This document shows, one piece after another, positions 1 to 64,000 of a stretch of DNA of 64,000 nt. The notes below the pieces were generated by a model. The model was given only the letters and a program-made list of their open reading frames with translations. It had not been told where the DNA came from and searched no databases. Origin of the DNA: Escherichia phage vB_EcoM_ESCO47. Positions within the stretch are counted from its first letter, which is position 1. Each line of letters begins with the position of its first letter. The DNA is taken from the sequence record OM386662.1, one strand, 5' to 3'. Both the position numbers and the translations under genes were made by a program.

Positions 1-1
1 G

Positions 2-334
2 TCAGCAGGTATAAATGTCAAAGACAAAAAGGGACACCATTCTTATGGTATGTTTCAAAATTATTTACCGACAATGAAATCAAGAACAAAGGAACTCGGA
101 TATAATATGTCCGATTCTCAAATTAAGAAAATGCTATCTAAGCGGTCTAATTCAGCAAGATGGGCTTATATCGAATTTTCTTATTGGTTAAATATACATA
201 ATGGGGATATAAGAAAAGCTATATCTTCGTATAATGCGGGATGGAACCAAAAAGCAGGCCAGAAATATGCTAGTGAAGTCCTGGAAAAGGCTAATTACCT
301 TAAATCGCATAAACTACTGGAAACACACGAATGA
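2..334 (+). CDS. 5'-truncated CDS, open to window start; possible lytic-transglycosylase-like protein (vs.1 position)
   Basis: Reading frame has no stop back to base 2; YNAGW motif resembles SLT-domain signature; lies upstream of vs/tk as in T4. Confidence 0.4.
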   Translation, partial: SAGINVKDKKGHHSYGMFQNYLPTMKSRTKELGYNMSDSQIKKMLSKRSNSARWAYIEFSYWLNIHNGDIRKAISSYNAGWNQKAGQKYASEVLEKANYLKSHKLLETHE

Positions 335-675
335 CCAAAATATTGCTTTTATTGGTTAGTATAGCTTCATTTGCAGCAAACGCAGTCACCAAATATGCGG
401 AAGTTGTGGAGTATACAAATAGAACGTCTTCTGATTATTGTGGTAAAAACAAAGCGTGCCAGGTGGATTTTGCACAAAAACTTTTATATGCATACAAAGA
501 TGGAGAAAAAGACGGAATGTCTCCCTATAAGTCAGAGACATTAATTAAACGATACAATAAAAAATGGCAAGTACTAGAATGTTCGGCAGCGGCACCAAAG
601 GATAAAGCATTATGTGATTCTATGGTAGACCGCTTAGTTGATTCATATACAAGAGGACTAACTTCTTGTGATTAA
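331..675 (+). CDS. Small secreted protein, 114 aa, in the T4 vs position
   Basis: N-terminal signal-peptide-like hydrophobic segment; size and position match T4 vs (positional only). Confidence 0.45.
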   Translation: MTKILLLLVSIASFAANAVTKYAEVVEYTNRTSSDYCGKNKACQVDFAQKLLYAYKDGEKDGMSPYKSETLIKRYNKKWQVLECSAAAPKDKALCDSMVDRLVDSYTRGLTSCD

Positions 676-1135
676 AAACTATATCAAGGGCGATATCGTC
701 GCCCTGTTTTCTGAAGGTAAAAATATTGCTCATGGGTGCAATTGTTTCCATACAATGGCTGCCGGTGTAGCAGGTCAATTGGCTAAAGCTTTTCCTAAAA
801 TATTAGAAGCTGATAAGCTTCAAACCGAATGGGGTGATGAGACTAAACTTGGTTCATTTTCTGTTTACGAAAAGTATTTTAAAACTCATAAGGCATATTG
901 CTTTAATCTTTATACACAGTTTGAGCCGGGACCTAATTTTGAGTACTCTGCTTTAATGAATTGTATGTTAGAATTAAATGACTTCGGTAAAAATAAATTA
1001 GCTAAACCGGTAATTTATATGCCACGAATTGGAGCCGGAATTGGTGGTGGAAATTGGGATGTCATCGAAGAGATTTTAGATACGTATTCCACTAAACTAG
1101 AAATTGTGATTGTTGATTGGGAACCGTTATTATGA
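668..1135 (+). CDS. Macro-domain-like protein (candidate ADP-ribose binding/hydrolase), tk.4 position
   Basis: GDI...HGCNCFHTMAAGVAGQL and C-terminal IGAGIGGGNW glycine-rich loops resemble macro domain motifs; GTG start overlapping upstream stop. Confidence 0.45.
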   Translation: MIKNYIKGDIVALFSEGKNIAHGCNCFHTMAAGVAGQLAKAFPKILEADKLQTEWGDETKLGSFSVYEKYFKTHKAYCFNLYTQFEPGPNFEYSALMNCMLELNDFGKNKLAKPVIYMPRIGAGIGGGNWDVIEEILDTYSTKLEIVIVDWEPLL

Positions 1136-1344
1136 ATATACATTATCCACATCCATATGACCCAAAGAATAAGGCAGTAATTATTCGTCAATGGGAACGC
1201 ATTTGTCGTACCAAATGTCCAATTAATAGTCCACATGATGTAGATAAAGACTACATCGGAACATTAGTTGAATATACCTTTATTGATAAGAAAGGCCGTA
1301 AACAACATGTAGAAGAATATTGCTTAAAGGTGACATGGCTATGA
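1117..1344 (+). CDS. Hypothetical protein (tk.3 position)
   Basis: 75-aa ORF, same strand, overlapping junctions typical of T4 early operons. Confidence 0.35.
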   Translation: MGTVIMNIHYPHPYDPKNKAVIIRQWERICRTKCPINSPHDVDKDYIGTLVEYTFIDKKGRKQHVEEYCLKVTWL

Positions 1345-1547
1345 GTCAAACAAAAATTCTTACAGGTGCTAAATGCGAAAAATGCGAATGGCCTGTAGTT
1401 TTTGCTTTATGCAATGACGAAATGGCTTGTGATTTTGATTATTGGTGTTACTGTTCGAACAAAGGTTGTAGCAATCATAAAGGTGAAGGTTTTTACTCAG
1501 GATTTTACCCTTACCCAGATTTCGTTAAAGAAGGTGAACCTAAATGA
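1320..1547 (+). CDS. Cys-rich small protein (putative zinc-binding)
   Basis: CEKCEW...CNDEMAC...CYCSNKGC cysteine clusters. Confidence 0.4.
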   Translation: MLKGDMAMSQTKILTGAKCEKCEWPVVFALCNDEMACDFDYWCYCSNKGCSNHKGEGFYSGFYPYPDFVKEGEPK

Positions 1548-1726
1548 AATTAACTAAAGAAGAGAAAGCTAAACTGTTCGAACTTATCCATGACCTATTG
1601 GATGAGCAAGCAGCCACCAATGCGTACGATGAATATGCTCCTTTAACAGATGAAGAATATCAAGCATTGATGGAATCATTTGACAGGAAAGAACAAGAAC
1701 TCATTGACTACGTGAATTCACTATAA
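1544..1726 (+). CDS. Hypothetical acidic small protein
   Basis: 60-aa ORF translationally coupled (ATGA overlap) to neighbours. Confidence 0.4.
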   Translation: MKLTKEEKAKLFELIHDLLDEQAATNAYDEYAPLTDEEYQALMESFDRKEQELIDYVNSL

Positions 1727-1735
1727 GGGACTCTT

Positions 1736-2317
1736 ATGGCTAGTTTAATTTTTACATATGCCGCTATGAACGCTGGTAAGTCTGCTTCATTACTTACTGC
1801 CGCACACAACTATAAAGAACGTGGCATGGGTGTATTAGTTCTTAAACCGGCTATTGATACTCGCGATTCAAAAGGTGAAATAGTCTCTCGTATTGGTATT
1901 CGTCAGGATGCCAATATAATTACAAAAGACATGGATATCTTTGAATTCTATAAATGGGCTGCAGCACAAAAGGATATTCATTGTGTATTTGTTGATGAAG
2001 CTCAGTTCTTAACTACTGAAAAGGTGTATCAACTTAGTCGTATTGTTGACGTGTACAATGTGCCGGTAATGGCATATGGACTACGAACAGATTTTAAAGG
2101 TAATCTATTTGAAGGTTCTCAAGCATTAATGGCTATTGCCGATAAGCTTGTTGAACTTAAAGGTGTCTGTCATTGTGGTAAAAAGGCCACAATGGTAGCT
2201 AGAGTCACGGAAGACGGACTTCCAATTACAGACGGCAGTCAAATTGAAATTGGTGATACCGATAGATATGTGTCATTATGCCGGAAGCATTGGAACGATT
2301 TGACAGGATTGTTATAA
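1736..2317 (+). CDS. tk: Thymidine kinase
   Basis: 193 aa; P-loop AAMNAGKS, DEAQF, C-terminal CxxC...C zinc motif; same length as T4 Tk. Confidence 0.9.
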   Translation: MASLIFTYAAMNAGKSASLLTAAHNYKERGMGVLVLKPAIDTRDSKGEIVSRIGIRQDANIITKDMDIFEFYKWAAAQKDIHCVFVDEAQFLTTEKVYQLSRIVDVYNVPVMAYGLRTDFKGNLFEGSQALMAIADKLVELKGVCHCGKKATMVARVTEDGLPITDGSQIEIGDTDRYVSLCRKHWNDLTGLL

Positions 2318-2338
2318 ATACTAATATCTAACTAAGAG

Positions 2339-2557
2339 GTGTATATGCAGCATTTAAACGAAAGACAACTTCGTAATCTTACTGTTAGCCAATTAGATGA
2401 AATTCGAAGAGAGATTGGACATTCAATTTCTCATTTAAAAGAAGATATCCGTCAAACTGGTTCTAAAGCAGATTATACCCGTATGCGTAAGCTGGAAAAA
2501 TACCTCACAGATGTTAAGGCCGTCCAAAGGCGTAAAATTAATACAGGTCAAAAATAA
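2339..2557 (+). CDS. Hypothetical protein (rI.-1 position)
   Basis: 72-aa ORF with RBS AGGAGG upstream. Confidence 0.45.
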
Positions 2558-2569
2558 CAGGAGGCCGTT

Positions 2570-2869
2570 ATGGCCTTAAGAGCAATGGCCTTATTGGCAA
2601 TGCTTGGGTTGTTTGTAGCAACTACACCTTTTGTAAGTACTGCATATGTTGACCCACATTTTGATAACTATATGGAATCAGGGATTAAAAATGTTTATTC
2701 TCTATTTGAAATCCATAATGTAGAGAATTCTGAAAAATTTTATTCTTATATGGCTAAAAGTTTTAAAGCTAATCCCTGTCAAGATGCATTTGAATGCCAT
2801 GAACAAGGAACCAGAACCGCTAGACAGTTCGCAGAGTTTATGAATATAAAATTAAACGACTCATTCTGA
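2570..2869 (+). CDS. rI: Lysis-inhibition regulator rI
   Basis: 99 aa; N-terminal signal-anchor MALRAMALLAMLGL and VDPHFDNYMESGI region match my recollection of T4 RI; adjacent to tk as in T4. Confidence 0.65.
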   Translation: MALRAMALLAMLGLFVATTPFVSTAYVDPHFDNYMESGIKNVYSLFEIHNVENSEKFYSYMAKSFKANPCQDAFECHEQGTRTARQFAEFMNIKLNDSF

Positions 2870-2892
2870 TGCATTTTAAATGCGACATAATC

Positions 2893-2920
2893 AAAGTCCC
2901 TTCCGAAAGGTTGGGACTTT
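2893..2920 (+). terminator. Rho-independent terminator
   Basis: AAAGTCCC...GGGACTTT stem followed by T-run. Confidence 0.55.
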
Positions 2921-2933
2921 TTGGCATTTAGCA

Positions 2934-2963
2934 GTTTACATCTCGGTAAAATGGTGTTATAGT
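2934..2963 (+). promoter_or_regulatory. T4-type early promoter (-35 GTTTAC, -10 TATAGT, conserved downstream box)
   Basis: GTTTACA, 18-nt spacer, TATAGT, then AGTCCTATCAA box and AGGAG RBS. Confidence 0.55.
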
Positions 2964-2991
2964 AGTCCTATCAAATAAAGAGGAGAACAAA

Positions 2992-3099
2992 ATGAAACTT
3001 TTGCTTATTGTATATGTTGTGATACAATACAACTATCCGATGTTCACATTCAATATGGTGAACAATATAATAAATCTTATTGAGAAGAGCATACAATGA
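2992..3099 (+). CDS. Small hydrophobic ORF (35 aa)
   Basis: ATG 7 nt after AGGAG; below ORF-track cutoff; ATGA overlap with next gene. Confidence 0.3.
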   Translation: MKLLLIVYVVIQYNYPMFTFNMVNNIINLIEKSIQ

Positions 3100-3305
3100 G
3101 TTTATACGATCCTAGCGGTGATTCTGAAAATGGCGTTATCCTTTTAAAAGGTGAACGAACCAAAGAAATGGATATTGATGATGTTGAAGTGTCAAGTTGG
3201 ACCTTGATACCTGGTGGGATTTGTCTTGAACAGGACGATAACTTCATTTGCCTAGACGCTGGCCAAGTAGAAGCTCTCTATAGTATTTTAAAACATAACC
3301 GTTAA
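3096..3305 (+). CDS. Hypothetical protein
   Basis: 69-aa ORF. Confidence 0.4.
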   Translation: MSLYDPSGDSENGVILLKGERTKEMDIDDVEVSSWTLIPGGICLEQDDNFICLDAGQVEALYSILKHNR

Positions 3306-3317
3306 GAGGAAATTATT

Positions 3318-3872
3318 ATGATTATTGAAACATCTGTTCTGTTTGGCGACCTGACAGCCGATGTAATTGATAATGCAATCGTGCTTAAACAAGAAGATGA
3401 TACAGTTGTTCTGACCATCCGGGATATTCAGAGTCTGTACGACTTGTCTATTATTGACACAGAGCAATATATTAGAGCGAACAGTCGACTTTTTAAAATC
3501 AATGATGAAGTCGTTGCCCGGTTACATCGTGGTGAAAACGGTTTTAATCTGGAAACCGAATGGGTTTGTTTATCCATTAATAACCGTTCAGAATTTTTAG
3601 AGAAAATTTTTAAACTGTTCCAAGAAGAGTGTGTACCTGAGCTTGAGTGGAAAGTCCCGGGTTGTGATGCAGTTATGCATTCAAGCGAAACCTTTGAAGG
3701 TGATGAAGAAGGTGATTATAATACTGAATTCAGTGTCCACCAACATCAAGGTCGCGATATGTTATCTATCATCCAAACCCACGATGGTGAAGCTGAAGTA
3801 GTATTCACTAAAGACGAATTGAAAGTTCTGGTAAAATACCTGAACACTATTATCCCAACTATGAACGCGTAA
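3318..3872 (+). CDS. Hypothetical protein
   Basis: 184-aa ORF with GAGG RBS. Confidence 0.5.
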   Translation: MIIETSVLFGDLTADVIDNAIVLKQEDDTVVLTIRDIQSLYDLSIIDTEQYIRANSRLFKINDEVVARLHRGENGFNLETEWVCLSINNRSEFLEKIFKLFQEECVPELEWKVPGCDAVMHSSETFEGDEEGDYNTEFSVHQHQGRDMLSIIQTHDGEAEVVFTKDELKVLVKYLNTIIPTMNA

Positions 3873-3881
3873 GGAATTATT

Positions 3882-4322
3882 ATGATTATTAATACAAACT
3901 CTTGGCACGCTAAATTACACGACCATTTTTATGACTGTCATTCTCGACCACACTCTTTATGTGCTTACTTCTGGAAAATTGTATGGGTCTGCTTTATTTG
4001 TTCTGTGCTTGCAGGCAGTACAGTCTTCGGTTTAACTGTTGCAGGTGCTGGTGTATTAGAGCATTTCTTTGTATTAAGTACTCCTGTTAGTTTGAGTCTT
4101 GGGTTTGTTTTAGGGCTGGCTATACTAGCGGTAGCATTTGGTTTAATGTACAGTCTAATGAATTTATGGTCCTGGTACGATTTACGTAAAGAAGAAAAAG
4201 AATTAGAACGAATTAAAGCCAAGCGTGAAGGCCGAGAAACTAAAGAAAACGTTTTCATTCAATATATCAAAGCTTGTAAATCTAAGATGTGTCCGGTAAT
4301 CCACTTCGAGGACATTAAATGA
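3882..4322 (+). CDS. Integral membrane protein
   Basis: Several hydrophobic helices (VWVCFICSVLAGSTVFGL..., LGFVLGLAILAVAFGLMY). Confidence 0.5.
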   Translation: MIINTNSWHAKLHDHFYDCHSRPHSLCAYFWKIVWVCFICSVLAGSTVFGLTVAGAGVLEHFFVLSTPVSLSLGFVLGLAILAVAFGLMYSLMNLWSWYDLRKEEKELERIKAKREGRETKENVFIQYIKACKSKMCPVIHFEDIK

Positions 4323-5305
4323 GAACTGTTATGAAGGGCTATTTTGGCTCACATCTTTATGGAACTAGTACGCCAGAATCTGACGTTGATTTTAAAGAAA
4401 TTTATGTCCCTCATGCTCGTGATATCTTGACCGGTAACGTTAAAGAACATATGAGCAAGAACACGAATAACACATCTTCTAAGAACACAAAAGACGACGT
4501 GGACCATGAGTTGTATAGTCTCAAATATTTCTTTAAACTAGCTGCGGACGGCGAAACCGTCGCATTAGATATGCTTCACACTCCACAAAGTCTAGTAGTT
4601 AAATCTGATTTGCCTGATGTATGGAAGTATATTCAAGATAACAGGTCTCGTTTCTATACAACTAACATGAAATCTTATTTAGGGTATGTCCGTAAGCAAG
4701 CTTCCAAATATGGTGTTAAGGGTTCTCGATTGGCTGTTCTTCGTCAAGCCCTTAAACGTTCTAATGAACGGGGACAATACTTTGATAATGGTGCAGTAAT
4801 TCGTTTATCACATATGAAGAATGTTCTGCCTGTAGGTGAATTTGCTTCGTGGGTTGAAACCGAAAACGAGAAAACAGGTAAGCAAACATTCTATAATCTG
4901 TTAGACCGTAAATTCCAAGACACGTTAACCAATAAAGAGTTCAATGCCATCCTGGTTAAACTGGAAGAGAACTATGGTGAACGTGCTCGTAAGGCGGAAG
5001 CCAACGAAGGTATTGACTGGAAAGCATTGAGTCATGCATGTCGTGGTGGACTTCAACTATTGGAAATTTACAAAACCGGCGACCTGGTTTACCCACTTCA
5101 GGATGCTCCATTTATTCTCGATGTTAAGCTTGGTAAACATACATTTAAAACTGTACAAGAATTCCTAGAAGATATCGTTGACCAAGTTGAACAAGCATCA
5201 GAACAAGCCGCTAAGAACGGTATGCAACAAAAAGTAGATATGAGTTTCTGGGATGATTTCCTTGAGCAAGTCTATCTCGAAAATCATAATTCTTACTATA
5301 AATAG
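4319..5305 (+). CDS. Predicted Pol-beta-fold nucleotidyltransferase-like protein
   Basis: GSHLYGTSTPESDVDF matches the hG[GS]...D.D minimal nucleotidyltransferase motif. Confidence 0.45.
   Translation: MRTVMKGYFGSHLYGTSTPESDVDFKEIYVPHARDILTGNVKEHMSKNTNNTSSKNTKDDVDHELYSLKYFFKLAADGETVALDMLHTPQSLVVKSDLPDVWKYIQDNRSRFYTTNMKSYLGYVRKQASKYGVKGSRLAVLRQALKRSNERGQYFDNGAVIRLSHMKNVLPVGEFASWVETENEKTGKQTFYNLLDRKFQDTLTNKEFNAILVKLEENYGERARKAEANEGIDWKALSHACRGGLQLLEIYKTGDLVYPLQDAPFILDVKLGKHTFKTVQEFLEDIVDQVEQASEQAAKNGMQQKVDMSFWDDFLEQVYLENHNSYYK
5297..5304 (+). promoter_or_regulatory. Late-promoter-like TATAAATA box
   Basis: Exact TATAAATA about 29 nt upstream of ATG 5333. Confidence 0.3.
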
Positions 5306-5332
5306 ATAAATAACTCTTAACTTGAGGTAAAT

Positions 5333-5614
5333 ATGAAAAAATTAGTAATTGGTTTATTTGCAGTAATGATGGCGTTCTCTGTTGGTGCTACCACGGGTGC
5401 TACCAGCGGTAGTGCAGGCGCTGGTGGTAACCAGTCTTCTGGGCCTTCCAATGGTTCGGTAAATGCGTCACATTCTCAGGGTATTGAGAACATTAAATCA
5501 AGCTATATTAATAGCACGGCCGGACAAGCAACTGAAGCATGGTCAAAGGGTCGAGTAGTTACTCGCTCCGTATTCTGTGATATGCCTAATTATGTTGCTA
5601 AGTGCGATAAGTAA
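5333..5614 (+). CDS. Secreted Gly/Ser/Asn-rich small protein
   Basis: Signal peptide MKKLVIGLFAVMMAFSVGA then low-complexity G/S/N stretch; two C-terminal Cys. Confidence 0.5.
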   Translation: MKKLVIGLFAVMMAFSVGATTGATSGSAGAGGNQSSGPSNGSVNASHSQGIENIKSSYINSTAGQATEAWSKGRVVTRSVFCDMPNYVAKCDK

Positions 5615-5619
5615 ATGTG

Positions 5620-5638
5620 GGGACCTTCGGGTCCCTTT
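5620..5638 (+). terminator. Rho-independent terminator with TTCG tetraloop
   Basis: GGGACC-TTCG-GGTCCC followed by TTT. Confidence 0.6.
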
Positions 5639-5666
5639 AGGGGGTTAAAATATTTTTAAAAAAGTA

Positions 5667-5695
5667 GTGTACATGCTTTTAGGATATGTTATTAT
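5667..5695 (+). promoter_or_regulatory. T4-type early promoter
   Basis: GTGTAC -35, 17-nt spacer, TATTAT -10, then AGACCTATC box. Confidence 0.5.
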
Positions 5696-5712
5696 AGACC
5701 TATCGAAACGAA

Positions 5713-6714
5713 ATGAGTAAATTGGAGAATAAAATGTTCAACGTTCAAATCAAAAAAGGTATCTATCGTAATAACGAAATCTCTGGTTCTTATGTCGCCA
5801 CAAAGACCTGGTTCCCGGCAAAGCTTAATCCTGAGTGTTCTCACCTCGGTGATGGTAAAGTTTTCATTATGATTGATGGTTCTGAACGTGGAGTATGGGT
5901 CTTTAAATCAGATATCGTTATGGAAGGAGTTGAGACCTCTCCAGTTACAGTTGTTGAAAGCAACGAAGACATGAAAACTCGTATCAATAAACGCTTTAAA
6001 GTAATGAATATGATGACGAATGGCATTATCAATGGCAAAATTCGTTCACTCATTATTTCAGGTGCAGCTGGTATTGGTAAAACGTATTCTCTGGATAAAG
6101 CACTTAATAACGCTAATGATAATGGTTTCATCAAATACAAAAGCATTAATGGTAAAATCTCTGGTATTGGCCTTTACGAACAACTTTGGCTCAACCGTGA
6201 TGCAGACAGCGTTCTCTTAATCGACGACGTTGATGTATTCTCAGATATGGACATCTTGAACCTTCTTAAAGCAGCATTAGATACTGGTGATAAACGCAAA
6301 GTTTGTTGGAGCACTGCGTCATCTTATCTCGATGATAAGGGTATTGATAAAGAATTTGAGTTTGAAGGTACTATCGTTTTCATTACAAACGTTGATATCG
6401 ATAAAGAGTTAGAACGCGGTTCGAAACTTGCTCCACACCTTCAGGCTTTAGTATCTCGTTCAGTGTATCTTGACCTTGGAGTACACTCTAATGAAGAGAT
6501 TATGGTTCGAGTTGAAGATGTAATATTATCTACTGACATGATGCAGAAACGTGGTCTGACTGATGCAGAAACGTATAAAGCATTATCTTGGATGAAGGCT
6601 AACGTATCTCGTCTTCGCAATGTATCATTACGTACGGCTCTTTATGTAGCAGATTTTATTTCAACTGATAAAGATGGTTGGGAGGAAATCTCTGAAGTAA
6701 CTTTACTGAAATAA
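5713..6714 (+). CDS. P-loop ATPase (AAA-like)
   Basis: Walker A GAAGIGKT and Walker-B-like LLIDDVD. Confidence 0.55.
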   Translation: MSKLENKMFNVQIKKGIYRNNEISGSYVATKTWFPAKLNPECSHLGDGKVFIMIDGSERGVWVFKSDIVMEGVETSPVTVVESNEDMKTRINKRFKVMNMMTNGIINGKIRSLIISGAAGIGKTYSLDKALNNANDNGFIKYKSINGKISGIGLYEQLWLNRDADSVLLIDDVDVFSDMDILNLLKAALDTGDKRKVCWSTASSYLDDKGIDKEFEFEGTIVFITNVDIDKELERGSKLAPHLQALVSRSVYLDLGVHSNEEIMVRVEDVILSTDMMQKRGLTDAETYKALSWMKANVSRLRNVSLRTALYVADFISTDKDGWEEISEVTLLK

Positions 6715-6852
6715 GCTTATAGGAAGTTCTGAGATAACAAAAGCCATAAAGATGAATAATCATATGGCTTACCTCAAAGAAGGACACCAGGAACCTACTG
6801 AGGGCATAGAAATATTTAAAAATAATGATGTACAAATCAAAGAGGATATGTT

Positions 6853-7140
6853 ATGGATTTTATGCAAAAAATTAAAGCCGCAGTCGAACTCTATGCTCAT
6901 CGTATGGTTAGTTCTACGATGCAATATAGCGAGGAGGTTCGCCAGGACTCTTCCTTGAAAGGAAAAACTAAAGCCTTAATTACCTTAGATCGTTTGCAAA
7001 AGAATGCCGTAGAGATGCTCCAGTACGACAAGGGTGTATATAAGAAAGAACAGGAAGAGAAACTTAAATCTGAAAAATTAAAGAAAATCCCGAAGTCGGT
7101 TTGGTTCAGTGGAAAAAATACCGAAAAAAGTTTCTTTTAG
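6853..7140 (+). CDS. Hypothetical protein
   Basis: 95-aa ORF; overlapping alternative ORF 6752..6958 is less likely. Confidence 0.35.
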   Translation: MDFMQKIKAAVELYAHRMVSSTMQYSEEVRQDSSLKGKTKALITLDRLQKNAVEMLQYDKGVYKKEQEEKLKSEKLKKIPKSVWFSGKNTEKSFF

Positions 7141-7142
7141 TT

Positions 7143-7171
7143 GTTTACAAGGTCTATGGTTATGTTATTAT
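7143..7171 (+). promoter_or_regulatory. T4-type early promoter
   Basis: GTTTAC, 17-nt spacer, TATTAT, AGACCTATCAA box, GGAGG RBS. Confidence 0.55.
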
Positions 7172-7198
7172 AGACCTATCAACTACTGGAGGTAAAAC

Positions 7199-7723
7199 AT
7201 GAACGCTAAAGATATTTTCAATCTGGTAAATTATAACGACGGTAAATTTAAATCTGAAGCACAAAGCAAGTTCTTTAATGATGTTGCTTATGGTAACGAG
7301 ATTACCGTAGACGGAGGTCAGATTTTCAAATCTCGCTGGAATTGGATTGTTATCATCGATTCAGTTGGAATTGTGGAAGTCTACAAAAACACCAACAAAA
7401 AACGTACTCTTCACTGGAGTCGTGCTACAAACGCAGAGTATCAGGCAAAACGTAAAGCACATAACATGCCTACTGAGTCTGATATCCAAAACATTAAATC
7501 AGATATCGAATACTACGACAGTCTGATTGCAGAACAACAAGCAGTTATTGACAAGTTCGACGAAATCAAAGCTTGTAAAGAAATTCCTGAATTTATGCGG
7601 GAATCAGTAAACGAACAGTACGCCCTCACTTCAGGTCGTATCGAGCAGTACAAATCACAACGAGCAGAACGCCAAGCACTTCTTCGGAAATTTGAAGAAC
7701 GTTTAAAGACGGTTCACGCATAA
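7199..7723 (+). CDS. Hypothetical protein
   Basis: 174-aa ORF after early promoter and RBS. Confidence 0.5.
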   Translation: MNAKDIFNLVNYNDGKFKSEAQSKFFNDVAYGNEITVDGGQIFKSRWNWIVIIDSVGIVEVYKNTNKKRTLHWSRATNAEYQAKRKAHNMPTESDIQNIKSDIEYYDSLIAEQQAVIDKFDEIKACKEIPEFMRESVNEQYALTSGRIEQYKSQRAERQALLRKFEERLKTVHA

Positions 7724-7785
7724 ACGCTTTACCCAAGGATGGGTTATAATGGTTTTGAGTTCCAATTCAATCTGAGGAAATAGAT

Positions 7786-8763
7786 ATGAGTATTACATCA
7801 AACGCAGTAAAACATGAAATCAATGTATTATGCTCCAAACAACTTCCGATTTGGTTTGCTACCAGCAATCGTCGCGAATCTCTTAATTATGAAGCGATCG
7901 CTGTTCAAGTTCATCAACTGTTAATTACTAAATTTGATTTCCATGTACCGTCAGAAATCTATATTAAGTTGGCTATTACGTTGCTTAAAGAGTGCAAAAA
8001 TTATGGTCGCTCTATGGCAGACGGTATTTTCAACGCGTTGAACAAGCTTAATGTTCTGTCAATGGTTAACTCAAACAATATTTTGCGTAATCTCGGACGT
8101 ACTGATCTGTTCTGTCGTGAAAAAGGTAAAATGACACTCAAACAGATCGCCCATCATCTCAACCAGAACCAGTCTAGGTTTATCGCAGTATCGGCACGGT
8201 TACAGACTGGTCTGAATCGTCAGATGAATTTTAAAACGTTTTCAAAATATCCGGGTTATAACGAATTCTTTAAATGCGAAGTCCAGAACATTGGTGGTAA
8301 AACCGTGTTGGTTGTTCGTGTAACATTTGAAGGACGTCGTCAGCATTATTTTAATATTATCGGGTCCGGCCTTCAACATTTAGGTTTTATCGACGAAGTT
8401 AAGATTTTACGTCAACCGAACGGATTCTCGATTGGGTACGAATGCACGTTAAAAGATGAGTTTTTAGAAAAAGCTCCTCCTAAATTCGTTGAAGCACCGC
8501 CGATTATGGCAACACGTGATATTGCCGAAGAAGACAAGCTTCAAGAGCTTATCGACAATCTTGAATCAGGATTTGATCAACCTGTACAGAAATTTAAATC
8601 AAAACATGCTGAACAAATCAAATATTTTGAAGAACTGATTAATGAGCTTAATGTAACTATTCAACAGACTGACGATGAAATCTCTCGATTAGCCGGTATG
8701 AATGGTAAAAATAAAACCGAACGAGCTAATCTTATTCAGGTTGTAAAACTTCTTAAGGAATGA
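7786..8763 (+). CDS. Hypothetical protein
   Basis: 325-aa ORF. Confidence 0.5.
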   Translation: MSITSNAVKHEINVLCSKQLPIWFATSNRRESLNYEAIAVQVHQLLITKFDFHVPSEIYIKLAITLLKECKNYGRSMADGIFNALNKLNVLSMVNSNNILRNLGRTDLFCREKGKMTLKQIAHHLNQNQSRFIAVSARLQTGLNRQMNFKTFSKYPGYNEFFKCEVQNIGGKTVLVVRVTFEGRRQHYFNIIGSGLQHLGFIDEVKILRQPNGFSIGYECTLKDEFLEKAPPKFVEAPPIMATRDIAEEDKLQELIDNLESGFDQPVQKFKSKHAEQIKYFEELINELNVTIQQTDDEISRLAGMNGKNKTERANLIQVVKLLKE

Positions 8764-8821
8764 TGTACAACCAAGGACGGATGGAGTATAATCATTCTAT
8801 CTTAACCAAGAGGAGAACATT

Positions 8822-9775
8822 ATGAAAACTCGTTCACATTACATTGATTACTTTGCAGGTCTTATCGCTAACGTTCATGCCCAACGTGCTTCTGGTGTAC
8901 TAGGATTTGATGTTCCACACCGAGATGTAGTAAGTGGTATTCTTCGAGATTTTGGTACATACATAGGCCAAGAAAATCATATCTGTAAAGATACTCAAAA
9001 TGCATATTCTCATTCATTAGGGACACTGCTTCAATGGTTCAAACGTTCTCGTTTATTATCTTCTACTGTAGCTCGCGATAACATTAAAAACTTTATGAAG
9101 CCGAGCTTTATTAAATCTGTGACATCTAAAACCGATTTGGTTGAATTCACTATTGTTAATGATGTTAAAAAGACTCGTTTGGCTGATTGGTTAACTACCA
9201 TTCCTGAAACTAAATTTGCTGATAAATTTGCTTGTGAATTCAATAACCAAGTGAATATGCTTTTTAAACATTCTCGTAAATTATTCACAGGCGGCGATGA
9301 TCGTACAAATACAGTTCATGCTAAAGATTGGGTTACTGCAGTGTTCAAACCAACCGGTAATGGTACCGCATCATTATCAATTGATATTCAGGTTCCTTAT
9401 TATTACTCACGTAATCTCGGCACCATGAAAGCTGAAGAAATTAAGAAGCACAATAAAACCATTCGTTCGCTGACTTATAAACTTCGCATGATGTTAAGAA
9501 TCATGGACGTGGTAGAAATGTATGATGAAACCGAAGATAACGGTTCAATGTTATTCAGTTCTCGTATTCAAATTAAGCTGAAGAACCCTAATACGTATAA
9601 ACCTAAGCCTATTAAAGAACCTAAAGTAGAAAAAGTTGATAATTTAAGAGAAGAACGCGAATATCTCAAATCTCGTCTGAAAGAAGTCGAAGCCCAGATT
9701 GCAGAACAAACTAAATCGTTAAAAGCTCTGAATGCGAAAGCGGATGGTTTACGAAATGCCATTGAGGTTTTATAA
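8822..9775 (+). CDS. Hypothetical protein with C-terminal coiled coil
   Basis: 317-aa ORF; AGGAG RBS; heptad-like charged C-terminus. Confidence 0.5.
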   Translation: MKTRSHYIDYFAGLIANVHAQRASGVLGFDVPHRDVVSGILRDFGTYIGQENHICKDTQNAYSHSLGTLLQWFKRSRLLSSTVARDNIKNFMKPSFIKSVTSKTDLVEFTIVNDVKKTRLADWLTTIPETKFADKFACEFNNQVNMLFKHSRKLFTGGDDRTNTVHAKDWVTAVFKPTGNGTASLSIDIQVPYYYSRNLGTMKAEEIKKHNKTIRSLTYKLRMMLRIMDVVEMYDETEDNGSMLFSSRIQIKLKNPNTYKPKPIKEPKVEKVDNLREEREYLKSRLKEVEAQIAEQTKSLKALNAKADGLRNAIEVL

Positions 9776-10080
9776 TGAAACTACGTCTTTTAGAGGATAT
9801 TGATATGAACACTAATCACCGCTTGGTTAAGTTTATTGACGATAGTTCAAAGATTGAATTTGTTCAGCGAGATAAAATCCACGGTGAAGAAGAGTTCGTT
9901 CCTCCGGCATGGAACGAAATAATGAAAATGGTTGAACGACGTGAAAATGCTGCCAAATCGGCAGCAAAACATCCATGCCCGGAATGTGGAACTATCCAAG
10001 TCCAACTGGTTAACTGGACCACTGATAACTTGAAATTGAAATGTCGTAAATGCTTCCACAAATTTGAGAGAACATTATAA
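9775..10080 (+). CDS. Zinc-ribbon protein
   Basis: CPECG...CRKC motif; ATGA coupling to upstream gene. Confidence 0.45.
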   Translation: MKLRLLEDIDMNTNHRLVKFIDDSSKIEFVQRDKIHGEEEFVPPAWNEIMKMVERRENAAKSAAKHPCPECGTIQVQLVNWTTDNLKLKCRKCFHKFERTL

Positions 10081-10493
10081 TGAGATATAGCCTTCGTTGT
10101 TTTATTGCAGCTTTAGTTTTTGTCATCATTCCATTCATTTGGAGCAGCCAGAATACTTACATGGAAACTAAAGTAATTCCTGTGGAGGTAGTGGAATTAA
10201 TCTCAGGCCAATCTACAGGAAAATATTCTAAATTGGAATTTATTGCAGTTTATAAAGATGAACAAGGTCGAGTTTTTGACAGGCATGTATCTCCATCATT
10301 TTATACGCTTCTGAATAAAGGTGATACGATAGCTATAGAAATTCGTGAGATGGATATCAAACAAACTACTAAAGATAACCTGATTTGGTTCTTTGGTACA
10401 GTGTTGATGTTCTCTATCGGTATCACAGGTTTTATTACATGTATTGTATTTGGTGTTGCATATTTAATCGATGAAAGGAAAAATAATGTTTAA
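10080..10493 (+). CDS. Membrane protein
   Basis: N- and C-terminal hydrophobic helices. Confidence 0.45.
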   Translation: MRYSLRCFIAALVFVIIPFIWSSQNTYMETKVIPVEVVELISGQSTGKYSKLEFIAVYKDEQGRVFDRHVSPSFYTLLNKGDTIAIEIREMDIKQTTKDNLIWFFGTVLMFSIGITGFITCIVFGVAYLIDERKNNV

Positions 10494-10749
10494 AGTGTAT
10501 GGTTATGACTCTACTATTCATAAATGCATTTATTGTGATAATGCGAAACGATTGCTGACTGTTAAGAAACAGCCATTCGAATTCATTAATGTTATGCCAG
10601 AAAAAGGTGTGTTCGACGATGAGAAAATTGCTGAGCTTCTGGTTAAGCTTGGACGTGAATCACAAGTCGGATTGACTATGCCTCAAGTGTTTGCTCCTGA
10701 CGGAAGTCACATTGGTGGATTTGACCAACTGCGAGAATATTTTAAATGA
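10486..10749 (+). CDS. nrdC: Glutaredoxin/thioredoxin NrdC
   Basis: 87 aa from MFKVYGYD; CIYC active-site motif; same length as T4 NrdC. Confidence 0.8.
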   Translation: MFKVYGYDSTIHKCIYCDNAKRLLTVKKQPFEFINVMPEKGVFDDEKIAELLVKLGRESQVGLTMPQVFAPDGSHIGGFDQLREYFK

Positions 10750-11081
10750 ACGATATTGATTTCGCCAAAGCATATAAATTTGTAGCAACTCTTCTCGGCC
10801 CTGACGCTCCTACTAAGCTTGAAGTTTTAAATTCGATTCCGACTTCATTGGTTCGAGATGCTGAAATATGGACATGGGACGACCCGGCTGTTTGTGAAGA
10901 CCTGTATATTCTGATGAATGACTTGATGGTTAAAAAGCCTGAAACAATGGTTACTATTACTGCTGAAGAATATAATCGCCTACAAGCCATAGAAGAGCTT
11001 CTGTGGAACATTGAATCAGCTTTGCCGTCTGGACTAGAATCCTGGATTGATTATGAAGAGCTCAATAAACTCCGCGGTTAA
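10746..11081 (+). CDS. Hypothetical acidic protein
   Basis: 111-aa ORF, ATGA coupled to nrdC. Confidence 0.45.
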   Translation: MNDIDFAKAYKFVATLLGPDAPTKLEVLNSIPTSLVRDAEIWTWDDPAVCEDLYILMNDLMVKKPETMVTITAEEYNRLQAIEELLWNIESALPSGLESWIDYEELNKLRG

Positions 11082-11130
11082 ACCGTGGTATTCGGCTCGA
11101 TGGGAGACTGTCGAGCCGGACGTCGAAACA

Positions 11131-11160
11131 GTTTACAACGACGAAGAAACATGTTATGAT
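11131..11160 (+). promoter_or_regulatory. T4-type early promoter
   Basis: GTTTAC, 18-nt spacer, TATGAT; preceded by an 8-bp inverted repeat at about 11092-11117. Confidence 0.45.
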
Positions 11161-11200
11161 GAACCTTCAATAAATGAATTAATTGATATGGAGTATGGTT

Positions 11201-11614
11201 ATGAATATTTCTGAAACTCGCGGTAAATGGTTCAAGATTGTTAAAGAAGATGAAGAACTACAAGCCAAGTTTCCTGAATTAAAGAAAGGAACAATCATCA
11301 AGGTAATTGGTATTTCAACAACGGCTGACCTGTCTGGTGGCATCGTTGAAGTGATGTTGTCTACTGGCGAGAAACTTTGCATCAACGACCGTGATATTGG
11401 TTTTTGGTGTTTCTGGGAATCTGATTCAATAGATGAACTCGAAGAAATTGACCAAGTAGTTCGTGACAGTGAACTACTTGGTGAATTCGAAGGGGAACGT
11501 ATTTCTTATGCTTTAGCTAAATTAGCCGCACAAGAAAATAATGACGGCTATGAAGGTAATCTGATGCAAGCCGCAGCGGAATACATTGAATATTTAGAAA
11601 GACGTTTAAGTTAA
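11201..11614 (+). CDS. Hypothetical acidic protein
   Basis: ORF-track 11183 start is TTG; ATG at 11201 has GGAG at good spacing. Confidence 0.45.
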   Translation: MNISETRGKWFKIVKEDEELQAKFPELKKGTIIKVIGISTTADLSGGIVEVMLSTGEKLCINDRDIGFWCFWESDSIDELEEIDQVVRDSELLGEFEGERISYALAKLAAQENNDGYEGNLMQAAAEYIEYLERRLS

Positions 11615-11623
11615 AGGTTTATT

Positions 11624-11803
11624 ATGAAAACTGAATTATTTTATGGCGAAAGAAAAAATGGACAAAAATCCTGGAAATTTGTTATGACTGGGGCTCCAAA
11701 CAATCCGACTATGGCTACTTCAATTATTTCAGTAACACGTCCTACTAAGAAAATGATTCGTCAATATAAACGTTTTCATCGAGACTTTTATAACGTTTAC
11801 TAA
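11624..11803 (+). CDS. Small ORF (59 aa)
   Basis: Just below ORF-track cutoff; fills gap before gene 49. Confidence 0.3.
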   Translation: MKTELFYGERKNGQKSWKFVMTGAPNNPTMATSIISVTRPTKKMIRQYKRFHRDFYNVY

Positions 11804-11805
11804 AT

Positions 11806-11837
11806 TATAAATACCCTTATCTATTTAAGGTAAGGGT
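11806..11837 (+). promoter_or_regulatory. Late-promoter-like TATAAATA box plus hairpin covering the gene 49 ribosome-binding site
   Basis: TATAAATA 11806-11813; ACCCTTA/TAAGGGT stem 11813-11837 spans the AAGG/AGGG upstream of ATG 11843. Confidence 0.45.
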
Positions 11838-11842
11838 TTATC

Positions 11843-12316
11843 ATGTTATTATCAGGCGCAAAATATAAAGAAGAAAAACAAAAATTTTATGATGCACAGA
11901 ATGGTAAGTGTCCTATTTGCCACCGTGAATTAGACCCTGATGTTCAAGGTAACCATCTTGACCACGACCACGAATTAAACGGGCCAAAAGCCGGTAGAGT
12001 TCGTGGATTACTCTGTAATCTGTGCAACGCAGCAGAAGGTCAAATGAAGCATAAGTTCAACCGTTCCGGTCTTAAAGGCTGTGATGTCGACTACCTAGAA
12101 TGGCTTGAAGCTCTTCTTGCTTATTTGAAACAAGATTATTCTGATAATAATATCCATCCTAATTTTGTTCCAGACAAAACTAAAGAGTTCTCAAGACTAT
12201 GTAAAGAGGAAATGATGGCTGAGATGCTTCAAAGAGGATTTGAATATAATGAATCTGATACTAAAACACAATTAATAGCTTCATTCAAAAAGCAGCTTAG
12301 AAAGAGTTTAAAATGA
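11843..12316 (+). CDS. 49: Endonuclease VII (Holliday-junction resolvase)
   Basis: 157 aa; CPICHREL...HLDHDHEL...CNLCN zinc/HNH-like motifs as in T4 gp49. Confidence 0.85.
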   Translation: MLLSGAKYKEEKQKFYDAQNGKCPICHRELDPDVQGNHLDHDHELNGPKAGRVRGLLCNLCNAAEGQMKHKFNRSGLKGCDVDYLEWLEALLAYLKQDYSDNNIHPNFVPDKTKEFSRLCKEEMMAEMLQRGFEYNESDTKTQLIASFKKQLRKSLK

Positions 12317-14130
12317 AAATCGAAAAAGAAATTGAAGGATTAATTCATAAAACTAATAAAGATCTTTTGAACGAGAATGCTAATAAAGATTCTCGTGTTT
12401 TTCCAACTCAACGGGACCTTATGGCTGGTATTGTGTCTAAGCACATTGCCAAAAATATGGTCCCGTCTTTTATTATGAATGCGCATGAAAGCGGAATCAT
12501 TCACATGCATGATATTGATTATTCTCCTGCTCTTCCGTTTACTAATTGCTGTTTAGTCGATTTAAAGGGGATGCTTGAGAATGGATTTAAATTAGGCAAT
12601 GCTCAAATTGAAACGCCTAAATCTATTGGCGTTGCTACTGCAATTATGGCACAAATTACTGCACAAGTTGCTTCACACCAGTATGGCGGAACTACATTTG
12701 CGAATGTTGATAAAGTTCTTTCTCCTTATGTTAAACGCACATACGCTAAACATGTTGAAGATGCAGAAAAATGGCAAATACCAGACATTCTGAATTATGC
12801 TCAATCCAAAACAGAAAAAGATGTCTATGACGCATTCCAAGCTTACGAATATGAAGTGAACACGTTATTCAGTTCAAACGGACAAACTCCTTTTGTTACT
12901 ATAACATTTGGAACAGGAACTGATTGGACTGAACGAATGATTCAGAAGGCAATTCTTAAAAACCGCATTAAAGGCCTTGGTCGTGATGGAATAACTCCTA
13001 TTTTTCCTAAACTTGTTATGTTTGTTGAAGAAGGTGTTAATCTTTATAAAGATGATCCGAACTATGATATTAAACAGCTTGCTCTAGAGTGCGCAAGCAA
13101 AAGAATGTATCCTGATATTATTTCAGCTAAGAACAATAAAGCTATCACTGGCTCATCTATTCCTGTTTCTCCAATGGGTTGCCGCAGTTTCTTGAGTGTG
13201 TGGAAAGATTCAACCTGTAATGAAATTCTTGACGGACGTAATAATCTCGGTGTTGTAACACTGAATCTTCCTCGTATCGCATTGGATTCTTATATTGGAA
13301 CACAGTTCAATGAACAGAAATTTATCGAATTATTTAATGAACGAATGGATTTATGTTTTGAAGCTTTGATGTGTAGAATTAGTTCCTTAAAAGGAGTTAA
13401 AGCGACTGTTGCTCCTATTCTTTATCAAGAAGGTGCATTCGGGGTTCGTCTTAAACCTGATGACGACATAATTGAGTTATTTAAAAACGGTAGAAGTTCA
13501 GTGTCTTTGGGATACATTGGTATTCACGAATTGAATATTCTTGTTGGACGCGATATTGGGCAAGAAATTTTAACTAAAATGAATGCTCATCTTAAACAGT
13601 GGACTGAAAGAACTGGATTTGCTTTTAGTTTATATTCTACTCCTGCTGAAAACCTTTGTTATCGCTTCTGTAAACTCGATACAGAAAAATATGGAAGTGT
13701 AAAAGATGTTACCGATAAAGGTTGGTACACTAACAGTTTCCATGTTTCAGTAGAAGAAAATATTACTCCATTTGAAAAGATTTCTCGTGAAGCGCCATAT
13801 CATTTCATTGCGACAGGTGGTCACATTTCTTATGTCGAACTTCCTGATATGAAAAATAACTTAAAAGGACTTGAGGCTGTGTGGGATTATGCTGTACAAC
13901 ATTTAGATTATTTTGGTGTTAATATGCCAGTAGATAAATGTTTTACATGTGGAAGTACCCATGAAATGACTCCTACTGAAAACGGATTTGTTTGTTCAGT
14001 TTGTGGAGAAACTGATCCTAAAAAGATGAATACCATAAGAAGAACATGTGGTTATTTGGGAAATCCGAACGAACGCGGATTTAATCTAGGTAAAAATAAA
14101 GAAATCATGCATAGGGTTAAACACCAATGA
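12313..14130 (+). CDS. nrdD: Anaerobic ribonucleoside-triphosphate reductase
   Basis: 605 aa; C-terminal glycyl-radical region and CxxC...CxxC zinc ribbon; uninterrupted. Confidence 0.9.
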   Translation: MKIEKEIEGLIHKTNKDLLNENANKDSRVFPTQRDLMAGIVSKHIAKNMVPSFIMNAHESGIIHMHDIDYSPALPFTNCCLVDLKGMLENGFKLGNAQIETPKSIGVATAIMAQITAQVASHQYGGTTFANVDKVLSPYVKRTYAKHVEDAEKWQIPDILNYAQSKTEKDVYDAFQAYEYEVNTLFSSNGQTPFVTITFGTGTDWTERMIQKAILKNRIKGLGRDGITPIFPKLVMFVEEGVNLYKDDPNYDIKQLALECASKRMYPDIISAKNNKAITGSSIPVSPMGCRSFLSVWKDSTCNEILDGRNNLGVVTLNLPRIALDSYIGTQFNEQKFIELFNERMDLCFEALMCRISSLKGVKATVAPILYQEGAFGVRLKPDDDIIELFKNGRSSVSLGYIGIHELNILVGRDIGQEILTKMNAHLKQWTERTGFAFSLYSTPAENLCYRFCKLDTEKYGSVKDVTDKGWYTNSFHVSVEENITPFEKISREAPYHFIATGGHISYVELPDMKNNLKGLEAVWDYAVQHLDYFGVNMPVDKCFTCGSTHEMTPTENGFVCSVCGETDPKKMNTIRRTCGYLGNPNERGFNLGKNKEIMHRVKHQ

Positions 14131-14597
14131 ATTATGATAGATTTTATCCTTGTGATTTTGTGAATGGCCCTGGTTGCAGGGTCGTTCTTTTCGTTACAGG
14201 TTGTTTGCATAAATGCGAAGGGTGTTATAATAAATCAACATGGAATGCTAGAAATGGTATTCCATTCACTGGTGAAACACTAGAACAATTAATTGAATGT
14301 TTGAATAATGATTATATAGAAGGATTGACTATAACCGGAGGTGACCCTCTCTATCCTGATAACAGAGATGTGATTCACTCCGTGGTTCAAACTATTAAAA
14401 ATCTTTATCCAAATAAAAGCATTTGGTTGTGGACAGGATATAAGTTTGAAGATATTAAACAACTAGAAATGCTTAAATATGTTGATGTTATTATTGATGG
14501 GAAGTATGAGAAAAATCTTCCGACCAAAAAACTGTGGCGAGGATCAGATAATCAGCGACTTTGGTCAAATACCGATGGGGTGTGGAAACATGATTAA
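14127..14597 (+). CDS. nrdG: Anaerobic RNR activating enzyme (radical SAM)
   Basis: 156 aa; CDFVNGPGCRVVLFVTGCLHKCEGC radical-SAM cysteine motif. Confidence 0.85.
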   Translation: MNYDRFYPCDFVNGPGCRVVLFVTGCLHKCEGCYNKSTWNARNGIPFTGETLEQLIECLNNDYIEGLTITGGDPLYPDNRDVIHSVVQTIKNLYPNKSIWLWTGYKFEDIKQLEMLKYVDVIIDGKYEKNLPTKKLWRGSDNQRLWSNTDGVWKHD

Positions 14598-14712
14598 ATT
14601 GAATTACATTATGGATACTATAAATGGTATGATTTTTAATTTTGGTCCAGAATTTTATTCGCAATACAGTTTAGTGCTTATCAATGCTTGGTTAATCAAT
14701 TAAGGGTAAAAT

Positions 14713-14928
14713 ATGTATAAATTTCGTAAAGGTTTAGCTGATTTTCTTACAACTGTAACGTTCTTTTTGTTTATGGCAGTTGGAGCTATTTTTCTTATTC
14801 CTTTTACTGTTGTATTTTTCATGATTAGTTTAATTTCTCCGGAAAAGGGTTTATCCTCCAGCGAATTCAATGAACGTTTGGACAAAATTACTAATAAACT
14901 GAATTCTGTTCTTGATAAAAAGGCTTAA
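14713..14928 (+). CDS. Small membrane protein
   Basis: Hydrophobic segment TVTFFLFMAVGAIFLIPFTVVFFMISLI. Confidence 0.4.
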   Translation: MYKFRKGLADFLTTVTFFLFMAVGAIFLIPFTVVFFMISLISPEKGLSSSEFNERLDKITNKLNSVLDKKA

Positions 14929-14930
14929 TT

Positions 14931-15242
14931 ATGATTAGTTTTGAGCGGTATGTGGTGGAGAGATGGAATGGGTTTGATATGTTCGGTAATGACTATTATT
15001 TCTATGAATGTAGTCTAAATCCTAGTTTCTGGGCCGGACGTGAATCTGATCTCGAAGAAATTAATGCTCGCGCCGACCTGTTAGGTGAACTCCCTACAGT
15101 ATACTTTAGCTTTGACGAGTCAGGTTTCGTTATCCAAGTTTATTTTCCTGAAGAAAATTCAGGTGATGATTCTGTTAACCCGCCTTATTGGGCTTACCAG
15201 GGGATTATTTCTCGTGGAACAAAACAAGAACCTACAGAATAA
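14931..15242 (+). CDS. Hypothetical acidic protein
   Basis: 103-aa ORF, ATTATG coupling. Confidence 0.45.
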   Translation: MISFERYVVERWNGFDMFGNDYYFYECSLNPSFWAGRESDLEEINARADLLGELPTVYFSFDESGFVIQVYFPEENSGDDSVNPPYWAYQGIISRGTKQEPTE

Positions 15243-15243
15243 A

Positions 15244-15537
15244 ATTGAAATCTACGGTATCCCTGAAGAAGTTGGTCGTTGTCCTGGATGCCATATGGTC
15301 ACAAAACTTTTAAAGGAACTCAATGCTCCTTTTACCTTTTATAAAGTCCTCACTAATAATGGTAAGATTGAATATGACCGTCCTTTAATCGTATCTCTTG
15401 CTAAACGTGCAGGATTCACTTCACTTAATATTCGTTATCCTGTCATATTTTTAAATGATAAGAAACAAAAGAATATTGCAGAGTTTAAAGAGTCTCTAAT
15501 TTCATTAGGATATGACTCTGATATAATCGAAGATTGA
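15244..15537 (+). CDS. nrdH: NrdH-like glutaredoxin (start codon uncertain)
   Basis: IEIYGIPEEVGRCPGCHMV with CPGC redox motif; no in-frame ATG/GTG/TTG between upstream stop (15240-15242) and the motif. Confidence 0.4.
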   Translation: MEIYGIPEEVGRCPGCHMVTKLLKELNAPFTFYKVLTNNGKIEYDRPLIVSLAKRAGFTSLNIRYPVIFLNDKKQKNIAEFKESLISLGYDSDIIED

Positions 15538-15645
15538 CCAGGAGCCGTCTGGTCTTCTTTAACCCACTTCCTATATAATCTATTAGATTTCTTTCCTCTT
15601 TATCACAGTGTGCCCCTCTCAAATCAAAAATATTTTCATAAAGCA

Positions 15646-15674
15646 GTTTACTTTTGCCTATGGTGTGATACAGT
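15646..15674 (+). promoter_or_regulatory. T4-type early promoter
   Basis: GTTTAC, 17-nt spacer, TACAGT. Confidence 0.4.
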
Positions 15675-15702
15675 AGTATTAACAACGTGTAAAGGAGCTC
15701 GT

Positions 15703-16113
15703 ATGAAGATACAAACTGATTCTACCCTAACCGAGCTCCATGAGCAAATAGAAGAACTCGGACTACCATGGTTTGAAGTTCCAATTTATGATTTCACAAT
15801 AGTGCCCTTGACTCCTGAAGATGAGGATGTCGCATCAGAGATATTTGAAGATGTTGAAATCGGTGATTCGTATGGTGTGACTCTTTCGTACAGTTCTGTT
15901 ATAGTTCTTACGATAAACTTGAATGAATCATGGGTGAACACCTTAGCGCATGAAATCGTTCATATCAAAAACAGTATTGCGGCGCATAAAGGGATAAAGT
16001 GGTGTGTAAACAATGACGAGGCTGAAGCCTACCTAGTCGGATGGTTATCTGAACAACTTTTTAAATTTTACACAAATCGTTTAAAAACAGTTTACACACC
16101 AAATGATAAGTGA
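15703..16113 (+). CDS. HExxH-motif protein (possible small metallopeptidase)
   Basis: ATG after AGGAG; LAHEIVHIKNS contains HExxH. Confidence 0.4.
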   Translation: MKIQTDSTLTELHEQIEELGLPWFEVPIYDFTIVPLTPEDEDVASEIFEDVEIGDSYGVTLSYSSVIVLTINLNESWVNTLAHEIVHIKNSIAAHKGIKWCVNNDEAEAYLVGWLSEQLFKFYTNRLKTVYTPNDK

Positions 16114-16119
16114 TACTAT
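16090..16119 (+). promoter_or_regulatory. T4-type early promoter overlapping end of upstream CDS
   Basis: GTTTACA ... GATACTATCGACCTATCAA box. Confidence 0.4.
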
Positions 16120-16330
16120 CGACCTATCAACTACCGATGAGAACATTATGCTTATCAAAGATAAAGAAATTAAAGTTGACTGGTATTATTCGGTAAATGG
16201 CTATCCTGTACAGGTAACCAAAGTGACTGACCAAGATGTATGGTATCGTCCTTTGAAACGGCCTGACTCACCATTAATGGTATGTAATCATTCGGTGTTT
16301 TGTTCGGTAGCAAAGGAAATTAAATCATGA
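16103..16330 (+). CDS. Hypothetical protein (start may be ATG 16148)
   Basis: 75-aa ORF; first 45 nt lie inside predicted promoter. Confidence 0.35.
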   Translation: MISDTIDLSTTDENIMLIKDKEIKVDWYYSVNGYPVQVTKVTDQDVWYRPLKRPDSPLMVCNHSVFCSVAKEIKS

Positions 16331-16575
16331 GCCTGAAAATACACGCAAAGAGAAATGTTATTACCCTGAATCTTGACGACGAACGTTTGATTTTTATTAC
16401 TATCACAGATAAAAATATTGAAATTGCTAATGGTCCTAAGGCTTATTGCTGTCCTGTTAAGAATTGGAAACACGTAACATTTCTTACTTTAGGCGACCTC
16501 CTTGAAGATATTAAATTGGATTTAGGAATTCGAGATATCCAATACATTAAAAATATTATTGATGCTAACTGCTGA
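16327..16575 (+). CDS. Hypothetical protein
   Basis: 82-aa ORF, ATGA coupling. Confidence 0.4.
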   Translation: MSLKIHAKRNVITLNLDDERLIFITITDKNIEIANGPKAYCCPVKNWKHVTFLTLGDLLEDIKLDLGIRDIQYIKNIIDANC

Positions 16576-16582
16576 GGTAACT

Positions 16583-16876
16583 ATGGGTAAAACTATCCGT
16601 CGTAAAGAATTGACTGTAAAAGATTTTTATTATTCAGGACGCCGTAAAGCACCTGACGGTGTAAGTCAGGATCAAGTTGAAGAAAATATCTTCCGTTCCG
16701 ATAAGTGGAAACGTATGCGCGGAACCAGTTCTGAAGTTAAAAAGCATCAAAGCAGCCTTTTACGAGGCGAAGTAAGAAAATTGAAAAAAGATGTTTACAG
16801 TAAAGAGGATTATGATTATAATACTTCTCATACTGAAGCCAAACGTAAAGCCAATGAATGTTTCAAATACAGTTGA
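16583..16876 (+). CDS. Basic small protein
   Basis: Start MGKTIRRKEL after GAGG; Lys/Arg-rich. Confidence 0.4.
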   Translation: MGKTIRRKELTVKDFYYSGRRKAPDGVSQDQVEENIFRSDKWKRMRGTSSEVKKHQSSLLRGEVRKLKKDVYSKEDYDYNTSHTEAKRKANECFKYS

Positions 16877-16886
16877 GGAAATTGAT

Positions 16887-17036
16887 ATGACTATTTTAAC
16901 AGAATCCGTAAAACGCACTCTCTACAAGCAAGGTCTTTATTCACTGCCACGTGCTCCTAAAGCAGATTCAAGCAAATGGACCCTGGCAAAGTGGATTAAG
17001 TTTATTGACGAAAATGGGACTTGGAACACAAAATGA
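16887..17036 (+). CDS. Small ORF (49 aa)
   Basis: ATG preceded by GAGGAAATTGAT, the same 15-mer that precedes ATG 17309. Confidence 0.3.
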   Translation: MTILTESVKRTLYKQGLYSLPRAPKADSSKWTLAKWIKFIDENGTWNTK

Positions 17037-17233
17037 ACACTGAAAATATTGTGTCATGGCAACTTCGTGAAGAACGCGCCGAATTCTTTGCCAACATGAA
17101 ACTCAACGGTGTTGAGGACGAAGACTTTTTACGCTGGTTCTGGATTTACAAATATAAAGAATGCCAACATGCCGTGCTATTGACTTGCGCAGTTATGTAC
17201 GAAGGCTGGAAAGGTGCCAAAAAGTTCGGATAA
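17033..17233 (+). CDS. Hypothetical protein
   Basis: ATGA coupling; 66 aa. Confidence 0.4.
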   Translation: MNTENIVSWQLREERAEFFANMKLNGVEDEDFLRWFWIYKYKECQHAVLLTCAVMYEGWKGAKKFG

Positions 17234-17308
17234 CGATTTACAAACTCTTGGGAGTAGAGTATAATACTCCCAATGGATAATAAAATTTTAATTACCGAGG
17301 AAATTGAT

Positions 17309-17641
17309 ATGTCTACTGAAATCAAAAATGTTGTTAACTCCTTTGCCTACGATAAAGTTGTAGATCTGATGGAAAAAGGCAATTCTGTTACTCCTCAAAT
17401 TCTTGATGCATGGGAAGCGCGCCTTTATGAAATCATGCAGAAACATGATCAAAAAATCGGACGTAATTCAATTCGTGAAATTCTGGTTCAGTACATTCTC
17501 TCTGAATTTGATGTTGCAGCATTTGGTGTTGAATCAAAAGCTTACCAGAAACATGAAATCTCTGAAACGACTATCCGTCGTATGAAGAATCAGCGTAAGA
17601 AAAAATTCGTTGACCTGAAAATTGTTAAGGCGGCAAAATGA
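17309..17641 (+). CDS. Hypothetical protein
   Basis: Start MSTEIKNV after GAGGAAATTGAT. Confidence 0.45.
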   Translation: MSTEIKNVVNSFAYDKVVDLMEKGNSVTPQILDAWEARLYEIMQKHDQKIGRNSIREILVQYILSEFDVAAFGVESKAYQKHEISETTIRRMKNQRKKKFVDLKIVKAAK

Positions 17642-17865
17642 GCTTAAACGAAACTTTGATTAATGACCTTCGTTTAGCTGGTTATGAAGTAAACACCAAT
17701 AACATTGGTTTGATTCAGATCGAAGGTCCTGGATTTATTTTAGAACATGAATTCAATCAGTGGTGGTTATATGAATCATATGACGATTCACTGCATTTTG
17801 AATACGTCGACCAGTTTGATCGTTTAGATGATGCTCTGGAAGCGGCTAAGTCGATGAGTCTATAG
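17638..17865 (+). CDS. Hypothetical acidic protein
   Basis: 75-aa ORF, ATGA coupling. Confidence 0.4.
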   Translation: MSLNETLINDLRLAGYEVNTNNIGLIQIEGPGFILEHEFNQWWLYESYDDSLHFEYVDQFDRLDDALEAAKSMSL

Positions 17866-17879
17866 TCGATAGTATCTCG

Positions 17880-17915
17880 TGCTTTAAGACGGGTCTTCAA
17901 ATATTATGATATAAT
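17880..17915 (+). promoter_or_regulatory. Putative promoter upstream of gene 55 (atypical)
   Basis: TGCTTTA box 17880-17886; TATAAT 17910-17915 followed by AGACCTATGAA box; no clear -35. Confidence 0.3.
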
Positions 17916-17944
17916 AGACCTATGAATTGAGCCAAGAGGTACTT

Positions 17945-18505
17945 ATGACTAATGTAAAGTTAACCAAAAATAACTATGTAAATAACAAAGAGCTTCTCGC
18001 TGCTATAACGGAGTGGAAAAAGGAGCTCCTAAATAATAAAGACCATAATAAAATTGTTCGACAGAATGATACAATAGGGTTGGCAATTATGCTAATTGCT
18101 GAAGGTCTCTCTAAACGTTTTAACTTTTCAGGATACACCCAGTCTTGGAAACAAGAAATGATTGCCGACGGAATTGAAGCTTCTATTAAAGGACTTCATA
18201 ATTTTGATGAGACTAAATACACTAACCCACATGCATACATAACTCAAGCTTGTTTTAATGCTTTTGTCCAACGTATCAAAAAAGAGCGTAAGGAAGTTGC
18301 AAAGAAATATAGTTACTTCGTTCATAATGTCTATGACAGCCATGACGATGATATGGTAGCGTTGGTAGATGAAACCTTTATTCAGGACATTTACGATAAA
18401 ATGACGCATTACGAAGAATCTGCTTATAAAGCTCCTGGGGCTGAAAAGAAGGAAACTGTTCGCGATTCACCAAGTTTGGATTTTTTATATGAGGACGACA
18501 ATTGA
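17945..18505 (+). CDS. 55: Late-transcription sigma factor gp55
   Basis: 186 aa from MTNVKL after GAGGT; [12 protein letters not shown]...EWKKEL region matches my recollection of T4 gp55. Confidence 0.8.
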
Positions 18506-18707
18506 CATCTCTAATTTTTTAGAAGAACCATTTGATGAAGCATTACCTTATTCCGTAAAAATGTTGGGTCGAGAAGCATTTAAAATTAATTTCGATATCG
18601 ACCCTTTAAATCCACATGACGTATCCTTTTCAATTAATGGACAAGAAGTTGAGTACACGTTTAGTATTGAAGAGGATGGACGTTTTTATTTTAATTTGAT
18701 GAGATAA
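18489..18707 (+). CDS. Hypothetical protein
   Basis: 72-aa ORF overlapping end of gene 55. Confidence 0.35.
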
Positions 18708-18708
18708 T

Positions 18709-19074
18709 ATGAATACCGAGATTATTGAAAGCGCTGAACATAAATTGGCTAAAGAATTTGAAGAAATTCGTGAAGCCGAAAACAAAGAAGCCGAAGATAA
18801 AGTAGCCAAAATGCTACAAGAAATCCAAAAGAAAAATGAAGCTGAAGCCGCTAAGAAAGCCGAAAAGATTCTTAAAAAGAATCGCGGTGAACTCAACCGT
18901 CTTTATGCTCATGCGCAAGAAGCTGCAATTCAAAATAACTTCGAAGCTTATGAATACGCTATTAAAAAATCTCGTGATATTCTGCGTCAACCTTACACCG
19001 ACGAATTGATTAAAATTCAGTGGGTTACCACTCGTCAGGCTATTGAGGATATCATTAATGGCATTAGTAAATAA
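18709..19074 (+). CDS. Coiled-coil protein
   Basis: 121 aa, charged E/K/A-rich. Confidence 0.45.
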   Translation: MNTEIIESAEHKLAKEFEEIREAENKEAEDKVAKMLQEIQKKNEAEAAKKAEKILKKNRGELNRLYAHAQEAAIQNNFEAYEYAIKKSRDILRQPYTDELIKIQWVTTRQAIEDIINGISK

Positions 19075-19258
19075 ACCATTTAAACGGCTTCTAGTAGGAG
19101 CCGCTTTTAGACTTCGCTCTTATGGTGATATTTGTATCAAGCAGTCCGAAACCGAATACAAAATGATTGGACGTACGTCTGATGGTATTTTTCAGATTGA
19201 GCCTGTAGCGAAGGTATGGGTAGATTCACATCAACTTAAAAAATGGTGGCAGCGTTGA
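19058..19258 (+). CDS. Hypothetical protein
   Basis: ORF-track 19043..19258; internal ATG 19058 more plausible. Confidence 0.3.
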   Translation: MALVNKPFKRLLVGAAFRLRSYGDICIKQSETEYKMIGRTSDGIFQIEPVAKVWVDSHQLKKWWQR

Positions 19259-19267
19259 ATAATTTAA

Positions 19268-19293
19268 AGGAAGCACTAGTGCTTCCTTTTTTT
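19268..19293 (+). terminator. Rho-independent terminator
   Basis: AGGAAGCAC-TA-GTGCTTCCT then TTTTTT. Confidence 0.6.
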
Positions 19294-19317
19294 GCTTTCT
19301 ATACGGGATGATAGAAT
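19293..19317 (+). promoter_or_regulatory. MotA-box middle promoter upstream of gene 47
   Basis: TGCTTTC then 19 nt to TAGAAT; shares GGATGATAGAAT with the gene 39 promoter. Confidence 0.45.
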
Positions 19318-19341
19318 GAATTATCTTAATGAGGAAATGAT

Positions 19342-20361
19342 ATGAAAATTTTGCAATTAGGTGACTTCCATATCGGGGTCAAACAAGACGACCCATGGGT
19401 TCAAGATATTCAGCGTGACGGCATTCGACAAGCAATTGAGTATTCTAAGAAAAACGGAATTAACACATGGATTCAATATGGTGATTGGTTTGATGTCCGT
19501 AAAGCAATAACACATCGCACAATGGAATTTAACCGTGAACTGGTCAACATGATTACTAAAGCTGGTATTCGTGTCCATGTAACTATCGGGAATCATGACA
19601 TTGCGTTCAAGAATACAATAACACCAAATACGGTTTCTGAACTACTTACCCAATTTGAAAACTTTACAATCTATGAACATCCAACTACAGTAGATTTCGA
19701 CGGTTGTCTTATTGATATTATTCCATGGATGTGTGAAGAGAATACAGGCGAAATCTTAGAACATATCAAAACGAGTTCAGCCGCGTATTGTGTTGGGCAC
19801 TGGGAACTGAATGGCTTTTATTTCTATAAAGGAATGAAGTCTCATGGGCTTGAACCTGATTTCTTAAAGACTTATAAACAAGTCTGGTCCGGCCACTTCC
19901 ACACAATCTCTGAAGCTGCTAACGTCAAATATATTGGGACACCATGGACCCTTACTGCAGGTGATGAGAATGATCCTCGCGGATTCTGGGTATTTGACAC
20001 TGATGTTGAACGTATGGAATTTATTCCTAATGAAACAACATGGCATCGACGAATCACTTATCCGTTTAAAGGCAAAATCAATTATTCTGATTATACTAAT
20101 CTAGCCGTACGTGTTATAGTATCAGAAATTGATTCAGAGTTGACTAAGTTTGAATCTGAACTTGAAAAAGTAGTTCACTCTCTTCGTATGGTTTCTAAAG
20201 TTGATAACAGTGTTGAATCTGATGACGACCAGGAAATCGAGATTAAATCACTTCAAGATATCATTAAAGAATATATTGACGCGATTCCAGATATCTCGGA
20301 CGAAGACAGAGAAGCGCTGGTCAAATATTCCAACGAACTTTATATTGAGGCAACACAATGA
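19342..20361 (+). CDS. 47: Recombination nuclease subunit gp47 (Mre11-like)
   Basis: 339 aa; MKILQLGDFH, GNHD phosphoesterase motifs. Confidence 0.85.
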   Translation: MKILQLGDFHIGVKQDDPWVQDIQRDGIRQAIEYSKKNGINTWIQYGDWFDVRKAITHRTMEFNRELVNMITKAGIRVHVTIGNHDIAFKNTITPNTVSELLTQFENFTIYEHPTTVDFDGCLIDIIPWMCEENTGEILEHIKTSSAAYCVGHWELNGFYFYKGMKSHGLEPDFLKTYKQVWSGHFHTISEAANVKYIGTPWTLTAGDENDPRGFWVFDTDVERMEFIPNETTWHRRITYPFKGKINYSDYTNLAVRVIVSEIDSELTKFESELEKVVHSLRMVSKVDNSVESDDDQEIEIKSLQDIIKEYIDAIPDISDEDREALVKYSNELYIEATQ

Positions 20362-20615
20362 CTTTAGATGAATTTAACAATGCTGGACTCAGGCTTGAAG
20401 TTGAAATGGACGTTAAAGATGATGATGGATTCGAGAACACTATCAAGTATTGGATTGAGCCATTACGCGTTGAAGGCAATGAAGTTAAAGCAGTTCATGT
20501 CTGCACCGACTGGGCTATTGAATTTAGCTTTAATATAATGGACGACGATACTCCTGGCTCTATTCTTAAAATGGCTGAAGCATGTATCAAGGATGCGTAT
20601 AATGACGAAGACTGA
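20358..20615 (+). CDS. Hypothetical acidic protein
   Basis: 85-aa ORF, ATGA coupling. Confidence 0.45.
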   Translation: MTLDEFNNAGLRLEVEMDVKDDDGFENTIKYWIEPLRVEGNEVKAVHVCTDWAIEFSFNIMDDDTPGSILKMAEACIKDAYNDED

Positions 20616-20841
20616 TTATGAAATCCATCGTCATGAATTTAGTATTGATGACGGTTATATTGGTGTCGTTGAATGGACTGAGAATTACGAGGAGACAACT
20701 CCTCGTTTCTTTGGAACAATGTATGTTACCTGTGAGTACGCACCGGGTGTTGTTATGTATGCAGAACTAGATGAATATTTTGCTGATAGAGATGACATGT
20801 TAAAATATGTAGAGGACTTCATTCGAAGAGAATACATATGA
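20593..20841 (+). CDS. Hypothetical protein
   Basis: 82-aa ORF. Confidence 0.45.
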   Translation: MRIMTKTDYEIHRHEFSIDDGYIGVVEWTENYEETTPRFFGTMYVTCEYAPGVVMYAELDEYFADRDDMLKYVEDFIRREYI

Positions 20842-22526
20842 AATCATTTAAATTAAATCGTGTTCGTTATAAAAATATAATGTCTGTTGGGCAAAATTTT
20901 ATCGATATCCAATTAGATAAAGTCCAAAAGACCTTAATCACAGGTAAAAATGGTGGTGGTAAATCTACGATGTTAGAAGCCATCACTTTTGGACTTTTCG
21001 GCAAACCATTTCGTGATGTTAAGAAAGGACAAATCATTAATAGCACGAACAAGAAAGAGCTCTTAGTTGAGCTTTGGATGGAATTCGATGATAAAAAATA
21101 CTTCATCAAACGAGGTCAAAAGCCCAATATTTTCGAAATCTCCGTTGACGGTGTTCGTCTCGATGAATCTGCCAGCAGTCGTGACTTCCAAGAAGAATTT
21201 GAACGTAGCATCGGAATGTCCTATGCGTCTTTTAAACAAATCGTCGTTCTTGGTACAGCAGGGTATACCCCTTTCATGGCTCTTAGCACCCCAGCTCGTA
21301 GAAAACTTGTCGAAGACCTTTTAGAAGTCGGCACACTCGCTGAAATGGATAAAATCAATAAGTCTCAAGTTCGCGAACTTAATTCCCGGGGGCAAGTTCT
21401 CGATGCCAAGAAAGATGGTGTTATCCAACAAATTAAGATTTATAATGAGAATATCGAACGTCAAAAGAAATTATCCGGTGATAATGTAGCTCGTCTACAG
21501 AATATGTATGATGACCTGGCTAAAGAAGCTCGGTCATTAAAAGCAGAAATCGAAGAAGCTAATGAGCGACTACTTAATATCGTTCTTGACGAAGACCCTA
21601 CTGAGGCATTCAACAAGATAGGACAAGAAGCATTATTGATTAAATCTAAAATTGACTCATATAACAAAGTTATTAAGATGTATCATGACGGCGGTACATG
21701 TCCTACTTGTGCATCACAGTTGCACCAGGGTGATCCTATTGTCTCTAAGATTACCGATAAGCTTCATGAATGTAATCACTCATTCGAGCAACTTACCTGT
21801 CACAGAGATAATCTGAGTGTCCTAGTGGACGAATATAGAGCTAATGTTAAGACTAAACAGGACCTTGCATCTGATATTCGTACCAAGAAACAAGCAATGA
21901 TTGCCACTATTGATAAAGCTAAGAAAGTTAAAGCTGCAATAGAGCAAGCCTCAGCAGAATTTATCGACCATGCCGATGAGATAGCTTTGCTTCAAAAAGA
22001 ACTTGATAAAATCATTAAAACAAAATCGGATATCGTTCTTGAAAAATACCATCGTGGTATTATCACAGATATGTTAAAAGATTCTGGTATTAAAGGTGCT
22101 ATCATTAAAAAATATGTGCCTCTGTTCAACAAGCAGATTAACCATTACCTTAAAATCATGGAAGCTGATTACGTGTTTTCTATTGATGAAGAATTCAATG
22201 AATCTATAAAATCCCGTGGTCGTGAAGATTTTAGTTATGCTTCATTTAGCCAAGGTGAAAAAGCACGTATTGATATCGCTTTATTGTTCACATGGCGAGA
22301 TATTGCTGAAAAGGTTTCTGGTGTTAGAATCAATACATTAATTATGGACGAAGTCATGGATTCCGCGACTGATTCTGAAGGTATTAAAGCTATTTCAACA
22401 ATTCTTAACTCTCTAACCGATGCAAACGTGTTTATAATTAGTCACAGAGACCATGACCCACAAGCTTATGGACAACATCTTCAAATGAGCAAAGTTGGAC
22501 GATTTACTGTAATGAAAGCCTCTTAA
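20838..22526 (+). CDS. 46: Recombination ATPase gp46 (Rad50/SbcC-like)
   Basis: 562 aa; Walker A GKNGGGKST, CPTC zinc hook, C-terminal LIMDEV Walker B. Confidence 0.9.
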   Translation: MKSFKLNRVRYKNIMSVGQNFIDIQLDKVQKTLITGKNGGGKSTMLEAITFGLFGKPFRDVKKGQIINSTNKKELLVELWMEFDDKKYFIKRGQKPNIFEISVDGVRLDESASSRDFQEEFERSIGMSYASFKQIVVLGTAGYTPFMALSTPARRKLVEDLLEVGTLAEMDKINKSQVRELNSRGQVLDAKKDGVIQQIKIYNENIERQKKLSGDNVARLQNMYDDLAKEARSLKAEIEEANERLLNIVLDEDPTEAFNKIGQEALLIKSKIDSYNKVIKMYHDGGTCPTCASQLHQGDPIVSKITDKLHECNHSFEQLTCHRDNLSVLVDEYRANVKTKQDLASDIRTKKQAMIATIDKAKKVKAAIEQASAEFIDHADEIALLQKELDKIIKTKSDIVLEKYHRGIITDMLKDSGIKGAIIKKYVPLFNKQINHYLKIMEADYVFSIDEEFNESIKSRGREDFSYASFSQGEKARIDIALLFTWRDIAEKVSGVRINTLIMDEVMDSATDSEGIKAISTILNSLTDANVFIISHRDHDPQAYGQHLQMSKVGRFTVMKAS

Positions 22527-23239
22527 TGAGGCTTATGTTTACAGTTATCAAAATGCCAACGATGCATATTAGCAGGGATCCCTATTTTATCGCAATGAGG
22601 ACATTTAATTTTCTTGTCCTCTTTTTTCTTTCTGTTAGGATTTGATTTACAGAATTTTATATGCGGCTTTAACGCCGATAACTTAGTAGTTAAGCCACAA
22701 AACGGGCAAGAATCTTCTTTCCAAATTTTCGTGGCCATGGTTTTAATTATTTTATCCTTTGTTTCTTGATCAAGTTTTACTATTTTAGGCGTAGGGCCTT
22801 GTTTACAGTTATCAAAATGCCAACGTCTCATGTTTCCTTCAGTGCCAGTTAAACCGCAGTGTGGACATGTAATCTTTGGTTTATTTTTTGCAGACTCGGA
22901 CATTTTCTTACGAGTTTCAGCAGTGAATTCTTTGTTCTTTTGAACTTCTTGATTCTTACGTCGAAGCCATCCAAATAATTTGTTTTTGCTTCTATCTGCT
23001 TTAGGAGATGAGATAGTCATCATACGAGCAGCATATATTAAAGAGGCATTATCTGGATGGATTTTTACTAGCAGTTGATGTGCCAAATAATGTTCTTCTG
23101 GTGTTAAATCTACTAAGTTTAAAGCATCATCACTTCCACCTAAACATTGTGGTATAATGTAATGACGTTCTGTATAACCATCTAAACTTCTTGATTTAGC
23201 ATTGGTGATAAGCTTTTCGTATATTGAGTTATAATTCAT
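22523..23239 (-). CDS. Free-standing HNH homing endonuclease with three C-terminal zinc-finger-like repeats
   Basis: HYIIPQCLGGSDDALNLVDLTPEEHYLAHQL HNH motif; three CP(H/F)CG...H(F/I)...CK repeats; only sizeable minus-strand gene in the block. Confidence 0.65.
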   Translation of the reverse strand: MNYNSIYEKLITNAKSRSLDGYTERHYIIPQCLGGSDDALNLVDLTPEEHYLAHQLLVKIHPDNASLIYAARMMTISSPKADRSKNKLFGWLRRKNQEVQKNKEFTAETRKKMSESAKNKPKITCPHCGLTGTEGNMRRWHFDNCKQGPTPKIVKLDQETKDKIIKTMATKIWKEDSCPFCGLTTKLSALKPHIKFCKSNPNRKKKEDKKIKCPHCDKIGIPANMHRWHFDNCKHKPH

Positions 23240-23293
23240 TTACTAAATCCTTATTTGATACAGCAACAGATAAATTGATAAACCTATTTATAT

Positions 23294-23318
23294 TGCTTTA
23301 AACACGGAGATTTATAAT
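23294..23318 (+). promoter_or_regulatory. MotA-box middle promoter upstream of rpbA/45
   Basis: TGCTTTA then 19 nt to TATAAT (23313-23318). Confidence 0.4.
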
Positions 23319-23508
23319 GGCTGAATTTTCAACCGGACAACAACTTCTAGCTGTTCCAGAAATTAAAAAATATGTTCTGACTAATACCTTTTCAGGTGAA
23401 GAACATATTGTTACTGAAGAAATGCTCAAAAATGCTTTTAAAAATGAGTATTATAAAATAATGTCTAATCGTTCAAATGCTTTTATTGTTAGCGACTACT
23501 ATGACTAA
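23317..23508 (+). CDS. Hypothetical protein (45.2 position)
   Basis: 63-aa ORF with GGAGA RBS; its ATG overlaps the predicted -10. Confidence 0.35.
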   Translation: MAEFSTGQQLLAVPEIKKYVLTNTFSGEEHIVTEEMLKNAFKNEYYKIMSNRSNAFIVSDYYD

Positions 23509-23521
23509 AGAGAGAAATAAT

Positions 23522-23938
23522 ATGTTTACTACTGCTAAAGGTTTTACTGCTGCTGATCTGAAAGTTACTTCTATTCGTACTGACGCTAACCCACATAACC
23601 GGAATCGTGTTCGTAAAGCATGGGTCCTGCATTGTGATGATGTAAGCGCTAAGAAACTTCAGTCTCTGCCACAAGAAATTAAATTCATGCTGTATGGTTT
23701 CATTGATAATGATGTTTCCGATAAGTGGATCGAACTAATGCGCAAACATCGTGAAAATGCTATCGCAGCTGGTGGTAAAATGATTCTAGATAAAGATGGT
23801 TCAGAACGATTGGAAGACTTCTATTGTGTAGACTCAAATGACCAACTTATTGCAGCCGGTGAAATTGTAGCTGCTAAGATTCCAGAATATATTGAAACAC
23901 TGCCTGAAGCTATTAAAAAGCAAATGGTTGCTGCATAA
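23522..23938 (+). CDS. rpbA: RNA polymerase-binding protein RpbA
   Basis: Position between 46 and 45 and size as in T4; start chosen at MFTTAKGF. Confidence 0.55.
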   Translation: MFTTAKGFTAADLKVTSIRTDANPHNRNRVRKAWVLHCDDVSAKKLQSLPQEIKFMLYGFIDNDVSDKWIELMRKHRENAIAAGGKMILDKDGSERLEDFYCVDSNDQLIAAGEIVAAKIPEYIETLPEAIKKQMVAA

Positions 23939-23987
23939 TATTTTTGATATAAAATAAACTTCTTGATTTGAATTGAAAGGAAATAAA

Positions 23988-24674
23988 ATGAAACTGACTA
24001 AAGACACCATCGCTATTCTTAAAAACTTTGCTTCCATTAACTCTGGTGTCATGCTTACTCCAGGTAAGTTTATTATGACTCGGGCTATTAACGGAACCAC
24101 ATATGCTGAAGCAACTATTACTGACGAAATTGATTTTGAAGTTGCTCTTTATGACCTTAACAGTTTTTTAAGTATTCTGAGTCTTGTTTCTGATGATGCA
24201 GAAATTTCTATGAATGAAGACGGTAATATTAAAATCGCCGACACTCGTTCTACTGTTTACTGGCCAGCCGCAGACAAGAGTACAATCGTATTCCCTAACA
24301 AACCAATTCAGTTCCCGGTAGCATCGGTTATCACTGAAATTAAAGCTGAAGACCTTCAGCAATTGCTTCGAGTTTCACGTGGACTCCAGATCGATACAAT
24401 TGCTATCACTAATAAAGATGGTAAAATCGTTGTAAATGGTTATAACAAAGTTGAAGACTCTGGTCTTACTCGTCCTAAGTATTCTTTGACTCTGACTGAT
24501 TATGATGGTTCTAATAACTTCAACTTTGTAATCAATATGGCTAACATGAAAATTCAACCAGGCAATTACAAAGTTATGCTCTGGGGAGCTGGTGATAAAG
24601 TTGCAGCCAAGTTCGAAAGCTCTCAAGTTAGTTATGTTATTGCAATGGAAGCTGATTCCACTCACGATTTCTAA
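23988..24674 (+). CDS. 45: Sliding clamp gp45
   Basis: 228 aa from MKLTKDT; same length as T4 gp45. Confidence 0.85.
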   Translation: MKLTKDTIAILKNFASINSGVMLTPGKFIMTRAINGTTYAEATITDEIDFEVALYDLNSFLSILSLVSDDAEISMNEDGNIKIADTRSTVYWPAADKSTIVFPNKPIQFPVASVITEIKAEDLQQLLRVSRGLQIDTIAITNKDGKIVVNGYNKVEDSGLTRPKYSLTLTDYDGSNNFNFVINMANMKIQPGNYKVMLWGAGDKVAAKFESSQVSYVIAMEADSTHDF

Positions 24675-24741
24675 GCTTTACGTTTAATATGTTATGATTT
24701 GGAGGAGAAATCCTCCACTTTTTGATAATGAGGAAAATTAT

Positions 24742-25704
24742 ATGATTACCATCAATTCCAAAGAACACATTCTAGAACAGAAATATCGTCCTTCTTCCAT
24801 TGACGAATGTATTCTGCCTGCGTATGACCATGAAACATTCAAGTCTTTAGTATCTAAAGGAAAACTTCCTCATATTATTTTGCACTCTCCTTCTCCTGGC
24901 ACAGGTAAAACAACCGTAGCAAAAGCATTATGTAATGATATCAATGCAGAAATGATGTTCGTCAACGGTTCTGATTGTAAGATTGATTTTGTGCGTGGCC
25001 CGTTAACTGCATTCGCTCGTTCAGTCTCAATGGAAGGCAAGCCTAAAGTTATTGTTATTGATGAATTTGACCGTAGTGGCCTCGCCGAATCACAACGTCA
25101 CCTTCGTACGTTTATGGAAGAATTCTCTAGTAACTGCTCTATTGTTATTACTGCTAACAACATCGATGGAATTATTGAACCATTACGTAGTCGTTGTCGA
25201 GTTATCGAATTCGGACGTCCAACCGAAGAAGATAAAATCTCAATGATGAAGAAAATGATTCATCGTATGGTTGAAATCTGTAAGAATGAAAATATCGAAA
25301 TCGCTGATATGAAAGTTGTTGCAGCTCTGGTTAAAAAGAACTTCCCGGACTTTCGTCGTACAATCGGTCAATTAGACCAGTACTCGTCTAAAGGTGTTCT
25401 TGATGCTGGTATTTTGTCTATCGTAACTAATGACCGTGGCACGGTCTCTGATGTTATCGAAGCAATGAAGAACAAAGATATCAAACAGCTTCGTGCATTA
25501 GCTCCAAAATACGCTGCAGATTATTCATGGTTCATCGATAAATTAGTTTCAGAATGTTATGACCAAGTTGCACCTGGTAAAAGTATTATTTCGCTTTATG
25601 AAATCGCAGGCGAAAATAATAAGTTTCATGGATTAGCAAGTAATATTGAATTACATGTTATGTATATGCTTCTTCAACTGACCTGTGAACTGACTTGGAA
25701 ATAA
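24742..25704 (+). CDS. 44: Clamp-loader large subunit gp44
   Basis: 320 aa from MITINSKE; Walker [18 protein letters not shown] motif. Confidence 0.85.
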
Positions 25705-25705
25705 T

Positions 25706-26269
25706 ATGAACTTATTCGATGATGACGTCCGGCTTAACGAGCACCAAATTGCATGGAAGTCTAATGACGCTGATGCGATTCAAAAATGTGCTGATATGTT
25801 TAAAGAAAAACCTGAGAATGAATTCTTTAAAATCATTAATGCTATTAATGAAAAGAAATCTATGTCAATTGCTCAGGTCGACTACTCAAAATTTATGGTT
25901 GAGAACTCATTATCCCAGTTCCCAGAATGTATGCCAGCTGTTTACATGATGAACTTAGTCGGTTCTGAATTAAGTGATGAAGCGCACTTCAACTATATGA
26001 TGGCGGCAATTCCGCGCGGTCGTCGATTCTCTAAATGGGCTAAACTAGTCGAAGACACTTCAGAGTTACTAGTTATCAAACTGTTGATGAAACATTACAC
26101 AATCAACATGAATGATGCTACAGAGTATAAGCGGCTCCTTGAAAAAAATAACAAGTTGCCAATAGTCCTTAAAGAACTGAAGGCCATGGTCACTGATGAA
26201 TTTCTCAAAGAAGTTACCAAAAACGTGAAAGAACAAAAACAATTTAAAAAAATAGCATTGGAATGGTAA
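25706..26269 (+). CDS. 62: Clamp-loader small subunit gp62
   Basis: 187 aa, same as T4 gp62; immediately downstream of 44. Confidence 0.8.
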
Positions 26270-26271
26270 AA

Positions 26272-26640
26272 ATGATTGAAATTAAATTGAAGAACCCTGA
26301 AGATTTTCTGAAAGTCAAAGAGACTTTGACCCGTATGGGCATCGCTAATAACAAGGATAAAGTCCTTTACCAGTCTTGTCATATCCTCCAAAAGCAAGGT
26401 AAGTATTATATCGTCCACTTTAAAGAAATGTTGCGTATGGATGGACGTCAGGTTGATATTGACGGTGAAGACTATCAGCGACGTGATTCGATTGCCCAGT
26501 TGCTTGAAGACTGGGGATTGATTGTTATTGAAGACTCTGCTCGTGAAGATCTATTTAGCCTGACTAATAACTTCCGAGTTATCTCTTTTAAACAGAAAGA
26601 TGACTGGACTTTGAAAGCAAAATATACAATTGGTAATTAA
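26272..26640 (+). CDS. regA: Translational repressor RegA
   Basis: 122 aa from MIEIKLKNPEDFLKVKETLTRMGIANNKD, closely matching T4 RegA as I recall it. Confidence 0.85.
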   Translation: MIEIKLKNPEDFLKVKETLTRMGIANNKDKVLYQSCHILQKQGKYYIVHFKEMLRMDGRQVDIDGEDYQRRDSIAQLLEDWGLIVIEDSAREDLFSLTNNFRVISFKQKDDWTLKAKYTIGN

Positions 26641-26645
26641 AGCAA

Positions 26646-26664
26646 TGGGACTTCGGTCCCATTT
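26646..26664 (+). terminator. Rho-independent terminator with TTCG tetraloop
   Basis: TGGGAC-TTCG-GTCCCA then TTT. Confidence 0.55.
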
Positions 26665-26722
26665 GGAGTATAATGTCTATAACAACAAACAAAGACAATA
26701 ACTCGTCTATAAAGGAAAAATA

Positions 26723-29434
26723 ATGCAAGAATTTTATTTGACAGTAGAACAGATTGGTGACTCAATTTTCGAACGTTATATCGATTCTAACGGTCGTGAA
26801 CGTGTTCGTGAAGTAGAGTATAAGCCATCATTGTTTGCACATTGTCCCGAAAGTCAGGCTACAAAATATTTTGATATCTATGGTAAACCATGTACTCGTA
26901 AGTTATTCGCTAATATGCGTGACGCATCTCAGTGGATTAAACGCATGGAAGATATCGGTCTTGAAGCATTAGGTATGGACGATTTTAAATTGTCTTATAT
27001 CAGTGATACGTATCCGGTTGATATCAAATACGACCATACTAAAATTCGTGTAGCGAACTTTGACATCGAAGTAACATCTCCTGACGGGTTCCCTGAGCCG
27101 TCACAAGCAAAACATCCTATTGATGCTATCACTCATTATGACTCAATTGATGACAGGTTTTATGTATTTGACCTTTTGAATTCTCCATATGGTAATGTAG
27201 AAGAATGGTCTATCGAAATTGCGGCTAAGCTTCAAGAACAAGGCGGTGATGAAGTTCCATCCGAAATTATCGACAAAATTGTTTATATGCCGTTTGATAA
27301 TGAAAAAGAATTATTGATGGAATATCTCAATTTCTGGCAACAGAAAACTCCTGTCATTTTAACCGGATGGAACGTTGAGACATTTGATATTCCATATGTG
27401 TATAACAGAATCAAGAATATTTTTGGTGAATCCACAGCAAAACGGTTGTCACCACATCGCAAGACTCGTGTTAAAGTTATTGAAAACATGTATGGTTCAC
27501 GAGAAATCATTACATTGTTTGGTATCTCTGTTCTTGATTATATCGACCTTTACAAAAAGTTCTCTTTCACGAACCAACCGTCATATTCTCTGGACTATGT
27601 TTCAGAATTTGAATTGAATGTTGGTAAACTGAAATACGACGGTCCTATTTCTAAACTTCGCGAAAGTAATCATCAACGATATATAAGCTATAACATCATC
27701 GACGTATATCGTGTATTGCAAATTGATGCTAAACGCCAGTTCATTAACTTGAGCTTGGACATGGGTTATTATGCTAAAATTCAGATTCAATCTGTGTTCA
27801 GTCCAATTAAAACTTGGGACGCTATTATTTTTAATAGCCTTAAAGAACAAAACAAGGTGATTCCACAAGGTCGTTCGCATCCAGTTCAACCTTACCCGGG
27901 TGCTTTTGTTAAGGAACCTATTCCAAATCGATACAAATATGTGATGAGCTTCGACCTCACATCTCTGTATCCAAGCATCATTCGCCAAGTGAATATTAGC
28001 CCAGAAACAATAGCAGGAACGTTTAAAGTAGCTCCATTACATGATTATATTAACGCTGTTGCTGAACGTCCTTCTGATGTGTACAGTTGTTCTCCTAACG
28101 GCATGATGTATTATAAAGACCGTGACGGTGTTGTTCCAACTGAAATCACTAAAGTCTTTAATCAACGTAAAGAACATAAAGGTTATATGCTTGCGGCTCA
28201 ACGTAATGGTGAAATAATTAAAGAGGCCTTACATAATCCTAATCTTTCTGTTGATGAACCATTAGATGTTGATTATCGTTTTGACTTCACTGACGAGATT
28301 AAAGAAAAGATTAAAAAGTTGTCTGCTAAATCTCTTAATGAAATGTTGTTTAGAGCTCAACGTACTGAAGTTGCAGGTATGACTGCACAAATTAACCGTA
28401 AATTGCTCATCAACTCGCTTTATGGTGCACTTGGAAACGTTTGGTTCCGTTATTACGATTTGCGTAATGCAACTGCAATCACAACATTCGGTCAAATGGC
28501 TTTACAATGGATTGAACGTAAAGTTAATGAATATCTTAACGAAGTTTGTGGTACACAAGGCGAAGCTTTCGTTCTATATGGTGATACAGACTCCATTTAC
28601 GTATCTGTAGATAAAATTATTGATAAGGTTGGTGAATCTAAATTCCGCGATACTAACCATTGGGTAGACTTCTTAGATAAGTTCGCTCGTGAACGTATGG
28701 AACCTGCTATTGATAGAGGTTTCCGTGAAATGTGCGAATACATGAATAATAAGCAACATTTGATGTTCATGGACCGAGAAGCTATCGCTGGGCCTCCGCT
28801 TGGTTCTAAAGGTATTGGTGGATTCTGGACTGGTAAGAAACGTTATGCATTAAACGTGTGGGATATGGAAGGAACCAGATACGCTGAACCTAAGCTTAAA
28901 ATCATGGGTCTCGAAACACAGAAATCTTCGACTCCTAAAGCAGTACAGAAAGCTCTTAAGGAATGTATTCGTCGTATGCTTCAGGAAGGCGAAGAATCAT
29001 TACAAGAATATTTTAAAGAGTTTGAAAAAGAGTTCCGTCAGCTGGATTATATTAGCATCTCATCAGTGTCATCGGCAAATAACATTGCTAAATATGATGT
29101 CGGTGGATTCCCAGGTCCTAAATGTCCATTCCATATTCGTGGAATTCTGACATATAACCGAGCTATCAAAGGTAATATTGATGCTCCACAAGTTGTAGAA
29201 GGTGAAAAGGTATACGTTCTGCCTTTACGTGATGGAAACCCGTTCGGTGATAAATGTATCGCATGGCCATCTGGTACAGAAATCACTGATTTGATTAAAG
29301 ACGACGTGCTTCGTTGGATGGACTACACTGTTCTCCTTGAGAAGACATTTATTAACCCACTTGAAGGATTCACGTCAGCAGCGAAACTCGATTATGAGAA
29401 GAAAGCATCTCTGTTCGATATGTTCGATTTTTGA
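26723..29434 (+). CDS. 43: DNA polymerase gp43 (family B)
   Basis: 903 aa; exonuclease FDIE and polymerase YGDTDS motifs; near-identical to my recollection of RB69 gp43. Confidence 0.95.
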   Translation: MQEFYLTVEQIGDSIFERYIDSNGRERVREVEYKPSLFAHCPESQATKYFDIYGKPCTRKLFANMRDASQWIKRMEDIGLEALGMDDFKLSYISDTYPVDIKYDHTKIRVANFDIEVTSPDGFPEPSQAKHPIDAITHYDSIDDRFYVFDLLNSPYGNVEEWSIEIAAKLQEQGGDEVPSEIIDKIVYMPFDNEKELLMEYLNFWQQKTPVILTGWNVETFDIPYVYNRIKNIFGESTAKRLSPHRKTRVKVIENMYGSREIITLFGISVLDYIDLYKKFSFTNQPSYSLDYVSEFELNVGKLKYDGPISKLRESNHQRYISYNIIDVYRVLQIDAKRQFINLSLDMGYYAKIQIQSVFSPIKTWDAIIFNSLKEQNKVIPQGRSHPVQPYPGAFVKEPIPNRYKYVMSFDLTSLYPSIIRQVNISPETIAGTFKVAPLHDYINAVAERPSDVYSCSPNGMMYYKDRDGVVPTEITKVFNQRKEHKGYMLAAQRNGEIIKEALHNPNLSVDEPLDVDYRFDFTDEIKEKIKKLSAKSLNEMLFRAQRTEVAGMTAQINRKLLINSLYGALGNVWFRYYDLRNATAITTFGQMALQWIERKVNEYLNEVCGTQGEAFVLYGDTDSIYVSVDKIIDKVGESKFRDTNHWVDFLDKFARERMEPAIDRGFREMCEYMNNKQHLMFMDREAIAGPPLGSKGIGGFWTGKKRYALNVWDMEGTRYAEPKLKIMGLETQKSSTPKAVQKALKECIRRMLQEGEESLQEYFKEFEKEFRQLDYISISSVSSANNIAKYDVGGFPGPKCPFHIRGILTYNRAIKGNIDAPQVVEGEKVYVLPLRDGNPFGDKCIAWPSGTEITDLIKDDVLRWMDYTVLLEKTFINPLEGFTSAAKLDYEKKASLFDMFDF

Positions 29435-29475
29435 TATAATGCCATGGACGGCAAACTAACCTAAATGAGAGAAAT

Positions 29476-30108
29476 ATGAAAACCACTCCTATTACTATCG
29501 CAATTGACGCAATCGTAAAGCAAGCTTCATCTCTGGCTACTATGGCTAAAGTAATTAGTCAAAATTCAGCTCGATACAATGCCATTCTTGAAACCTTGCG
29601 ACGTCCTGGTCTGAGTAATTATGAAAGTCGTGTAATTATTACCGGTGTCGGTAAAAATGCTAATATCGCAACTAAAGCTTCTGAAACATTTGCTTCACTC
29701 GGTATCCCGAGTATGTACTTGAACACTGGGCATTATTCTCACGGTGATGCAGGATTCATTGCGCCTAATGATGTGTTGATTCATATTAGTCGTTCTGGTA
29801 AAACTGAAGAAATGATTGGCGTGGCTAAGCATCTTAAAATGATTCGTCCGAACGTCAAACAGATTCTGTTGCATTGTAACCCGGACATTCCACAAGAAAA
29901 TGAAGCCCTTTTTGATTACTCTTTCTGTACAGGCATCGCAGTAGAGGTTGATGAGAATTCTCTGGCTCCGACTATGTCAACTACATTGTTGTTAGCGCTT
30001 ATCGATACGTTTGCTATCAACCTTTCATCTGAACGTGGATTTACCTCTAATGACTTCCTTAAGTTCCACCCTGGTGGTGCACTAGGTGCCATGTTACGAG
30101 GCGAATAA
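29476..30108 (+). CDS. SIS-domain sugar-phosphate isomerase, KdsD/GutQ-like (putative arabinose-5-phosphate isomerase)
   Basis: VIITGVGKNANIATKASETFASLG...HGDAGFI...ISRSGKTEE...LAPT.STT...HPGGALG parallels the KdsD SIS domain; no CBS domains. Confidence 0.65.
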   Translation: MKTTPITIAIDAIVKQASSLATMAKVISQNSARYNAILETLRRPGLSNYESRVIITGVGKNANIATKASETFASLGIPSMYLNTGHYSHGDAGFIAPNDVLIHISRSGKTEEMIGVAKHLKMIRPNVKQILLHCNPDIPQENEALFDYSFCTGIAVEVDENSLAPTMSTTLLLALIDTFAINLSSERGFTSNDFLKFHPGGALGAMLRGE

Positions 30109-30251
30109 TGAAAGCAATAGCAATAGGACTTTTACTATTGATGCTTGTTATGACTATCTACTGGAGCTTAACTGCTCCAGTAATGGTTCCGACTCTTATA
30201 ATCGGATGGATTATGATTGGACTACAAGCAAAGTATGAATGCTTTAACTAG
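30108..30251 (+). CDS. Small membrane ORF (47 aa)
   Basis: TAATG coupling to SIS gene; two hydrophobic segments; below ORF-track cutoff. Confidence 0.3.
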   Translation: MKAIAIGLLLLMLVMTIYWSLTAPVMVPTLIIGWIMIGLQAKYECFN

Positions 30252-30292
30252 AATAGTGTACAATACTCCTACTTACCAATGAGGACCACAAC

Positions 30293-31978
30293 ATGAAAAA
30301 AGCTGTTATTCTTGGTGCTGGACTGGCAACTCGTTTGTATCCAATAACGCATCATATTCCTAAGGTGCTTGTTAACTATAAACAAGACACTATTCTGAGC
30401 AATTTGTATACAATTTATTCTGATCTTGGCGCAGACGAAATTATTGTAGTAGTTCATTCAAAATTTGCTGAAACTGTTCGAGCTTATTGTGAGCAAGAAG
30501 GGTTCAATGTGACTATTCGTACAGTTGATGAAGCGTATGGATCTGCTTATGCTCTTGCTAAATTACACAAAGATTTAGACGGCCATAATGTAATTGTTAA
30601 CTGGTGTGATATTATTCCTGATTTTGGTTCATGGTCATGGAATGTTAACGCAATCTATGTTAAGGGCGACGAATGTCGATATAATTTCGACGGTGAAAAT
30701 ATCACTAACGTAGGTTCAACAGGTGGTAATGTTGTAGGAATTTATCAGTTCAAAGACTGGGAATTCTATATGGGTTCTACCGATGAGGAAATTCATGAAT
30801 ACTGCAAAGGACGTGATTTCGTAGAATTCCTTTACGGCAGCGCATTCAATAAATCAGAGCTTATGAATCTAATTGATTTAGGTGATATGCCTAAACTTGA
30901 AAAAGCTCATGAAGTTCGTGAACTTAATCGTAGTTTTAATGCAGTTGAAATTGGTGAAGAAACTGTAACTAAATTCGCATTAACCGAACAGGGTCGAGCT
31001 CTTCAGAAAGATGAGATTTCATGGTATCTTAAAGTGAAATCAGATTCAGTTCCTCAGTTAGTTTCTGTTAATGAAAATAACTTTGAAATGGAACGCATTA
31101 AAGGTAGGCCGGCATTTGAATATATTAAATCCAAATCAAGTCTTGCTCGTCCACAAATTGTTGATGCAATTTTAGATGCACTGAAATTCAGCACAGACAC
31201 TTATTTTGTAAGTCCTGAAACTGTTCGTCGTGATTTCACTAAAGAATTCTATACTAAAGTTATTGATCGTTGTGAAAGCATTCAACCATTGATTGATTCA
31301 TTTGGTAAAATCACACATGTGAACTACACCAAGATTGGACGTCTGAAGCCAATGCTGAAACAAGCTTTAGAACACCTTATTCGTTATCATAACCGTTCTC
31401 AGGGACAGTACTCTGTTATTCATGGTGACCCGAACTTCAGTAATACTATGATTACTGATAACGGCGAAGTCAAGTTTATCGACCCTCGTGGATATTTTGG
31501 CGAAACCAAGATTTACGGCCCGAAATTGTATGATGAAGCTAAAGTGCTTTATGCTGTTTCAGGTTATGATGAATTCAATGCTAATCCGACCTGGGGGCAG
31601 TTTACTATTGATGAAACAACTTGTAATGTGTCTATTAACATCAATCCATTAGTTTACAAATATGGAAAGATGAGTTCGTTTAACGAGTATCATCATTTGG
31701 CAGTGGCAATTATCTGGATTGCATTAGGTGGTTATTTCAAGAATAATCCACTTAAAGCGGTAGCCGCATATTATAAAGGTATGGAACTTCTGACTAAGCA
31801 ATTACGTAACATGGGCCGTGTACTTCAGGACGGCTCTATTAGTTATGACGTAGCAGAACCTGTAACGGCTACACTGATTACAAAAAATCCTGGTAAATGG
31901 GTACTAACTGATAAAGAAACTGGTGTTTCCTATCGTCCAATCGGTGGCGATATCACTCATCAATGGGAACGAATCTAA
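30293..31978 (+). CDS. Bifunctional sugar-1-phosphate nucleotidyltransferase (N-terminal) / kinase-like (C-terminal) protein
   Basis: N-terminal AVILGAGLATRLYPIT...PKVLV nucleotidyltransferase signature; C-terminal HGDPNFSNTMI...FIDPRGYF resembles the APH/choline-kinase catalytic loop. Confidence 0.6.
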   Translation: MKKAVILGAGLATRLYPITHHIPKVLVNYKQDTILSNLYTIYSDLGADEIIVVVHSKFAETVRAYCEQEGFNVTIRTVDEAYGSAYALAKLHKDLDGHNVIVNWCDIIPDFGSWSWNVNAIYVKGDECRYNFDGENITNVGSTGGNVVGIYQFKDWEFYMGSTDEEIHEYCKGRDFVEFLYGSAFNKSELMNLIDLGDMPKLEKAHEVRELNRSFNAVEIGEETVTKFALTEQGRALQKDEISWYLKVKSDSVPQLVSVNENNFEMERIKGRPAFEYIKSKSSLARPQIVDAILDALKFSTDTYFVSPETVRRDFTKEFYTKVIDRCESIQPLIDSFGKITHVNYTKIGRLKPMLKQALEHLIRYHNRSQGQYSVIHGDPNFSNTMITDNGEVKFIDPRGYFGETKIYGPKLYDEAKVLYAVSGYDEFNANPTWGQFTIDETTCNVSININPLVYKYGKMSSFNEYHHLAVAIIWIALGGYFKNNPLKAVAAYYKGMELLTKQLRNMGRVLQDGSISYDVAEPVTATLITKNPGKWVLTDKETGVSYRPIGGDITHQWERI

Positions 31979-32364
31979 TGCACCGTGTAGAAAACATGCT
32001 TAATCTTTGTTTTGATGTCGATGATTGCATCACGGAATGGAATAACACTCGTGATTACGTGAACTTCAAGCCAGACAGCGAAATGGTGTCTGCTATTAAT
32101 GCCTTGTATGATGCAGGGCATACCATAACGCTTTACACTGCTCGCGGTATGAAGTCGGTAGGTCCTGGTCGTATAGCAATTGACATTCTCCCAAGTCTGA
32201 TTCAGAACTTGGAAAACATTGGTTTGAAGTACCATAATTTGCTAACACATAAACCAGTATATGATTGGATTATCGACGACAAAGCTATGCGTCCTGACGA
32301 ATTCAAAGCTCTTATGAATAAAGGCGAATTCGAAACATTTAAATCATATAAACCTAATCTATAA
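31978..32364 (+). CDS. Small HAD-like phosphatase (putative)
   Basis: LCFDVDDCIT (motif I-like), HTITLYTARG (motif II), YDWIIDDKA (motif IV-like); TAATG coupling. Confidence 0.45.
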   Translation: MHRVENMLNLCFDVDDCITEWNNTRDYVNFKPDSEMVSAINALYDAGHTITLYTARGMKSVGPGRIAIDILPSLIQNLENIGLKYHNLLTHKPVYDWIIDDKAMRPDEFKALMNKGEFETFKSYKPNL

Positions 32365-32421
32365 TAATTTAAGTAAGACCTGCAAAAACCATCGCGTCAA
32401 TTAACGTGAGATGCAAAAAAA

Positions 32422-33582
32422 ATGAATACTTTTAAAATCGGAACGAATTTTGATTTAGCTCTTCTTGATAAAATCGTAGAGCTCAATAAAACTTATCCTA
32501 ATAGCTTAATAAACGAAGTATACGGCTCTACAAGAGAAATGGCTTTTGTAGCAGCCAGACCTGATTTTAGGCTTCCTGACGTTGACAAAAAGATGTTAGA
32601 AGATTACGTTAAACGTTGTAACGAATTAGGTATTTGCTTTAACTATACACTCAACACGATAAATCCTGGTTCAAAAAGAGAACTAGTTGAGTGGAAGAAG
32701 AAAGCTATTCAGGATTATGTTCAGTATCTTTGGTCAATAGGCGTATGGCGTATTACTATCGCTAACCCTGTTGTTATGGAAATTGTTCGTGAAGTCAATA
32801 AAGACATTGAGATTGAAGTTTCAACAATTCTACATGTCGATGCTGTAACTCAAATCAAATACTTGCATGACCAATATAATATTAAAAAGGTCTGTTGCGG
32901 AATTCATAAGAACCGTTCAGTTTCTTTCCTGAAGCGTGCAGCAGAGTTTTGCAATAAGAACAATATAATATTTGAAGTTCTTGTAAATGAGTTCTGTTCT
33001 AATGCTGGTAAAGGGTATACAACACATTGTAGTTATCGTGACTCTTGCTATATTTTCCATAGTACTGATGTTACAGTTGATGATGCTAAATCCTTAAACG
33101 GATATCCAATGCAACACTGCATTAAAGCTCGTGATACAGACCCATTTAACTGGTTGAGAACTCGTTTTGTTCGTCCTCAAGATTTGAAACTTTATAATGA
33201 TATTGGTATCACTCAATTCAAAGTTTCAGGACGTACAGGTAGCACAGACTACATTTTGAAAGTTCTTGAAGCATACGCTTCTGAAAAGTTTGAAGGTAAT
33301 TTGTTAGAACTGTGGAAGCCTTTAGAGACTATTTTCACTCTTGAAAATGAAACTGAGTTTTCACATACAGTAAATATTGAAACCTCTTTGTTAGATGGCT
33401 TTTTAGAAAAAAGGTGGTTCAGACATCCAGATTTCGATTGTGCTAATGAAATCTGCGGGACGACGTGTACATATTGTGAAAGATATTATAAACGTCAATT
33501 ATCTAAAAACGGGTTATCAGAAAATTCTATATCTATTATTGATATAACTAACTCTGATGACGCTTTGAGGTACCCGGAATGA
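32422..33582 (+). CDS. Peptidase-U32-family protein (PrtC/RlhA/TrhP/UbiU-like putative Fe-S enzyme)
   Basis: Architecture and blocks ITIANPVVMEIVRE, IEIEVST, IFEVLVNEFCSNAGKGYTTHCSYRDSC parallel the U32 core as I recall it. Confidence 0.5.
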   Translation: MNTFKIGTNFDLALLDKIVELNKTYPNSLINEVYGSTREMAFVAARPDFRLPDVDKKMLEDYVKRCNELGICFNYTLNTINPGSKRELVEWKKKAIQDYVQYLWSIGVWRITIANPVVMEIVREVNKDIEIEVSTILHVDAVTQIKYLHDQYNIKKVCCGIHKNRSVSFLKRAAEFCNKNNIIFEVLVNEFCSNAGKGYTTHCSYRDSCYIFHSTDVTVDDAKSLNGYPMQHCIKARDTDPFNWLRTRFVRPQDLKLYNDIGITQFKVSGRTGSTDYILKVLEAYASEKFEGNLLELWKPLETIFTLENETEFSHTVNIETSLLDGFLEKRWFRHPDFDCANEICGTTCTYCERYYKRQLSKNGLSENSISIIDITNSDDALRYPE

Positions 33583-33818
33583 TTTCTAGAAAAACTTTTA
33601 ACCACCAACTTAATGAAGAGATTTTGACTATGAAAATTAACAGCATCGAACAAATTCTTAAAAAGGCCCTTATGGGCCTGTTTGAAACTAAAGCGGCTAA
33701 AGTGATTAAAGAACCTGTTCAACTAGAATATTACGCTGATGCATTTCTTCATAGTGTTCTTGGAAGTATCGATGCTGAAGCTTTACGTTATATCAACATC
33801 GCTAAGAAATTCAAATAA
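33579..33818 (+). CDS. Hypothetical protein
   Basis: 79-aa ORF (alternative start ATG 33630). Confidence 0.35.
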   Translation: MISRKTFNHQLNEEILTMKINSIEQILKKALMGLFETKAAKVIKEPVQLEYYADAFLHSVLGSIDAEALRYINIAKKFK

Positions 33819-33860
33819 GCTTTATGAATTGAGTATATAATAAATTGTATTGAGGTAAAC

Positions 33861-34577
33861 ATGGGAAAACATAACACAATGAAATATATCAAAGCCGCAG
33901 ATTTTCAAGCCGCATTTAAAGCAGTCAATCGTGAAATTTTAGAAAACCCGGAATTCGTAACTGATTCTCGTATTGGTCGTTGTAATGAAATTGGGTCTAT
34001 GACAGTAGTTGTTGACACTCCATCATCATTCAAAATGACCGACCCACGTATTAACCGCATCTCTTATGAATATGCCGAAGACTTCTGGAAATTTATGATT
34101 TCTGGTGGTACTGATGCAGAAGAAGCATTTAAGGCATATCCTAACGTTGCTAAATTTATTTCTAAACCAAAATCAGATGCTTTGCCTGCGAACTTCAACA
34201 CTTTCTATGGTCCTCGCATTGCGGCCCAATTACCAACTCTTCTAAAAGAACTTAAAGAGAAGCCTAACTCTCGAAGAGTTGTGTTCCAAATTCTAGAAAG
34301 TTCTGATCAGGCTTTGCTTGATTCGGACGAAACACTTGAATATCCATGTACTGACTCGGTGACTTATTATATTCGCGATGGTAAGCTTTATACCCACTGT
34401 CATATGCGTTCTCAGAACTGTGCTGTTGTTATGCAGTTGGATTTTTATCTCCAAGGAAAATTACTTCATTATATCGCTAACGAATGTGGTGTAGAAGTTG
34501 GTGATTATACTCATACCATGGTAAGTGCCCATGTGTTTGAACGTGATTTTGATTATGTTAAAGGATTCCTTGACTAA
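33861..34577 (+). CDS. 42: dCMP hydroxymethylase gp42 (thymidylate-synthase family)
   Basis: 238 aa; EYPCTDSVTYYIRDGKLY...HMRSQN thymidylate-synthase-like catalytic Cys region; position as in T4. Confidence 0.8.
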   Translation: MGKHNTMKYIKAADFQAAFKAVNREILENPEFVTDSRIGRCNEIGSMTVVVDTPSSFKMTDPRINRISYEYAEDFWKFMISGGTDAEEAFKAYPNVAKFISKPKSDALPANFNTFYGPRIAAQLPTLLKELKEKPNSRRVVFQILESSDQALLDSDETLEYPCTDSVTYYIRDGKLYTHCHMRSQNCAVVMQLDFYLQGKLLHYIANECGVEVGDYTHTMVSAHVFERDFDYVKGFLD

Positions 34578-35476
34578 TGGCTATTTTCCGCGTACCTATC
34601 TTGAGTATGCGGTCTTATGAAACCGGACAGTATGCTATCCTTAAGGATGGCAACTTCCAACTTCATTTGCACCGTGCTAATCCAGGTGATGTGATTACAT
34701 ATCCACGTAATGCATCTGATATTAAAGAATGTGAACGTCTTTTCCCAGAATTTAAGTTTGTTCCATTATGGTATAAAGATAACGCGTATAACACTCGTAA
34801 ATATTTCTGGTCTGAAAATGAATTTGTGGTTGATTCATTAATTGCTTATTATGATTGTGATTTTCTAATCACAGATATCACTGGATATGATGGTGTTTTT
34901 GATGTAGAATTCAATTTCAATATCACTGCAGACCCTAATAAACCACGTTTTTATATTGACGAATTCTTAAAAACCGATATGTTGTCGGTTAATCGTTCAC
35001 TTCAAACTACTGTGTTGAATGAACGTCAAAAAGAAGTGCTGGTTAACGCAGGTGCAGATGGTAATAAGATTATCGTAACGCAGAAAGTTATACGTCCTTC
35101 CATCATGCAGCGTCTTGTAGGTGATTTGGCTCCTATTCATCTAGATGGTATTTTTCATCCATTTCGAATTAGTGACCCGTGCTATCGTTTTGAACAAGTG
35201 GTTGAATGTGCAATTCAATTAGGCCAACCACTTTATATAACCGATCCAAATAATAGCTTCGACAGAAATAAGTATCCTGAAGAAGCGCTGATTCGAATTT
35301 TTAAACCAACTAAAACTGAGTACTATCAAATTCTTAAAGGACGTCCGAAGATTCAATATTTCGAAAATCCTGAAGAAGTATTCCATCCAGGTCTTGGTGA
35401 GTTCATCTACTTTAACGCTTTAATTTCTTCGCCGTATAATATACCTAAATATGAAGATGTCGTAATCGAGGAATAA
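34577..35476 (+). CDS. Unknown 299-aa protein in the T4 beta-glucosyltransferase position (candidate DNA glycosyltransferase)
   Basis: ATGGC overlap with gene 42 stop; no resemblance to T4 beta-gt as I recall it; function inferred from position only. Confidence 0.3.
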   Translation: MAIFRVPILSMRSYETGQYAILKDGNFQLHLHRANPGDVITYPRNASDIKECERLFPEFKFVPLWYKDNAYNTRKYFWSENEFVVDSLIAYYDCDFLITDITGYDGVFDVEFNFNITADPNKPRFYIDEFLKTDMLSVNRSLQTTVLNERQKEVLVNAGADGNKIIVTQKVIRPSIMQRLVGDLAPIHLDGIFHPFRISDPCYRFEQVVECAIQLGQPLYITDPNNSFDRNKYPEEALIRIFKPTKTEYYQILKGRPKIQYFENPEEVFHPGLGEFIYFNALISSPYNIPKYEDVVIEE

Positions 35477-35477
35477 A

Positions 35478-36026
35478 ATGGCTAAAATTATTTTAGTAGA
35501 TGGCCCAGATAATGCTGGTAAAACAACTTTCATTAATGACATAATGGAAATTAGTGAAAGATATGTAAAGATTGATTTCCCTAAACGAACTGTAGATGGA
35601 CGCTTTGATGTTAAGTCTCGAAATGAAGTAGGCTGTTTCGAAACAATGCTAAATTATTTAGACCCTACTAAGATTTATCTGTTAGACCGTGGATATATTA
35701 GTAACTGGGTTTACGGACGTATTCGACAAGATGCGGACTCGGTTCTTGACGTTTATGAACAGGATTATGTTCGTCTTTGCCAAAACCATGATGTGTTCAC
35801 AATTATTTTAACACGTAACGAAATGACTGAAAGTTTTGAAGACGACCTTATCACGTTGTCTGCTCATGGCTTTAATTTTGTTATCTCACTTTTTGAAGAG
35901 TTTGCTGCTCATAATGGAATACAATCTTATCAGTTATTAAACCATGATGGTGCTAACAAAGTTATAGGATTTAATGTAAGTGAACGCAATGCATTGATTG
36001 CAGAAATTATCAAATGGGCTCGTTAA
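35478..36026 (+). CDS. P-loop nucleotide kinase, thymidylate-kinase-like
   Basis: Walker A ILVDGPDNAGKTT and LDRGYISNWVYG resembling the TMK DRY motif. Confidence 0.5.
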   Translation: MAKIILVDGPDNAGKTTFINDIMEISERYVKIDFPKRTVDGRFDVKSRNEVGCFETMLNYLDPTKIYLLDRGYISNWVYGRIRQDADSVLDVYEQDYVRLCQNHDVFTIILTRNEMTESFEDDLITLSAHGFNFVISLFEEFAAHNGIQSYQLLNHDGANKVIGFNVSERNALIAEIIKWAR

Positions 36027-36047
36027 GAGCCTATTTAAAGTTTAAAA

Positions 36048-36072
36048 TGCTGTATAACCTGTAGTATATAAT
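36048..36072 (+). promoter_or_regulatory. MotA-box middle promoter upstream of uvsX
   Basis: TGCTGTA then 19 nt to TATAAT. Confidence 0.45.
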
Positions 36073-36126
36073 CATCCTATCTTTTAAACGTGAGTAAAAT
36101 ATAATGACGCCTATGGAAAAAATACA

Positions 36127-37299
36127 ATGTCTGATTTAAAATCTCGTCTGATTAAAGCTTCTACTTCCAAAATGACCGCTGACTTGACTAAGTCTAAGCT
36201 CTTTAATAATCGTGATGAAGTCCCTACTCGTATTCCTATGTTGAATATTGCATTAGGTGGTGCATTGAATGCTGGTTTGCAGTCTGGTTTGACTATTTTT
36301 GCTGCCCCGTCTAAACACTTTAAAACATTGTTTGGGTTGACAATGGTTGCCGCATATATGAAGAAATACCCAGATGCGATCTGTTTGTTCTATGATTCAG
36401 AATTTGGTGCTTCAGAATCTTATTTCCGTTCAATGGGTGTTGATTTGGACCGCGTAGTTCACACTCCAATCCAATCAGTAGAACAACTTAAAGTTGATAT
36501 GACTAATCAGCTTGATGCAATCGAACGCGGTGAAAAGGTTATCATCTTTATTGACTCAATCGGTAACACAGCGTCTAAGAAAGAAACTGAAGATGCATTG
36601 AACGAAAAAGTTGTTGGTGATATGTCTCGTGCTAAGGCACTTAAATCTCTGTTCCGCATTGTGACCCCGTATCTGACTATTAAAGATATTCCGTGTGTTG
36701 CAATTAACCATACAGCAATGGAAATCGGCGGATTGTATCCTAAAGAGATTATGGGCGGCGGTACAGGTATTCTTTATTCTGCCAACACGGTATTTTTTAT
36801 CTCTAAACGTCAGGTTAAAGAAGGTACAGAATTGGCCGGTTATGACTTCACGTTGAAAGCAGAAAAATCTCGCACAGTTAAAGAGAAATCTACATTCCCG
36901 ATCACTGTTAATTTTGATGGTGGTATCGACCCATTCAGTGGCTTGTTAGAAATGGCAACTGAAATTGGTTTTGTAGTTAAGCCTAAAGCAGGTTGGTATG
37001 CTCGTGAATTCCTTGACGAAGAAACCGGTGAAATGGTTCGTGAAGAAAAATCCTGGCGAGCTAAAGCCACAGATTGCGTAGAATTCTGGGGACCTTTGTT
37101 TAAACACAAACCTTTCCGAGATGCAATTGAAACTAAATATAAACTAGGTGCTATCTCTTCTATTAAAGAAGTTGACGACGCAGTTAACGAATTAATCAAT
37201 GCTAAAACGTCTTCGAAAATTCCGGTAAAAGCTTCTGGTGCTCCATCTGCAGCTGATATCGAAAATGATTTAGACGATATGGAAGATTTTGATGAATAA
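36127..37299 (+). CDS. uvsX: RecA-like recombinase UvsX
   Basis: 390 aa; RecA-fold Walker A region; acidic C-terminus. Confidence 0.9.
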   Translation: MSDLKSRLIKASTSKMTADLTKSKLFNNRDEVPTRIPMLNIALGGALNAGLQSGLTIFAAPSKHFKTLFGLTMVAAYMKKYPDAICLFYDSEFGASESYFRSMGVDLDRVVHTPIQSVEQLKVDMTNQLDAIERGEKVIIFIDSIGNTASKKETEDALNEKVVGDMSRAKALKSLFRIVTPYLTIKDIPCVAINHTAMEIGGLYPKEIMGGGTGILYSANTVFFISKRQVKEGTELAGYDFTLKAEKSRTVKEKSTFPITVNFDGGIDPFSGLLEMATEIGFVVKPKAGWYAREFLDEETGEMVREEKSWRAKATDCVEFWGPLFKHKPFRDAIETKYKLGAISSIKEVDDAVNELINAKTSSKIPVKASGAPSAADIENDLDDMEDFDE

Positions 37300-37633
37300 T
37301 CTTGATGATTTGAATCTAGAAATCGTTGATGAATCCCCTTCTTCGGAAGGGGAGGACATTCGCAAAGAACGTGTGTTTAATGAATCTCTTAAAGTTATCC
37401 AATCGGCAATGGAGAACGTCATTCAAGAGATTCTTATTACACTTGAAGATGGTTCTCATCATATAGTCTATATTACAAAATTAGACTGGGTTGATGGAAA
37501 AATCGTAATGGACTTTGCAGTTCTTGATCAGGACAGAAAAGCAGAACTTGTGCCGCATGTTGAAAAGTGTGTTACAATGCAAGTACAACAAGCTTTTAAT
37601 GAACGAACCAAGAAAAAATTTAAATTCTTTTAA
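37289..37633 (+). CDS. 40: gp40-position protein (head-vertex assembly chaperone in T4)
   Basis: 114 aa between uvsX and 41 as in T4; positional. Confidence 0.5.
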   Translation: MMNNLDDLNLEIVDESPSSEGEDIRKERVFNESLKVIQSAMENVIQEILITLEDGSHHIVYITKLDWVDGKIVMDFAVLDQDRKAELVPHVEKCVTMQVQQAFNERTKKKFKFF

Positions 37634-37642
37634 GGAGTTATC

Positions 37643-39085
37643 GTGGTAGAAATTATTTTGTCTCATCTTGTATATGACCAGACTTATTTTTCTAAAGTCT
37701 GGCCGTATATGGATTCTGAGTATTTTGAGCGTGGACCGGCAAAAAATGTCTTTAAAATTATAAAGAACCACGTTAACGAATACAGTGCTATGCCATCTAT
37801 TAACGCATTAAAGGTGGCTTTAGATAATAGTTCTTTAACCGAAAACGAGTATAAAGGAACTTCCGATTTAATCGATAAATTGGTCGATTCTCCTGAAGAC
37901 CCTGATTGGTTGGTTAAAGAAACCGAGAAATATGTCCAGCAAAAAGCAATGTATAATGCTACGTCTAAAATCATTGAGATTCAGACTAATGCTGAACTTC
38001 CACCTGAACAACGTAATAAGAAAATGCCTGACGTAGGAGCTATTCCAGACATTATGCGTCAAGCACTTTCAATCTCATTTGATAGTTATGTCGGTCATGA
38101 CTGGATGGATGACTATGAAGCTCGTTGGTTATCTTATCAGAATAAAGCACGTAAGGTCCCGTTCAAATTAAACATTTTGAATAAAATCACTAAAGGTGGT
38201 GCTGAAACCGGTACACTGAATGTTTTAATGGCTGGTGTTAACGTCGGTAAATCTTTAGGCCTTTGTTCACTTGCTGCAGATTATCTTCAAACAGGTCATA
38301 ATGTTCTTTATATTTCCATGGAAATGGCTGAAGAAGTTTGTGCTAAGCGTATAGATGCAAACATGCTTGACGTATCACTTGATGATATCGATGATGGTAA
38401 TGTATCTTATGCTGAATATAAAGCCAAGATGGAAAAATGGCGTTCAAAATCCACATTAGGACGTTTAGTAGTTAAACAGTATCCTACCGGCGGAGCTAAT
38501 GCTAATACATTCCGTGCATTACTTAACGAATTAAAACTCAAGAAGAACTTCGTTCCTTCTGTAATCATGATTGACTACTTGGGTATTTGTGGGTCTTGTC
38601 GTATCAGAGTTTACACTGAAAATAGCTACACATTAGTTAAAGCTATCGCAGAAGAACTTCGTGCTTTAGCGGTAGAATCTGAAACTGTTCTATGGACTGC
38701 AGCTCAGGTTGGTCGAGCAGCATGGGACGCTTCTGATATGAACATGAGTGATATCGCAGAATCAGCAGGTTTACCGGCGACAGCAGACTTCATGTTAGCA
38801 GTAATTGAGACCGAAGAACTTGCTCAAGCAGAACAGCAGCTCATTAAACAAATCAAATCACGGTATGGTGATAAGAACAAATGGAATAAATTCCTGATGG
38901 GTGTACGTAAAGGCAATCAGAAGTGGGTTGAAATTGAACAAGAAGGTATGAACACCACAAACACGGTAAATGAAAACGCAGGTGCTCAGATGCGTCACGC
39001 GGAAGCGAATCGTACGGAACGCGTAGGAAAAGCTAAAGCGACTAGAGCAGATTTAGACAATCTAGCCAATGAATTAAAATTTTAA
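37643..39085 (+). CDS. 41: Replicative helicase gp41 (DnaB-like)
   Basis: 480 aa; GTG start after AGGAG; Walker A GVNVGKS. Confidence 0.9.
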   Translation: MVEIILSHLVYDQTYFSKVWPYMDSEYFERGPAKNVFKIIKNHVNEYSAMPSINALKVALDNSSLTENEYKGTSDLIDKLVDSPEDPDWLVKETEKYVQQKAMYNATSKIIEIQTNAELPPEQRNKKMPDVGAIPDIMRQALSISFDSYVGHDWMDDYEARWLSYQNKARKVPFKLNILNKITKGGAETGTLNVLMAGVNVGKSLGLCSLAADYLQTGHNVLYISMEMAEEVCAKRIDANMLDVSLDDIDDGNVSYAEYKAKMEKWRSKSTLGRLVVKQYPTGGANANTFRALLNELKLKKNFVPSVIMIDYLGICGSCRIRVYTENSYTLVKAIAEELRALAVESETVLWTAAQVGRAAWDASDMNMSDIAESAGLPATADFMLAVIETEELAQAEQQLIKQIKSRYGDKNKWNKFLMGVRKGNQKWVEIEQEGMNTTNTVNENAGAQMRHAEANRTERVGKAKATRADLDNLANELKF

Positions 39086-39090
39086 TAAAA

Positions 39091-39108
39091 AGGAGACTTC
39101 GGTCTCCT
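39091..39108 (+). terminator. Putative terminator hairpin with TTCG tetraloop
   Basis: AGGAGAC-TTCG-GTCTCCT then TTTCGGGG (weak T-run). Confidence 0.45.
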
Positions 39109-39114
39109 TTCGGG

Positions 39115-39144
39115 GTTTACACCGCTCTTAAATCATGTTACTAT
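39115..39144 (+). promoter_or_regulatory. T4-type early promoter
   Basis: GTTTAC, 18-nt spacer, TACTAT, AGACCTATCAA box, GGAG RBS. Confidence 0.55.
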
Positions 39145-39170
39145 AGACCTATCAACTACTGGAGAACAAA

Positions 39171-39488
39171 ATGAAAACTATCGATTGCAAAGCAGAGTTT
39201 AAAGTTTTTTACCATGGCTCAAGCAGTGCAGCAAACATCGAAAACATGCTTTGTCCTCCTGAAGAAACAGGTGTACTGTCTGAAACCGGACGTAAGAAAA
39301 ACCTAAATCGAGTATTCTTTACTGAAGACATTGGTTTAGCAAAGATTTATGCAGGACGAGCAGCACGATCCTATGGAGGTGAACCACGTCTTTATCGAGT
39401 AATCACTCCGGTAGACGTAGTTCAAATGAATGATACTAAAGGTGCTACGGTATATCACGCCGAATGGGCCTTCTGTGAGGAAATATGA
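39171..39488 (+). CDS. Hypothetical protein
   Basis: 105-aa ORF. Confidence 0.45.
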   Translation: MKTIDCKAEFKVFYHGSSSAANIENMLCPPEETGVLSETGRKKNLNRVFFTEDIGLAKIYAGRAARSYGGEPRLYRVITPVDVVQMNDTKGATVYHAEWAFCEEI

Positions 39489-39673
39489 GCAAATTAACTA
39501 AAGTTACTTTTATCGGTTGGTTTAAAAGCGGTGAGATGTTCACTAAAGATATCATGTTATCAGGTGATCGCGAAGAAATCGAGTGGGTTACGGTACAACT
39601 TGCTGAAGTGAACAACGCATTAGTTAAAGCATTTGTTAATGACGAGAAAGTTTTCGAAGCAGATTTTCGATAA
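39485..39673 (+). CDS. Hypothetical protein
   Basis: 62-aa ORF, ATGA coupling. Confidence 0.4.
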   Translation: MSKLTKVTFIGWFKSGEMFTKDIMLSGDREEIEWVTVQLAEVNNALVKAFVNDEKVFEADFR

Positions 39674-39686
39674 TTTTAAAATAACT

Positions 39687-39716
39687 GTTTACAGGCCCCA
39701 CATACTGTGTTACTAT
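39687..39716 (+). promoter_or_regulatory. T4-type early promoter
   Basis: GTTTAC, 18-nt spacer, TACTAT, TCTATCAACTACAGAGG box. Confidence 0.5.
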
Positions 39717-39744
39717 CTTTCTATCAACTACAGAGGAAATTGAA

Positions 39745-40113
39745 ATGAAAAAATTAATCGCTTTAGCAATGGTATTTGGATTAACCGGATGTGGTGCCCA
39801 TGGCTTTATCCCTAATAACGTCGGCCAATTGATTTACAATCCGAATGTTAAACAGTATGACCAACCTAAAGTTGAAGTGGAAGACCCAGTTACTGTAGGT
39901 AATCGAATGATTCAAGCTGATGCTCATGCTCAACGTTATCGTGATTCTGATACTGTAGCTGTGTCAAAAGAACAGCGCGTTAAAGAACATTGCTTACAGG
40001 CTACTGAAATCGCATTCATTCGCTATGTTGAAACAACTGGTAAAGAGCCTTCCCAGAAACAAATCGCGAATAACTACGTCCAGTGTATTGAACGTTTAAA
40101 CAAATTTAATTAA
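39745..40113 (+). CDS. Putative lipoprotein
   Basis: MKKLIALAMVFGLTGCG lipobox-like signal. Confidence 0.5.
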   Translation: MKKLIALAMVFGLTGCGAHGFIPNNVGQLIYNPNVKQYDQPKVEVEDPVTVGNRMIQADAHAQRYRDSDTVAVSKEQRVKEHCLQATEIAFIRYVETTGKEPSQKQIANNYVQCIERLNKFN

Positions 40114-40174
40114 TTGGTTTACGCCAAAGTTAAAACAAGATACTATAAACATAACAAATCAAGAGGAAATTAAC

Positions 40175-40423
40175 ATGGAATTATTCGTAGCTAGTTCAGT
40201 AGCAGTTTTAATCGCAGGTATTGGTTCAATCATCATTTACATGTTGCCTTGGGTAATCGCACTTATTCGTGGCACAAAAAGCACAACAGCAATCTTCTTT
40301 GTATCTTTACTCTTTAACTGGACGATGGTTGGTTGGATTGGAACTTTAATTTGGTCTATCGTTGCCAAAAAGAAATCGGCTCAGCAGCCTCAACAAGTAA
40401 TTATTATTCGAGAAAAAGAATAA
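40175..40423 (+). CDS. Small membrane protein
   Basis: Two hydrophobic helices. Confidence 0.45.
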   Translation: MELFVASSVAVLIAGIGSIIIYMLPWVIALIRGTKSTTAIFFVSLLFNWTMVGWIGTLIWSIVAKKKSAQQPQQVIIIREKE

Positions 40424-40427
40424 ACTT

Positions 40428-40458
40428 GTTTACATTATAGATGGACTATAGTATAGTA
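40428..40458 (+). promoter_or_regulatory. T4-type early promoter
   Basis: GTTTAC ... TATAGTAGTCCTATCAA box. Confidence 0.5.
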
Positions 40459-40486
40459 GTCCTATCAAATCAACTAAGGAGATAAA

Positions 40487-40780
40487 ATGAAAAAGTTATC
40501 ATTGGCAGCAATCTTACTTGCAGTATCATGCGCACCGGCTCCAGTTACGGCAGGTTATGATAAAGACCTCTGTGAGTGGTCAATGACTGCAAATCAAGAA
40601 GATGTTGAACAACAAATCTTCTCTGATATCATGAACATCACTAAACGAGACCGTCCTAATATGGTTAATAAAGTTGTTGAACAACTTAAGTCTGGCGGTA
40701 TCATGCAGTACAATTATGTTTTGTATTGTGACCCTAATTTTGATAACAAAGATATCGTAACCGAAATCACAGGTGAATAA
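40487..40780 (+). CDS. sp: Spackle-like periplasmic protein
   Basis: 97 aa with signal peptide; GYDKDLCEWSM segment matches my recollection of T4 Sp; 61.x position. Confidence 0.55.
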   Translation: MKKLSLAAILLAVSCAPAPVTAGYDKDLCEWSMTANQEDVEQQIFSDIMNITKRDRPNMVNKVVEQLKSGGIMQYNYVLYCDPNFDNKDIVTEITGE

Positions 40781-40781
40781 T

Positions 40782-41432
40782 ATGATTTATTATATGCACA
40801 AAAATGCGCCATTTAAATATGGTAAATTTCCTAATGCACAATGTTATAATATAACGCCGAATGAAAATAATAACGGATATCATCTCGGTGTAATTTTTGT
40901 AATTGTTAAAGATAACGAAATCGTCGCCTGGGCGGATTTTAAAGGTACAACATATGATGTTAATCCTGTGCCTTTCACATATTACAATATAACGGATTTG
41001 GCATATGATTATAATTGGTTTAATCATGACACGTTGGCTCATATTGAAGGTGTAGGATTTGACATCTCTTATTCTAGCTATTCATTATGTCCTATGAGCC
41101 GAGCTCACGGTAAAGATGCATCATATCTTTCAATTCGTAAACGTGTAAACTTCAAACGTAGTACAGATTATGTTGGTGGTCTCTTTGTTAAAGATAATAA
41201 AATAACCCGTATTAGTTATCCTTTAAGTGTAGGTCAAAAAGATGTTGATGTTGATTTAGACTTAACTGAAAATAACATTAATCGTATTGCTTCTGTATAT
41301 TTTGATATCGATGAAAAAATTGTAGTGTGTGGATACGAATTACCACCTGAAGAAAAGGCTGAAGCAATTGAAGTCGAATTAGAAATTTCTGTTGATGACC
41401 AAATATTTAATGCATTTATGAATCGAGGTTAA
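40782..41432 (+). CDS. Hypothetical protein
   Basis: ORF-track start 40773 is GTG; ATG 40782 follows upstream stop. Confidence 0.45.
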   Translation: MIYYMHKNAPFKYGKFPNAQCYNITPNENNNGYHLGVIFVIVKDNEIVAWADFKGTTYDVNPVPFTYYNITDLAYDYNWFNHDTLAHIEGVGFDISYSSYSLCPMSRAHGKDASYLSIRKRVNFKRSTDYVGGLFVKDNKITRISYPLSVGQKDVDVDLDLTENNINRIASVYFDIDEKIVVCGYELPPEEKAEAIEVELEISVDDQIFNAFMNRG

Positions 41433-41433
41433 A

Positions 41434-41631
41434 ATGGCTACTGCAATTTGCACTGGTTCTAAAATTAGTGTTTTTACAAGTTTTGAAGATTATGAAGTTG
41501 TTTCAAAACACCAATGCCATATTAGCGTAAAAGCTAATGACGGTGTAATTTGGAATATTCCACAGTATGAAGGCACTACATATGAAGTCACAGATATAAA
41601 TGGTGACAAAGCAATCTTTGTAATTGATTAA
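41434..41631 (+). CDS. Hypothetical small protein
   Basis: 65-aa ORF. Confidence 0.4.
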   Translation: MATAICTGSKISVFTSFEDYEVVSKHQCHISVKANDGVIWNIPQYEGTTYEVTDINGDKAIFVID

Positions 41632-41650
41632 ATATACTCAGGAGGTACCT

Positions 41651-42118
41651 ATGGGTATTATTAACACCGCAATAGATTCTGTTTACGCATATAAGTTTAT
41701 TCGACTAATGCAAAAACCTTTTACCGAATGGAAAGCATACGAAGCCAAAATTATCGATGAACGTGGAAGTGTTCTTAAACGTCCTTCTACTCCCGAAGAA
41801 AAAGCGGCGTATACACCTTTTCATGCTTCAGTTCGTTCAATGAAGCGAATGATGAGCACTGTTCCGGGTCTTAATGGAATGGCCTCAATGATGTCTGCCT
41901 GGAGTGCTGTAGCTTCACGCTATAACATTACGGAAGAACAACAGAAAGAAATATTTAAAGAACTCCCTTTATTTGAGGATATGGTTGCTGGTGATTCAGG
42001 CGGCAGTCCTCAAGCTATTGCATCAGGAACAACTACAGGTGCAGTCGTAAATAAAGGTCCAGACCAAATTCCTTCCAAGAAAAGAAAGCGAATTAAAGTA
42101 AATATTAATAAGTTGTGA
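41651..42118 (+). CDS. Hypothetical protein
   Basis: ATG after AGGAGGT. Confidence 0.45.
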   Translation: MGIINTAIDSVYAYKFIRLMQKPFTEWKAYEAKIIDERGSVLKRPSTPEEKAAYTPFHASVRSMKRMMSTVPGLNGMASMMSAWSAVASRYNITEEQQKEIFKELPLFEDMVAGDSGGSPQAIASGTTTGAVVNKGPDQIPSKKRKRIKVNINKL

Positions 42119-42157
42119 TAAGATGGCCTTATTAATTTAAGGCCTCTGGAGAATACT

Positions 42158-43180
42158 ATGGCTGAATGGATAGATAATGAATTTGCTTATCGTGCGTTTT
42201 CTCACCTACCTCGTTTTAGACAAATCAATAATTCAAGCACATTTAAATTAACATTTCGTTGTCCAGTTTGTGGCGACTCCCAGACAGATGCAATGAAAGC
42301 CCGCGGTTGGTATTATGGCGGTACTCCTGGCAATGTACATTGTTATAACTGTCAATATCATAATACAATTTCTGGATACTTAAAAGAGTATGATGAAGAG
42401 CTTTATCGCGAATATCTAATGGAAGTTCGTAAAGAAAAAGCTAGAATGGAACCAAAGATTGAAAAGTTTCCTGAAGCTAAGCCGGAACCAGAGAAAAAGA
42501 CTATAAATTCTTTGCCGTCTTGTTCTCGTCTGGACAAGTTGCCTGAAGAGCATCCTATTGTGAAATATGTTAAGTCTCGATGCATTCCTAAAGAATCATG
42601 GAATAGACTATGGTTCACATTAGAATGGCCTAAATTGGTCAACAAGATTCAACCAGGGACATACAAGAAAGAGATTCCTGAACCACGTTTAGTGATTCCT
42701 ATTTTTAATAAAGATGGGAAGGCCGAGTCATTCCAAGGACGTGCACTTCGTAAAGATGCTCCTCAGAAATATATCACTATTAAAGCGTTTGAGACGGCAA
42801 CGAAAATATACGGTGTTGAACGTGTTAAGGAAGGAGATGTCTGGGTAATGGAAGGTCCTATTGATAGTTTATTCATACCCAATTCAATAGCTATTACAGG
42901 CGGCTCGATAGATTTAGATATGGTACCATTTAAAGAACGTCGGGTATGGGTAATGGATAATGAACCTAGGCATCCGGATACTATAGCTCGTATGAAACGT
43001 TTGGTAGATGCAGGCGAACGTGTCATGTTCTGGGATAAAGCTCCATGGAGATCAAAGGATGTGAATGATATGGTAATGAAAGAAAATGCAACACCAAATG
43101 AAATCCTTGAATATATGAAACAGAATATTTCAAGTGGGTTGCATGCTAAAATGAGATTATCTAAATATTCTAAAATTTAG
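42158..43180 (+). CDS. 61: DNA primase gp61
   Basis: 340 aa; N-terminal zinc ribbon CPVCGDS...CYNC; TOPRIM-like core. Confidence 0.85.
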   Translation: MAEWIDNEFAYRAFSHLPRFRQINNSSTFKLTFRCPVCGDSQTDAMKARGWYYGGTPGNVHCYNCQYHNTISGYLKEYDEELYREYLMEVRKEKARMEPKIEKFPEAKPEPEKKTINSLPSCSRLDKLPEEHPIVKYVKSRCIPKESWNRLWFTLEWPKLVNKIQPGTYKKEIPEPRLVIPIFNKDGKAESFQGRALRKDAPQKYITIKAFETATKIYGVERVKEGDVWVMEGPIDSLFIPNSIAITGGSIDLDMVPFKERRVWVMDNEPRHPDTIARMKRLVDAGERVMFWDKAPWRSKDVNDMVMKENATPNEILEYMKQNISSGLHAKMRLSKYSKI

Positions 43181-43374
43181 ACCAATCCTACTAGTGCAAA
43201 AGCAATATCAACTACTGTGTCAAGAGGCACAGAAGGAACGATAATACCGTTAGCAACTAGCAATGGAGCAATACCGAAATTCCAAGAAATGATTCCACCA
43301 ATAACAACAGCGGCTAAAATCGTTTTCTTTTTATGTCCTTTGATAGCGGCGATTAACAACGGTAACTTAAGCAT
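43177..43374 (-). CDS. Small hydrophobic membrane protein (paralog of 43367..43570)
   Basis: Minus-strand ORF with GGAG upstream; sits between 61 and 56 where T4 has dam. Confidence 0.4.
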   Translation of the reverse strand: MLKLPLLIAAIKGHKKKTILAAVVIGGIISWNFGIAPLLVANGIIVPSVPLDTVVDIAFALVGLV

Positions 43375-43570
43375 GCAAATTAACTCCGATTGCTTTGATT
43401 ATTGAAAGTATATGCTGTAACTCCACTTGTGGTAATATAATAGCTTGAGTTGCGGCCAATGGAACTATTACTAGATTCCATACTAAAACGTCCACAGCAA
43501 GAAAAAAGAATATCAACTTACGTGATTCTTTATTTGTTAACTTCCAGATTTGATAGAACACAGTTCCCAT
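43367..43570 (-). CDS. Small hydrophobic membrane protein (paralog of 43177..43374)
   Basis: Strong AGGAGG 5 nt upstream of ATG on minus strand; shares W-N-x-x-I-x-P-L...I-I-x-P-x-V pattern with its neighbour. Confidence 0.45.
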   Translation of the reverse strand: MGTVFYQIWKLTNKESRKLIFFFLAVDVLVWNLVIVPLAATQAIILPQVELQHILSIIKAIGVNLHA

Positions 43571-43658
43571 AAATCCTCCTACGTTATAGGTTTATTTATG
43601 CTTTTTATCAGGTTTGGTATAATTAACATCTCTTAAACATGAATTGAAAGGAAATAAA

Positions 43659-44180
43659 ATGGCGCACTTTAACGAATGTTCACAACTGATTGCTGGTGTT
43701 GATAAAGCTGAAGAAGCTTATTTTAATGCTCTTATTCACGAAGATAAAGACCCGTTGCAGGTAATGCTTGATATGCAGAAATCTTTACAGGTTCGTCTGG
43801 CAAATGACAAGCCTGAACATAACAAACATCCTGATGAATTGGCCACTGCTGGTGAAGTCGTTGATTGGCTACGCAATCAGAAAGATTATATTGACGATGA
43901 ATTCCGTGAACTTCTGACTTCTCTTGGTGGTATGAGCAATGGTGAAAAAGCCGCCAGCAGTGTATGGAAGCCGTGGAAGGCGCAACATGCTGAATATCGA
44001 AATCGTCGTATCGATGAACTGTCTCCTGAAGACCAGCTTGAAATCAAATTTGAAATGATTGATATTCTCCATTTCGTTCTGAATATGTTCCAAGGTCTTG
44101 GTCTTACTGCTGAAGAAATCTTTAAATTGTACTACCTGAAGAACAAACATAATTTTGAACGCCAGGATAATGGATATTAA
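43659..44180 (+). CDS. 56: dCTPase/dUTPase gp56 (MazG-like)
   Basis: 173 aa from MAHFNEC; position between 61 and soc as in T4. Confidence 0.75.
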   Translation: MAHFNECSQLIAGVDKAEEAYFNALIHEDKDPLQVMLDMQKSLQVRLANDKPEHNKHPDELATAGEVVDWLRNQKDYIDDEFRELLTSLGGMSNGEKAASSVWKPWKAQHAEYRNRRIDELSPEDQLEIKFEMIDILHFVLNMFQGLGLTAEEIFKLYYLKNKHNFERQDNGY

Positions 44181-44182
44181 GA

Positions 44183-44190
44183 TATAAATA
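44183..44190 (+). promoter_or_regulatory. Late-promoter TATAAATA box upstream of soc
   Basis: Exact TATAAATA about 29 nt upstream of soc ATG. Confidence 0.4.
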
Positions 44191-44218
44191 CACCTGTAAT
44201 TAACTAAAGGAGTAAATT

Positions 44219-44470
44219 ATGGGTGGATATGTAAATATCAAAACGTTCGACCATGAAGTAGCAGGTGGTACAGTAGAAGGTACCGAGGTTTCTGTTGCAT
44301 TTGAAGTTTATTCTAATGCTCATCGAATCTCAGGTGCGCACTATCAGACTTTCCCGTCTGAAGAACCAGCCTATGATACTGTGGTTGACACCGCAGATGA
44401 TTGGGCAACAGCAAATGAAGCTATGTTTACCCCAGAACCTGCACCGGTTCCTCCAGGACCCGGTGCATAA
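44219..44470 (+). CDS. soc: Small outer capsid protein Soc
   Basis: 83 aa; GYVNIKTF...ISGAHYQTFPSE matches my recollection of T4 Soc. Confidence 0.8.
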   Translation: MGGYVNIKTFDHEVAGGTVEGTEVSVAFEVYSNAHRISGAHYQTFPSEEPAYDTVVDTADDWATANEAMFTPEPAPVPPGPGA

Positions 44471-44480
44471 GTTAATTATA

Positions 44481-44505
44481 AGGAATCCTTCGGGATTCCT
44501 TTTTT
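44481..44505 (+). terminator. Rho-independent terminator with TTCG tetraloop
   Basis: AGGAATCC-TTCG-GGATTCCT then TTTTT. Confidence 0.6.
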
Positions 44506-44515
44506 CGTTTCTACA

Positions 44516-44545
44516 GTTTACATCCTTGTAAAACAGTGTTATAGT
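44516..44545 (+). promoter_or_regulatory. T4-type early promoter
   Basis: GTTTAC, 18-nt spacer, TATAGT, AGTCCTATCAA box, GAGGAG RBS. Confidence 0.55.
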
Positions 44546-44573
44546 AGTCCTATCAAAACAAGAGGAGAACACT

Positions 44574-44789
44574 ATGTTAAATCGTTGGATTAAACCTAAT
44601 CAAACCTTAGATGAAGTTATTGCTCGTCAGGTTATACAGAAATATGATCTTCAACTATGGTATGCTGAAGTTGTTGTGCATTCATTCATGATGCATGCTG
44701 ATGGCTCAGTCGAATTTAATGCAGAAATCCGTAATGATTTTGAAGATGAAGGCCTGCCTAAAGTTGCATTTGTAAGAGGGTTCTTATAA
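44574..44789 (+). CDS. Hypothetical protein
   Basis: 71-aa ORF. Confidence 0.4.
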   Translation: MLNRWIKPNQTLDEVIARQVIQKYDLQLWYAEVVVHSFMMHADGSVEFNAEIRNDFEDEGLPKVAFVRGFL

Positions 44790-45130
44790 TGTTTAAGTGG
44801 TTTAAAGAATTGTTTGCTTCCACCCCAGGACAAGGAATGGTTCCTATTGATACCCATGCACCTAAAAAAGAGTATATCTACGCGGGTGATGGTATGATGG
44901 AAGAAGTGGTTTGTCCGGCTGAAAAAGCAGATAATGTTGGACAGGTGGCATCTAGTTTAAACGCGTCAGAGTTAAAGTCTCAATTAGAAAAATTAAAAGA
45001 AGAACGTTCTCAAAGGCAAACATACATAGACGCTGCGGCAATAACGACAGTAGCTTCTGTAAGCTCATGGTCTGGGGATTCCTGTTCAAGTTCTTCTGAT
45101 TGTAGTTCAAGCTCTGGGAGCTGCGACTAA
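44789..45130 (+). CDS. Hypothetical protein with Ser/Cys-rich low-complexity C-terminus
   Basis: C-terminal SVSSWSGDSCSSSSDCSSSSGSCD. Confidence 0.4.
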   Translation: MFKWFKELFASTPGQGMVPIDTHAPKKEYIYAGDGMMEEVVCPAEKADNVGQVASSLNASELKSQLEKLKEERSQRQTYIDAAAITTVASVSSWSGDSCSSSSDCSSSSGSCD

Positions 45131-45309
45131 TGAATAAAATTGTCAAGTGGTTTAAAAGTTGGAACGATGGTATTGAGCATAAAGACTGGCTTGATGTTCT
45201 TGATGAGAATTTATCTAAAGAGATTCAAGAACACGAAAAGAAGCAAGTTGAAGCCGAAGGTATCCGTCTTGTGAAACTTTATATGGGCGAACCTAGGAGA
45301 ACATTATGA
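45130..45309 (+). CDS. Small ORF (59 aa)
   Basis: TAATG coupling; N-terminus [11 protein letters not shown] resembles MFKWFKELF of upstream ORF. Confidence 0.3.
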
Positions 45310-45455
45310 CGTGTACCAAAGAAGCTGAAGCCAGAGCAAAGGAAGCTTTAGATTTGCTTCTCAAAATCGGTAGTAAAATGATGGAAGAGAACGAAAAATA
45401 CATCCAAGAAAATAAAACTCCGGATGGTCCATTAGTTGGTAAGAGGAAATCATAA
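45306..45455 (+). CDS. Small ORF (49 aa)
   Basis: ATGA coupling on both sides. Confidence 0.3.
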
Positions 45456-45853
45456 TGAAAGCTAATTTATACCACATACATATCGACGGTCAAAAATTCC
45501 CTATTGAAGTATTGATCCCTAGTGAGTGGTCAGCGTATAACACTGAAATGTACCGGCGCATTGAAGAACAGTTTTTAACGAGTATTTCTCCTAAAGGTTA
45601 CGAAGTAGAAATCCGACTGGCCGGTGAATTCCACTATGACCCATCTTCGCCATTTGACGTAAGTGAAATCATCATTAATAAAGGATTCGTTAGTCCTGGC
45701 AATAGTTCGTCTCTTTATGGTTACATAAACGATATCATTATCTGCGGAAATAAATTCAGTATATTCCATGAAGAAGACTTGAGAGAGTTCAAAAAGTTGG
45801 TATGGAACTACTTCGGTGAAACCGGGTTTAATTTTATTAAGGCGCCTAAATGA
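45455..45853 (+). CDS. Hypothetical protein
   Basis: 132-aa ORF. Confidence 0.4.
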   Translation: MKANLYHIHIDGQKFPIEVLIPSEWSAYNTEMYRRIEEQFLTSISPKGYEVEIRLAGEFHYDPSSPFDVSEIIINKGFVSPGNSSSLYGYINDIIICGNKFSIFHEEDLREFKKLVWNYFGETGFNFIKAPK

Positions 45854-46332
45854 TGGCTAAAATACTCGAATTAGAATTTTATATTCGTGATAACCGTGGC
45901 CAAACTCGTCCTTATGATGACACAGTTTGCGTTATCTTAGTACCATCTGACACTAGTAACAGTTCATCTGAAAGCCTCGAAAAGGCTATTAATAGTATGG
46001 CTCTTCCTGAAAACGTTATGCTTAAAATAAAGCATAATAAAAATGTTGAGATGCAACCAGGTAGCCCATTTACAGTAGTAGAAGCATTGCTGATTAAAGG
46101 TTATAGTTATCCTAACAACAGATCAGAAGGCGAGAACTCTAAAGAAATTTTCTTTACAACTCCTGATAAAGACTGTCTCGAAGGACGAAGCTATCTTGTA
46201 GGAAGCACTTCTGACGTACTCGAAATCCAACGTCAGATCTGGACGCATTTTGATATCGGACTTCGCTTTACGTTAACAGAGTCAGCCCTTCTAGAACAAT
46301 CTCTTCGTCGACGCATGTACGGTGGTTTCTAA
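45850..46332 (+). CDS. Hypothetical protein
   Basis: 160-aa ORF. Confidence 0.4.
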   Translation: MMAKILELEFYIRDNRGQTRPYDDTVCVILVPSDTSNSSSESLEKAINSMALPENVMLKIKHNKNVEMQPGSPFTVVEALLIKGYSYPNNRSEGENSKEIFFTTPDKDCLEGRSYLVGSTSDVLEIQRQIWTHFDIGLRFTLTESALLEQSLRRRMYGGF

Positions 46333-46511
46333 TGGATTTAATGAGCATGTTTGATGAGCCTGAAGTTGAGGCTCCTAAAGCACAACGTGGAGAACTCGTT
46401 GACGAACTGGACATTATTATACAGCGTCACGGGTTTAATCTTCCTATAGAAGTCCTGAAAGACCTAGCGTCTTACTACGATGATCCACCTCCTTGGGCCC
46501 CTTGGTCATAA
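46332..46511 (+). CDS. Small acidic ORF (59 aa)
   Basis: TAATG coupling; below ORF-track cutoff. Confidence 0.3.
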   Translation: MDLMSMFDEPEVEAPKAQRGELVDELDIIIQRHGFNLPIEVLKDLASYYDDPPPWAPWS

Positions 46512-46596
46512 CAGTTATCCCTCCTTAACGACGTGGTATCCAACTATCACGTCGCCTCTTAGAGTATACATCACTCACAATTTAGCCGAATTTTTA

Positions 46597-46626
46597 GTGT
46601 ACATCCTTAAAGAACAGTGTTACTAT
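46597..46626 (+). promoter_or_regulatory. T4-type early promoter
   Basis: GTGTAC, 18-nt spacer, TACTAT, TCTCCTATCAA box. Confidence 0.5.
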
Positions 46627-46654
46627 TCTCCTATCAACTTCAGGAGAAATCAAA

Positions 46655-47266
46655 ATGTTTTTACCTTATAATGAATGTGAAATTGAAGAAATGGTTCGCC
46701 GAGCACAAGACCCTGTGTTCCAAGAAGACCTGCAATACAAAATTGATGAAGTGTTCAGTGATTCTGAGCAGAGCACTCTTTGGCAGTGCATGGAAAATAA
46801 ACCGGATTGCATTCAACAAGAGTTGGATTCAATCATTCGTAAAAATTGGTCATCTTCTGTGCCAACGGTCCTTTATCGTGGAATTTCTAAGAAAACTCTA
46901 AAAATGTTAGATTCTGTAGGATGTGTAGGAGCTACTATCAAGTTTGACCGAGTAATGAGCTTTAGTTCAGTATTTGGTGTAGCACGTAATTTTGCTTCAC
47001 ACAATTTTTATGGAACTAAACAAATATTCTGTGTTAAGAATGCTCCATTCGCTTTTAACTTCAGAGAAACAATGCTTGACATGATTTTGGCTGCGCCATC
47101 TTGCGAGTTCAGCGGAGCTTTCCCTGAAGCGACTAGACGGTCTAATGTTCGTTTAGTATCTGATGAGTGTGAATTTATGTTCCCGATCGGGACTACACTA
47201 CGTGTAGATTCTGTTACTGAAGAAGGAACTTATCGGATATGGAATCTGTCTATTATCGGTTACTGA
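46655..47266 (+). CDS. ADP-ribosyltransferase, ModA/ModB-like
   Basis: 203 aa; LYRG (Arg motif), FSS, and ECEFMF (ExE) in the order expected for R-S-E ADP-ribosyltransferases; mod position. Confidence 0.55.
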   Translation: MFLPYNECEIEEMVRRAQDPVFQEDLQYKIDEVFSDSEQSTLWQCMENKPDCIQQELDSIIRKNWSSSVPTVLYRGISKKTLKMLDSVGCVGATIKFDRVMSFSSVFGVARNFASHNFYGTKQIFCVKNAPFAFNFRETMLDMILAAPSCEFSGAFPEATRRSNVRLVSDECEFMFPIGTTLRVDSVTEEGTYRIWNLSIIGY

Positions 47267-47339
47267 CCGGATTGGAATAACCGGAAGGAACTCAGAACCA
47301 TTATAATACATAAATTTTTAAAGCATTTTACGAAAAAGA

Positions 47340-47368
47340 GTGTACAATACCTGAGAACATGATACTAC
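47340..47368 (+). promoter_or_regulatory. T4-type early promoter
   Basis: GTGTAC, 17-nt spacer, TACTAC, AGACTTATCAG box. Confidence 0.4.
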
Positions 47369-47417
47369 AGACTTATCAGCTAAATGCCCCAACGTCCGTA
47401 AGACGGAAGAAAATATT

Positions 47418-48170
47418 ATGAAATTATCAAACATCCAAATCAAGAAAATCGAACGTCGTTTAGATCACACCAGAGCTTCTGCAAAGAGGCGCTCTAAGGA
47501 TTTTAACTTAGACTTTAATTACCTTAAAAACATTCTTGATCAAAAGGTCTGCGCTTACTCAGGTGAAACCTTTGATAACAAGGTTGAAGGTGAGAAATTA
47601 TCCTTAGAACGTTTTAATAACGATATCGGTTACATTAAAGGTAACGTTATTCCTGTCAAGAAAAAATATAACGCAGCACGTTCAGATTTTACTTTAGCCG
47701 AACTCATCGAGAAACGTGAAATAATCGCTGGACGTATCGCTACTCCTAGCGCAAAGAAAGTTGAAAAGCTTAATCTCGATGAAAAGAAATGGGCTGAAAT
47801 CAAACACACTTATACACAAATTAAAAATATCCAAAACAAACGTAAGAGCCGTATCGATCATATTGAAAAAATGACTAAAGGTAAAAGCACCTTATCTAAA
47901 GAAGACCAATTAAAAGTTGTCGGATTAAAAGCCCGCATCGATGGTTCCAGAGTTGCCGAAGGACGTGAAGTAACAAAGTTAAATGTTCTTCTTAAAGGTT
48001 CTGATTGGAAAACTAAAACCAAGTTATCCGACGCAGAAACGCTTTTTGATACATATGATAAAGTTATCCAAGGATTACAACGTTTCGAAAAGATTGGTTT
48101 CATCGGTAAATTAAAATTGAAACGTGGTTTACCACTTAACACTTCTATCTTTAAATTGATTAAAGGTTGA
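47418..48170 (+). CDS. Basic 250-aa protein in the T4 srd position
   Basis: Positional only; Lys/Arg-rich. Confidence 0.35.
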   Translation: MKLSNIQIKKIERRLDHTRASAKRRSKDFNLDFNYLKNILDQKVCAYSGETFDNKVEGEKLSLERFNNDIGYIKGNVIPVKKKYNAARSDFTLAELIEKREIIAGRIATPSAKKVEKLNLDEKKWAEIKHTYTQIKNIQNKRKSRIDHIEKMTKGKSTLSKEDQLKVVGLKARIDGSRVAEGREVTKLNVLLKGSDWKTKTKLSDAETLFDTYDKVIQGLQRFEKIGFIGKLKLKRGLPLNTSIFKLIKG

Positions 48171-48171
48171 T

Positions 48172-48483
48172 ATGATGTATTATGCTTATTCAATAGCTTA
48201 TCGGGATTTCGAAGGATTCGTCCAACCGGTTCAGCTAGACTCTGAAAAACCGGCAATATTTTTTAAAAAGGAAGTTGCTGACAAAGTTTTCGATTATATT
48301 AAAAAGGAATACAAACAGGCTTTACGCATGGGAAGAATGAAAATGGTGGTTACACCTCGTAAGTTTTGGTTTGATAAAGTCGAAATGAAACATATAAAAT
48401 TAGATGAGGAGACTGAAAAATTATACCGACGAATTCTTGAAACAGGACGAGTCATTCGTGTACAGGTGGCAGGATTATTATGA
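48172..48483 (+). CDS. Hypothetical protein (dda.1 position)
   Basis: 103-aa ORF, ATGA coupling to dda. Confidence 0.4.
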   Translation: MMYYAYSIAYRDFEGFVQPVQLDSEKPAIFFKKEVADKVFDYIKKEYKQALRMGRMKMVVTPRKFWFDKVEMKHIKLDEETEKLYRRILETGRVIRVQVAGLL

Positions 48484-49793
48484 AATTTGATGATTTGACG
48501 GACGGCCAGAAAAACGCCTTTAATGTTGTTATGAAGGCAATCAAAGAAAAGAAACACCATGTAACTATTAATGGTCCGGCTGGTACAGGTAAAACAACAC
48601 TCACACGGTTTATTGTTGAAGCTCTTATTTCAGCAGGTGAATCAGGTGTTATCTTAGCAGCCCCGACTCACGCCGCCAAAAAGGTTCTAAGTAAATTGGC
48701 CGGACAAGAAGCATCTACTATCCATAGTATTCTTAAAATCAACCCAACAACATACGAAGAAAACGTGTTATTTGAACAGAAACAGGCTCCTGATCTGGCA
48801 CTATGTCGAGTATTAGTGTTTGATGAAGCATCGATGTGTGATCGAAAACTTTTCCAGATTATGTTGGCAAGTATTCCAAAATGGTGTACAGTAATTGGCG
48901 TAGGTGACAGATGTCAGATTCGTCCTGTTGACCCAGGTGAAACAACAGCATATTTGAGCCCATTCTTTACGCATAAAGATTTTGTCCAATGTGACCTTAC
49001 AGAAGTCAAACGTAGTAATGCACCAATTATTGATGTTGCTACCGATATTCGTAATGGTAAATGGATTTATGATAAAATTGTTGACGGACATGGCGTTCAT
49101 GGCTACACTGATTTAAAATCATATATGATGAACTATTTTAATATCGTCAAAACGCCGGAAGACCTTTTCGAAAATCGAATGATGGCCTTCACAAATAAAT
49201 CTGTGGATAAATTAAATTCTGTTATTCGACGTAAGCTTTATCAAACAGAAGCTCCATTTATTAAAGATGAAGTTATTGTCCTTCAAGAACCTGTCACCAA
49301 GTCGTATAAACTCGATGGCAAAAATATGACTGAAATGCTTTTCAATAATGGCCAATTCGTTCGTATTAGAGACGCAGTTGAAACGTCCACATTTGTTAAA
49401 GCAAAGGGTGTTCCAGGCGAATATATGATACGATACTGGAATCTTAGTATTGAAACCTACGGTGATGATGAAGAATATAACAGAGAAGATATAAAGGTTA
49501 TTTCTTCGGATGAAGAGCTTTACAAATTTAATCTATTTTTAGCAAAAACAGCTGAAACGTATAAGTTCTGGAATAAAGGCGGTAAAGCTCCTTGGAATGA
49601 TTTCTGGGATGCTAAGCGAATGTTCACAAAGGTTAAAGCCCTTCCGGTATCAACCTTCCATAAAGCACAAGGTATGTCTGTTGATACGGCCTTTGTTTAT
49701 ACACCGTGTATCCATTACGCTGATTCTGAATTAGCAAAACAACTTCTGTACGTCGGTGCCACTCGTGGACGATTTGACGTCCATTATATTTGA
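48480..49793 (+). CDS. dda: DNA helicase Dda (SF1)
   Basis: 437 aa; MKFDDLTDGQKNAFNVVMKAIKEKKHHVTINGPAGTGKTT matches my recollection of T4 Dda. Confidence 0.9.
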   Translation: MKFDDLTDGQKNAFNVVMKAIKEKKHHVTINGPAGTGKTTLTRFIVEALISAGESGVILAAPTHAAKKVLSKLAGQEASTIHSILKINPTTYEENVLFEQKQAPDLALCRVLVFDEASMCDRKLFQIMLASIPKWCTVIGVGDRCQIRPVDPGETTAYLSPFFTHKDFVQCDLTEVKRSNAPIIDVATDIRNGKWIYDKIVDGHGVHGYTDLKSYMMNYFNIVKTPEDLFENRMMAFTNKSVDKLNSVIRRKLYQTEAPFIKDEVIVLQEPVTKSYKLDGKNMTEMLFNNGQFVRIRDAVETSTFVKAKGVPGEYMIRYWNLSIETYGDDEEYNREDIKVISSDEELYKFNLFLAKTAETYKFWNKGGKAPWNDFWDAKRMFTKVKALPVSTFHKAQGMSVDTAFVYTPCIHYADSELAKQLLYVGATRGRFDVHYI

Positions 49794-49804
49794 TTGAGGA
49801 AATT

Positions 49805-50482
49805 ATGAATAATGATGTTATTATAGACTTTGAAACATTCGGTAATACGTCTAAAGCTGCGGTTATTGACCTTGCAGTTATTGCGTATAATTCCAACCCT
49901 GAAGTCGTAGAGACGTTTGAAGAACTCGTTCAACGTGGTAAACGAATTAAATTTAATCTTGCTTCACAGAAAGGAAAACGTGTTTTTGCTAAGACTACTA
50001 TGAAATGGTGGAAAGAGCAGTCAGATGAAGCTCGCAAAAACTTGGCACCAACTGAAGACGATGTTACCACTTTAGAGGGTATTAAAATCTTTTTGGACTA
50101 TTGCCGAGATAATAAAGTGGACCAATGGAAATCACAGATGTGGTGTCGTGGTATGAGCTTTGACTTTCCGATTCTGGTTGATTTAATTCGAGATCTTTAT
50201 CGTGACGAAGGTGTCCCAGAAGCAGAAATCGATACTGATAAACTTGAACCGGTTAAATTCTGGGCTCAACGTGACATCCGTACTGCAATTGAAGCTTACT
50301 CGTTGACGCGTGGATTAAGTATGTGTCCATTGCCAATGGGTACATTAAAAGGATTCGTTGCCCACGACAGTATTCATGATTGTGCTAAAGATATTTTGAT
50401 GTTAAAATATGCTCAACGTTATGCACTTGGACTTGAAGATGTGCCCGAGAATCCAGACCCATTAAGTGTAAAACAACGATAA
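49805..50482 (+). CDS. dexA: Exonuclease A (DEDD 3'-5' exonuclease)
   Basis: VIIDFETFGN exo I motif, HDSIHDCAKD exo III-like; position after dda. Confidence 0.7.
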   Translation: MNNDVIIDFETFGNTSKAAVIDLAVIAYNSNPEVVETFEELVQRGKRIKFNLASQKGKRVFAKTTMKWWKEQSDEARKNLAPTEDDVTTLEGIKIFLDYCRDNKVDQWKSQMWCRGMSFDFPILVDLIRDLYRDEGVPEAEIDTDKLEPVKFWAQRDIRTAIEAYSLTRGLSMCPLPMGTLKGFVAHDSIHDCAKDILMLKYAQRYALGLEDVPENPDPLSVKQR

Positions 50483-50486
50483 AACA

Positions 50487-50515
50487 GTTTACATCCTCTG
50501 TAGATATGTTATAAT
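50487..50515 (+). promoter_or_regulatory. T4-type early promoter
   Basis: GTTTAC, 17-nt spacer, TATAAT, TCTATCAACTACAGAGG box. Confidence 0.55.
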
Positions 50516-50556
50516 TCGTTCTATCAACTACAGAGGTAAGTAATACGATTACTGAT

Positions 50557-51048
50557 ATGGATCTAGCAAGTATGTACGGCACTCTTATTAAACCATTAAA
50601 AATTAAGGAACCAAAAATGGCTATCAAAATCGGCAAAACCTACAAACTGGTTGAACCTGAAATTAAAACTCCTGTACTGGTCGCTTCATATCATACTTTA
50701 AGCCTCCTTTTAGGTGATGAAGATTTCGAAATCGTATCTTTTAAAAGACATGTTTGGTTTGAAGGTTATGAAATAACGACTCGTCATCGTTCTTCAGGCC
50801 GAGTGGAAAATATTACTGTTTATACACACGAACTCGAGTTGTTTGAAGAATTGGTTCAAAAAGTTGTTGAAGACCCCACCGATCTTCTGTGTAAAGCAGT
50901 AAGCATTCGTCGTCCATTTGATAATCGTCGGATTTGTGGATGGGTAACTGATCAGTGGATTGAAGATGGTGTTGAGCTCTTGAACGTGGTCCATGATGGT
51001 GATTTTACTGTATGTCCACGTAGTGCAGTGGTTAATGTATTGAATTAA
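50557..51048 (+). CDS. Hypothetical protein in motB position (start may be ATG 50617)
   Basis: 163-aa ORF; positional. Confidence 0.4.
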   Translation: MDLASMYGTLIKPLKIKEPKMAIKIGKTYKLVEPEIKTPVLVASYHTLSLLLGDEDFEIVSFKRHVWFEGYEITTRHRSSGRVENITVYTHELELFEELVQKVVEDPTDLLCKAVSIRRPFDNRRICGWVTDQWIEDGVELLNVVHDGDFTVCPRSAVVNVLN

Positions 51049-51051
51049 TAG

Positions 51052-51080
51052 TTTTACTTCTCCTCTAGACATGATACTAT
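51052..51080 (+). promoter_or_regulatory. T4-type early promoter
   Basis: TTTTAC, 17-nt spacer, TACTAT, AACTTATCAACTAGAGGAG box. Confidence 0.45.
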
Positions 51081-51106
51081 AAACTTATCAACTAGAGGAG
51101 AATAAT

Positions 51107-51634
51107 ATGTTAGTTTATCGAGTAGAACGTAGTTTTTGTACCCAAAGAGAATATTTGCCTTCAGTCGGATACGAAAACGGTGAAATGGTTCGTACCTGGG
51201 AGATATCCTGGAATAAAGAACCACGCTCACCTTACGGATGGTCTGGCACCGACAACTCTGAAGAAACCTGGGAATTCCTTGATAAACACGGGATATTGTC
51301 AGGCAACTTCTATCATAACGACGGCAATATAAACGCCCCTAATCGTCCTACAATCAAAAATGATCACCTCTTATCAAAAAATATTTTAAAACAAAATAAC
51401 CTTGATTTCATAGACCAAATAGCTGATTGGTTAGAGACAGGTGAATTTTACTTTGCGTTTGATACGGTCGACACGGTGTACCGATGGTTTGATAACTCCG
51501 ATGACATAGAACTCTTGAAGGCTAAAGGTTACTACATCGCGGTCTATGATGCTCCTGACGTCATTTTAGGCGACTCTCAACTTTTGTTCAAACGTTCTTC
51601 GGCAGAACAAGTTGATTTTATTTTAATAAAATGA
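51107..51634 (+). CDS. Hypothetical protein
   Basis: 175-aa ORF. Confidence 0.45.
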   Translation: MLVYRVERSFCTQREYLPSVGYENGEMVRTWEISWNKEPRSPYGWSGTDNSEETWEFLDKHGILSGNFYHNDGNINAPNRPTIKNDHLLSKNILKQNNLDFIDQIADWLETGEFYFAFDTVDTVYRWFDNSDDIELLKAKGYYIAVYDAPDVILGDSQLLFKRSSAEQVDFILIK

Positions 51635-51663
51635 TGTACAAACTGATAGTATTTTGTTACTAT
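51635..51663 (+). promoter_or_regulatory. T4-type early promoter
   Basis: TGTACA, 17-nt spacer, TACTAT, AGACCTATCAA box, GAGGAG RBS. Confidence 0.5.
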
Positions 51664-51691
51664 AGACCTATCAAAACAAGAGGAGAACATT

Positions 51692-51886
51692 ATGAAAACT
51701 TTATTAACTCAAGATCAATTTGAAGATATCCTTTTCGACCCAGAATTAGTTGTTGTTCAAAAAGAAATTACTAGTGGTCTTGAACACCATTCTTACGTAT
51801 ACGTTTATGAAAATGACAAACCAGTTATGGTTGCAGTACGTCACATCACAGGCGAAGGCACAACTTACTGGAAGGAAGCAATCTAA
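51692..51886 (+). CDS. Hypothetical protein
   Basis: 64-aa ORF. Confidence 0.4.
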
Positions 51887-52308
51887 TGGCTATTAAATTT
51901 GAAGTTAACAAATGGTACCAATTTAAAGATAAACGTGCCCAAGAAGAGTTTATTAAAGACCACACTGATAATGGGATTTATGCACGACGTCTTGGCATGG
52001 AACCATTTAAAGTATTAGATGTTGACCATCTTGGTCGTCCTACTAAAATTGTGACATCTACTGGCATGGTTGGATACGCAACAGGCGGTGATATCCTTGA
52101 TGAAAACTTTATCTGGCTCTCCACGAATGAAGCAGAGTTCTTTGTCGAAGTTGGAAATCCATACCAGGCAGCTGAAGAACAAGAACATGAAGAGCAAGAA
52201 CCAATGCCAGAATTGACTGAGTTCCCTTTACTGAAAGTTACTATTGAAAATAATGAACAAGCATGGTCTTTGTATCAAATGTTGAAAGCTCACTTTAAGG
52301 AACAATAA
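51886..52308 (+). CDS. Hypothetical acidic protein
   Basis: 140-aa ORF, TAATG coupling. Confidence 0.45.
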
Positions 52309-52487
52309 TGCCGTTATACGACTATAAATGCCAATCTGAAGATTGTGGTCATGAATATGAAAAAATTAAAAGAATTTCTGAACGAGAAAACGATGTTTGC
52401 CCTGAATGTCATCGTCTGTCTACTCGTCGGGTTTCTGCTCCTAAACATGTGAACGGTGGTTTTTACGACTTACTTAAGAAGGATTGA
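52308..52487 (+). CDS. FmdB-like zinc-ribbon small protein (59 aa)
   Basis: [18 protein letters not shown]...CPECH; below ORF-track cutoff. Confidence 0.4.
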   Translation: MPLYDYKCQSEDCGHEYEKIKRISERENDVCPECHRLSTRRVSAPKHVNGGFYDLLKKD

Positions 52488-52489
52488 TT

Positions 52490-52915
52490 ATGGCTTTTAA
52501 AGGTTTTGAAGTTGGTAAGAAATATCGTATTATCAAAGGACAGGAAGATAATTTCTTGAGAATTCTTAATACGACTGGTAAACGTCTTAATACTAATCTG
52601 CATACTACTTTATTGTCCAAAGATTTTATTGTGGAAGAGATGATTGGTTATGGTGTTTCGATTATTGCTGTAGAAGCTGTAGGCGATTACGGCCGAACTA
52701 TTCATAGTATGCAAGGTGATATTCTGCTTTATGGTGCAGAATTTAAATTCTTTGAAGAAGTTCCGGAACCAGATACAGCTGTCGATTTCAAAAAAGGCTC
52801 TATAGAATTTGTTGATGGTTCGGTGATCGTATCAGGCGATGTGGTCATTACAGTTAAAAGTGAACAAGGGCGTTTGGCTGCAATTGATGCACTTCAGAAA
52901 ATTAAATTTAAATAA
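52490..52915 (+). CDS. Hypothetical protein
   Basis: ORF-track start 52484 is TTG; ATG 52490 more plausible. Confidence 0.45.
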   Translation: MAFKGFEVGKKYRIIKGQEDNFLRILNTTGKRLNTNLHTTLLSKDFIVEEMIGYGVSIIAVEAVGDYGRTIHSMQGDILLYGAEFKFFEEVPEPDTAVDFKKGSIEFVDGSVIVSGDVVITVKSEQGRLAAIDALQKIKFK

Positions 52916-52932
52916 GGGCTTCGGCCCTTTTT
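52915..52932 (+). terminator. Rho-independent terminator with TTCG tetraloop
   Basis: AGGGC-TTCG-GCCCT then TTTTT. Confidence 0.55.
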
Positions 52933-52956
52933 GCTTTAGATTTCGGATGATAGAAT
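52932..52956 (+). promoter_or_regulatory. MotA-box middle promoter upstream of gene 39
   Basis: TGCTTTA then 19 nt to TAGAAT; GGATGATAGAAT shared with the gene 47 promoter. Confidence 0.45.
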
Positions 52957-52978
52957 ACCTTCATAACGAGGAGACAAC

Positions 52979-54796
52979 ATGATTAAAAATGAAATTAAAG
53001 TATTATCAGACGTAGAACATATTAAGAAACGTAGTGGTATGTATATTGGTTCTTCGGCTAAAGAAGCACATGAGCGTTTTTTGTTTGGTAAATATCAACA
53101 AGTTGAATATGTTCCTGGTCTGGTTAAATTAATCGATGAGATTATTGACAACTCGGTTGATGAAGCTATTCGTACATCATTTAAGTTCGCAAATAAAATT
53201 GATGTGCAAATTAAAAATAATCAAGTTTCGGTGGAAGATAACGGACGTGGTATTCCTCAAGGTTTAGTTACCGACCAAACAGGTGAACAAATTCCTGGGC
53301 CTGTAGCAGCCTGGACTATTCCAAAGGCCGGCGGTAACTTTGGCGATGACTCTGAACGCAAGACCGGTGGTATGAACGGCGTCGGGAGTAGTTTAACTAA
53401 TATCTTCTCTACGTTGTTTACAGGCATCACGTCAGATGGCGAAAATGAAATCACTGTTAATTGTTCAAACGGAATGGAAAACAAATCATGGTCTTCTAAG
53501 AAATCTAAAGGTAAAGGAACTAAAGTAATCTTCACTCCTGATTTCTCTTCATTTGAAGAGCATAATTTATCTCAAATTTATTTAGATATTACTTTAGACC
53601 GACTTCAAACATTGGCAGTCGTTTATCCTGATATCAAGTTCACATTTAATGGTAAAAAGGTTGATGGTAATTTTAAACGATTTGCTAAACAATTTGGCGA
53701 AGATAACATCATTCAAGAAAACGATAAAGTGTCAATCGCATTCACAACATCGCCTGACGGTTTTCGACATTTGACGTATGTGAACAACATTCATACTAAA
53801 AATGGTGGACATCATGTTGAATGTGTAATGGATGATATCTGCGAACATCTTTTGCCCGGTATTAAAAAGAAATATAAGGGTATTGAGGTAACTAAAGCTC
53901 GTGTTAAAGAATGTCTCACGATGCTGATGTTTATTCGTGATATGAGCAACATGCGTTTTGATTCTCAGACTAAAGAACGTTTAACGTCAACGTATGGTGA
54001 TATTCGTAATCATATCCAATTAGATGCTAAGAAAATTGCTCAGTCACTTCTTAAAAATGAAGCTCTGATTATGCCTATTGTTGAAGCAGCATTAGCTCGT
54101 AAATTAGCAGCAGAAAAGGCCGCCGAAACTAAAGCAGCTAAAAAGGCCACTAAAGCAAAAGTTCATAAGCATATTAAAGCTAATCAATGTGGTAAAGATG
54201 CAGATACGACATTGTTCTTAACAGAAGGTGATTCGGCAATTGGTTATCTCATTGATGTTCGTGACCGTGAACTACACGGCGGATTCCCATTACGTGGTAA
54301 GGTGATGAATAGCTGGGGTATGTCATATGCTGATATGATGAAGAACAAAGAGCTCTTTGATATCTGTGCTATCACAGGTCTTATTCTCGGTGAAAAGGCA
54401 GAGAACACGAACTATCGTAATATCGCAATTATGACCGATGCCGATCATGACGGTCTTGGAAGTATCTATCCGGCTTTGCTTGCTTTCTTTAGTAATTGGC
54501 CTGAATTGTTTGAACAAGGACGTATTCGCTTTGTTAAAACTCCGGTAATTATTGCACAAATTGGCAAAACACAAAAATGGTTTTATACTGTAGCTGAGTA
54601 TGAAGAAGCTAAAGAATCATTACCAAAACACGGTATTCGATATATTAAAGGACTTGGTTCACTTGAAAAATCCGAATACCGTGAAATGATTCAGAATCCA
54701 GTTTATGACGTAGTTAAATTGCCTGAAAACTGGAAAGAGTTGTTTGAAATGTTGATGGGTAATGACCCGGATCTTCGTAAAGAATGGATGTCCTAA
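52979..54796 (+). CDS. 39: Topoisomerase II large subunit gp39 (GyrB-like), single uninterrupted ORF covering the gene 60 region
   Basis: 605 aa; GHKL ATPase motifs (ELIDNSVDE, GRGIP) and TOPRIM-like C-terminus in one frame. Confidence 0.9.
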   Translation: MIKNEIKVLSDVEHIKKRSGMYIGSSAKEAHERFLFGKYQQVEYVPGLVKLIDEIIDNSVDEAIRTSFKFANKIDVQIKNNQVSVEDNGRGIPQGLVTDQTGEQIPGPVAAWTIPKAGGNFGDDSERKTGGMNGVGSSLTNIFSTLFTGITSDGENEITVNCSNGMENKSWSSKKSKGKGTKVIFTPDFSSFEEHNLSQIYLDITLDRLQTLAVVYPDIKFTFNGKKVDGNFKRFAKQFGEDNIIQENDKVSIAFTTSPDGFRHLTYVNNIHTKNGGHHVECVMDDICEHLLPGIKKKYKGIEVTKARVKECLTMLMFIRDMSNMRFDSQTKERLTSTYGDIRNHIQLDAKKIAQSLLKNEALIMPIVEAALARKLAAEKAAETKAAKKATKAKVHKHIKANQCGKDADTTLFLTEGDSAIGYLIDVRDRELHGGFPLRGKVMNSWGMSYADMMKNKELFDICAITGLILGEKAENTNYRNIAIMTDADHDGLGSIYPALLAFFSNWPELFEQGRIRFVKTPVIIAQIGKTQKWFYTVAEYEEAKESLPKHGIRYIKGLGSLEKSEYREMIQNPVYDVVKLPENWKELFEMLMGNDPDLRKEWMS

Positions 54797-54818
54797 GCTC
54801 CTTCGGGAGCTTTATTTT
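54796..54818 (+). terminator. Putative terminator with TTCG tetraloop
   Basis: AGCTCC-TTCG-GGAGCT then TTATTTT. Confidence 0.5.
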
Positions 54819-54838
54819 AATTTTAATAAGGCTTAATT

Positions 54839-55939
54839 ATGAAAGTTATGTTTATCCCATCTCGTGCAGTCCCATTTAATCCTGACCGTGTACAAGGTGG
54901 TCTTGAAGCGGTACATTTAAATGTGTTGAAATATTTAGTTTCTATCGGTGCCGATATTGATTATATCGGTTTTGATAACGACACATTTGGTGATTGGAAA
55001 GTTACACACCATCCTGTTGGCCATCTTACTAAATTCAGTCTAGGTATGAGTTATACTATGGCTCGTAAGATTGTTGAACTGGCCGGCATCCATGAATACG
55101 ATTTTGTTGTTACTATGGAACCGACTAAACTAACCGTTCAGGCAATTAAAGACGCAGGTCTCTCTAAAGTTCATAAGAATTTTATGGCAACACCATTTGA
55201 ACCTGTATCTCGTGGCATTGTTCAAATTTGGGACCAGACTATTCAAATTCATAAGAACGGTGGTAAGAGTTATGCTCCTACTAAAGCCTTCCGTGAATTT
55301 GAACGCAAATATTGTCATATGACTTCAGGTCTGACAGACAAAATTGATTATGATTATTGGCGAGCAAATCCGTTGTTTGAAGCCGAAGATTATCCGGTTA
55401 TTTGTTTGAATGAGAAACCTGAAGTTCTTCCAGCAACTGATCTGATTATTAGTGCACAACGTTATGACACTAAAATGCGTCGTACTGATGTTGCTCTTGA
55501 AGCGATTAAAGCGCTCGGCGAAAATGGTGCAGGATACTGTCCTAGTAAATGGGCACCACCGGCTAAGTATCCAGTAACTATTGATGCTCCACATAGTGAA
55601 ATCATGGAACGCCTTAAAACAGCTAAAGCACTTATCAATACGTGTCCTGACACCGGCACGGTAGAGAATAGTTCTATTGAAGCTATTTCTAAAGGTGTAC
55701 CTGTGATTCAGCTAGTCTTTAAAGATTATCCACATGCTACGTTTGAATATGACCCTGACACGGTACGTGTAGAGATTGATGCTTCCACCCCTAAGAAAGA
55801 AGTAGTTATGCTTTACACAAAAGCTGTATTAGAATTCACTGACACATACGAATCACGAGTCAAACGTGCAGAATATGTATGGCAAAAGTATAATCGGGAT
55901 GCAGTTGTAGCGATGTGGGATAAAATCTTCACAGCGTAA
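54839..55939 (+). CDS. GT-B (GT4-like) glycosyltransferase, candidate DNA hmC glycosyl/arabinosyl-transferase
   Basis: N-terminal MKVMFIPSR...GGLEAVHLNVLKYL and C-terminal ENSSIEAISKGVPVI resemble GT4 motifs; lies between 39 and rIIA. Confidence 0.55.
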   Translation: MKVMFIPSRAVPFNPDRVQGGLEAVHLNVLKYLVSIGADIDYIGFDNDTFGDWKVTHHPVGHLTKFSLGMSYTMARKIVELAGIHEYDFVVTMEPTKLTVQAIKDAGLSKVHKNFMATPFEPVSRGIVQIWDQTIQIHKNGGKSYAPTKAFREFERKYCHMTSGLTDKIDYDYWRANPLFEAEDYPVICLNEKPEVLPATDLIISAQRYDTKMRRTDVALEAIKALGENGAGYCPSKWAPPAKYPVTIDAPHSEIMERLKTAKALINTCPDTGTVENSSIEAISKGVPVIQLVFKDYPHATFEYDPDTVRVEIDASTPKKEVVMLYTKAVLEFTDTYESRVKRAEYVWQKYNRDAVVAMWDKIFTA

Positions 55940-56031
55940 ATCCTGAATAGCCTGAGGCACTATTACACATAAGATGATAAATTATATGGTCTTTGGTAAT
56001 AGTGTCATAGGAATCTACTGAAGAGAATATT

Positions 56032-56232
56032 ATGAGAACATATAACGTGGACTTGGAACTTTTTGATAAAGCGGTGCTCCGGGAATTCCGGCTTATCCAA
56101 AGATTTTTTGATATCGAGTCAGCAGAGTCCTTTAAAGAACGCTTTAAAGAAATTCGATATAAAATACAAACCGATACAGCTACTAAAGAAGAACTTCTTG
56201 AAGTAGCAGAAATTTTTAAACGTAACTTGTGA
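56032..56232 (+). CDS. Hypothetical protein (rIIA.1 position)
   Basis: 66-aa ORF. Confidence 0.4.
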   Translation: MRTYNVDLELFDKAVLREFRLIQRFFDIESAESFKERFKEIRYKIQTDTATKEELLEVAEIFKRNL

Positions 56233-56244
56233 CGAGAGAAAAAT

Positions 56245-58458
56245 ATGATTATTGAAACGGCTAAAGAAACGATTATTGGTTCAGGCGGTAAGAGCACAGC
56301 ATTCACTATTCAAGCAAACAGTAAAGTGTATAAGATTCTTTCTAACGATCTTTACACAAACAAAGAACGAGCTTGTGTACGTGAATTAATCACAAACTGT
56401 ATTGATGGGCAAATTCTTAATGGCTGCACTGATAAGTTTATTGTTCAGGCACCAGGTCGTTTAGACCCACGTTTTGTAGTTCGAGACTTTGGTCCTGGTA
56501 TGAGTGATTTCACCATTCGAGGTAATGACGAAGAGCCAGGAATTTATAACTCATATTTTGCTTCAACTAAAACATCGAGTAACGATTTCATTGGTGGATT
56601 CGGACTCGGTTCTAAAGCTCCATTAGCATATACTGATACGTTTAACATTACTTCTTATCATAATGGTGAAGTTCGTGGTTATGTAATTTATCAAGATGAC
56701 AGTGGTCCACAGATTAAGCCAACCTTCGTAGATAAGATGGGTCCTGATGACCGGACCGGTGTTGAAGTAGTTGTGCCTGTTAACCCAGAAGATTTTGAAA
56801 AGTTCGCATCCGAAATTGCTTATGTTATGCGTCCTCTCGGCGATATTGCAGAAGTTCGTGGTGTTAAAGATATCAAATACTTCCCTGATTTCGACGACGT
56901 TTATCTGGCCAAGGATGCTCCATGGGGTGAACGTGGTAACATCATGGCTGTTTATGGTGGTATTGTATATCCTATCAGTGACGCTATTAAAGAACAAACA
57001 TGGATGATGACGCGATGCACTACAGCTTATATTAAATTCCCCATGGGTGAACTAGATGTAGCCCCGTCTCGTGAAGCATTGTCATTTGATAAACGTACAG
57101 TAGCAAATATCCATAAACGTGTTGCAGAAATTGATGCAAAATTATTTGCTGAAGATTCTAAGAAATGGATTGATTGTGAATATCCACGTCATGTATTCCG
57201 TGAAATCGATTCTCTTGGTTACTCTGCTCGTAAATACATGGAAAAAGCTGGTTCTAATATTGAATCACTGAAATATTCTAAAGAACAGCTAACTTATTCT
57301 GAGTTGTACAAACGTTTTAAAATGGGTCCTGAATGGTGCAACCTTGGTGTTGTATACGATATCGTTTCAGACCCACGTCTTCGTCGTATTCGTGAAAGCG
57401 GAAGCTCGTCTGCAACTATTTCAATTAATAGCCTGCTAGGTATTAGCCGTAAGCATATTGATATTGTTATTGACGATGTGAAAGGCCGCGTACCAATGAT
57501 GCGTGCTCTGAACGATGCTTTGACTTCCACTGATGCATCAACACTCGTTGATAAGGTTCCTTCCGGATGGGGTAGTAGCGTATTATTCATTAACCCGGAA
57601 GATGAAGTTGCAATGAAACTTCTAGAACGATTAAAGGTTATTTTCGCTGGGGATAGCCTTAAATTTTATAAGACATCTGAAATTCTTGCATTAGTTAAAC
57701 CGTGGATTGAAGTTAAAGAACGTTCATCGCAGCCTCGTCCTAAATCCCCAAGTGCTCATCGGTTCTTTAAGAATGAAAACGATGTTTGGGTATCAGAAGA
57801 TCTCTTTATTCCAGCGAGTGAAGCTGATGAAATCCAAGGTTATGCTATAGTTCGTAATCGTTCTAATGCTGAATGTCTTGACGCAGATAAAGGTTGGTTG
57901 AACTATGACTCCAATTTCTTGACCCGTATTGCTGATTTGTCAGGTATTAAAGAGTTCACTGTAGTCCGTCCACAGATTGCTAAGAAAGTTCGTAAACTTG
58001 GTGAAGTAGAATGCTTGTTCGAAAAATCAATTAATGACTATATTACGCTAATTGATAAAGTGGATTATGATGAGTATGTATCACCAAGTCGTAGAGCACA
58101 GCCTTATTTGAATCATATTACTCGTAATGAAGAGCTTAACTTCCTTAGTAAGTATTTTAGCTCTAAGAACAAAGAAATCAGTAAAGATTTTGCAAAACTT
58201 TCAACAGTAAATAATCGTTGGGGATGGAATCGATTCTCAGGTGTTACTAACAGAGAACTGAATAAGAAGTTGGAATTGTGTGCTAAAATTTTCGATAAGC
58301 TTAAAGATAATGCTTACGATAATGATGATAAAATGGTTATTGAATTCGAAACCAATTATCATATTGTGTCAGACTACATGGGACGACGTGGTACTCTTTC
58401 CAAAGAACAGGTCGCTCAAATCGTTAAATTCATGAAGGCCGTGGAAGCGGCCAAATAA
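56245..58458 (+). CDS. rIIA: rIIA protein
   Basis: 737 aa; N-terminal VRELITNCIDG...DFGPGMSD...GGFGLGSK GHKL-type ATPase fold. Confidence 0.9.
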   Translation: MIIETAKETIIGSGGKSTAFTIQANSKVYKILSNDLYTNKERACVRELITNCIDGQILNGCTDKFIVQAPGRLDPRFVVRDFGPGMSDFTIRGNDEEPGIYNSYFASTKTSSNDFIGGFGLGSKAPLAYTDTFNITSYHNGEVRGYVIYQDDSGPQIKPTFVDKMGPDDRTGVEVVVPVNPEDFEKFASEIAYVMRPLGDIAEVRGVKDIKYFPDFDDVYLAKDAPWGERGNIMAVYGGIVYPISDAIKEQTWMMTRCTTAYIKFPMGELDVAPSREALSFDKRTVANIHKRVAEIDAKLFAEDSKKWIDCEYPRHVFREIDSLGYSARKYMEKAGSNIESLKYSKEQLTYSELYKRFKMGPEWCNLGVVYDIVSDPRLRRIRESGSSSATISINSLLGISRKHIDIVIDDVKGRVPMMRALNDALTSTDASTLVDKVPSGWGSSVLFINPEDEVAMKLLERLKVIFAGDSLKFYKTSEILALVKPWIEVKERSSQPRPKSPSAHRFFKNENDVWVSEDLFIPASEADEIQGYAIVRNRSNAECLDADKGWLNYDSNFLTRIADLSGIKEFTVVRPQIAKKVRKLGEVECLFEKSINDYITLIDKVDYDEYVSPSRRAQPYLNHITRNEELNFLSKYFSSKNKEISKDFAKLSTVNNRWGWNRFSGVTNRELNKKLELCAKIFDKLKDNAYDNDDKMVIEFETNYHIVSDYMGRRGTLSKEQVAQIVKFMKAVEAAK

Positions 58459-58467
58459 GGAAACATT

Positions 58468-59403
58468 ATGTACAATATCAAATGCTTGTCCCAAGAAGAA
58501 CAGTTAGAAGCTTACGGCCTGGTTGAATCAGGCAAATGGACCCGTAAAGAAATTGCCGATTACTTTGACATTTCAACAGATACTCTTCGTAAGATTGTTA
58601 AGAATTTTAAAGCTGAAGAGAAAGCCTCTGAATTTGAAGACGAAGAACAGGTCCCAGAAAATAATGAACCTATTATTACAGGTCATCGTCCAGAAATCGT
58701 ATGGAACGCGTCGTCTAAATTTATTTCAATTATTGAAGGACGCGATTCATATAATGCGACACCAACAAGCCATGCGAATTTTGAAGAAATTAAAGCTAAT
58801 TTGGTCGCAGGAAACTTTGCTAAAGCTATCGAACTTATTAACCTCAAGAAAGCTATTACTAAGTATGTTGATGGTAATATTATTATTGAAGGTGGTCGCC
58901 TATTTTATCAAGGAATAGAAATTCGTTCAGGACTTGTCGATCGTATTATCGACTCTATGGAAAAAGGCGAAGACTTTAAATTTTATCTGCCATTCCTTGA
59001 AAACTTGTTAGAAAACCCAAGTGAAAAAGCAGTTCAACGCTTATTCGACTTCTTGGTTGCAAACGATATTGAAATCACTGAAGACGGTCATTTCTACGCA
59101 TGGAAAGTAGTTCGTAAAGACTATTTAGATTGCTATAGTGGCACATTTGATAACTCGCCTGGTAAAGTTGTTTCAATGCCTCGTACTCGTGTTAACGATG
59201 ATGATACTCAAACTTGTTCCAGTGGTCTACATGTTTGTGCTAAATCATATATTCGTTACTTTGGTTCTAGCTCAGATAAAGTTGTTAAGGTTAAAGTTCA
59301 TCCACGTGATGTTGTATCCATCCCAGTTGACTACGGTGATGCTAAGATGCGTACTTGTCGTTATGAAGTAATTTCAGACGTTACTGAATTATTTGCAGAA
59401 TAA
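58468..59403 (+). CDS. rIIB: rIIB protein
   Basis: 311 aa; MYNIKCL start and FLENLLENPS...DFLVANDIEITEDG region match my recollection of T4 rIIB. Confidence 0.9.
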   Translation: MYNIKCLSQEEQLEAYGLVESGKWTRKEIADYFDISTDTLRKIVKNFKAEEKASEFEDEEQVPENNEPIITGHRPEIVWNASSKFISIIEGRDSYNATPTSHANFEEIKANLVAGNFAKAIELINLKKAITKYVDGNIIIEGGRLFYQGIEIRSGLVDRIIDSMEKGEDFKFYLPFLENLLENPSEKAVQRLFDFLVANDIEITEDGHFYAWKVVRKDYLDCYSGTFDNSPGKVVSMPRTRVNDDDTQTCSSGLHVCAKSYIRYFGSSSDKVVKVKVHPRDVVSIPVDYGDAKMRTCRYEVISDVTELFAE

Positions 59404-59408
59404 TAATT

Positions 59409-59430
59409 GGGGACTTCGGTCCCCTTTTTT
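59409..59430 (+). terminator. Rho-independent terminator with TTCG tetraloop
   Basis: GGGGAC-TTCG-GTCCCC then TTTTTT. Confidence 0.65.
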
Positions 59431-59444
59431 CTTTAGGGGTAATT

Positions 59445-59732
59445 ATGATTCATCCATTTGACGTATCAGAATCCAAAATTGCTAATCTTCGCGGTCATCA
59501 TAAGTGTAAATCAGTTTATTGTGCTAAATTGGTAAAACATCCTGGCGATGCACACTACGGCTGGTTAGAATGTGACGAAGTTGTTATTGAAATCCCTCCT
59601 GTGGATGCAGAATACCTTGAAGAAGGTGATCGCATTTATTTAGGTGAACTACATATTAGAGGTATCTATGGTAAAGACGAACTTGGGACTACTGAGACTG
59701 AAGAGTCTTCCGACATTTATCCTGTCGAATGA
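59445..59732 (+). CDS. Hypothetical protein
   Basis: 95-aa ORF. Confidence 0.4.
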   Translation: MIHPFDVSESKIANLRGHHKCKSVYCAKLVKHPGDAHYGWLECDEVVIEIPPVDAEYLEEGDRIYLGELHIRGIYGKDELGTTETEESSDIYPVE

Positions 59733-59748
59733 GTTTCTGACTAGCGAA

Positions 59749-60225
59749 ATGAAGGTAAAGATCGCGGATACAGCCAAGTATTCTCTTAGTCAAGACCCTG
59801 ATCAAATCAAAGAAGACGTAGTTCGTCGTTGTAAGGTTGCAGTCTTTGCCGAGTATGTAGTCGCTAATTGGTTAGATGGATATGTTAATAAAGGCATTGA
59901 AGATGTTGAAGACCCTTACACGTATGCATGGGATGTTCTAGCTCATCCTAAATACTGTGGATTGCGTGTAGAAGTCAAGACTCATCAGATGGACTCACGT
60001 TGGATTTCAGTCACTACAGGATATAGTGGCGATTATCCGGGTGGTAATGGAATCAATATAGGGCCCTTCTTGAATCATCGAGTCGCAGATTGCATTATTA
60101 TATTAAATGCCAAAGAAACCTCACCTGACGTCTTCTCTTATTCTATAAAGTTCGCGGGAGACCATGAAGACCTAAAGAAAATCGTCCGCAAGAGCAACTA
60201 CAACGGGTGGTATCTTCATCTTTAA
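59749..60225 (+). CDS. Hypothetical protein in the T4 denB position
   Basis: ATG 59749 follows upstream stop; ORF-track 59644 start overlaps previous gene; positional only. Confidence 0.35.
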   Translation: MKVKIADTAKYSLSQDPDQIKEDVVRRCKVAVFAEYVVANWLDGYVNKGIEDVEDPYTYAWDVLAHPKYCGLRVEVKTHQMDSRWISVTTGYSGDYPGGNGINIGPFLNHRVADCIIILNAKETSPDVFSYSIKFAGDHEDLKKIVRKSNYNGWYLHL

Positions 60226-60237
60226 TTTCATAAAAGT

Positions 60238-60268
60238 GTTTACAGCTAAGTAGGACTATGATATAGTA
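60238..60268 (+). promoter_or_regulatory. T4-type early promoter
   Basis: GTTTAC ... TATAGTAGTCCTATC box, GGAGG RBS. Confidence 0.5.
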
Positions 60269-60293
60269 GTCCTATCTAAAGGAGGATAACATC

Positions 60294-60557
60294 ATGAAAT
60301 TTAAATTTTTCTACGCAAAACATAAAGTGACCGGTGAGTTTGTTTCAATGTACAACACCGCAGATGACGAAGGGATGATTTATACCCATTTGGGTCTATC
60401 TCATTGGGATTCAGACGTGCCTTATATGTCATCTGAAGCCGAAATAACTCGTCTGGTTAATGGACATATGAACGACCATTTTGGTGTTATTCTTTCTAAA
60501 GACCTTAAAGAGGTTATCAACAAAGGATATATGGAACTCGCGGAAGTTGAGATATGA
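60294..60557 (+). CDS. Hypothetical protein
   Basis: 87-aa ORF. Confidence 0.4.
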   Translation: MKFKFFYAKHKVTGEFVSMYNTADDEGMIYTHLGLSHWDSDVPYMSSEAEITRLVNGHMNDHFGVILSKDLKEVINKGYMELAEVEI

Positions 60558-60749
60558 GCTCTAAAATGTGGATAGGAATATGGTTGCTTAGTATCCCAAT
60601 GATTTGTATAATATTTTCAATTGCATTGAGGTACTTATGAAAAATGCACTTCTTATTGTACTAAGAACAATTTGTGATACGGGTTTTTACATTGCATGTT
60701 CGTTCACTGGAACATGGTTGGCTTTAACATATTTTAATGTAATTTAATT

Positions 60750-60780
60750 GTTTACATCAAGGTAGGATTATGGTATAGTA
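60750..60780 (+). promoter_or_regulatory. T4-type early promoter
   Basis: GTTTAC ... TATAGTAGTCCTATCAA box. Confidence 0.5.
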
Positions 60781-60807
60781 GTCCTATCAAAATATGAGGA
60801 ACACAAA

Positions 60808-61008
60808 ATGACTAAGCTTTTTAAAGATGTTGAAATTGGTGAAAAATTTGTCCTGAATAATGGTCAGCAGCTTATTCGTGTAGCTTCTATAGCCGGACAA
60901 ACTCATAACTGCATCGCCCCGACGTATTGGACCCGATTCTTTATTGAGGATGACACCGAATGTTTAACTGTTGAAGAGCTTTTTGAACGTTCTGATATAA
61001 CCGAATAA
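60808..61008 (+). CDS. Hypothetical protein
   Basis: 66-aa ORF. Confidence 0.4.
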   Translation: MTKLFKDVEIGEKFVLNNGQQLIRVASIAGQTHNCIAPTYWTRFFIEDDTECLTVEELFERSDITE

Positions 61009-61084
61009 AATTGTACAAACTCCTGAGAGCAGAGTATAATGCTCTCATGGATTACAAAACATCAACTTACTTGAGGAAATTTAT

Positions 61085-61534
61085 ATGAACAATTACATGA
61101 CTCGTCGCGATATCCTGGCAGCTGGTGGTACTACGGTTGCTTACGTTCAGAATGGTAAATACCAGTCAGGTGAACCATCTAAAGCGGTTGCAGCACAACC
61201 TGGATTCTACTTCTTTGTTAAAGGTTTTAGTAACTCTCGTGTAGTAGCTGCCCGGTTTTATGTAGGTAATCAACGTTCTAAACAGGGACTTGATGGTATT
61301 GTAGCTAATATCCGTAAACAACGTTCTCAAGCTGCTCGCACCATGGCCACCAACAACGTAATTTACGAAGTGTTATACGTCCCAGCATCTAAGATGAAAC
61401 CTCTGACAACCGGCATTGGTAAAAGACAGTTAGTGATGGCTTTCACTCGCAATCACAGTTCAGATCTACAGACACTGGAAGAAATGAACCGAATTCTGGC
61501 CGACAACTTTAAATTCATCTTACAGAGTTACTAA
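61085..61534 (+). CDS. ndd: Ndd-position protein (nucleoid disruption in T4)
   Basis: 149 aa, position between rIIB and 52 as in T4; sequence identity not verifiable from memory. Confidence 0.45.
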
Positions 61535-61576
61535 TCCGGTAATAAAACGGCGTCTTAGGACGCCACTGGGGAAATT

Positions 61577-61741
61577 ATGCAACCGATTTTAACTTTTATC
61601 TGGTTAGTGACTGTTATTGTGTTGGTAACCCTTTTTGCAGCAGGTGTATGGGTTCCAGGTCCTTTTGTTGTTGGATTTATTTGTGTGTGGTTCATACTAG
61701 ACGCAATCGTTAAATTTTTAGTAACGGTATTTAACCGATGA
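61577..61741 (+). CDS. Small membrane ORF (54 aa) in the T4 ac position
   Basis: Hydrophobic; + strand alternative to the antisense ORF 61555..61749. Confidence 0.3.
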   Translation: MQPILTFIWLVTVIVLVTLFAAGVWVPGPFVVGFICVWFILDAIVKFLVTVFNR

Positions 61742-61882
61742 TTAAACAAATCTTTGGCTACTCGATAGCCCTTGCTGCTTTATTAGTGGCATTATATTAT
61801 GGTGTTATGTTCGGGCTAATCCAAGTCGTGCTTTTCATTTCTGATGTTATTATGGCACTACATTCACTAGTATGGTAAATTT

Positions 61883-63208
61883 ATGCAACTGAATAATCGT
61901 GATTTAAAAAGTATTATTGATAATGAAGCACTAGCGTATGCAATGTATACGGTTGAAAACCGTGCAATCCCAAACATGATTGATGGGTTTAAACCGGTTC
62001 AACGATTTGTTATTCATCGTGCATTGGACTTGGCTCGTGGAAACAAAGAAAAATTCCATAAACTGGCTTCAATCGCTGGTGGTGTAGCTGATCTCGGTTA
62101 TCACCACGGTGAATCTTCAGCACAAGATGCCGGTGCTCTGATGGCTAACACATGGAATAACAACTATCCATTATTAGATGGACAAGGCAACTTTGGTTCA
62201 CGAACGGTTCAAAAGGCTGCAGCATCTCGTTATATTTTTGCTCGTATCAGTAAAAATTTCTATAACGTCTATAAAGATTCTGAGTATGCTCCAGAACATG
62301 AAGATAAAGAACACGTTCCACCAAAATTCTATCTTCCAATTATCCCGACGGTTCTATTGAACGGTGTTTCTGGTATCGCAACCGGGTATGCAACAAGCAT
62401 TCTGCCTCATAGTTTTAAATCTGTTAAGAAGGCTGTATTACAAGCTCTTCAAGGTAAAAATATCACTAAGCCTAAAGTTGAATTCCCAGAGTTTCGCGGC
62501 GAAGTGCATGAAGTTGAAGACCGATATGAAATTCACGGCACATATAAATTCACATCTCGGACTCAAATGCAAATCACCGAGATTCCATATAAATTTGATC
62601 GTGAAACGTATGTGAGTAAAGTTCTCGACCCGTTAGAAGATAAAGGGTTGATTACATGGGAAGATGACTGCGGTGAACATGGTTTCGGATTTAAGGTGAA
62701 GTTCCGTAAAGAGTATTCGCTTCCGGACGATGAAGCTCTTCGTCATGAGAAAATCATGAAAGACTTTAGTCTTATTGAACGTCGTTCCCAGAACATTACT
62801 GTTATCAATGAAAAAGGCAAGTTGGCTGTATATGATAACGTTGTTGATTTGATTAAAGATTTTGTTGAAGTCCGTAAGACTTACGTTCAAAAACGTATTG
62901 ACAACAAAATCGTTGAATCAGAAAAAGCTTTTAAACTAGCTTTTGCCAAGGCGCATTTTATCAAGAAAGTTATTGCCGGTGAAATCGTGATTCAAGGCAA
63001 GACTCGTAAAGCTTTGACCGAAGAGTTATCACAAGTGGAAATGTATAAAGAACATGTAGACAAGTTAGTAGGTCTTAACATCTTCCATATCACATCAGAT
63101 GAAGCACGTAAACTAGCAGAAGAAGCTAAAGCTAAGAAAGAAGAAAATGAGTACTGGAAATCTACAGATGTCGTAGCAGAGTACACTAAAGACCTGGAGT
63201 CTCTATGA
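61883..63208 (+). CDS. 52: Topoisomerase II medium subunit gp52 (GyrA-like)
   Basis: 441 aa; N-terminus MQLNNRDLKSIIDNEALAYAMYTVENRAIPNMIDGFKPVQR matches my recollection of T4 gp52. Confidence 0.85.
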   Translation: MQLNNRDLKSIIDNEALAYAMYTVENRAIPNMIDGFKPVQRFVIHRALDLARGNKEKFHKLASIAGGVADLGYHHGESSAQDAGALMANTWNNNYPLLDGQGNFGSRTVQKAAASRYIFARISKNFYNVYKDSEYAPEHEDKEHVPPKFYLPIIPTVLLNGVSGIATGYATSILPHSFKSVKKAVLQALQGKNITKPKVEFPEFRGEVHEVEDRYEIHGTYKFTSRTQMQITEIPYKFDRETYVSKVLDPLEDKGLITWEDDCGEHGFGFKVKFRKEYSLPDDEALRHEKIMKDFSLIERRSQNITVINEKGKLAVYDNVVDLIKDFVEVRKTYVQKRIDNKIVESEKAFKLAFAKAHFIKKVIAGEIVIQGKTRKALTEELSQVEMYKEHVDKLVGLNIFHITSDEARKLAEEAKAKKEENEYWKSTDVVAEYTKDLESL

Positions 63209-63288
63209 GCTTCACAGGCCTAGCCCTCGGGTTCTTGGTCACAGTCACATTGTTAGTCATCTTACTTCTATGGTTAGACCGTGAATGA

Positions 63289-63309
63289 GGAGCCTTCGGG
63301 CTCCTTTTT
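63289..63309 (+). terminator. Rho-independent terminator with TTCG tetraloop
   Basis: GGAGCC-TTCG-GGCTCC then TTTTT. Confidence 0.6.
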
Positions 63310-63329
63310 GTGCATTTTTACACAAAACA

Positions 63330-63358
63330 GTTTACATGCGCGTCAAGCATGATATTAT
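63330..63358 (+). promoter_or_regulatory. T4-type early promoter
   Basis: GTTTAC, 17-nt spacer, TATTAT, AGACCTATCAA box. Confidence 0.55.
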
Positions 63359-63397
63359 AGACCTATCAAAACAAAACAACCATTTGGAGAAATAAAA

Positions 63398-64000
63398 TGT
63401 CTAAAGTTACTTACATCATCAAAGCTTCTGAAAACGTCCTGAATGAAAAAACCGCTGCGATAATGGTTTATATCATTAAGAACAACTTCTGCACCGCTGC
63501 TGATGTCCGTGAAGCCCTGGAAGCAGAATACAATGCATCAATTGTTAACTCTAACATTGGTGTACTGATTAAGAAAGGTTTAATCGAAAAATCAGGTGAT
63601 GGACTTGTAGCAACTGGTGAAGCAATGGATATAGTCCAGAAAGCAGCTGATCTGTTTGCTCAAGAAAATGCACCGGAACTTCTGCGGAAACGTAACACTC
63701 GTAAAGCTCGCGGAGTTACTCCTGAGATGCAAGTTCTTGCAGATTTTGTTTTCGAAAATATTAAAGACAAAGTTGAAGTTAAAGAAATTGGTGAAAACCG
63801 TAGTAACTTAGAAGTTCGATTCGCAAAACGAGTTTTAGGTATTCGTCAAATTGAAATTCGTCGAGATGGATGTCTTCGTATCTTTGCATACAACATGACA
63901 GAAACCGAGTCAAAACTGTTTACTTCTCTTGAAAACGGTGTTAAGATAAAAGTCGGTGGTAAATATACCTACATTGATTTCCCTAATGTAACAAAAGAAA
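63398..64000 (+). CDS. motA: Middle-transcription activator MotA (3'-truncated at window end)
   Basis: MSKVTYIIKASENVLNEKTA...NSNIGVLIKKGLIEKSGDGL matches my recollection of the T4 MotA N-terminal domain. Confidence 0.6.

Follow-up and report, generated by a model that had tools for sequence, protein, structure and literature searches.

The 64,000 nucleotides of Escherichia phage vB_EcoM_ESCO47 analysed here (OM386662.1, in the following the window) very probably contain, at positions 29476 to 33582, the donor-sugar half of an arabinosyl-5-hydroxycytosine DNA hypermodification cluster of the RB69 type (Mosigvirus), whose core pathway has been published. For one member of this cluster, a protein of the U32 family, genomic context and the chemistry of the family speak on balance for a role as prephenate-dependent, O2-independent hydroxylase of cytosine C5, most likely acting on dCMP.

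Gene content and relation to RB69

Judged by its sequence, the window is a Mosigvirus with about 97% DNA identity to RB69. The likeness to RB69 suggested in an earlier note on this DNA is thereby borne out, with 96.8% DNA identity between the cassette region and RB69 positions 23974-30673. From the DNA polymerase to the TS-like gene, the plus strand encodes a SIS isomerase, a nucleotidyltransferase/kinase (NT/kinase) fusion, a HAD phosphatase and a U32 protein, plus two small ORFs. The earlier note had described a four-gene cassette; its four ORFs are all present on the plus strand at the positions it gave, and in profile searches all four family assignments (SIS, NT/kinase, HAD, U32) hold, but two small ORFs inside the interval (30108-30251 and 33579-33818) had not been listed. 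The features are as follows.

26723..29434, plus strand: gp43 family-B DNA polymerase, 903 aa; left boundary, given as context (region with 96.8% DNA identity to RB69)
29476..30108, plus strand: predicted SIS-only KdsD-like arabinose-5-phosphate isomerase, 210 aa, counterpart of RB69 gp55 (Pfam SIS, NCBIfam, phrog_5670)
30108..30251, plus strand: 47-aa predicted two-helix membrane ORF (phrog_3610 at 1.2e-26)
30293..31978, plus strand: predicted bifunctional sugar-1-phosphate nucleotidyltransferase (N-terminal) and APH/ChoK-type anomeric kinase (C-terminal), 561 aa
31978..32364, plus strand: predicted small HAD-type phosphatase, counterpart of HY126 AfhF and RB69 gp51 (EcbF/BcbF match, phrog_1238)
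32422..33582, plus strand: U32-family iron-sulfur-type TIM-barrel protein, 386 aa, counterpart of RB69 gp50 (Pfam PF01136)
33579..33818, plus strand: 79-aa ORF (phrog_8601), its start overlapping the U32 stop (ATGA), translationally coupled
33861..34577, plus strand: TS homolog, predicted flavin/O2-dependent 5-hydroxy-dCMP synthase, 'gene 42' of the earlier note (Pfam, RB69 gp48)
34577..35476, plus strand: predicted DNA arabinosyltransferase 1 (GT1), counterpart of RB69 gp46:47 (phrog_3891; PMC13326640 Table 1)
35478..36026, plus strand: Tmk-like nucleotide kinase, counterpart of RB69 gp45 (phrog_761 thymidylate kinase, 2.3e-43)
43659..44180, plus strand: gp56 dCTPase, outside the flagged interval (96.5% identity to RB69p028 by tblastn; RB69 annotation)
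about 54839..55939, plus strand: predicted DNA arabinosyltransferase 2 (GT2), corresponding to RB69 ORF003c; not within the flagged interval

The cluster proteins share 94-100% identity with their RB69 and HY126 counterparts. Since dN/dS per cluster gene is 0.009-0.14 in comparison with these two phages and the cassette ORFs were found in more than 150 phage records, they are real genes and not chance ORFs. In T4, the order is 43, imm.1, imm, 42, beta-gt, segA, uvsX; as had been stated earlier, only imm-region genes lie between 43 and 42 there, whereas the window carries arabinose-donor genes and U32 at this place.

Arabinose donor and acceptor base

The SIS protein matches Pfam SIS (41.9 bits), the NCBIfam models for KpsF/GutQ (E 1.9e-32) and KdsD (E 6e-31) and phrog_5670 (7.7e-116). 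Its match to KdsD is confined to residues 47-202 of 328, which indicates that the SIS domain stands alone, the CBS pair being absent; identity to RB69p055 is 98.6%, with a dN/dS of 0.03-0.05. The 47-aa ORF between isomerase and fusion gene is conserved at this position, is annotated also in LC53, TG1 and HY126, and has 95.7% identity to the HY126 copy. In the fusion protein, residues 3-99 match NTP_transferase (Pfam, 39 bits), NCBIfam sugar-1-phosphate nucleotidylyltransferases match as well, residues 308-409 give weak matches to kinases of the fructosamine-kinase/EcKL type, and a HGDPNFSN catalytic loop can be read. With 97% identity to a 562-aa protein of HY126 and 99% to RB69 ORF053 plus ORF052, it is by position and predicted architecture the counterpart of HY126 AfhE and of RB69 gp52:53. 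The HAD protein matches the EcbF/BcbF capsule phosphatase of NCBIfam (E 2.5e-13) and phrog_1238, contains a readable DVDD motif and shares 97-98% identity with its counterparts in RB69 and HY126. It probably starts at 31978 (128 aa) and not at 31963 (133 aa), the start used earlier: the gene is annotated in this way in RB69 and HY126, and its start codon would then overlap the stop of the fusion gene (TAATG).

The SIS and fusion genes were named as candidates for UDP-arabinose synthesis already in 2018, in a study of RB69 (PMC6024577). The donor sugar is UDP-arabinofuranose. For HY126, the text of PMC13326640, citing the enzymology of AfhE and AfhF, reports that these two are sufficient for its synthesis from Ara5P, in the order Ara5P, Ara-1,5-P2 (kinase domain), Ara-1-P (HAD) and UDP-Araf. 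The earlier note had placed the phosphatase first, releasing a free pentose for the kinase. This agrees with the labels in Table 1 of the same paper ('dephosphorylates Araf5p to Ara'; 'phosphorylates Ara to Araf1p'), but not with its text, where the kinase acts first and no free pentose occurs. Its more general proposal, a nucleotide-activated pentose for DNA modification, is supported by the published near-identical systems.

The acceptor side of the cluster starts with the TS homolog, which matches Pfam Thymidylat_synt with 57 bits. Its 99.2% identity to RB69 gp48 and an Asp-to-Asn signature (MRSQN, compared with MRSND in T4 gp42, the dCMP-specifying D being retained) point to a 5-hydroxy-dCMP synthase and not to the gene 42 dCMP hydroxymethylase assumed before. 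RB69 gp48 was characterised experimentally as a flavin-binding 5-hydroxy-dCMP synthase that takes its oxygen from O2, as shown by 18O2 labelling (PMC13326640). MS/MS and NMR of RB69 DNA revealed 5-hydroxycytosine with ether-linked arabinose (PMC13326640), and a second group has called the assignment to hmC erroneous (PMC13390438).

These results make it hardly tenable that an NDP-pentose is made via free arabinose and transferred to hmC from a gene-42 dCMP hydroxymethylase, as the earlier note had it. The 2018 report of arabinosyl-hmC in RB69 to which it referred does exist (PMC6024577), Table 1 of PMC13326640 still labels the free-arabinose route, and many GenBank records name the TS homolog dCMP hydroxymethylase; against this stand the ether bond to 5-hydroxycytosine, the product and oxygen source of gp48, the D-to-N signature and, in the HY126 enzymology as summarised in PMC13326640, a kinase using Ara5P and a phosphatase using the 1,5-bisphosphate. 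The earlier interpretation was partly right and is out of date, the core gene set and its interpretation being already published.

Downstream, GT1 shares 98-100% identity with RB69 ORF047 plus ORF046 and 99.3% with its HY126 counterpart; transfer of the first arabinose onto 5-hydroxycytosine in DNA is assigned to it in Table 1 of PMC13326640. The Tmk-like kinase (94.5% identity to RB69p045) probably acts on the modified dNMP; RB69 gp45 is listed as nucleotide kinase (PMC13326640). GT2 and RB69p003 share 97.5% identity along 366 aa; the assignment of GT2 follows PMC6024577 and PMC13326640. Because gp56 removes dCTP, replication should depend on the modified nucleotide.

On the basis of the identities of 94-100% to RB69 and HY126 proteins, the family matches, the published chemistry and enzymology and the D-to-N signature, the core pathway would proceed as published for near-identical proteins. 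The SIS isomerase would convert ribulose-5-P to arabinose-5-P, the kinase domain of the fusion would phosphorylate C1 to give arabinofuranose-1,5-bisphosphate, the HAD phosphatase would remove the 5-phosphate, and the nucleotidyltransferase domain would form UDP-arabinofuranose from Ara-1-P and UTP. In parallel, the TS homolog would hydroxylate dCMP at C5 with flavin and O2. Kinases would then raise 5-hydroxy-dCMP to the triphosphate while gp56 destroys dCTP, the DNA polymerase would incorporate 5-hydroxy-dC, and GT1 and GT2 would attach one arabinose or two to the DNA.

The U32 protein and its neighbourhoods

We found no published role for the phage U32 protein in the literature that could be read; gp50 is listed as 'sugar or heterocycle reductase' in Table 1 of PMC13326640 and as 'putative enzyme involved in UDP-arabinose biosynthesis' in BASEL phage records. 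The protein matches Peptidase_U32 PF01136 with 42.4 bits (cut-off 22.4), and its AF2 model (pLDDT 91) has another U32 structure, 5d88, as best PDB match. No other protein of the cluster is as well conserved (median identity 83.9%; dN/dS 0.009-0.04). In hhalign, E190, C203 and C209 pair with E161, C169 and C176 of RlhA, a triad that is essential there and likewise in TrhP (PMC5727448, PMC6599085). In a comparison of 32 homologs, nine Cys and one His do not vary; E190, C203 and C209 are invariant there, and so is a C-terminal CX4CX3CX2C cluster. Phage U32 does not retain the canonical four-Cys spacing of UbiU/V; of the motif Cys, only the first two align. RlhA (653 aa) and TrhP (453 aa) possess C-terminal extensions, whereas the phage protein (386 aa) has none.

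Genes for prephenate supply accompany U32 in four different arrangements. In 13 of 15 T4-like loci from IMG/VR, and likewise in 54 records of isolates, U32 and TS are separated by a stand-alone AroQ chorismate mutase; a DAHP synthase follows U32 immediately in two loci (L011, L037); a DAHPS-chorismate mutase fusion is located close upstream in four (L048, L049, L051, L052), in L051 with one HAD-like gene intervening; and in L067 a stand-alone chorismate mutase adjoins Tmk and GT1, U32 occurring here with RmlC. Such neighbours suggest that prephenate is supplied to U32. In most related phages, the site of the chorismate mutase is that of the 79-aa ORF of the window, which is almost confined to Mosigvirus and often truncated. 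A Pfam search with this ORF gave no match, and it was rejected as a chorismate mutase (hhalign against phage chorismate mutases, probability 0.1%); both genes are present in Yersinia phage TG1. The cassette of the window contains no chorismate mutase, the gap from the 79-aa ORF to the TS homolog being 42 bp. The gene appears to have been lost in the Mosigvirus lineage of this phage, so that its U32 would need prephenate from the host.

In distant loci, a GT1 homolog is found beside U32 in 21 of 37 viral or metagenomic and 3 of 8 genome loci, and Tmk-like kinases, which travel with U32 and GT1, in most. These neighbourhoods suggest that U32 belongs to a module of hydroxylase, kinase and glycosyltransferase. 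A TS homolog, a canonical ThyA (244 bits), was seen in one distant U32 locus only, within the 12-17 kb visible per contig, beyond which TS-type hydroxylases could lie. In locus L051, GT1, SIS, NT/kinase, Tmk, DAHPS-CM, HAD and U32 are all encoded by the same strand, and a TS homolog is missing from the visible contig. All U32 isolate records legible by name (n=221) have Enterobacterales or Shewanella as hosts, while U32 was missing from every record of a TS-homolog phage of Acinetobacter or Rhizobium (at least 57 and 22 records); this contrast involves phylogenetically non-independent records and could stem from a small number of gains or losses. A search of 100,044 species genomes gave 8 U32 matches, all in anaerobe lineages.

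Proposed role of the U32 protein

Prephenate is the oxygen donor or a required cofactor for UbiU/V (PMC10990095), RlhA (PMC5727448) and TrhP (PMC6599085); direct hydroxylase activity has been reconstituted in vitro for no U32 protein (PMC10990095). For the phage protein, hydroxylation of dCMP would be the best reading. It is doubtful that it acts instead on cytosine in DNA, repairing unmodified C after replication, or on another base, e.g. in dUMP. The substrates of RlhA and TrhP are indeed polynucleotides, the product of TrhP is 5-hydroxyuridine, and a dCMP deaminase adjoins U32 in three loci (L008, L012, L020). Set against this are the missing C-terminal extensions, the steady Tmk-like companion, which suggests a mononucleotide substrate, and gp56, which should leave little unmodified C in DNA; none of these is decisive.

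A sugar enzyme, that is a reductase, epimerase or mutase tailoring the arabinose donor, is unlikely. Such a function would fit the position immediately 3' of three sugar genes, the single block with SIS and NT/kinase in 10 distant loci, the annotations cited above and the TIM-barrel fold, which is frequent in sugar enzymes. But some phages that possess these sugar genes and whose DNA is arabinosylated do without U32. The cluster of Acinetobacter phage DLP2 consists of SIS, NT/kinase, HAD, TS, GT1 and Tmk and lacks U32, the stop of HAD lying directly against the start of TS; its relative DLP3 has tri-arabinosylated 5hoC without U32 in the cluster (PMC13326640); and E. coli Dhakavirus VR5 has the arabinose genes and no U32. 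Moreover, U32 occurs with galactofuranose- or rhamnose-type genes (GLF or RmlC), as in L013 with a TAGT-like glycosyltransferase and UDP-galactopyranose mutase, or with nucleotide-metabolism genes only (e.g. dCMP deaminase, Tmk, NT5C, dNK). These absences and the mutase and RmlC neighbours place U32 outside sugar synthesis. The reported sufficiency of AfhE and AfhF also argues against a sugar role; no U32 member has known sugar activity, and the recurrence of chorismate mutase and DAHP synthase genes beside U32 would be left unexplained. An action on the host, by tRNA/rRNA hydroxylation tuning translation or as protease, is very unlikely: the family name (peptidase/collagenase) and the RNA-modifying E. 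coli paralogs would suit it, but the gene sits translationally coupled inside a DNA-modification operon and accompanies a DNA glycosyltransferase and nucleotide kinases in unrelated phage lineages, the RNA-binding extension is absent, and E. coli possesses TrhP and RlhA of its own.

Prephenate-dependent hydroxylation by U32 would thus provide a second, O2-independent route to 5-hydroxy-dCMP and would allow its synthesis while the facultatively anaerobic host grows without oxygen. Against this role, it is to be noted that E. coli Dhakaviruses manage without U32, that the window has no chorismate mutase and that the UbiU/V spacing is not kept. If the role is true, the TS homolog and U32 would parallel the pairs of O2-using and O2-free enzymes TrhO and TrhP for tRNA and UbiIHF and UbiUV for ubiquinone.

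The cassette and the published arabinosylation cluster

More than 150 Mosigvirus genomes match the region at 96.6-97.0% DNA identity; RB69 is among them at 96.8%, which bears out the likeness to RB69 suggested in the earlier note. Profile searches confirmed all four family assignments made there for the cassette at 29476-33582, and in T4 genes 43 and 42 are indeed separated by imm.1 and imm alone. The main features are the following:

29476-30108, plus strand, SIS-only relative of KdsD/GutQ (isomerase), 210 aa; KpsF/GutQ NCBIfam profile, E 1.9e-32
30293-31978, plus strand, nucleotidyltransferase/kinase (NT/kinase) fusion, 561 aa; NTP_transferase match over residues 3-99 and kinase matches over 308-409
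31963 or 31978 to 32364, plus strand, HAD phosphatase of the capsule EcbF/BcbF type, 133 or 128 aa; E 2.5e-13
32422-33582, plus strand, U32 protein, 386 aa; Pfam PF01136, 42.4 bits vs a gathering cut-off of 22.4
33861-34577, TS homolog, counterpart of RB69 gp48
34577-35476, first DNA arabinosyltransferase (GT1, RB69 gp46:47 type); tblastn match 34577-35473, 98-100%
43659-44177, dCTPase (gp56); tblastn match, 96.5%
54839-55936, second DNA arabinosyltransferase (GT2, RB69 ORF003c type); tblastn match, 97.5%

The interval 29476-33582 holds four substantial plus-strand ORFs and two small ones that were absent from the earlier list. Gene packing is tight, with stop/start overlaps (TAATG at 31976, ATGA at 33579), and the cluster genes are under strong purifying selection (dN/dS 0.009-0.14 in comparison with RB69 and HY126). 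GC content stays at 0.33-0.42 throughout the window, the composition profile of which gives no sign of a foreign island. For the HAD gene, the longest-ORF start at 31963 falls within the upstream gene; RB69 and HY126 are annotated from 31978, where the ATG overlaps the upstream TAA.

In the NCBIfam profile search the match of the isomerase is confined to KdsD residues 47-202 of 328, the two CBS domains are absent and the scores stay below the KdsD/GutQ equivalog cut-offs (108 vs 505 bits and 113 vs 204 bits). The protein is a truncated member of a separate phage lineage (phrog_5670) and is predicted to work like arabinose-5-phosphate isomerase. The fusion protein joins a sugar-1-phosphate nucleotidyltransferase domain to a small-molecule kinase domain, the latter being matched weakly in profile searches.

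For RB69, Thomas et al. 2018 (PMC6024577) described an eight-gene module without T4 homologs between the polymerase and UvsX genes, found arabinose in the DNA, assigned it as arabinosyl-hmC and proposed ORF055c and ORF53_52c for UDP-arabinose synthesis. According to Lee et al. 2026 (PMC13326640), cytosine is wholly replaced by mono- and di-arabinosylated 5-hydroxycytosine, with the arabinose linked to C5 via an ether oxygen, and a third group (PMC13390438) called the earlier hmC assignment erroneous. The replacement of dC in virion DNA by mono- or di-arabinosyl-5-hydroxy-dC is demonstrated for RB69 and NP (PMC13326640, PMC13390438). Hydroxymethylcytosine, which the earlier note took as the acceptor, is thereby superseded, whereas its general idea of a nucleotide-pentose donor for DNA cytosine modification stands, although it is not new, having been published for RB69 and HY126. 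In the section of PMC13326640 that outlines the donor route, citing He et al. 2026 on HY126, Ara5P is converted to Ara-1,5-bisphosphate by the kinase domain of the fusion enzyme AfhE, then to Ara-1-P by the phosphatase AfhF and finally to UDP-Araf by the AfhE pyrophosphorylase domain. A phosphatase acting before the kinase, as first suggested, matches the labels in Table 1 of that paper but not this text, in which the kinase comes first.

In the window, every cluster protein shares 94-100% identity with its counterparts in RB69 and HY126, the isomerase, AfhE-type fusion and AfhF-type HAD protein of the UDP-arabinofuranose route reach 97-99%, and both DNA arabinosyltransferases and the dCTPase were found by tblastn. 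Judged by sequence, the cassette is the RB69/HY126 arabinosylation cluster and is as such already known, papers from 2018 to 2026 having covered its chemistry and principal enzymes. The 561-aa and 299-aa ORFs are intact in the window; in the RB69 reference (NC_004928) they are split by frameshift artefacts at 28094-29780 (fusion, ORF052/053) and 24597-25497 (GT1, ORF046/047), in agreement with published corrections of RB69 sequencing errors.

The TS homolog, previously read as gene 42 and dCMP hydroxymethylase, is 99.2% identical to RB69 gp48. Its active-site strand reads MRSQNCAVVMQLD, compared with MRSNDVVFGFRND in T4 gp42: Asn stands at the ThyA-D169 position, which is Asp in T4 gp42, and the dCMP-specifying Asp at the ThyA-N177 position is retained. 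The ThyA numbering was taken from the motif register, since the MAFFT alignment is off by two residues. Asn in place of Asp at ThyA-D169 together with Asp at ThyA-N177 is the signature given for 5-hydroxy-dCMP synthases in PMC13326640, where gp48 is flavin-bound and forms 5-hydroxy-dCMP with oxygen from 18O2. A T4-type dCMP hydroxymethylase is ruled out by the Asn, and is also countered by the near-identical RB69 enzyme, the product of which is 5-hydroxy-dC and not 5-hydroxymethyl-dC (PMC13326640).

The three longest intergenic gaps, which precede the isomerase, the TS homolog and uvsX, contain TATAAT-type boxes at 29433-29445, 33833-33845 and 36065-36078, respectively. Their placement suggests that there are two transcription units or more and that the TS, GT1 and Tmk genes are transcribed apart from the sugar and U32 genes. 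A sigma-70 promoter and terminator scan of 29300-36200 returned sites no more numerous than in shuffled sequence, a chance level which makes it uninformative for a T4-type phage. Between the isomerase and fusion genes a 47-aa ORF (30108-30251, phrog_3610) with two predicted membrane helices is kept, an oddity within an operon for soluble nucleotide-sugar enzymes; it is conserved in Mosigvirus, Winklervirus (LC53) and Tegunavirus (TG1).

The U32 protein as a candidate hydroxylase

The worthwhile result concerns U32, the cassette gene without an explanation in the literature searched, for which the comparative evidence leads to a sharply testable hypothesis. Its RB69 counterpart gp50 is entered in PMC13326640 simply as 'sugar or heterocycle reductase', and the text of that paper mentions neither chorismate nor prephenate nor TrhP. 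Literature searches on arabinose, hypermodification and chorismate mutase (CM) with hydroxycytosine found no papers linking U32 to phage DNA. Peptidase and chorismate are not mentioned in the Thanatos paper, and essentiality data for LC53 or Bas46 are absent from a phage Tn-seq preprint.

We consider it somewhat probable that the phage U32 protein is a prephenate-dependent, O2-independent dCMP (pyrimidine) C5 hydroxylase, which would make it the first U32 enzyme on DNA precursors. It would hydroxylate dCMP at C5, taking the oxygen from prephenate and passing electrons through Fe-S clusters, in parallel with the flavin/O2-dependent TS homolog. Prephenate is the oxygen donor in UbiU/V-dependent anaerobic ubiquinone hydroxylation (PMC10990095), and it is needed for RlhA-dependent 5-hydroxycytidine in rRNA (PMC5727448) and TrhP-dependent 5-hydroxyuridine in tRNA (PMC6599085).

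Membership in the Pfam U32 family is given by both domain score and fold. An AF2 model of high quality (pLDDT 91, pTM 0.90) had as its best solved match 5d88 (U32 protein Mk0906, called the sole U32 structure) with E 3.7e-7, and phmmer found no match among PDB sequences. Identity to the prephenate-dependent hydroxylases is 15-22%, the best NCBIfam match being UbiU (E 5e-4). With hhalign, the U32 profile aligned to RlhA over 203 columns (probability 78%, E 1.8e-5), while the single comparisons with TrhP and UbiU were weak (probability 11% and 5%). The RlhA alignment places E190, C203 and C209 on RlhA E161, C169 and C176 (THC-SYRDSCYIFH vs ALCVAYSGQCYISH), residues which are essential in RlhA, as are E162, C170 and C177 in TrhP (PMC5727448, PMC6599085). 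A MAFFT alignment with UbiU, UbiV, TrhP and RlhA gave a misleading register of the Cys motif, and the hhalign register is better supported.

None of E190, C203 and C209 varies among 32 homologs, the most distant at 46% identity, and the same is true of C158, C177, C192, H213, C233 and the C-terminal C340, C345, C349 and C352, the last four with the spacing CX4CX3CX2C in this subfamily. The third and fourth canonical Cys of the UbiU/V 4Fe-4S motif are not aligned in phage U32, which makes cluster binding just plausible; candidate ligands for the putative Fe-S cluster are H213, C233 and C340/C345/C349/C352. A C-terminal Cys requirement is also known for RlhA (PMC5727448). Across T4-like genera U32 is the most conserved cluster protein (median identity 83.9%), ahead of TS at 80.6% and of the others at 60-72%. 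Conservation is lowest for the Tmk-like kinase (median 60%), and its position shifts: it follows GT1 in Mosigvirus and precedes U32 or TS in Klebsiella, Proteus and Dhaka lineages (loci L018, L024, L028, L035).

Gene neighbourhoods, prephenate supply and oxygen

HMMs of the cluster proteins were scanned over 53 loci from public metagenomes and IMG/VR, with 12-17 kb seen per metagenomic contig. All 15 T4-like loci carry TS, GT1, Tmk-like kinase, NT/kinase and HAD genes. Among 35 distant loci with 40-58% U32 identity, a GT1 homolog is present in 21, often abutting U32 and mostly accompanied by a Tmk-like kinase; isomerase and NT/kinase occur in 10, and within these 12-17 kb a TS homolog in only one, which is an ordinary thymidylate synthase (244 bits). 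On a 74-kb contig of an uncultivated phage (L051), GT1, SIS, NT/kinase, Tmk-like kinase, a fusion of DAHP synthase (DAHPS) and CM, HAD and U32 genes all lie on one strand. By gene content, every function of the window cluster is represented at this locus, where U32 is the only candidate hydroxylase.

U32 homologs also adjoin genes of pure nucleotide metabolism (dCMP deaminase, Tmk, UDG, NT5C, dNK). In another uncultivated phage (L013, 5495-13179) one block comprises genes for a Tmk-like kinase, a GT1-like protein, U32, a TAGT-like transferase, dUTPase/DCD, DNA polymerase and UDP-galactopyranose mutase, which suggests a galactofuranosylated 5-hydroxypyrimidine formed without a TS-type hydroxylase. 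A bacterial contig with dockerin-bearing enzymes (L009) has two divergent U32 paralogs at 8001-9098 and 13227-14360 (22% mutual identity) which flank genes for NT5C, a PnuC-type transporter, deoxynucleoside kinase, an AlaX-like protein, a radical-SAM/SPASM protein and nucleoside deoxyribosyltransferase; it may serve hydroxylation or salvage at the level of nucleosides. That phage U32 acts on DNA itself or on a pyrimidine other than dCMP is a sub-variant of the proposal which we regard as improbable. On contigs of phages with a PolIII-alpha-type polymerase, a radical-SAM/SPASM protein recurs within a few kb of U32, the Tmk-like kinase and, where present, GT1, and in L008 and L022 the next gene encodes an unannotated protein of some 400 aa. 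The radical-SAM/SPASM genes are:

L008, 1-1454
L009, 12160-13185
L019, 4980-6011
L021, 4972-6000
L022, 1-1839

A role of U32 in sugar metabolism appears slightly less probable still. Against it, homologs with 44-58% identity stand beside sugar systems of other kinds, UDP-galactopyranose mutase plus a TAGT-like transferase in L013 and RmlC in L067. U32 is also dispensable for sugar synthesis, as seen from DLP2, DLP3 and VR5. The cluster of Acinetobacter phage DLP2 has isomerase, fusion, HAD, TS, GT1 and Tmk genes in the order of the window and lacks U32, the HAD stop abutting the TS start, and DNA of DLP3 is tri-arabinosylated without U32 in its cluster (PMC13326640). U32 is likewise absent from the E. 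coli Dhakavirus VR5, which is a weak point for the proposed hydroxylase role too. In VR5 (L018, 4854-9589) imm is kept beside gene 43, and a shorter ORF at the isomerase position has no tblastn match.

The hydroxylase proposal draws on genes for prephenate supply as well. A gene for a genuine AroQ CM separates U32 from the TS homolog in three phages, LC53 of Serratia, Entb_45 of Enterobacter and TG1 of Yersinia; the LC53 and Entb_45 proteins score 41-45 bits with Pfam CM_2 (cut-off 27). By tblastn, CM was found in 54 isolate genomes, invariably within the U32/TS cluster, and it is present in 13 of the 15 T4-like IMG/VR loci. Three further arrangements of prephenate genes occur, all in unrelated phage lineages with a PolIII-alpha-type polymerase: a Bacillus-type DAHPS immediately 3' of U32 (L011, L037; 237 bits vs 63 as Kdo8P synthase), a DAHPS-CM fusion just upstream of U32, both domains of which exceed their cut-offs (L048, L049, L051 and L052, with one HAD-like gene in between in L051), and a stand-alone CM beside Tmk and GT1 (L067). 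The DAHP_synth_1 gene of L011 also counters a reading of the cassette as a Kdo or capsule moron (KdsD plus transferase), which is ruled out by the absence of KdsA and KdsB from the window cluster. CM and DAHPS both boost flux to prephenate. With about 62,000 cytosines per genome, millions of hydroxylations per burst would be needed, which would explain the prephenate-supply genes in many relatives.

CM is absent from the window itself; this Mosigvirus has lost it, and a decaying 79-aa ORF (33579-33818) stands in its place. The window phage would then be reliant on host PheA and TyrA. The ORF is not a degenerate CM: it has no Pfam match even at E 10, its hhalign probability against phage CMs is 0.1%, and TG1 has both genes side by side. 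It overlaps the U32 stop, is free of Cys, is almost confined to Mosigvirus and is shortened to 47-58 aa in many database clusters. Its N-terminus resembles that of the 114-aa CM of LC53 (RRINHTMNELV), a likeness which suggests a deletion or fusion history, in which deletions recurred near a start that is conserved and translationally coupled.

Since the known hydroxylase depends on O2 (PMC13326640) and dCTP is destroyed, we infer that these phages could not replicate in the anoxic gut without another route. All 221 records of U32-bearing isolate phages are at least 80% identical, and the hosts legible from their names are Enterobacterales or Shewanella. U32 is absent in at least 57 Acinetobacter and 22 Rhizobium phage records which carry the TS homolog, a host contrast that is phylogenetically non-independent. 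Among 100,044 prokaryotic species (one genome each) the U32 subfamily occurs in 8, namely a member of the Erysipelotrichales, a Bacillota MAG, a member of the Lachnospiraceae, two Romboutsia, a BRC1 groundwater MAG, a Tannerella and Phocaeicola faecalis, which we take to be anaerobe lineages. One metagenomic homolog shares its contig with dockerin-bearing glycoside hydrolases.

If the proposal holds, one step is served in phages of facultative anaerobes by two non-homologous hydroxylases, the TS homolog with flavin and O2 and U32 with Fe-S and prephenate, and many uncultivated phages of strict anaerobes use U32 alone, with GT1-type glycosyltransferases and with their own CM or DAHPS to boost prephenate. 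Glycosylation of DNA 5-hydroxypyrimidines would then be widespread in anaerobic viromes, where U32, GT1 and the Tmk-like kinase would form a marker set for it. Phage-borne CM and DAHPS genes would be assigned a function, shikimate-pathway genes thus serving DNA modification, and prephenate-donor hydroxylation would extend beyond RNA and quinones to DNA precursors. It would also be explained how gut phages that destroy dCTP and depend wholly on 5-hydroxy-dCTP replicate free of O2. With regard to phage therapy, Mosigviruses, which have U32, and Dhakaviruses, which lack it, may differ in their performance in the anoxic gut. In vitro reconstitution has yet to be achieved for U32 hydroxylases (PMC10990095), and the phage protein would offer a good test of it, as the enzyme would be small and soluble and its substrate simple.

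Comparison with known systems

The closest systems are the arabinosyl-5-hydroxycytosine clusters of RB69, HY126 (Afh), Bas46/Bas47, NP, LC53 and DLP3, which are alike in genes and order and differ in no material way from the window, where all parts are present: 5hodCMP synthase, AfhE-like fusion, AfhF-like phosphatase, KdsD-like isomerase, two glycosyltransferases, dCTPase and Tmk-like kinase. LC53, TG1 and Entb_45 have a CM that the window lacks, and the window has the U32 gene that DLP2 and DLP3 lack.

Hydroxymethylcytosine glucosylation in T4 (gp42, alpha- and beta-glucosyltransferases, host UDP-glucose) occupies the same genomic slot, from gene 43 to uvsX, and follows the same logic, in which a TS-family enzyme modifies dCMP, a dCTPase clears dCTP and sugars are added to DNA after replication. 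The systems differ in the base (C5-OH in the window system, C5-CH2OH in T4), in the enzyme (flavin and O2 in the window type, PMC13326640, vs folate and water), in the sugar donor, which is phage-made in the one and host-derived in the other, and in the glycosyltransferases.

A similar four-step logic is found in the ADP-heptose pathway (GmhA, HldE, GmhB) and in MurNAc recycling by AmgK/MurU. In both the ADP-heptose pathway and the window cassette an isomerase is followed by an anomeric kinase that forms a bisphosphate, the distal phosphate is then taken off, and nucleotidyl transfer completes the route, kinase and transferase being fused. HldE consists of a PfkB-type kinase and a cytidylyltransferase fold, unlike the window fusion of an RmlA/MurU-type transferase with an APH/ChoK-type kinase. 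In the window the substrate is a pentose and the product is destined for DNA instead of LPS or cell wall. The HAD protein is akin to GmhB-type and capsule phosphatases (NCBIfam; PMC13326640), and the transferase domain matches MurU in published structure searches (PMC13326640). The isomerase shares the SIS catalytic domain with KdsD/GutQ, the window copy being CBS-less at 210 aa, and its product feeds DNA arabinosylation, as opposed to Kdo in the KdsD/GutQ systems.

With RlhA, TrhP, UbiU and UbiV, phage U32 has in common the Pfam domain, the TIM-barrel fold and the Glu/Cys/Cys triad, yet it forms a distinct subfamily without RNA-binding or partner domains. By analogy with TrhO/TrhP and UbiIHF/UbiUV, the phage genomes would pair a putative U32 hydroxylase with an O2-dependent enzyme for the same product, and the proposed deoxynucleotide substrate, a DNA precursor, would be unprecedented in the U32 family.

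Follow-up and report, generated by a model that had tools for sequence, protein, structure and literature searches.

A U32-family protein in the DNA-modification locus of Escherichia phage vB_EcoM_ESCO47: a candidate oxygen-independent cytosine hydroxylase

The locus and its known chemistry

The 64,000-nucleotide stretch of Escherichia phage vB_EcoM_ESCO47 that was analysed here (OM386662.1; hereafter the window) shares 97% identity with RB69 and phage moha, and carries a DNA-modification locus flanked by DNA polymerase and UvsX. Within this locus, an open reading frame with an ATG start fills positions 32422..33582 exactly and encodes a U32-family protein. The genes of the locus, in the order of their starts, followed by three genes located elsewhere in the window, are:

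29476..32364, + strand: UDP-arabinose branch (Pfam and PHROG; pathway as for AfhE/AfhF of HY126, PMC13326640), made up of the next three genes
29476-30108, + strand: SIS arabinose-5-P isomerase (Pfam/PHROG)
30293-31978, + strand: bifunctional nucleotidyltransferase/kinase (Pfam/PHROG)
31963-32364, + strand: HAD phosphatase (Pfam/PHROG)
32422..33582, + strand: U32-family protein, RB69 gp50 orthologue, 386 aa (open reading frame, Pfam PF01136, phrog_5757, hhalign, AlphaFold2, Foldseek)
33579..33818, + strand: gp49, 79 aa, its ATG overlapping the U32 stop codon (ATGA)
33861..34577, + strand: TS homologue gp48, 5-hydroxy-dCMP synthase (Pfam Thymidylat_synt, E 1.9e-15; 99% identity to RB69ORF048c)
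34577..35476, + strand: gp46:47-type DNA arabinosyltransferase 1 (phrog_3891; assignment from PMC13326640)
35478..36026, + strand: gp45, thymidylate-kinase-like nucleotide kinase (phrog_761; PMC13326640 Table 1)
43644..44180, + strand: gp56-type dCTPase (dUTPase_2/MazG-like, Pfam PF08761), which supplies dCMP and removes dCTP
12313-14130, + strand: NrdD (Pfam NRDD, E 8e-171)
14127-14597, + strand: NrdG (Fer4_12/Radical_SAM)

This gene order bears out the preliminary description, which had placed a U32 gene inside a DNA-modification locus. Its statement that the phage encodes an anaerobic RNR also stands, with both NrdD and NrdG located by Pfam; as context, the pair indicates that the phage has the means to replicate when O2 is absent.

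Recent work (2025-26) has revised the picture of RB69-type DNA, and the product of such loci is now understood to be arabinosyl-5-hydroxycytosine (5-O-arabinosyl-cytosine) rather than an hmC derivative (NAR 2026, PMC13326640). In that work, which included 18O2 labelling, gp48 was identified as a flavin- and O2-dependent 5-hydroxy-dCMP synthase, and the only known hydroxylase for 5-hydroxycytosine DNA consequently needs O2 (PMC13326640); a D169N/N177D signature is visible in the gp48-type TS homologue. The published pathway to UDP-arabinofuranose comprises an isomerase, a kinase/uridylyltransferase and a phosphatase only, and phage DLP3, which has no U32 protein, makes tri-arabinosyl-5hoC (PMC13326640). 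Dhakavirus WG01 similarly carries the arabinose/modification cluster and lacks U32. The earlier view that a simple NDP-arabinose route has no need of a U32 protein is therefore supported by a three-enzyme published route and by two U32-less phages, and the published RB69 base structure contains no extra chemistry that would demand another redox enzyme. In Table 1 of the same paper gp50 is labelled a 'sugar or heterocycle reductase', and a match to the structure 5d88 is likewise reported there (PMC13326640). The literature searched, which did not include two key recent papers, contains no functional assignment for gp50 and no published link between phages, U32 proteins and prephenate; the U32 gene goes undiscussed in the Thanatos paper, and a phage Tn-seq preprint gives no results for individual genes of LC53.

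Family membership and fold of gp50

That gp50 belongs to the U32 family is real and not a chance resemblance. Residues 94-286 match positions 2-192 of the 233-position Pfam profile PF01136 (Peptidase_U32) with E 6.3e-11 and 42.4 bits, above the gathering cut-off of 22.4 bits, and homologues of gp50 carry precomputed PF01136 assignments. Profile-profile comparison of 32 gp50-family members with UbiU, UbiV, RlhA and TrhP of E. coli gave a probability of 96% and E 2.7e-9 (hhalign). The AlphaFold2 model (pLDDT 90.3, pTM 0.89) is a TIM-barrel U32 domain followed by a Cys-rich C-terminal tail, and its top match in the PDB is the U32 protein Mk0906 (5d88; Foldseek E 1.2e-7, TM 0.68 on the target), with generic TIM barrels ranking below. 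A PDB sequence search with the single gp50 protein returned no match. The U32 assignment made in the preliminary description is thus upheld at the level of sequence profile, profile alignment and predicted structure. No similarity to TS profiles was found in gp50, and its relation to gp48 is considered that of a functional analogue only. Longer gp50 homologues were examined for Rosetta-stone fusions, and yielded one intein insertion, one DUF2621 tail and no informative fusion.

Ten cysteines are invariant across 32 homologues of gp50 with identities down to 46%. Two regions of the protein concentrate the conserved residues:

32986..33048, + strand: U32 signature region NEFCSNAGKGYTTHCSYRDSC, residues 189-209, with invariant E190, C192, C203 and C209
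33439..33477, + strand: C-terminal CX4CX3CX2C cluster, C340/C345/C349/C352, invariant in the alignment of 32 homologues

The gp50 signature reads E-F-C-x10-C-x5-C, and so differs by an insertion and an extra cysteine from the classical U32 PROSITE signature, E-x-F-x2-G-[SA]-[LIVM]-C-x4-G-x-C; the literal pattern is unmatched. In the alignment, E190-F191 of gp50 corresponds to E161-F162 of RlhA, C203 to C169 and C209 to C176 of both RlhA and UbiU, and C233 (nucleotides 33118-33120) to C232 of UbiU. Three of the four Fe-S ligands of UbiU (C169, C176, C193, C232) are accordingly aligned with cysteines of gp50 (C203, C209, C233), the fourth falling in an unaligned gap and having C192, C177 and C158, all of them invariant, as possible counterparts. 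Towards the end of the barrel, K267-V-S-G270-R271 aligns with the K-I-E-G-R motif of UbiU and RlhA, and K267, G270 and R271 are invariant. The parallel that had been drawn earlier between the Cys-containing segment and this family can therefore be made residue by residue, as the cysteines of NEFCSNAGKGYTTHCSYRDSC align with Fe-S or essential cysteines of UbiU and RlhA. In RlhA, C169 and C176 are essential, and C-terminal cysteines are also required (PMC5727448). The CX4CX3CX2C tail of gp50 is possibly a second metal or Fe-S site.

Distribution across phages and uncultivated loci

Among cultured phages, the U32 family occurs only in records of genera with the gp48/5hoC locus, their hosts are facultative anaerobes, and both genes are present in all 17 of the T4-like loci that were fetched. 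The converse does not hold: about 40 E. coli phages, Dhakaviruses for example, carry gp48 and lack U32, so the U32 gene is not obligatory for a gut coliphage. Records of gp48-bearing phages include 57 from Acinetobacter and 20 from Rhizobium, and neither genus ranks with the leading hosts in the 221 records that have U32, which suggests that phages of aerobes such as these carry gp48 in the absence of U32.

Outside the T4-like phages, 42 loci encoding U32 proteins at 40-58% identity were collected; their sources are uncultivated phages, contigs of metagenomes and 11 genome contigs, every one of the last from a lineage associated with anaerobes (Oscillospiraceae, Romboutsia, Tannerella, Phocaeicola and Woesearchaeota among them). 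A sensitive TS profile, run over flanks of 8-10 kb around U32, found no gp48-type enzyme in any of the 42 loci, and the single TS detected is ThyA-like, with D169 and N177 retained. A gp46:47-type glycosyltransferase gene lies beside U32 in 25 of the 42, directly upstream in many uncultivated phages, in which the U32 gene overlaps or abuts it. At least eight loci repeat a set of dCTPase-like MazG, TMK-like kinase, glycosyltransferase, U32 and Pol III alpha, with no arabinose-nucleotide genes within 8-10 kb; U32 therefore tracks the base pathway and not the sugar pathway. The dCTPase-like protein encoded beside the kinase, glycosyltransferase and U32 genes of uncultivated phages is of the same family as the gp56-type dCTPase of the window. 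In these loci the gene content suggests that U32 may fill the slot expected for a hydroxylase, a putative non-orthologous displacement of gp48. Homologues of the isomerase, nucleotidyltransferase/kinase and phosphatase do co-occur with U32 in 14 non-T4 loci, and linkage alone is therefore compatible with a role on the sugar side.

Linkage to chorismate mutase

In 15 of the 17 T4-like loci, U32 is followed at no more than about 750 nt by a gene for chorismate mutase, the enzyme that forms prephenate, and in nine of these the reading frame of that gene abuts or overlaps the U32 stop. This linkage is indirect support for a dependence of the U32 protein on prephenate. The enzyme is of the AroQ type, with Pfam CM_2 scores of 44.6 and 40.9 bits (cut-off 27), and its best PDB match is 1ybz (E 6e-15). 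The gene order after U32 varies between sister genera, chorismate mutase following directly in some and a gp49-type gene intervening in others. A search of 50,697 phage records recovered homologues in 54; among the 40 matches listed, all derive from T4-like phages of Enterobacterales or Shewanella, most of them annotated beside U32 and TS genes. Nine of the 42 non-T4 loci show a different architecture: at up to about 2.2 kb from U32 they encode a chorismate mutase that is either fused to a DAHP synthase (DAHP-synthase::chorismate-mutase) or a protein of its own. The DAHP-synthase-like domain scores 134 bits with DAHPS models and 47 bits with KDO8PS models, all below curated cut-offs; on these scores, a KDO8P synthase using arabinose-5-P is the less probable alternative. 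A human-faecal contig (MT837090) encodes a DAHPS::chorismate-mutase homologue and no U32, and is uninformative.

In ESCO47 itself, no chorismate mutase was found in any frame of the 64-kb window, nor any DNA homology between the window and the chorismate mutase gene of Entb_45. The small gp49 was considered as a diverged chorismate mutase and rejected: it has no CM_2 match at E values up to 10; hhalign against the phage chorismate mutases gave 13%, over the N-terminal 10 residues only, which share an (R)INHxLNE motif; and its profile matches in the PDB are unrelated proteins with no chorismate mutase among them. AroQ enzymes adopt a three-helix fold, whereas the AlphaFold2 model of gp49 is a two-helix hairpin (pLDDT 73).

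Proposed function and alternatives

For every U32 protein to which a function has been linked, that function lies in a hydroxylation that depends on prephenate and not on O2, and two of these proteins act on pyrimidine C5 (PMC5727448, PMC6599085, PMC10990095). The preliminary description had left open whether the sugar, the nucleotide or the base is modified; comparison across phages favours the base, hydroxylated while part of a nucleotide, over the sugar. We infer, with a probability of roughly 0.6, that gp50 is an O2-independent, prephenate-dependent cytosine C5 hydroxylase acting most likely on dCMP, and hence the anaerobic counterpart of gp48. Independence of O2 is suggested by distribution: homologues come from anaerobe lineages, Acinetobacter and Rhizobium are missing from the leading hosts of U32-bearing phages, and NrdD/NrdG are encoded in the window. 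A putative stand-alone Fe-S U32 enzyme, gp50 would hydroxylate C5 of cytosine in the manner put forward for RlhA, TrhP and UbiU/V, with prephenate as the donor of the oxygen atom. Its substrate would most likely be dCMP from the phage dCTPase. Like gp48, it would yield 5-hydroxy-dCMP, which would then be further phosphorylated, enter DNA through the phage polymerase and be arabinosylated there. Two routes would thereby converge on one intermediate, gp48 with O2 and gp50 without; phages of strict anaerobes would retain the U32 route alone, and those of aerobes the gp48 route alone. In this Mosigvirus the prephenate would come from host PheA/TyrA, because the chorismate mutase of phages in sister genera is missing here. 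In vitro hydroxylation has yet to be demonstrated for any U32 protein (PMC10990095).

Both of the U32 enzymes known to act on nucleic acids, RlhA and TrhP, work on polynucleotides (PMC5727448, PMC6599085), and in many loci the U32 gene is flanked by those for a DNA glycosyltransferase and the replicative polymerase; gp50 might by analogy hydroxylate cytosines already in phage DNA, in a prephenate-dependent proofreading or back-up role resembling that of RlhA and TrhP on folded RNA. This is improbable given that the protein is minimal (about 360 aa across the family) and lacks the additional RNA-binding domains of RlhA (DUF3656) or TrhP, that the constant neighbours of U32 are mononucleotide enzymes (dCTPase, NMP kinases, dCMP deaminase, NT5C, dNK), and that full replacement of cytosine is usually reached at the nucleotide level (PMC13326640). 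A redox function in the sugar branch, on arabinose or a nucleotide-sugar intermediate, would suit the position of the gene, which has the HAD phosphatase on one side and the base enzymes on the other, the co-occurrence with sugar genes in 14 non-T4 loci, the published reductase label (PMC13326640 Table 1) and one annotation as a 'putative enzyme involved in UDP-arabinose biosynthesis'. It is rated slightly lower again, as UDP-arabinofuranose synthesis is complete without gp50, U32-less DLP3 forms the same sugar-base linkage (PMC13326640), Dhakaviruses carry the same sugar genes without U32, and at least eight glycosyltransferase-U32 loci have no arabinose-nucleotide genes within 8-10 kb; moreover, sugar chemistry offers no reason for a link to chorismate mutase, and no sugar-acting member of U32 is known.

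The hydroxylated molecule could also belong to the host (tRNA U34, 23S rRNA C2501 or ubiquinone precursors), making gp50 an auxiliary metabolic or takeover function whose position in the locus is coincidental. These RNAs and quinone precursors are the only known U32 substrates (PMC10990095, PMC5727448, PMC6599085), and the best NCBIfam match of gp50 is UbiU, albeit a very weak one (E 5e-4, 19 bits). Coincidence sits poorly with the confinement of U32 in cultured phages to genera with the gp48/5hoC locus, with the presence of both genes in 17 of 17 fetched T4-like loci, and with the overlapping or abutting DNA glycosyltransferase genes of uncultivated phages; gp50 also has no counterpart of the extensions with which RlhA and TrhP bind their substrates, and no UbiT or UbiV partner, all of which leaves a host target with a small share of the probability. 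Smallest by far is the chance that gp50 is a genuine peptidase or collagenase, as the historical family name and annotations such as 'peptidase' and 'collagenase-like protease' would have it: no catalytic peptidase mechanism is known for U32 (PMC5727448), ten cysteines are invariant in the gp50 family, and the genes linked to U32 encode chorismate mutase and enzymes of nucleotide metabolism and DNA modification.

Implications

Should hydroxylation of dCMP by gp50 be confirmed, a U32/prephenate hydroxylase within the locus would explain how gut phages with an anaerobic RNR modify their DNA without O2, and would carry the newly discovered use of prephenate as an organic oxygen donor beyond RNA and quinones, into viruses and the making of DNA precursors. 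We put at about evens the broader claim that gp50 and its relatives of about 360 aa are the first deoxynucleotide-acting and the first viral U32/prephenate hydroxylases, constituting a second, O2-independent route to 5-hydroxycytosine DNA and the sole one open to phages whose hosts are strict anaerobes (gut Bacillota and Bacteroidota among them). A large, unexplored set of DNAs based on 5-hydroxypyrimidines, glycosylated or otherwise derivatised and made by U32 alone, would then be predicted for many uncultivated phages that infect anaerobes. With a small soluble nucleotide as its substrate, gp50 could become the first U32 hydroxylase to be reconstituted in vitro, and a tractable model for the family. 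Oxygen regime and host aromatic-amino-acid metabolism could, on the same premise, alter the restriction protection of therapeutic phages of the Mosigvirus type.

Comparison with known systems

The best structural match of the gp50 model, Mk0906 of Methanopyrus kandleri (5d88), shares only 11% sequence identity with it and, unlike gp50, is a 247-residue core without a Cys-rich tail. RlhA (YdcP), a close parallel in proposed chemistry, acts on C2501 of E. coli 23S rRNA: it and gp50 share the U32 domain, the essential E161/C169/C176 of RlhA correspond to E190/C203/C209 of gp50, and the RlhA product, 5-hydroxycytosine (ho5C2501), whose formation requires prephenate and Fe-S biogenesis (PMC5727448), is the same base proposed for gp50. 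RlhA differs in being a 653-aa protein with DUF3656 that acts on a ribosomal precursor, whereas gp50 is 386 aa long with a different, CX4CX3CX2C, tail, is virus-encoded among deoxynucleotide enzymes, and resembles RlhA at the profile level only (E 3.8e-5).

UbiU and UbiV are likewise U32 proteins, with C169/C176/C232 of UbiU equivalent to C203/C209/C233 of gp50. They bind [4Fe-4S] clusters, take their oxygen from prephenate as proven by 18O labelling, and provide an anaerobic alternative to the flavin monooxygenases UbiI/H/F (PMC10990095). The two form a heterodimer, work with the lipid-binding UbiT and act on a polyprenyl-phenol substrate, whereas gp50 is a single polypeptide with ten conserved cysteines. 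The logic proposed for the phage pair is that of TrhP and TrhO, in which a single pyrimidine C5 hydroxylation (tRNA ho5U34) is served by a U32/prephenate enzyme and an O2-dependent one; both are retained by organisms that occupy oxic as well as anoxic niches, and the O2-dependent enzyme is missing from obligate anaerobes (PMC6599085). There the substrate is a tRNA uridine and the O2-dependent partner is rhodanese-like, as against the flavin-dependent TS homologue of the phages. That homologue, represented by gp48, DLP3 gp80 and the HY126 synthase, would share with gp50 its product (5hodCMP), and shares its locus and the downstream kinase and glycosyltransferases. It differs in having a TS fold as opposed to a TIM barrel and in its dependence on flavin and O2, and it is present in U32-less phages of aerobes and absent near U32 in phages of anaerobes.

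The gp50 protein and its locus

The preliminary description had placed a U32-family protein inside the DNA-modification locus of a phage that also encodes anaerobic ribonucleotide reductase, and each part of that description holds. The 386-aa ORF, gp50, matches Pfam Peptidase_U32 at 42.4 bits (E 6.3e-11; curated threshold 22.4 bits), is assigned to phrog_5757 and is flanked by sugar, base and glycosyltransferase genes. The window derives from a T4-like Mosigvirus with 97% identity to RB69 and phage moha across the 6.7-kb locus, and gp50 is the orthologue of RB69 gp50 (99.5% identity).

Features of the window bearing on gp50 (single coordinates as recorded)
12313-14597: NrdD/NrdG, anaerobic ribonucleotide reductase
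Upstream end of modification locus: DNA polymerase
29476: SIS arabinose-5-P isomerase
30293: nucleotidyltransferase/kinase
31963: HAD phosphatase
32422-33582 (+): gp50, U32 family, ATG start, single ORF (Pfam, PHROG, fold match)
33579-33818: gp49, 79 aa, ATG overlapping the U32 stop
33861: thymidylate synthase (TS) homologue gp48
34577: glycosyltransferase
35478: TMK-like kinase
Downstream end of modification locus: UvsX

A confident AlphaFold2 model (pLDDT 90.3, pTM 0.89) finds its best PDB match in 5d88, the U32 protein Mk0906, and profile-profile comparison of the gp50 family with E. coli UbiU, UbiV, RlhA and TrhP returns 96% probability (E 2.7e-9). Ten cysteines are invariant among 32 members reaching down to 46% identity: C158, C177, C192, C203, C209, C233 and the four of a C-terminal CX4CX3CX2C spanning C340-C352. 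The Cys-containing segment earlier likened to the U32 family (residues 189-209) does align with RlhA and UbiU: its C203 and C209 correspond to UbiU C169 and C176 and, in alignment to RlhA alone, E190-F191 to RlhA E161-F162. Beyond the segment, C233 corresponds to UbiU C232 and K267..G270-R271 to the KIEGR motif. Of the four cluster ligands of UbiU only three have aligned counterparts, and gp50 departs from the literal PROSITE U32 motif. The family comprises 1182 representatives at E <= 1e-3, and many proteins of ~360 aa show 50-58% identity. One metagenomic homologue, P0186 (699 aa), is split by an intein (Intein_splicing/Hint_2 matches) ending just ahead of a Cys-rich stretch that resembles the C203-C209 region. 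Inteins are typically found in conserved sites of replication or nucleotide-metabolism enzymes.

Elsewhere in the window, AT-rich TATAATAA-like boxes are present in the short intergenic regions before U32 (32365-32421) and gp48 (33819-33860), and the Shine-Dalgarno sequence of gp48 is a strong GAGG, against a weak GAG only for U32. A 366-aa ORF at 54839-55939, between topoisomerase gp39 and rIIA and with no Pfam match, lies where the second arabinosyltransferase RB69p003 has been reported, for which it is a candidate only.

Prephenate and chorismate mutase

RB69 DNA contains mono- and di-arabosylated 5-hydroxycytosine (5hoC), not hmC, and 18O2 labelling identified O2 as the oxygen source of gp48, the flavin-binding TS homologue that produces its deoxynucleotide, 5hodCMP (NAR 2026, PMC13326640). 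In U32 systems, UbiU/V hydroxylate ubiquinone precursors with prephenate as the oxygen donor proven by 18O labelling (PMC10990095), 5-hydroxycytidine of 23S rRNA requires RlhA (PMC5727448) and 5-hydroxyuridine of tRNA requires TrhP (PMC6599085); no U32 enzyme has yet shown hydroxylation in vitro (PMC10990095). RNA pyrimidine hydroxylation by RlhA and TrhP/TrhO has been discussed as unrelated to gp48, with no connection drawn to gp50 (PMC13326640), and no publication joining a phage U32 protein to prephenate or 5hoC was found in our incomplete coverage of the literature.

A source of prephenate is encoded beside many phage U32 genes. Serratia phage LC53 and Enterobacter phage Entb_45 each encode an AroQ chorismate mutase with its start overlapping the U32 stop codon (Pfam CM_2, 44.6 and 40.9 bits, cut-off 27; best PDB match 1ybz, E 6e-15). 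Six-frame translations place a chorismate mutase in 15 of 17 fetched T4-like U32 loci, ordered U32-chorismate mutase-TS or U32-gp49-chorismate mutase-TS, the exceptions being the Mosigvirus locus and L005. Homologues occur in 54 of 50,697 phage records; the 40 listed all belong to T4-like phages of Enterobacterales or Shewanella, and in most the annotation puts the gene next to those for U32 and TS. The enzyme is lost from the Mosigvirus clade: no frame of the 64-kb window encodes one, so that Mosigvirus would depend on host PheA/TyrA for prephenate.

The gp49 protein was considered as a chorismate mutase and rejected, being an unrelated two-helix protein. It is a conserved 57-79-aa protein (47-58 aa in database calls for some Mosigvirus) with a DAFxHS..G motif, sharing with the N-terminal extension of LC53-type chorismate mutase the N-terminal (R)INHxLNE motif alone. 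It is inserted between U32 and chorismate mutase in several genera (L006, L011, L014, L018; ~9137-9400 in local coordinates), alone fills that slot in Mosigvirus, and could be a partner of U32.

U32 outside T4-like phages

Within 8-10 kb of U32 in 42 non-T4 loci (25 IMG/VR contigs, six metagenome contigs and 11 GTDB genome contigs), hmmsearch at full sensitivity (--max, E <= 10) with a TS profile recovered no gp48-type enzyme. The sole TS (L026:3491-4357) is ThyA-like, retains D169 and N177, and may be a conventional thymidylate synthase or an enzyme directed at dUMP; a glycosyltransferase gene follows it immediately. Homologues of gp46:47, a DNA glycosyltransferase (GT), occur in 25 of the 42 loci and often overlap the U32 start. 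Two layouts recur.

Type I: GT, SIS isomerase, nucleotidyltransferase/kinase, KdsC-like HAD phosphatase, then U32
Type II: primase, MazG/dUTPase_2-type dCTPase-like protein, TMK-like kinase, GT, U32, DNA polymerase III alpha

Type II is the T4-like set gp56, gp45 and gp46:47 with U32 in place of gp48, and it lacks arabinose-nucleotide genes, so that U32 goes with the base pathway and not with that of the sugar. On a 466-kb contig the neighbours of U32 are instead dCMP deaminase, thymidylate kinase and uracil-DNA glycosylase (UDG); elsewhere they are NT5C, a PnuC-like transporter and deoxynucleoside kinase.

Type I loci may also carry a DAHP-synthase::chorismate-mutase fusion between nucleotidyltransferase/kinase and phosphatase. 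Such fusions (type I-beta-like) adjoin U32 in L035:6411-7433, L038:6321-7376, L039 and L055:6922-7956; a phage-encoded entry to the shikimate pathway is unusual. With some copies lacking the mutase domain (L063:11145-11891, L025), a KDO8P-synthase-like role for the DAHP-synthase-like domain, using arabinose-5-P, is conceivable.

Other neighbourhoods are more varied. One conserved unit places GP88 (PF17338), a methyltransferase protein and a ~265-aa protein ahead of U32 (L062:3044-7137, from a Phocaeicola faecalis isolate, and L002:5135-9098). The methyltransferase protein of L062 also includes a guanylate-kinase domain, and in L002 the NT5C, PnuC-like and deoxynucleoside kinase genes come after the unit, which suggests nucleotide hydroxylation then methylation, perhaps to a 5-methoxypyrimidine. 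Some 5 kb downstream of the main U32 gene, L002 (13227-14360) and L053 (13224-14357) carry a further, far more divergent U32-like paralogue, in L002 between a radical-SAM/SPASM gene and a nucleoside 2-deoxyribosyltransferase-like gene. Large contigs of uncultivated phages repeatedly have UDG-family genes next to U32 (L001, L025, L063:4203-4733 and 6358-6942), sometimes as two copies interleaved with glycosyltransferases. In L064 (11098-12000 and 15073-16179), a TAGT-like (Tet-associated) DNA glycosyltransferase comes after U32 and the contig carries UDP-galactopyranose mutase (GLF); that mutase also appears in the published list for the 5hoC phage RL38J1 (PMC13326640), hinting by analogy at galactofuranosyl-5hoC in this uncultivated phage.

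Proposed function

With U32 placed next to a cytosine C5 hydroxylase that needs O2, in a phage equipped with NrdD/NrdG, a second route to the shared intermediate, this one anaerobic, suggests itself. The preliminary proposal of anaerobic action on sugar, nucleotide or base is supported and can be sharpened: gp50 is probably (roughly 0.6) an O2-independent, prephenate-dependent cytosine C5 hydroxylase duplicating the gp48 product. The substrate would be dCMP rather than DNA, judging by how minimal the protein's architecture is and by the mononucleotide enzymes encoded around it; hydroxylation at the polymer level, as RlhA and TrhP might lead one to expect, is unlikely.

A redox enzyme of the sugar branch would accord with the published entry of RB69p050, the RB69 counterpart, as only a 'sugar or heterocycle reductase' from its 5d88 match (PMC13326640). 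It is slightly less likely again, given the type II loci and the sufficiency of isomerase, bifunctional kinase/uridylyltransferase and phosphatase for UDP-arabinofuranose; the cluster of Acinetobacter phage DLP3, without U32, still makes tri-arabinosyl-5hoC (PMC13326640). The earlier statement that NDP-arabinose does not need U32 thus stands. Hydroxylation of a host molecule, for which UbiU/V offer a precedent, is more doubtful still for a gene set among modification genes. A true peptidase, as the Pfam name would have it, is very improbable. Each U32 protein of known role is tied to O2-independent, prephenate-dependent hydroxylation (PMC10990095, PMC5727448, PMC6599085). Were the hydroxylase reading of gp50 correct, the novelty would lie in U32 hydroxylases, themselves known, occurring in viruses and being aimed at DNA precursors.

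Host distribution

All 11 genome contigs with U32 come from anaerobe-associated lineages (Erysipelotrichales, Oscillospiraceae, Romboutsia, Gastranaerophilaceae, Tannerella, the Phocaeicola faecalis isolate, Woesearchaeota, BRC1 and Planctomycetota). The host genera listed for 221 U32-bearing cultured phage records are all facultative anaerobes (Escherichia, Klebsiella, Shigella, Serratia, Proteus, Yersinia, Enterobacter, Providencia, Edwardsiella, Pectobacterium and Shewanella) and include neither Acinetobacter nor Rhizobium, whose phages contribute 57 and 20 of the 373 records of the gp48 family. Some 40 E. coli phages carry gp48 and arabinose genes without U32, making U32 accessory even for coliphages; in Dhakavirus WG01 a kinase occupies its slot. 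The overall pattern, with both routes in phages of facultative hosts, U32 only (within the 8-10 kb scanned) in those of anaerobes and the O2 enzyme only in those of aerobes, mirrors the distributions of TrhP/TrhO and UbiUV/UbiIHF (PMC10990095, PMC6599085).

Follow-up and report, generated by a model that had tools for sequence, protein, structure and literature searches.

A putative GT-B glycosyltransferase and a thymidylate-kinase-like kinase in the 5-hydroxycytosine modification cluster of Escherichia phage vB_EcoM_ESCO47

Gene content of the modification cluster

The window analyzed is a 64,000-nt stretch of the Escherichia phage vB_EcoM_ESCO47 genome (OM386662.1), which has 96.7% nucleotide identity to RB69 and the same gene order. 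A thymidylate synthase (TS) homolog of 238 aa (33861–34577) is followed on the same plus strand by a 299-aa ORF encoding a putative GT-B fold glycosyltransferase, here called GT1 (34577–35476, plus strand; RB69 gp46:47 ortholog), a 182-aa ORF encoding a thymidylate kinase (TMK)-like P-loop kinase (35478–36026, plus strand; RB69 gp45 ortholog) and uvsX. The corresponding T4 order is 42–β-gt–segA–uvsX, which puts GT1 at the position of β-gt. A first-pass annotation of this DNA had placed T4 β-gt between gene 42 and uvsX, which is correct with the addition of segA, and its coordinates and lengths for the two ORFs in that slot are exact. The genes are tightly packed and both ORFs are intact. The final A of the TAA stop of the 238-aa ORF at 34577 doubles as the A of the GT1 ATG (GACTAATGG), and a 1-base gap separates the GT1 stop from the kinase ATG (GAATAAAATGG). 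The 299-aa protein matches PHROG 3891 (1e-155), has at least 138 homologous protein clusters and is represented by homologs in 348 of 50,697 phage records. The kinase matches PHROG 761 (2e-43) and has at least 27 homologous protein clusters. These matches, clusters and records, together with the confident AlphaFold model of GT1 described below, establish that the two ORFs are real genes and not chance ORFs. The RB69 GenBank record splits gp46:47 in two through a one-base error, an extra T; the ESCO47 ORF is unbroken and is 98–99% identical to both halves (gp46 and gp47). GT1 homologs in annotated records are nearly always named 'hypothetical protein'.

The locus is already known from its RB69 orthologs, which were described in 2025–26. 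RB69 gp46:47 was named 'arabinosyltransferase 1' and gp45 'nucleotide kinase', with gp79 and gp78 as their counterparts in DLP3 (Lee et al., NAR 2026; preprint 2025; PMC13326640). Both functions are predictions in that paper, where the kinase appears as a table label. Orthology and position place GT1 in the arabinosyltransferase 1 group with RB69 gp46:47, DLP3 gp79 and Thanatos TH1_063.

The first-pass annotation described GT1 as translationally coupled to gene 42. The base shared by the stop and start codons agrees with the coupling, but the gene 42 label is wrong. The upstream 238-aa protein carries Pfam PF00303 and matches PDB 9iqc/9ir2 (phage HY126) over its full length (E = 1.6e-161), whereas its identity to T4 gp42 is only 24.8%. 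The Asp-to-Asn signature of 5-hydroxy-dCMP synthases is present (MRSQNCA in ESCO47 versus MRSNDVV in T4). The RB69 ortholog, gp48, was shown to convert dCMP to 5-hydroxy-dCMP (5hodCMP), and an ether bond joins the sugar to O5 (PMC13326640). The upstream gene is thus assigned by sequence as a flavin-dependent 5-hydroxy-dCMP synthase and not a T4-type dCMP hydroxymethylase, a name that should be avoided in annotating the 'gene 42' homologs next to GT1. Because the neighboring TS homolog yields 5-hydroxy-dCMP, the sugar acceptor is 5-hydroxycytosine and not the hydroxymethylcytosine (hmC) proposed earlier.

GT1 and the kinase lie inside a DNA-modification cluster, and the other genes discussed here are also on the plus strand. 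The 210-aa KpsF/GutQ/KdsD-like arabinose-5-phosphate isomerase (29476–30108; RB69 gp55 ortholog; RB69 annotation and PMC13326640) matches NCBIfam kpsF (2e-32) and KdsD (6e-31) and would carry out the first step of the sugar-donor pathway. The 561-aa protein (30293–31978; RB69 gp52:53 ortholog, equivalent to AfhE of HY126; PMC6024577, PMC13326640) is a bifunctional NTP-transferase and APH-like kinase with a Pfam NTP_transferase domain at the N-terminus and APH/fructosamine-kinase-like matches at the C-terminus. Synthesis of UDP-arabinofuranose (UDP-Araf) is attributed to this protein (PMC6024577, PMC13326640). Its C-terminal domain is the assigned sugar-1-kinase of the pathway, and UDP-arabinose pyrophosphorylase activity is cited for the HY126 ortholog (PMC13326640). 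Next are a 133-aa HAD-like phosphatase (31963–32364; PHROG 1238; RB69 gp51 ortholog, equivalent to AfhF; PMC13326640) and a 386-aa peptidase-U32-family protein (32422–33582; PF01136 at 6e-11; RB69 gp50 ortholog). The latter also has weak UbiU and TrhP matches and conserved Cys clusters. A second GT-B glycosyltransferase of 366 aa (54839–55939; RB69 ORF003c/gp3 ortholog) is the proposed adder of the second arabinose (PMC6024577, PMC13326640) and matches PDB 9iqz/9ir0 ('phage HY126 glycosyltransferase with UDP') over its full length with E = 3e-248.

Predicted fold of GT1

A Pfam search with GT1 returned no family at E ≤ 0.1, a precomputed Pfam domain is present in 0 of the 120 GT1 homologs listed, the NCBIfam search gave no meaningful match and a GT1 profile found no sequence in the PDB. 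AlphaFold modeling from the single sequence was uninformative (pLDDT 36), and modeling from a 45-sequence family alignment yielded a pLDDT of 94.8. This model has two Rossmann-like β/α/β domains and an interdomain cleft, the defining arrangement of GT-B enzymes, and it indicates that the 299-aa protein has a GT-B fold. The first-pass annotation had raised the possibility of a new DNA glycosyltransferase and had suggested structure prediction as a way to look for the fold; the predicted structure supports a glycosyltransferase, though not a new one, since the RB69 ortholog had already been named (PMC13326640). In annotation, the 299-aa family deserves a glycosyltransferase name.

The closest structural neighbors of the GT1 model are retaining GT4 enzymes. 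GT1 is 8–12% identical to sucrose-phosphate synthase (6kih), BshA (6n1x), MshA (3c4q), PimA (2gej) and WaaG (8b5s), is ~60–100 residues shorter than these enzymes, lacks the strict EX7E motif of GT4 and has no Pfam Glycos_transf_1 or Glyco_trans_4 match. The N-terminal domain, which is predicted to be the acceptor side, has an invariant S10-M11-R12-S13 loop (34604–34615, plus strand), and R33 and R74 are invariant as well. The loop is unchanged in 45 GT1 sequences with identity down to 36%, and its use as a search pattern recovered 58 loci. In the C-terminal half, R197, K246 and H270-P271-G272 do not vary in the family alignment, and most of the sequences have E275.

The protein is unlike T4 β-GT, as had been noted. 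BLASTP of T4 β-GT against GT1 gave a best E of 3.7 over 23 residues, which is no homology, and T4 β-GT is 351 aa and basic, whereas GT1 is 299 aa and acidic. GT1 is also unrelated to the 366-aa glycosyltransferase of the same phage by hhalign (probability 0.4%) and BLASTP (no similarity). The pI of GT1 is 5.1 with a net charge of −10 (family median −12), compared to a pI of 9.05 for T4 β-GT and 6.2 for the 366-aa enzyme. This acidity would be unexpected for a DNA-binding enzyme, but pI is only a suggestive proxy because the second glycosyltransferase, which presumably acts on DNA, is also mildly acidic. The T4 β- and α-glucosyltransferases work post-replicatively on the hydroxymethyl group of hmC in DNA and use host UDP-glucose, whereas the presumed acceptor of GT1 is the ring 5-OH of 5-hydroxycytosine and its putative donor sugar is D-arabinofuranose produced by phage enzymes.

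Motifs of the 182-aa kinase

HMMER alignment to 2v54 and 1tmk locates the TMK motif set (a P-loop with Asp, FPxR and DRxxxSxxxY) in the 182-aa protein. The Walker A sequence GPDNAGKTT (residues 9–17; 35502–35528, plus strand) contains the TMK-type Asp (D11), has an invariant N12 in place of the type-I Arg and aligns with GLDKSGKTT (vaccinia TMK) and GLDRTGKTT (yeast TMK). FPKR (residues 34–37; 35577–35588, plus strand) is equivalent to FPQR/FPER of type-I TMKs in the same alignment, and the close kinase family shows no variation at F34, P35 or K36. DRGYISNWVY (residues 70–79; 35685–35714, plus strand) is the DR(Y/F)xxSxxxY NMP-site motif of TMKs and aligns with DRYVYSGVAY of the yeast enzyme. 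Across the whole diverged family, in which identity falls to 17%, G9, K15, D70, R71 and Y79 are invariant, D11, K36 and S75 are nearly invariant, and G14 is also among the invariant or nearly invariant residues. The first-pass annotation reported the Walker A motif and a DRY-like motif, which corresponds to DRGY at residues 70–73, and its description of the protein as TMK-like is borne out by the alignments to the vaccinia and yeast enzymes.

The Gln of the TMK S..AYQ motif reads thymine in TMK structures. The equivalent position in the kinase is G80, immediately after Y79, and it is variable across the family. TMKs have a catalytic Arg either in the P-loop (type I) or in the LID (type II). 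Two possible LID Arg residues are R113, which does not vary within the close family, and R99, which varies little there. The family also has its own invariant F120-x-D122-D123 motif. No match to Pfam PF02223 was reported for the kinase, and its TIGR00041 score of 14.8 bits is far short of the cut-off (83). The family profile detects TMKs in the PDB weakly (best E = 0.004), the best sequence match is vaccinia TMK (2v54), and a search of the PDB with the single sequence returned P-loop noise only. The kinase has GxDxxGKT, FP(E/Q/K)R and DRxxxSxxxY in common with type-I TMKs (vaccinia A48R, 2v54; yeast, 1tmk; human, 1e2d) and differs from them in being shorter, in the P-loop Arg to Asn change, in the missing thymine-reading Gln and in falling under all curated thresholds. 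It is also linked to dCMP-modifying TS homologs and not, as TMKs are, to thymidylate synthesis. A TMK-like predicted fold was reported by Lee et al. (PMC13326640), and the motifs identify the protein as a TMK-like P-loop kinase.

The established partner of the TS homolog in T-even phages is the gp1 dNMP kinase (gp159 in RB69), whose expected job, phosphorylation of a modified dCMP, is the same as that of the 182-aa kinase. The two are unrelated by sequence: BLASTP with T4 gp1 gave E = 0.23 over 21 residues of the P-loop only, which is no homology. The gp1-type kinase is encoded elsewhere in the genome, with no homolog in the 64-kb window, and coexists with the 182-aa kinase. A 5-HMUDK-like role, in which the 5-OH of the base would be phosphorylated as a leaving group, was considered for the 182-aa protein and rejected because glycosyl transfer would need a nucleophilic 5-OH and the conserved residues are those of the TMK dNMP site.

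Gene neighborhoods and the proposed pathway

Synteny centered on GT1 was compared at 53 loci with complete flanks and GT1 identities from 98% down to 24%. The kinase gene is directly adjacent to GT1 at ~40 loci, elsewhere in the cluster at 11 and absent from 2. A TS homolog adjoins GT1 at 43 of the 53, and the GT1-linked TS homologs examined have RSQN or RSNN, with one RSQS. The synthase, GT1 and kinase genes are inherited as a group, and the stop codon of one overlaps or directly adjoins the start codon of the next. Even in very diverged phages, GT1 and the kinase overlap or abut, whichever of the two comes first. The triad also occurs in two Rhizobium phages with galactose as the base-proximal sugar, P10VF and RL38J1 (PMC13326640), and at loci without arabinose-pathway genes nearby. 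This joint travel of the kinase with the glycosyltransferase and synthase across ~50 diverged loci, the galactose phages included, is a new observation.

Synteny centered on the kinase adds a second one. Kinases of at least 26% identity are located beside Asn-signature TS homologs and GT1, except at L075 (neither gene nearby) and L087 (a short contig). At the loci of relatives with 24–33% identity, GT1 is missing and the neighboring TS homolog keeps Asp at both specificity positions, as in dCMP hydroxymethylases or methylases. This pairing of distant kinase relatives with dCMP-specific TS homologs, with no glycosyltransferase nearby, is likewise new, and it suggests that the ancestral partner of the kinase family is a dCMP-modifying TS homolog. 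Synteny thus favors 5hodCMP, a modified dCMP, over a sugar as the kinase substrate. The first-pass annotation had offered a nucleotide or a sugar kinase feeding the modification pathway; the dNMP signature and TS pairing favor the nucleotide, and the galactose phages disfavor the sugar.

The preferred explanation, with a probability of roughly 55%, places the two genes at the downstream end of a module for arabinosylating 5-hydroxycytosine, with GT1 as the first arabinosyltransferase and the kinase acting on 5hodCMP. The module would fill the gene 43–uvsX region of this RB69-like Mosigvirus, where T4 has imm.1–imm–42–β-gt–segA. The TS homolog, whose RB69 ortholog converts dCMP to 5-hydroxy-dCMP, would provide the acceptor base. 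The kinase, a predicted dNMP kinase of the TMK fold that has lost the thymine-reading residue, would most likely convert 5hodCMP to the diphosphate, a step on its way to the triphosphate pool and from there into DNA. The isomerase, bifunctional kinase-uridylyltransferase and phosphatase encoded just upstream would supply UDP-Araf. GT1 would most likely use UDP-Araf to place the first, α-linked D-arabinofuranose on the 5-OH of 5-hydroxycytosine, and the second, unrelated GT-B enzyme would then attach the second arabinose. The base-proximal arabinose is α-linked, and the mono-arabinosylated phage Thanatos has only the GT1 type of glycosyltransferase (PMC13326640).

Several observations count against this explanation. 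Individual DLP3 glycosyltransferases, including gp79, did not arabinosylate 5hoC-containing DNA (PMC13326640, data not shown there), and GT1 is acidic. A plain 5hodCMP kinase looks redundant because RB69 gp159 already converts 5hodCMP to 5hodCDP (PMC13326640) and in RL38J1 a further gene, gp219, three genes away from the triad, is annotated as a dNMP kinase; phmmer from T4 gp1 gave no match to gp219, and that search leaves its annotation unsupported. The kinase scores below TMK thresholds and has no P-loop Arg, it occurs in Morganella phage MP1 with neither of its two partner genes nearby, and UDP-xylose pyrophosphorylase activity was reported for TH1_063 (PMC12838424).

It is unlikely that the kinase has no specific tie to the modification pathway and is either a redundant enzyme of generic dTMP/dNMP specificity or one that phosphorylates a sugar intermediate. 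Such a role would agree with PHROG 761 and several GenBank records, which say thymidylate kinase, with the kinases that are beside HAD phosphatase and sugar-activation genes and not GT1 (L006–L008, L012–L016 and L026–L027), and with MP1, where the kinase is in the same slot without a TS homolog or GT1 nearby. The replacement of the thymine-reading Gln by G80, the family's own F-x-D-D motif and a TIGR00041 score far under the dTMP-kinase cut-off argue against a dTMP kinase. The conserved core is a dNMP-binding signature, the gene is kept alongside GT1 in phages with a different sugar and at loci without sugar genes, and in the 561-aa protein the C-terminal domain already has the sugar-1-kinase role (PMC13326640).

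A pre-replicative pathway is quite improbable. GT1 would arabinosylate free 5hodCMP, the TMK-like kinase would be dedicated to the bulky 5-O-arabinosyl-dCMP that a general dNMP kinase would be unable to handle, the polymerase would insert the glycosylated triphosphate, and DNA would never contain bare 5-hydroxycytosine, a lesion that is mutagenic and attracts repair. To our knowledge, this would be the first such nucleotide glycosylation pathway in any virus, and it runs counter to the T4 paradigm in that all characterized phage DNA glycosylations known to us are post-replicative. Vaccinia TMK tolerates bulky C5 substituents, which counts in its favor, as do the overlapping or abutting kinase and GT1 genes in both orders. 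The uniformly acidic GT1 family and the small phosphorylated acceptors of the top structural neighbors (sucrose-phosphate synthase, MshA, PimA and trehalose-6-P synthase) also favor it, but both arguments are weak proxies. The kinase is an extra one in phages that already have a 5hodCMP-active dNMP kinase (PMC13326640; RL38J1), and the GT1 ortholog was inactive on 5hoC-DNA in vitro; the authors of that work leave the possibility open and cannot tell whether a mononucleotide or DNA is the acceptor of the first sugar (PMC13326640). On the other side, expression of the synthase and gp1-type kinase alone is enough for 5hodC to enter DNA readily, and the later arabinosyl transfers take place on DNA (PMC13326640). 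The distant kinases that pair with dCMP-specific TS homologs and no glycosyltransferase are more simply explained if the kinase serves the TS product.

Least probable is that the 299-aa protein is a UDP-pentose pyrophosphorylase making the donor, the activity reported for its Thanatos ortholog TH1_063; the DNA glycosyltransferase would then be another protein. With UTP, xylose-1-phosphate and pyrophosphatase, His-tagged TH1_063 formed UDP-xylose by LC-MS/MS, and it did not xylosylate plasmid DNA, dCMP, dCTP or cytosine (PMC12838424). The predicted GT1 fold is GT-B and not the nucleotidyltransferase fold of sugar-1-phosphate uridylyltransferases, the cluster already has an NTP-transferase domain with pyrophosphorylase activity reported for its HY126 ortholog, those acceptors all lack a 5-OH group, and the assay was controlled by a no-enzyme reaction only, in which case a co-purified host uridylyltransferase may have been the source of activity.

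Arabinosylated 5-hydroxycytosine is a recently recognized, widespread phage DNA hypermodification that blunts restriction, CRISPR and glycosylase defenses and is relevant to phage therapy and genome sequencing. GT1 and the kinase are the least characterized steps of its pathway with respect to the enzyme that installs the first sugar, the acceptor and the reason for a second nucleotide kinase. The kinase tracks dCMP-modifying TS homologs whatever the sugar and is retained even beside a gp1-type kinase. This comparative result bears on whether the first glycosylation occurs on DNA, as in the T4 paradigm, or on nucleotides.

Locus organization and the upstream gene neighborhood

The 299-residue putative arabinosyltransferase (GT1) and the 182-residue kinase are encoded by intact open reading frames at 34577-35476 (+) and 35478-36026 (+). 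The preceding gene for a 238-residue thymidylate synthase (TS) homologue (33861-34577, +) ends in TAATG, in which one base is common to its stop codon and the GT1 start codon. The GT1 stop lies one base ahead of the kinase ATG, and 100 nt (36027-36126) separate the kinase from uvsX. The first-pass annotation had placed the pair in the T4 β-glucosyltransferase slot and coupled GT1 to the upstream gene; the T4 order 43 - imm.1 - imm - 42 - b-gt - segA - uvsX and the overlapping stop and start codons agree with both statements. Both frames are judged to be genuine genes from their PHROG family matches (1e-155 for GT1, 2e-43 for the kinase), at least 138 and at least 27 homologous protein clusters, respectively, and the presence of GT1 homologues in 348 phage records. 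The gap before uvsX contains AAATGCTGTATAACCTGTAGTATATAAT, read by eye as a TATAAT -10-like element preceded by a MotA-box-like TGCT. These promoter-like elements suggest a middle-type promoter dedicated to uvsX, with the upstream transcription unit finishing at the kinase gene.

The locus is 96.7% identical to that of phage RB69 (Mosigvirus), and 153 further phage records match it at 95-99%. The kinase gene corresponds to RB69 ORF045c. GT1 is split in RB69 (AY303349; 5778-6678 of the fetched locus L001) into ORF047c and ORF046c by one extra T at nucleotide 545 (GTAGTGTG versus GTAGGTG in the window), described as a sequencing error by Lee et al. (PMC13326640). The frame is intact in the window and in the database relatives inspected, such as the 180 members of a 99%-identical cluster and 45 aligned homologues. 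The upstream neighbors are an arabinose-5-P isomerase homologue, a 561-residue nucleotidyltransferase/kinase fusion, a HAD phosphatase, a U32-family protein and a 79-residue reading frame (33579-33818, +; RB69 ORF049c; PHROG 8601, unknown function) that overlaps the U32 gene stop, precedes the TS homologue and had no informative match in Pfam, PHROG and NCBIfam searches.

The TS homologue is only 24.8% identical to T4 gp42 and has an Asn at the position of a conserved gp42 Asp. It matches PDB 9iqc/9ir2 from phage HY126 over its full length (E = 1.6e-161), and its RB69 orthologue makes 5-hydroxy-dCMP (5hodCMP) using flavin and O2 (PMC13326640). By homology, the gene resembling T4 gene 42 is assigned as a 5-hydroxy-dCMP synthase and the '42' label is misleading; GenBank records mostly label this gene thymidylate synthase or dCMP hydroxymethylase. 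RB69 DNA carries β-D-Araf-(1-3)-α-D-Araf (Araf, arabinofuranose) ether-linked to O5 of 5-hydroxycytosine (5hoC) (PMC13326640), a revision of the earlier view of arabosyl-hmC (PMC6024577). The initial proposal of a DNA glycosyltransferase and a kinase serving DNA modification was essentially right, with 5hoC rather than hmC as the acceptor.

The 386-residue peptidase-U32-family protein (32422-33582, +; RB69 gp50 orthologue) has weak UbiU and TrhP matches, and its conserved cysteines include C340-x4-C345-x3-C349-x2-C352. The O2-independent hydroxylases UbiU/UbiV belong to the same peptidase-U32 family. It also includes RlhA (5-hydroxycytidine in 23S rRNA) and TrhP (5-hydroxyuridine in tRNA) (PMC5727448, PMC6599085), and Lee et al. 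labeled RB69 gp50 a 'sugar or heterocycle reductase' (PMC13326640). The U32 protein could provide an oxygen-independent route to 5hoC that complements the O2-dependent flavin enzyme; a literature search turned up no earlier proposal of such a route. The order kinase - GT1 - U32 holds in three distant loci (L050, L051 and L056), and a fourth (L054) has U32 some 2 kb downstream; a TS homologue was found within 6 kb in none of the four.

The thymidylate kinase-like protein and its gene neighbors

The 182-residue protein returned only P-loop noise in a single-sequence search. A family profile matched thymidylate kinases (TMKs) in the PDB weakly, with vaccinia 2v54 (E = 0.004) followed by the yeast and human enzymes, and PF02223 was detected in 12 of 20 family members. 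The P-loop VDGPDNAGKTT aligns with FEGLDKSGKTT of vaccinia and IEGLDRTGKTT of yeast TMK, the FPxR segment IDFPKRT with LNFPQRST and LKFPERST, and the DR motif LLDRGYISNWVYG with yeast VMDRYVYSGVAYS, the vaccinia DR motif being unaligned. The first-pass description of a TMK-like P-loop kinase with Walker A GPDNAGKTT (residues 9-17) and a DRY-like motif (DRGY, 70-73) is thereby borne out. Residues G9, K15, D70, R71 and Y79 are invariant in kinases down to 17% identity and D11, G14, K36 and S75 are nearly so, a set that reads as the TMK dNMP-site signature; roles ascribed to residues here and in GT1 are deduced from aligned motifs and from what is generally known of TMK and GT-B enzymes. The kinase differs from type-I TMKs by an invariant Asn in place of the P-loop Arg, and from TMKs by a Gly in place of the thymine-reading Gln and by an invariant F120-x-D122-D123 motif particular to its close family.

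The comparative genomics of kinase, GT1 and TS homologue linkage is the new contribution of this analysis. A GT1-centered scan recovered 58 viral loci with GT1 identities from 98% down to 24%. Among the 53 loci with full flanks, which are phylogenetically non-independent, a kinase homologue directly adjoins or overlaps GT1 in about 40, in both gene orders; reading frames were mechanical longest-ORF calls, and this count combines 36 scripted cases (within 60 bp) with 4 added where longest-ORF starts had inflated the overlap. The kinase lies elsewhere in the cluster in 11 of the 53 and is absent within 6 kb in 2, and the TS homologue adjoins GT1 in 43. The same triad is present in a jumbo-phage contig of 355 kb, in Rhizobium phages P10VF and RL38J1, and in a 122-kb metagenomic myovirus contig. 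In the latter (locus L003, 4739-5293) a Flavodoxin_2 (FMN reductase-like) gene lies directly upstream of TS homologue - GT1 - kinase, consistent with the 5hodCMP synthase being flavin-dependent. Of the two GT1 loci without a nearby kinase, L052 (5452-7107) encodes a 551-residue fusion in which a HAD/KdsC-like phosphatase domain precedes the GT1 homologue, and in L053 (5248-6201) the protein encoded after GT1 resembles a UDP-galactopyranose mutase at its start, where it has an FAD-binding GxGxxG motif.

The base-proximal sugar of P10VF and RL38J1 is galactose (PMC13326640), and arabinose-pathway genes are absent nearby in many GT1 loci, which ties the kinase to the base/GT core and not to the sugar. 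A generic kinase or a sugar kinase is an unlikely identity for the protein.

In a kinase-centered scan, kinases of at least 26% identity have an Asn-signature TS homologue and GT1 as neighbors, with L075 and L087 as exceptions, the latter lying on a contig whose 4.3 kb do not suffice for a verdict. L075 (Morganella phage vB_MmoM_MP1, T4-like; KX078569, about 19-22.5 kb) carries a 54%-identical kinase between gene 43 (DNA polymerase) and uvsX with neither a TS homologue nor GT1 within 6 kb; the gene may be left over from the module or may serve the phage without it. Nine distant relatives (24-33% identity) adjoin TS homologues with Asp at the D169- and N177-equivalent positions, assigned on these residues to the T4 gp42-like, dCMP-specific type (hydroxymethylase or methylase). 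GT1 is nearby in none of the nine, and these pairs point to a dCMP-modifying TS homologue as the ancestral partner of the kinase. The kinase has no relationship to T4 gp1 detectable by sequence search. The RB69 gp1-type kinase phosphorylates 5hodCMP (PMC13326640) and in RL38J1 a gene three positions away carries its own annotation as a dNMP kinase, making the TMK-like kinase an extra enzyme in both lineages. On balance, 5hodCMP is slightly more likely than not to be its substrate.

The probable GT-B glycosyltransferase and the level of the first transfer

GT1 has no Pfam, NCBIfam or PDB match, even with a 45-sequence profile, and no detectable similarity to T4 β-GT, as first noted. The AlphaFold model built on the family alignment (pLDDT 94.8, pTM 0.89; single-sequence pLDDT 36) has a GT-B fold, in keeping with the early suggestion of a new DNA glycosyltransferase. 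Foldseek concurs, and the nearest neighbors of the model are retaining GT4 enzymes, a predicted relationship in accord with reports that the base-proximal arabinose is alpha-linked. Invariant features, all with putative roles, are an N-terminal SMRS loop and, within the C-terminal half, R197, K246 and H270-P-G272. GT1 is acidic (pI 5.1, net charge -10; family median -12), whereas T4 β-GT has a pI of 9.05. Lee et al. describe the same fold and name the protein 'arabinosyltransferase 1' from synteny with the sole glycosyltransferase of the mono-arabinosylated phage Thanatos (PMC13326640). The locus, fold assignment and putative functions are therefore already in the literature (2025 preprint, NAR 2026) and are not a new discovery. 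A second GT-B glycosyltransferase of 366 residues (54839-55939, +; RB69 ORF003c orthologue) lies about 19 kb downstream. Its match to PDB 9iqz/9ir0 ('phage HY126 glycosyltransferase with UDP') reaches E = 3e-248, and in sequence it does not resemble GT1.

GT1 is very probably a glycosyltransferase of the 5hoC arabinosylation pathway, and it probably installs the first sugar. In the proposed pathway, 5hodCMP from the TS homologue would be phosphorylated by the TMK-like kinase as the module's own kinase. After incorporation into DNA, GT1 would move the first α-D-arabinofuranose from phage-made UDP-Araf to the 5-OH, and the 366-residue enzyme would add the second sugar. The joint statement that GT1 installs the first sugar and the kinase acts on 5hodCMP is given a probability of about 0.55.

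The main alternative is that GT1 glycosylates 5hodCMP and the kinase then handles the glycosylated nucleotide. The redundancy of the kinase with gp1, the tight coupling of the two genes, the acidity of GT1, structural neighbors that use small phospho-acceptors, and the inactivity of single DLP3 glycosyltransferases on 5hoC-DNA (PMC13326640) favor this order, but kinase-TS homologue pairs exist without a glycosyltransferase, 5hodC goes readily into DNA and the later glycosyltransferases act on DNA, and we consider it rather improbable. A UDP-sugar pyrophosphorylase, from the UDP-xylose pyrophosphorylase activity reported for the Thanatos orthologue TH1_063 in an assay with a no-enzyme control alone (PMC12838424), is hard to square with the GT-B fold and is a highly improbable identity for GT1.

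Lee et al. leave undecided whether the first sugar attaches to nucleotide or DNA (PMC13326640). This level of attachment and the substrate of the kinase are the two points in RB69-type DNA modification that the comparison across phages sharpens.
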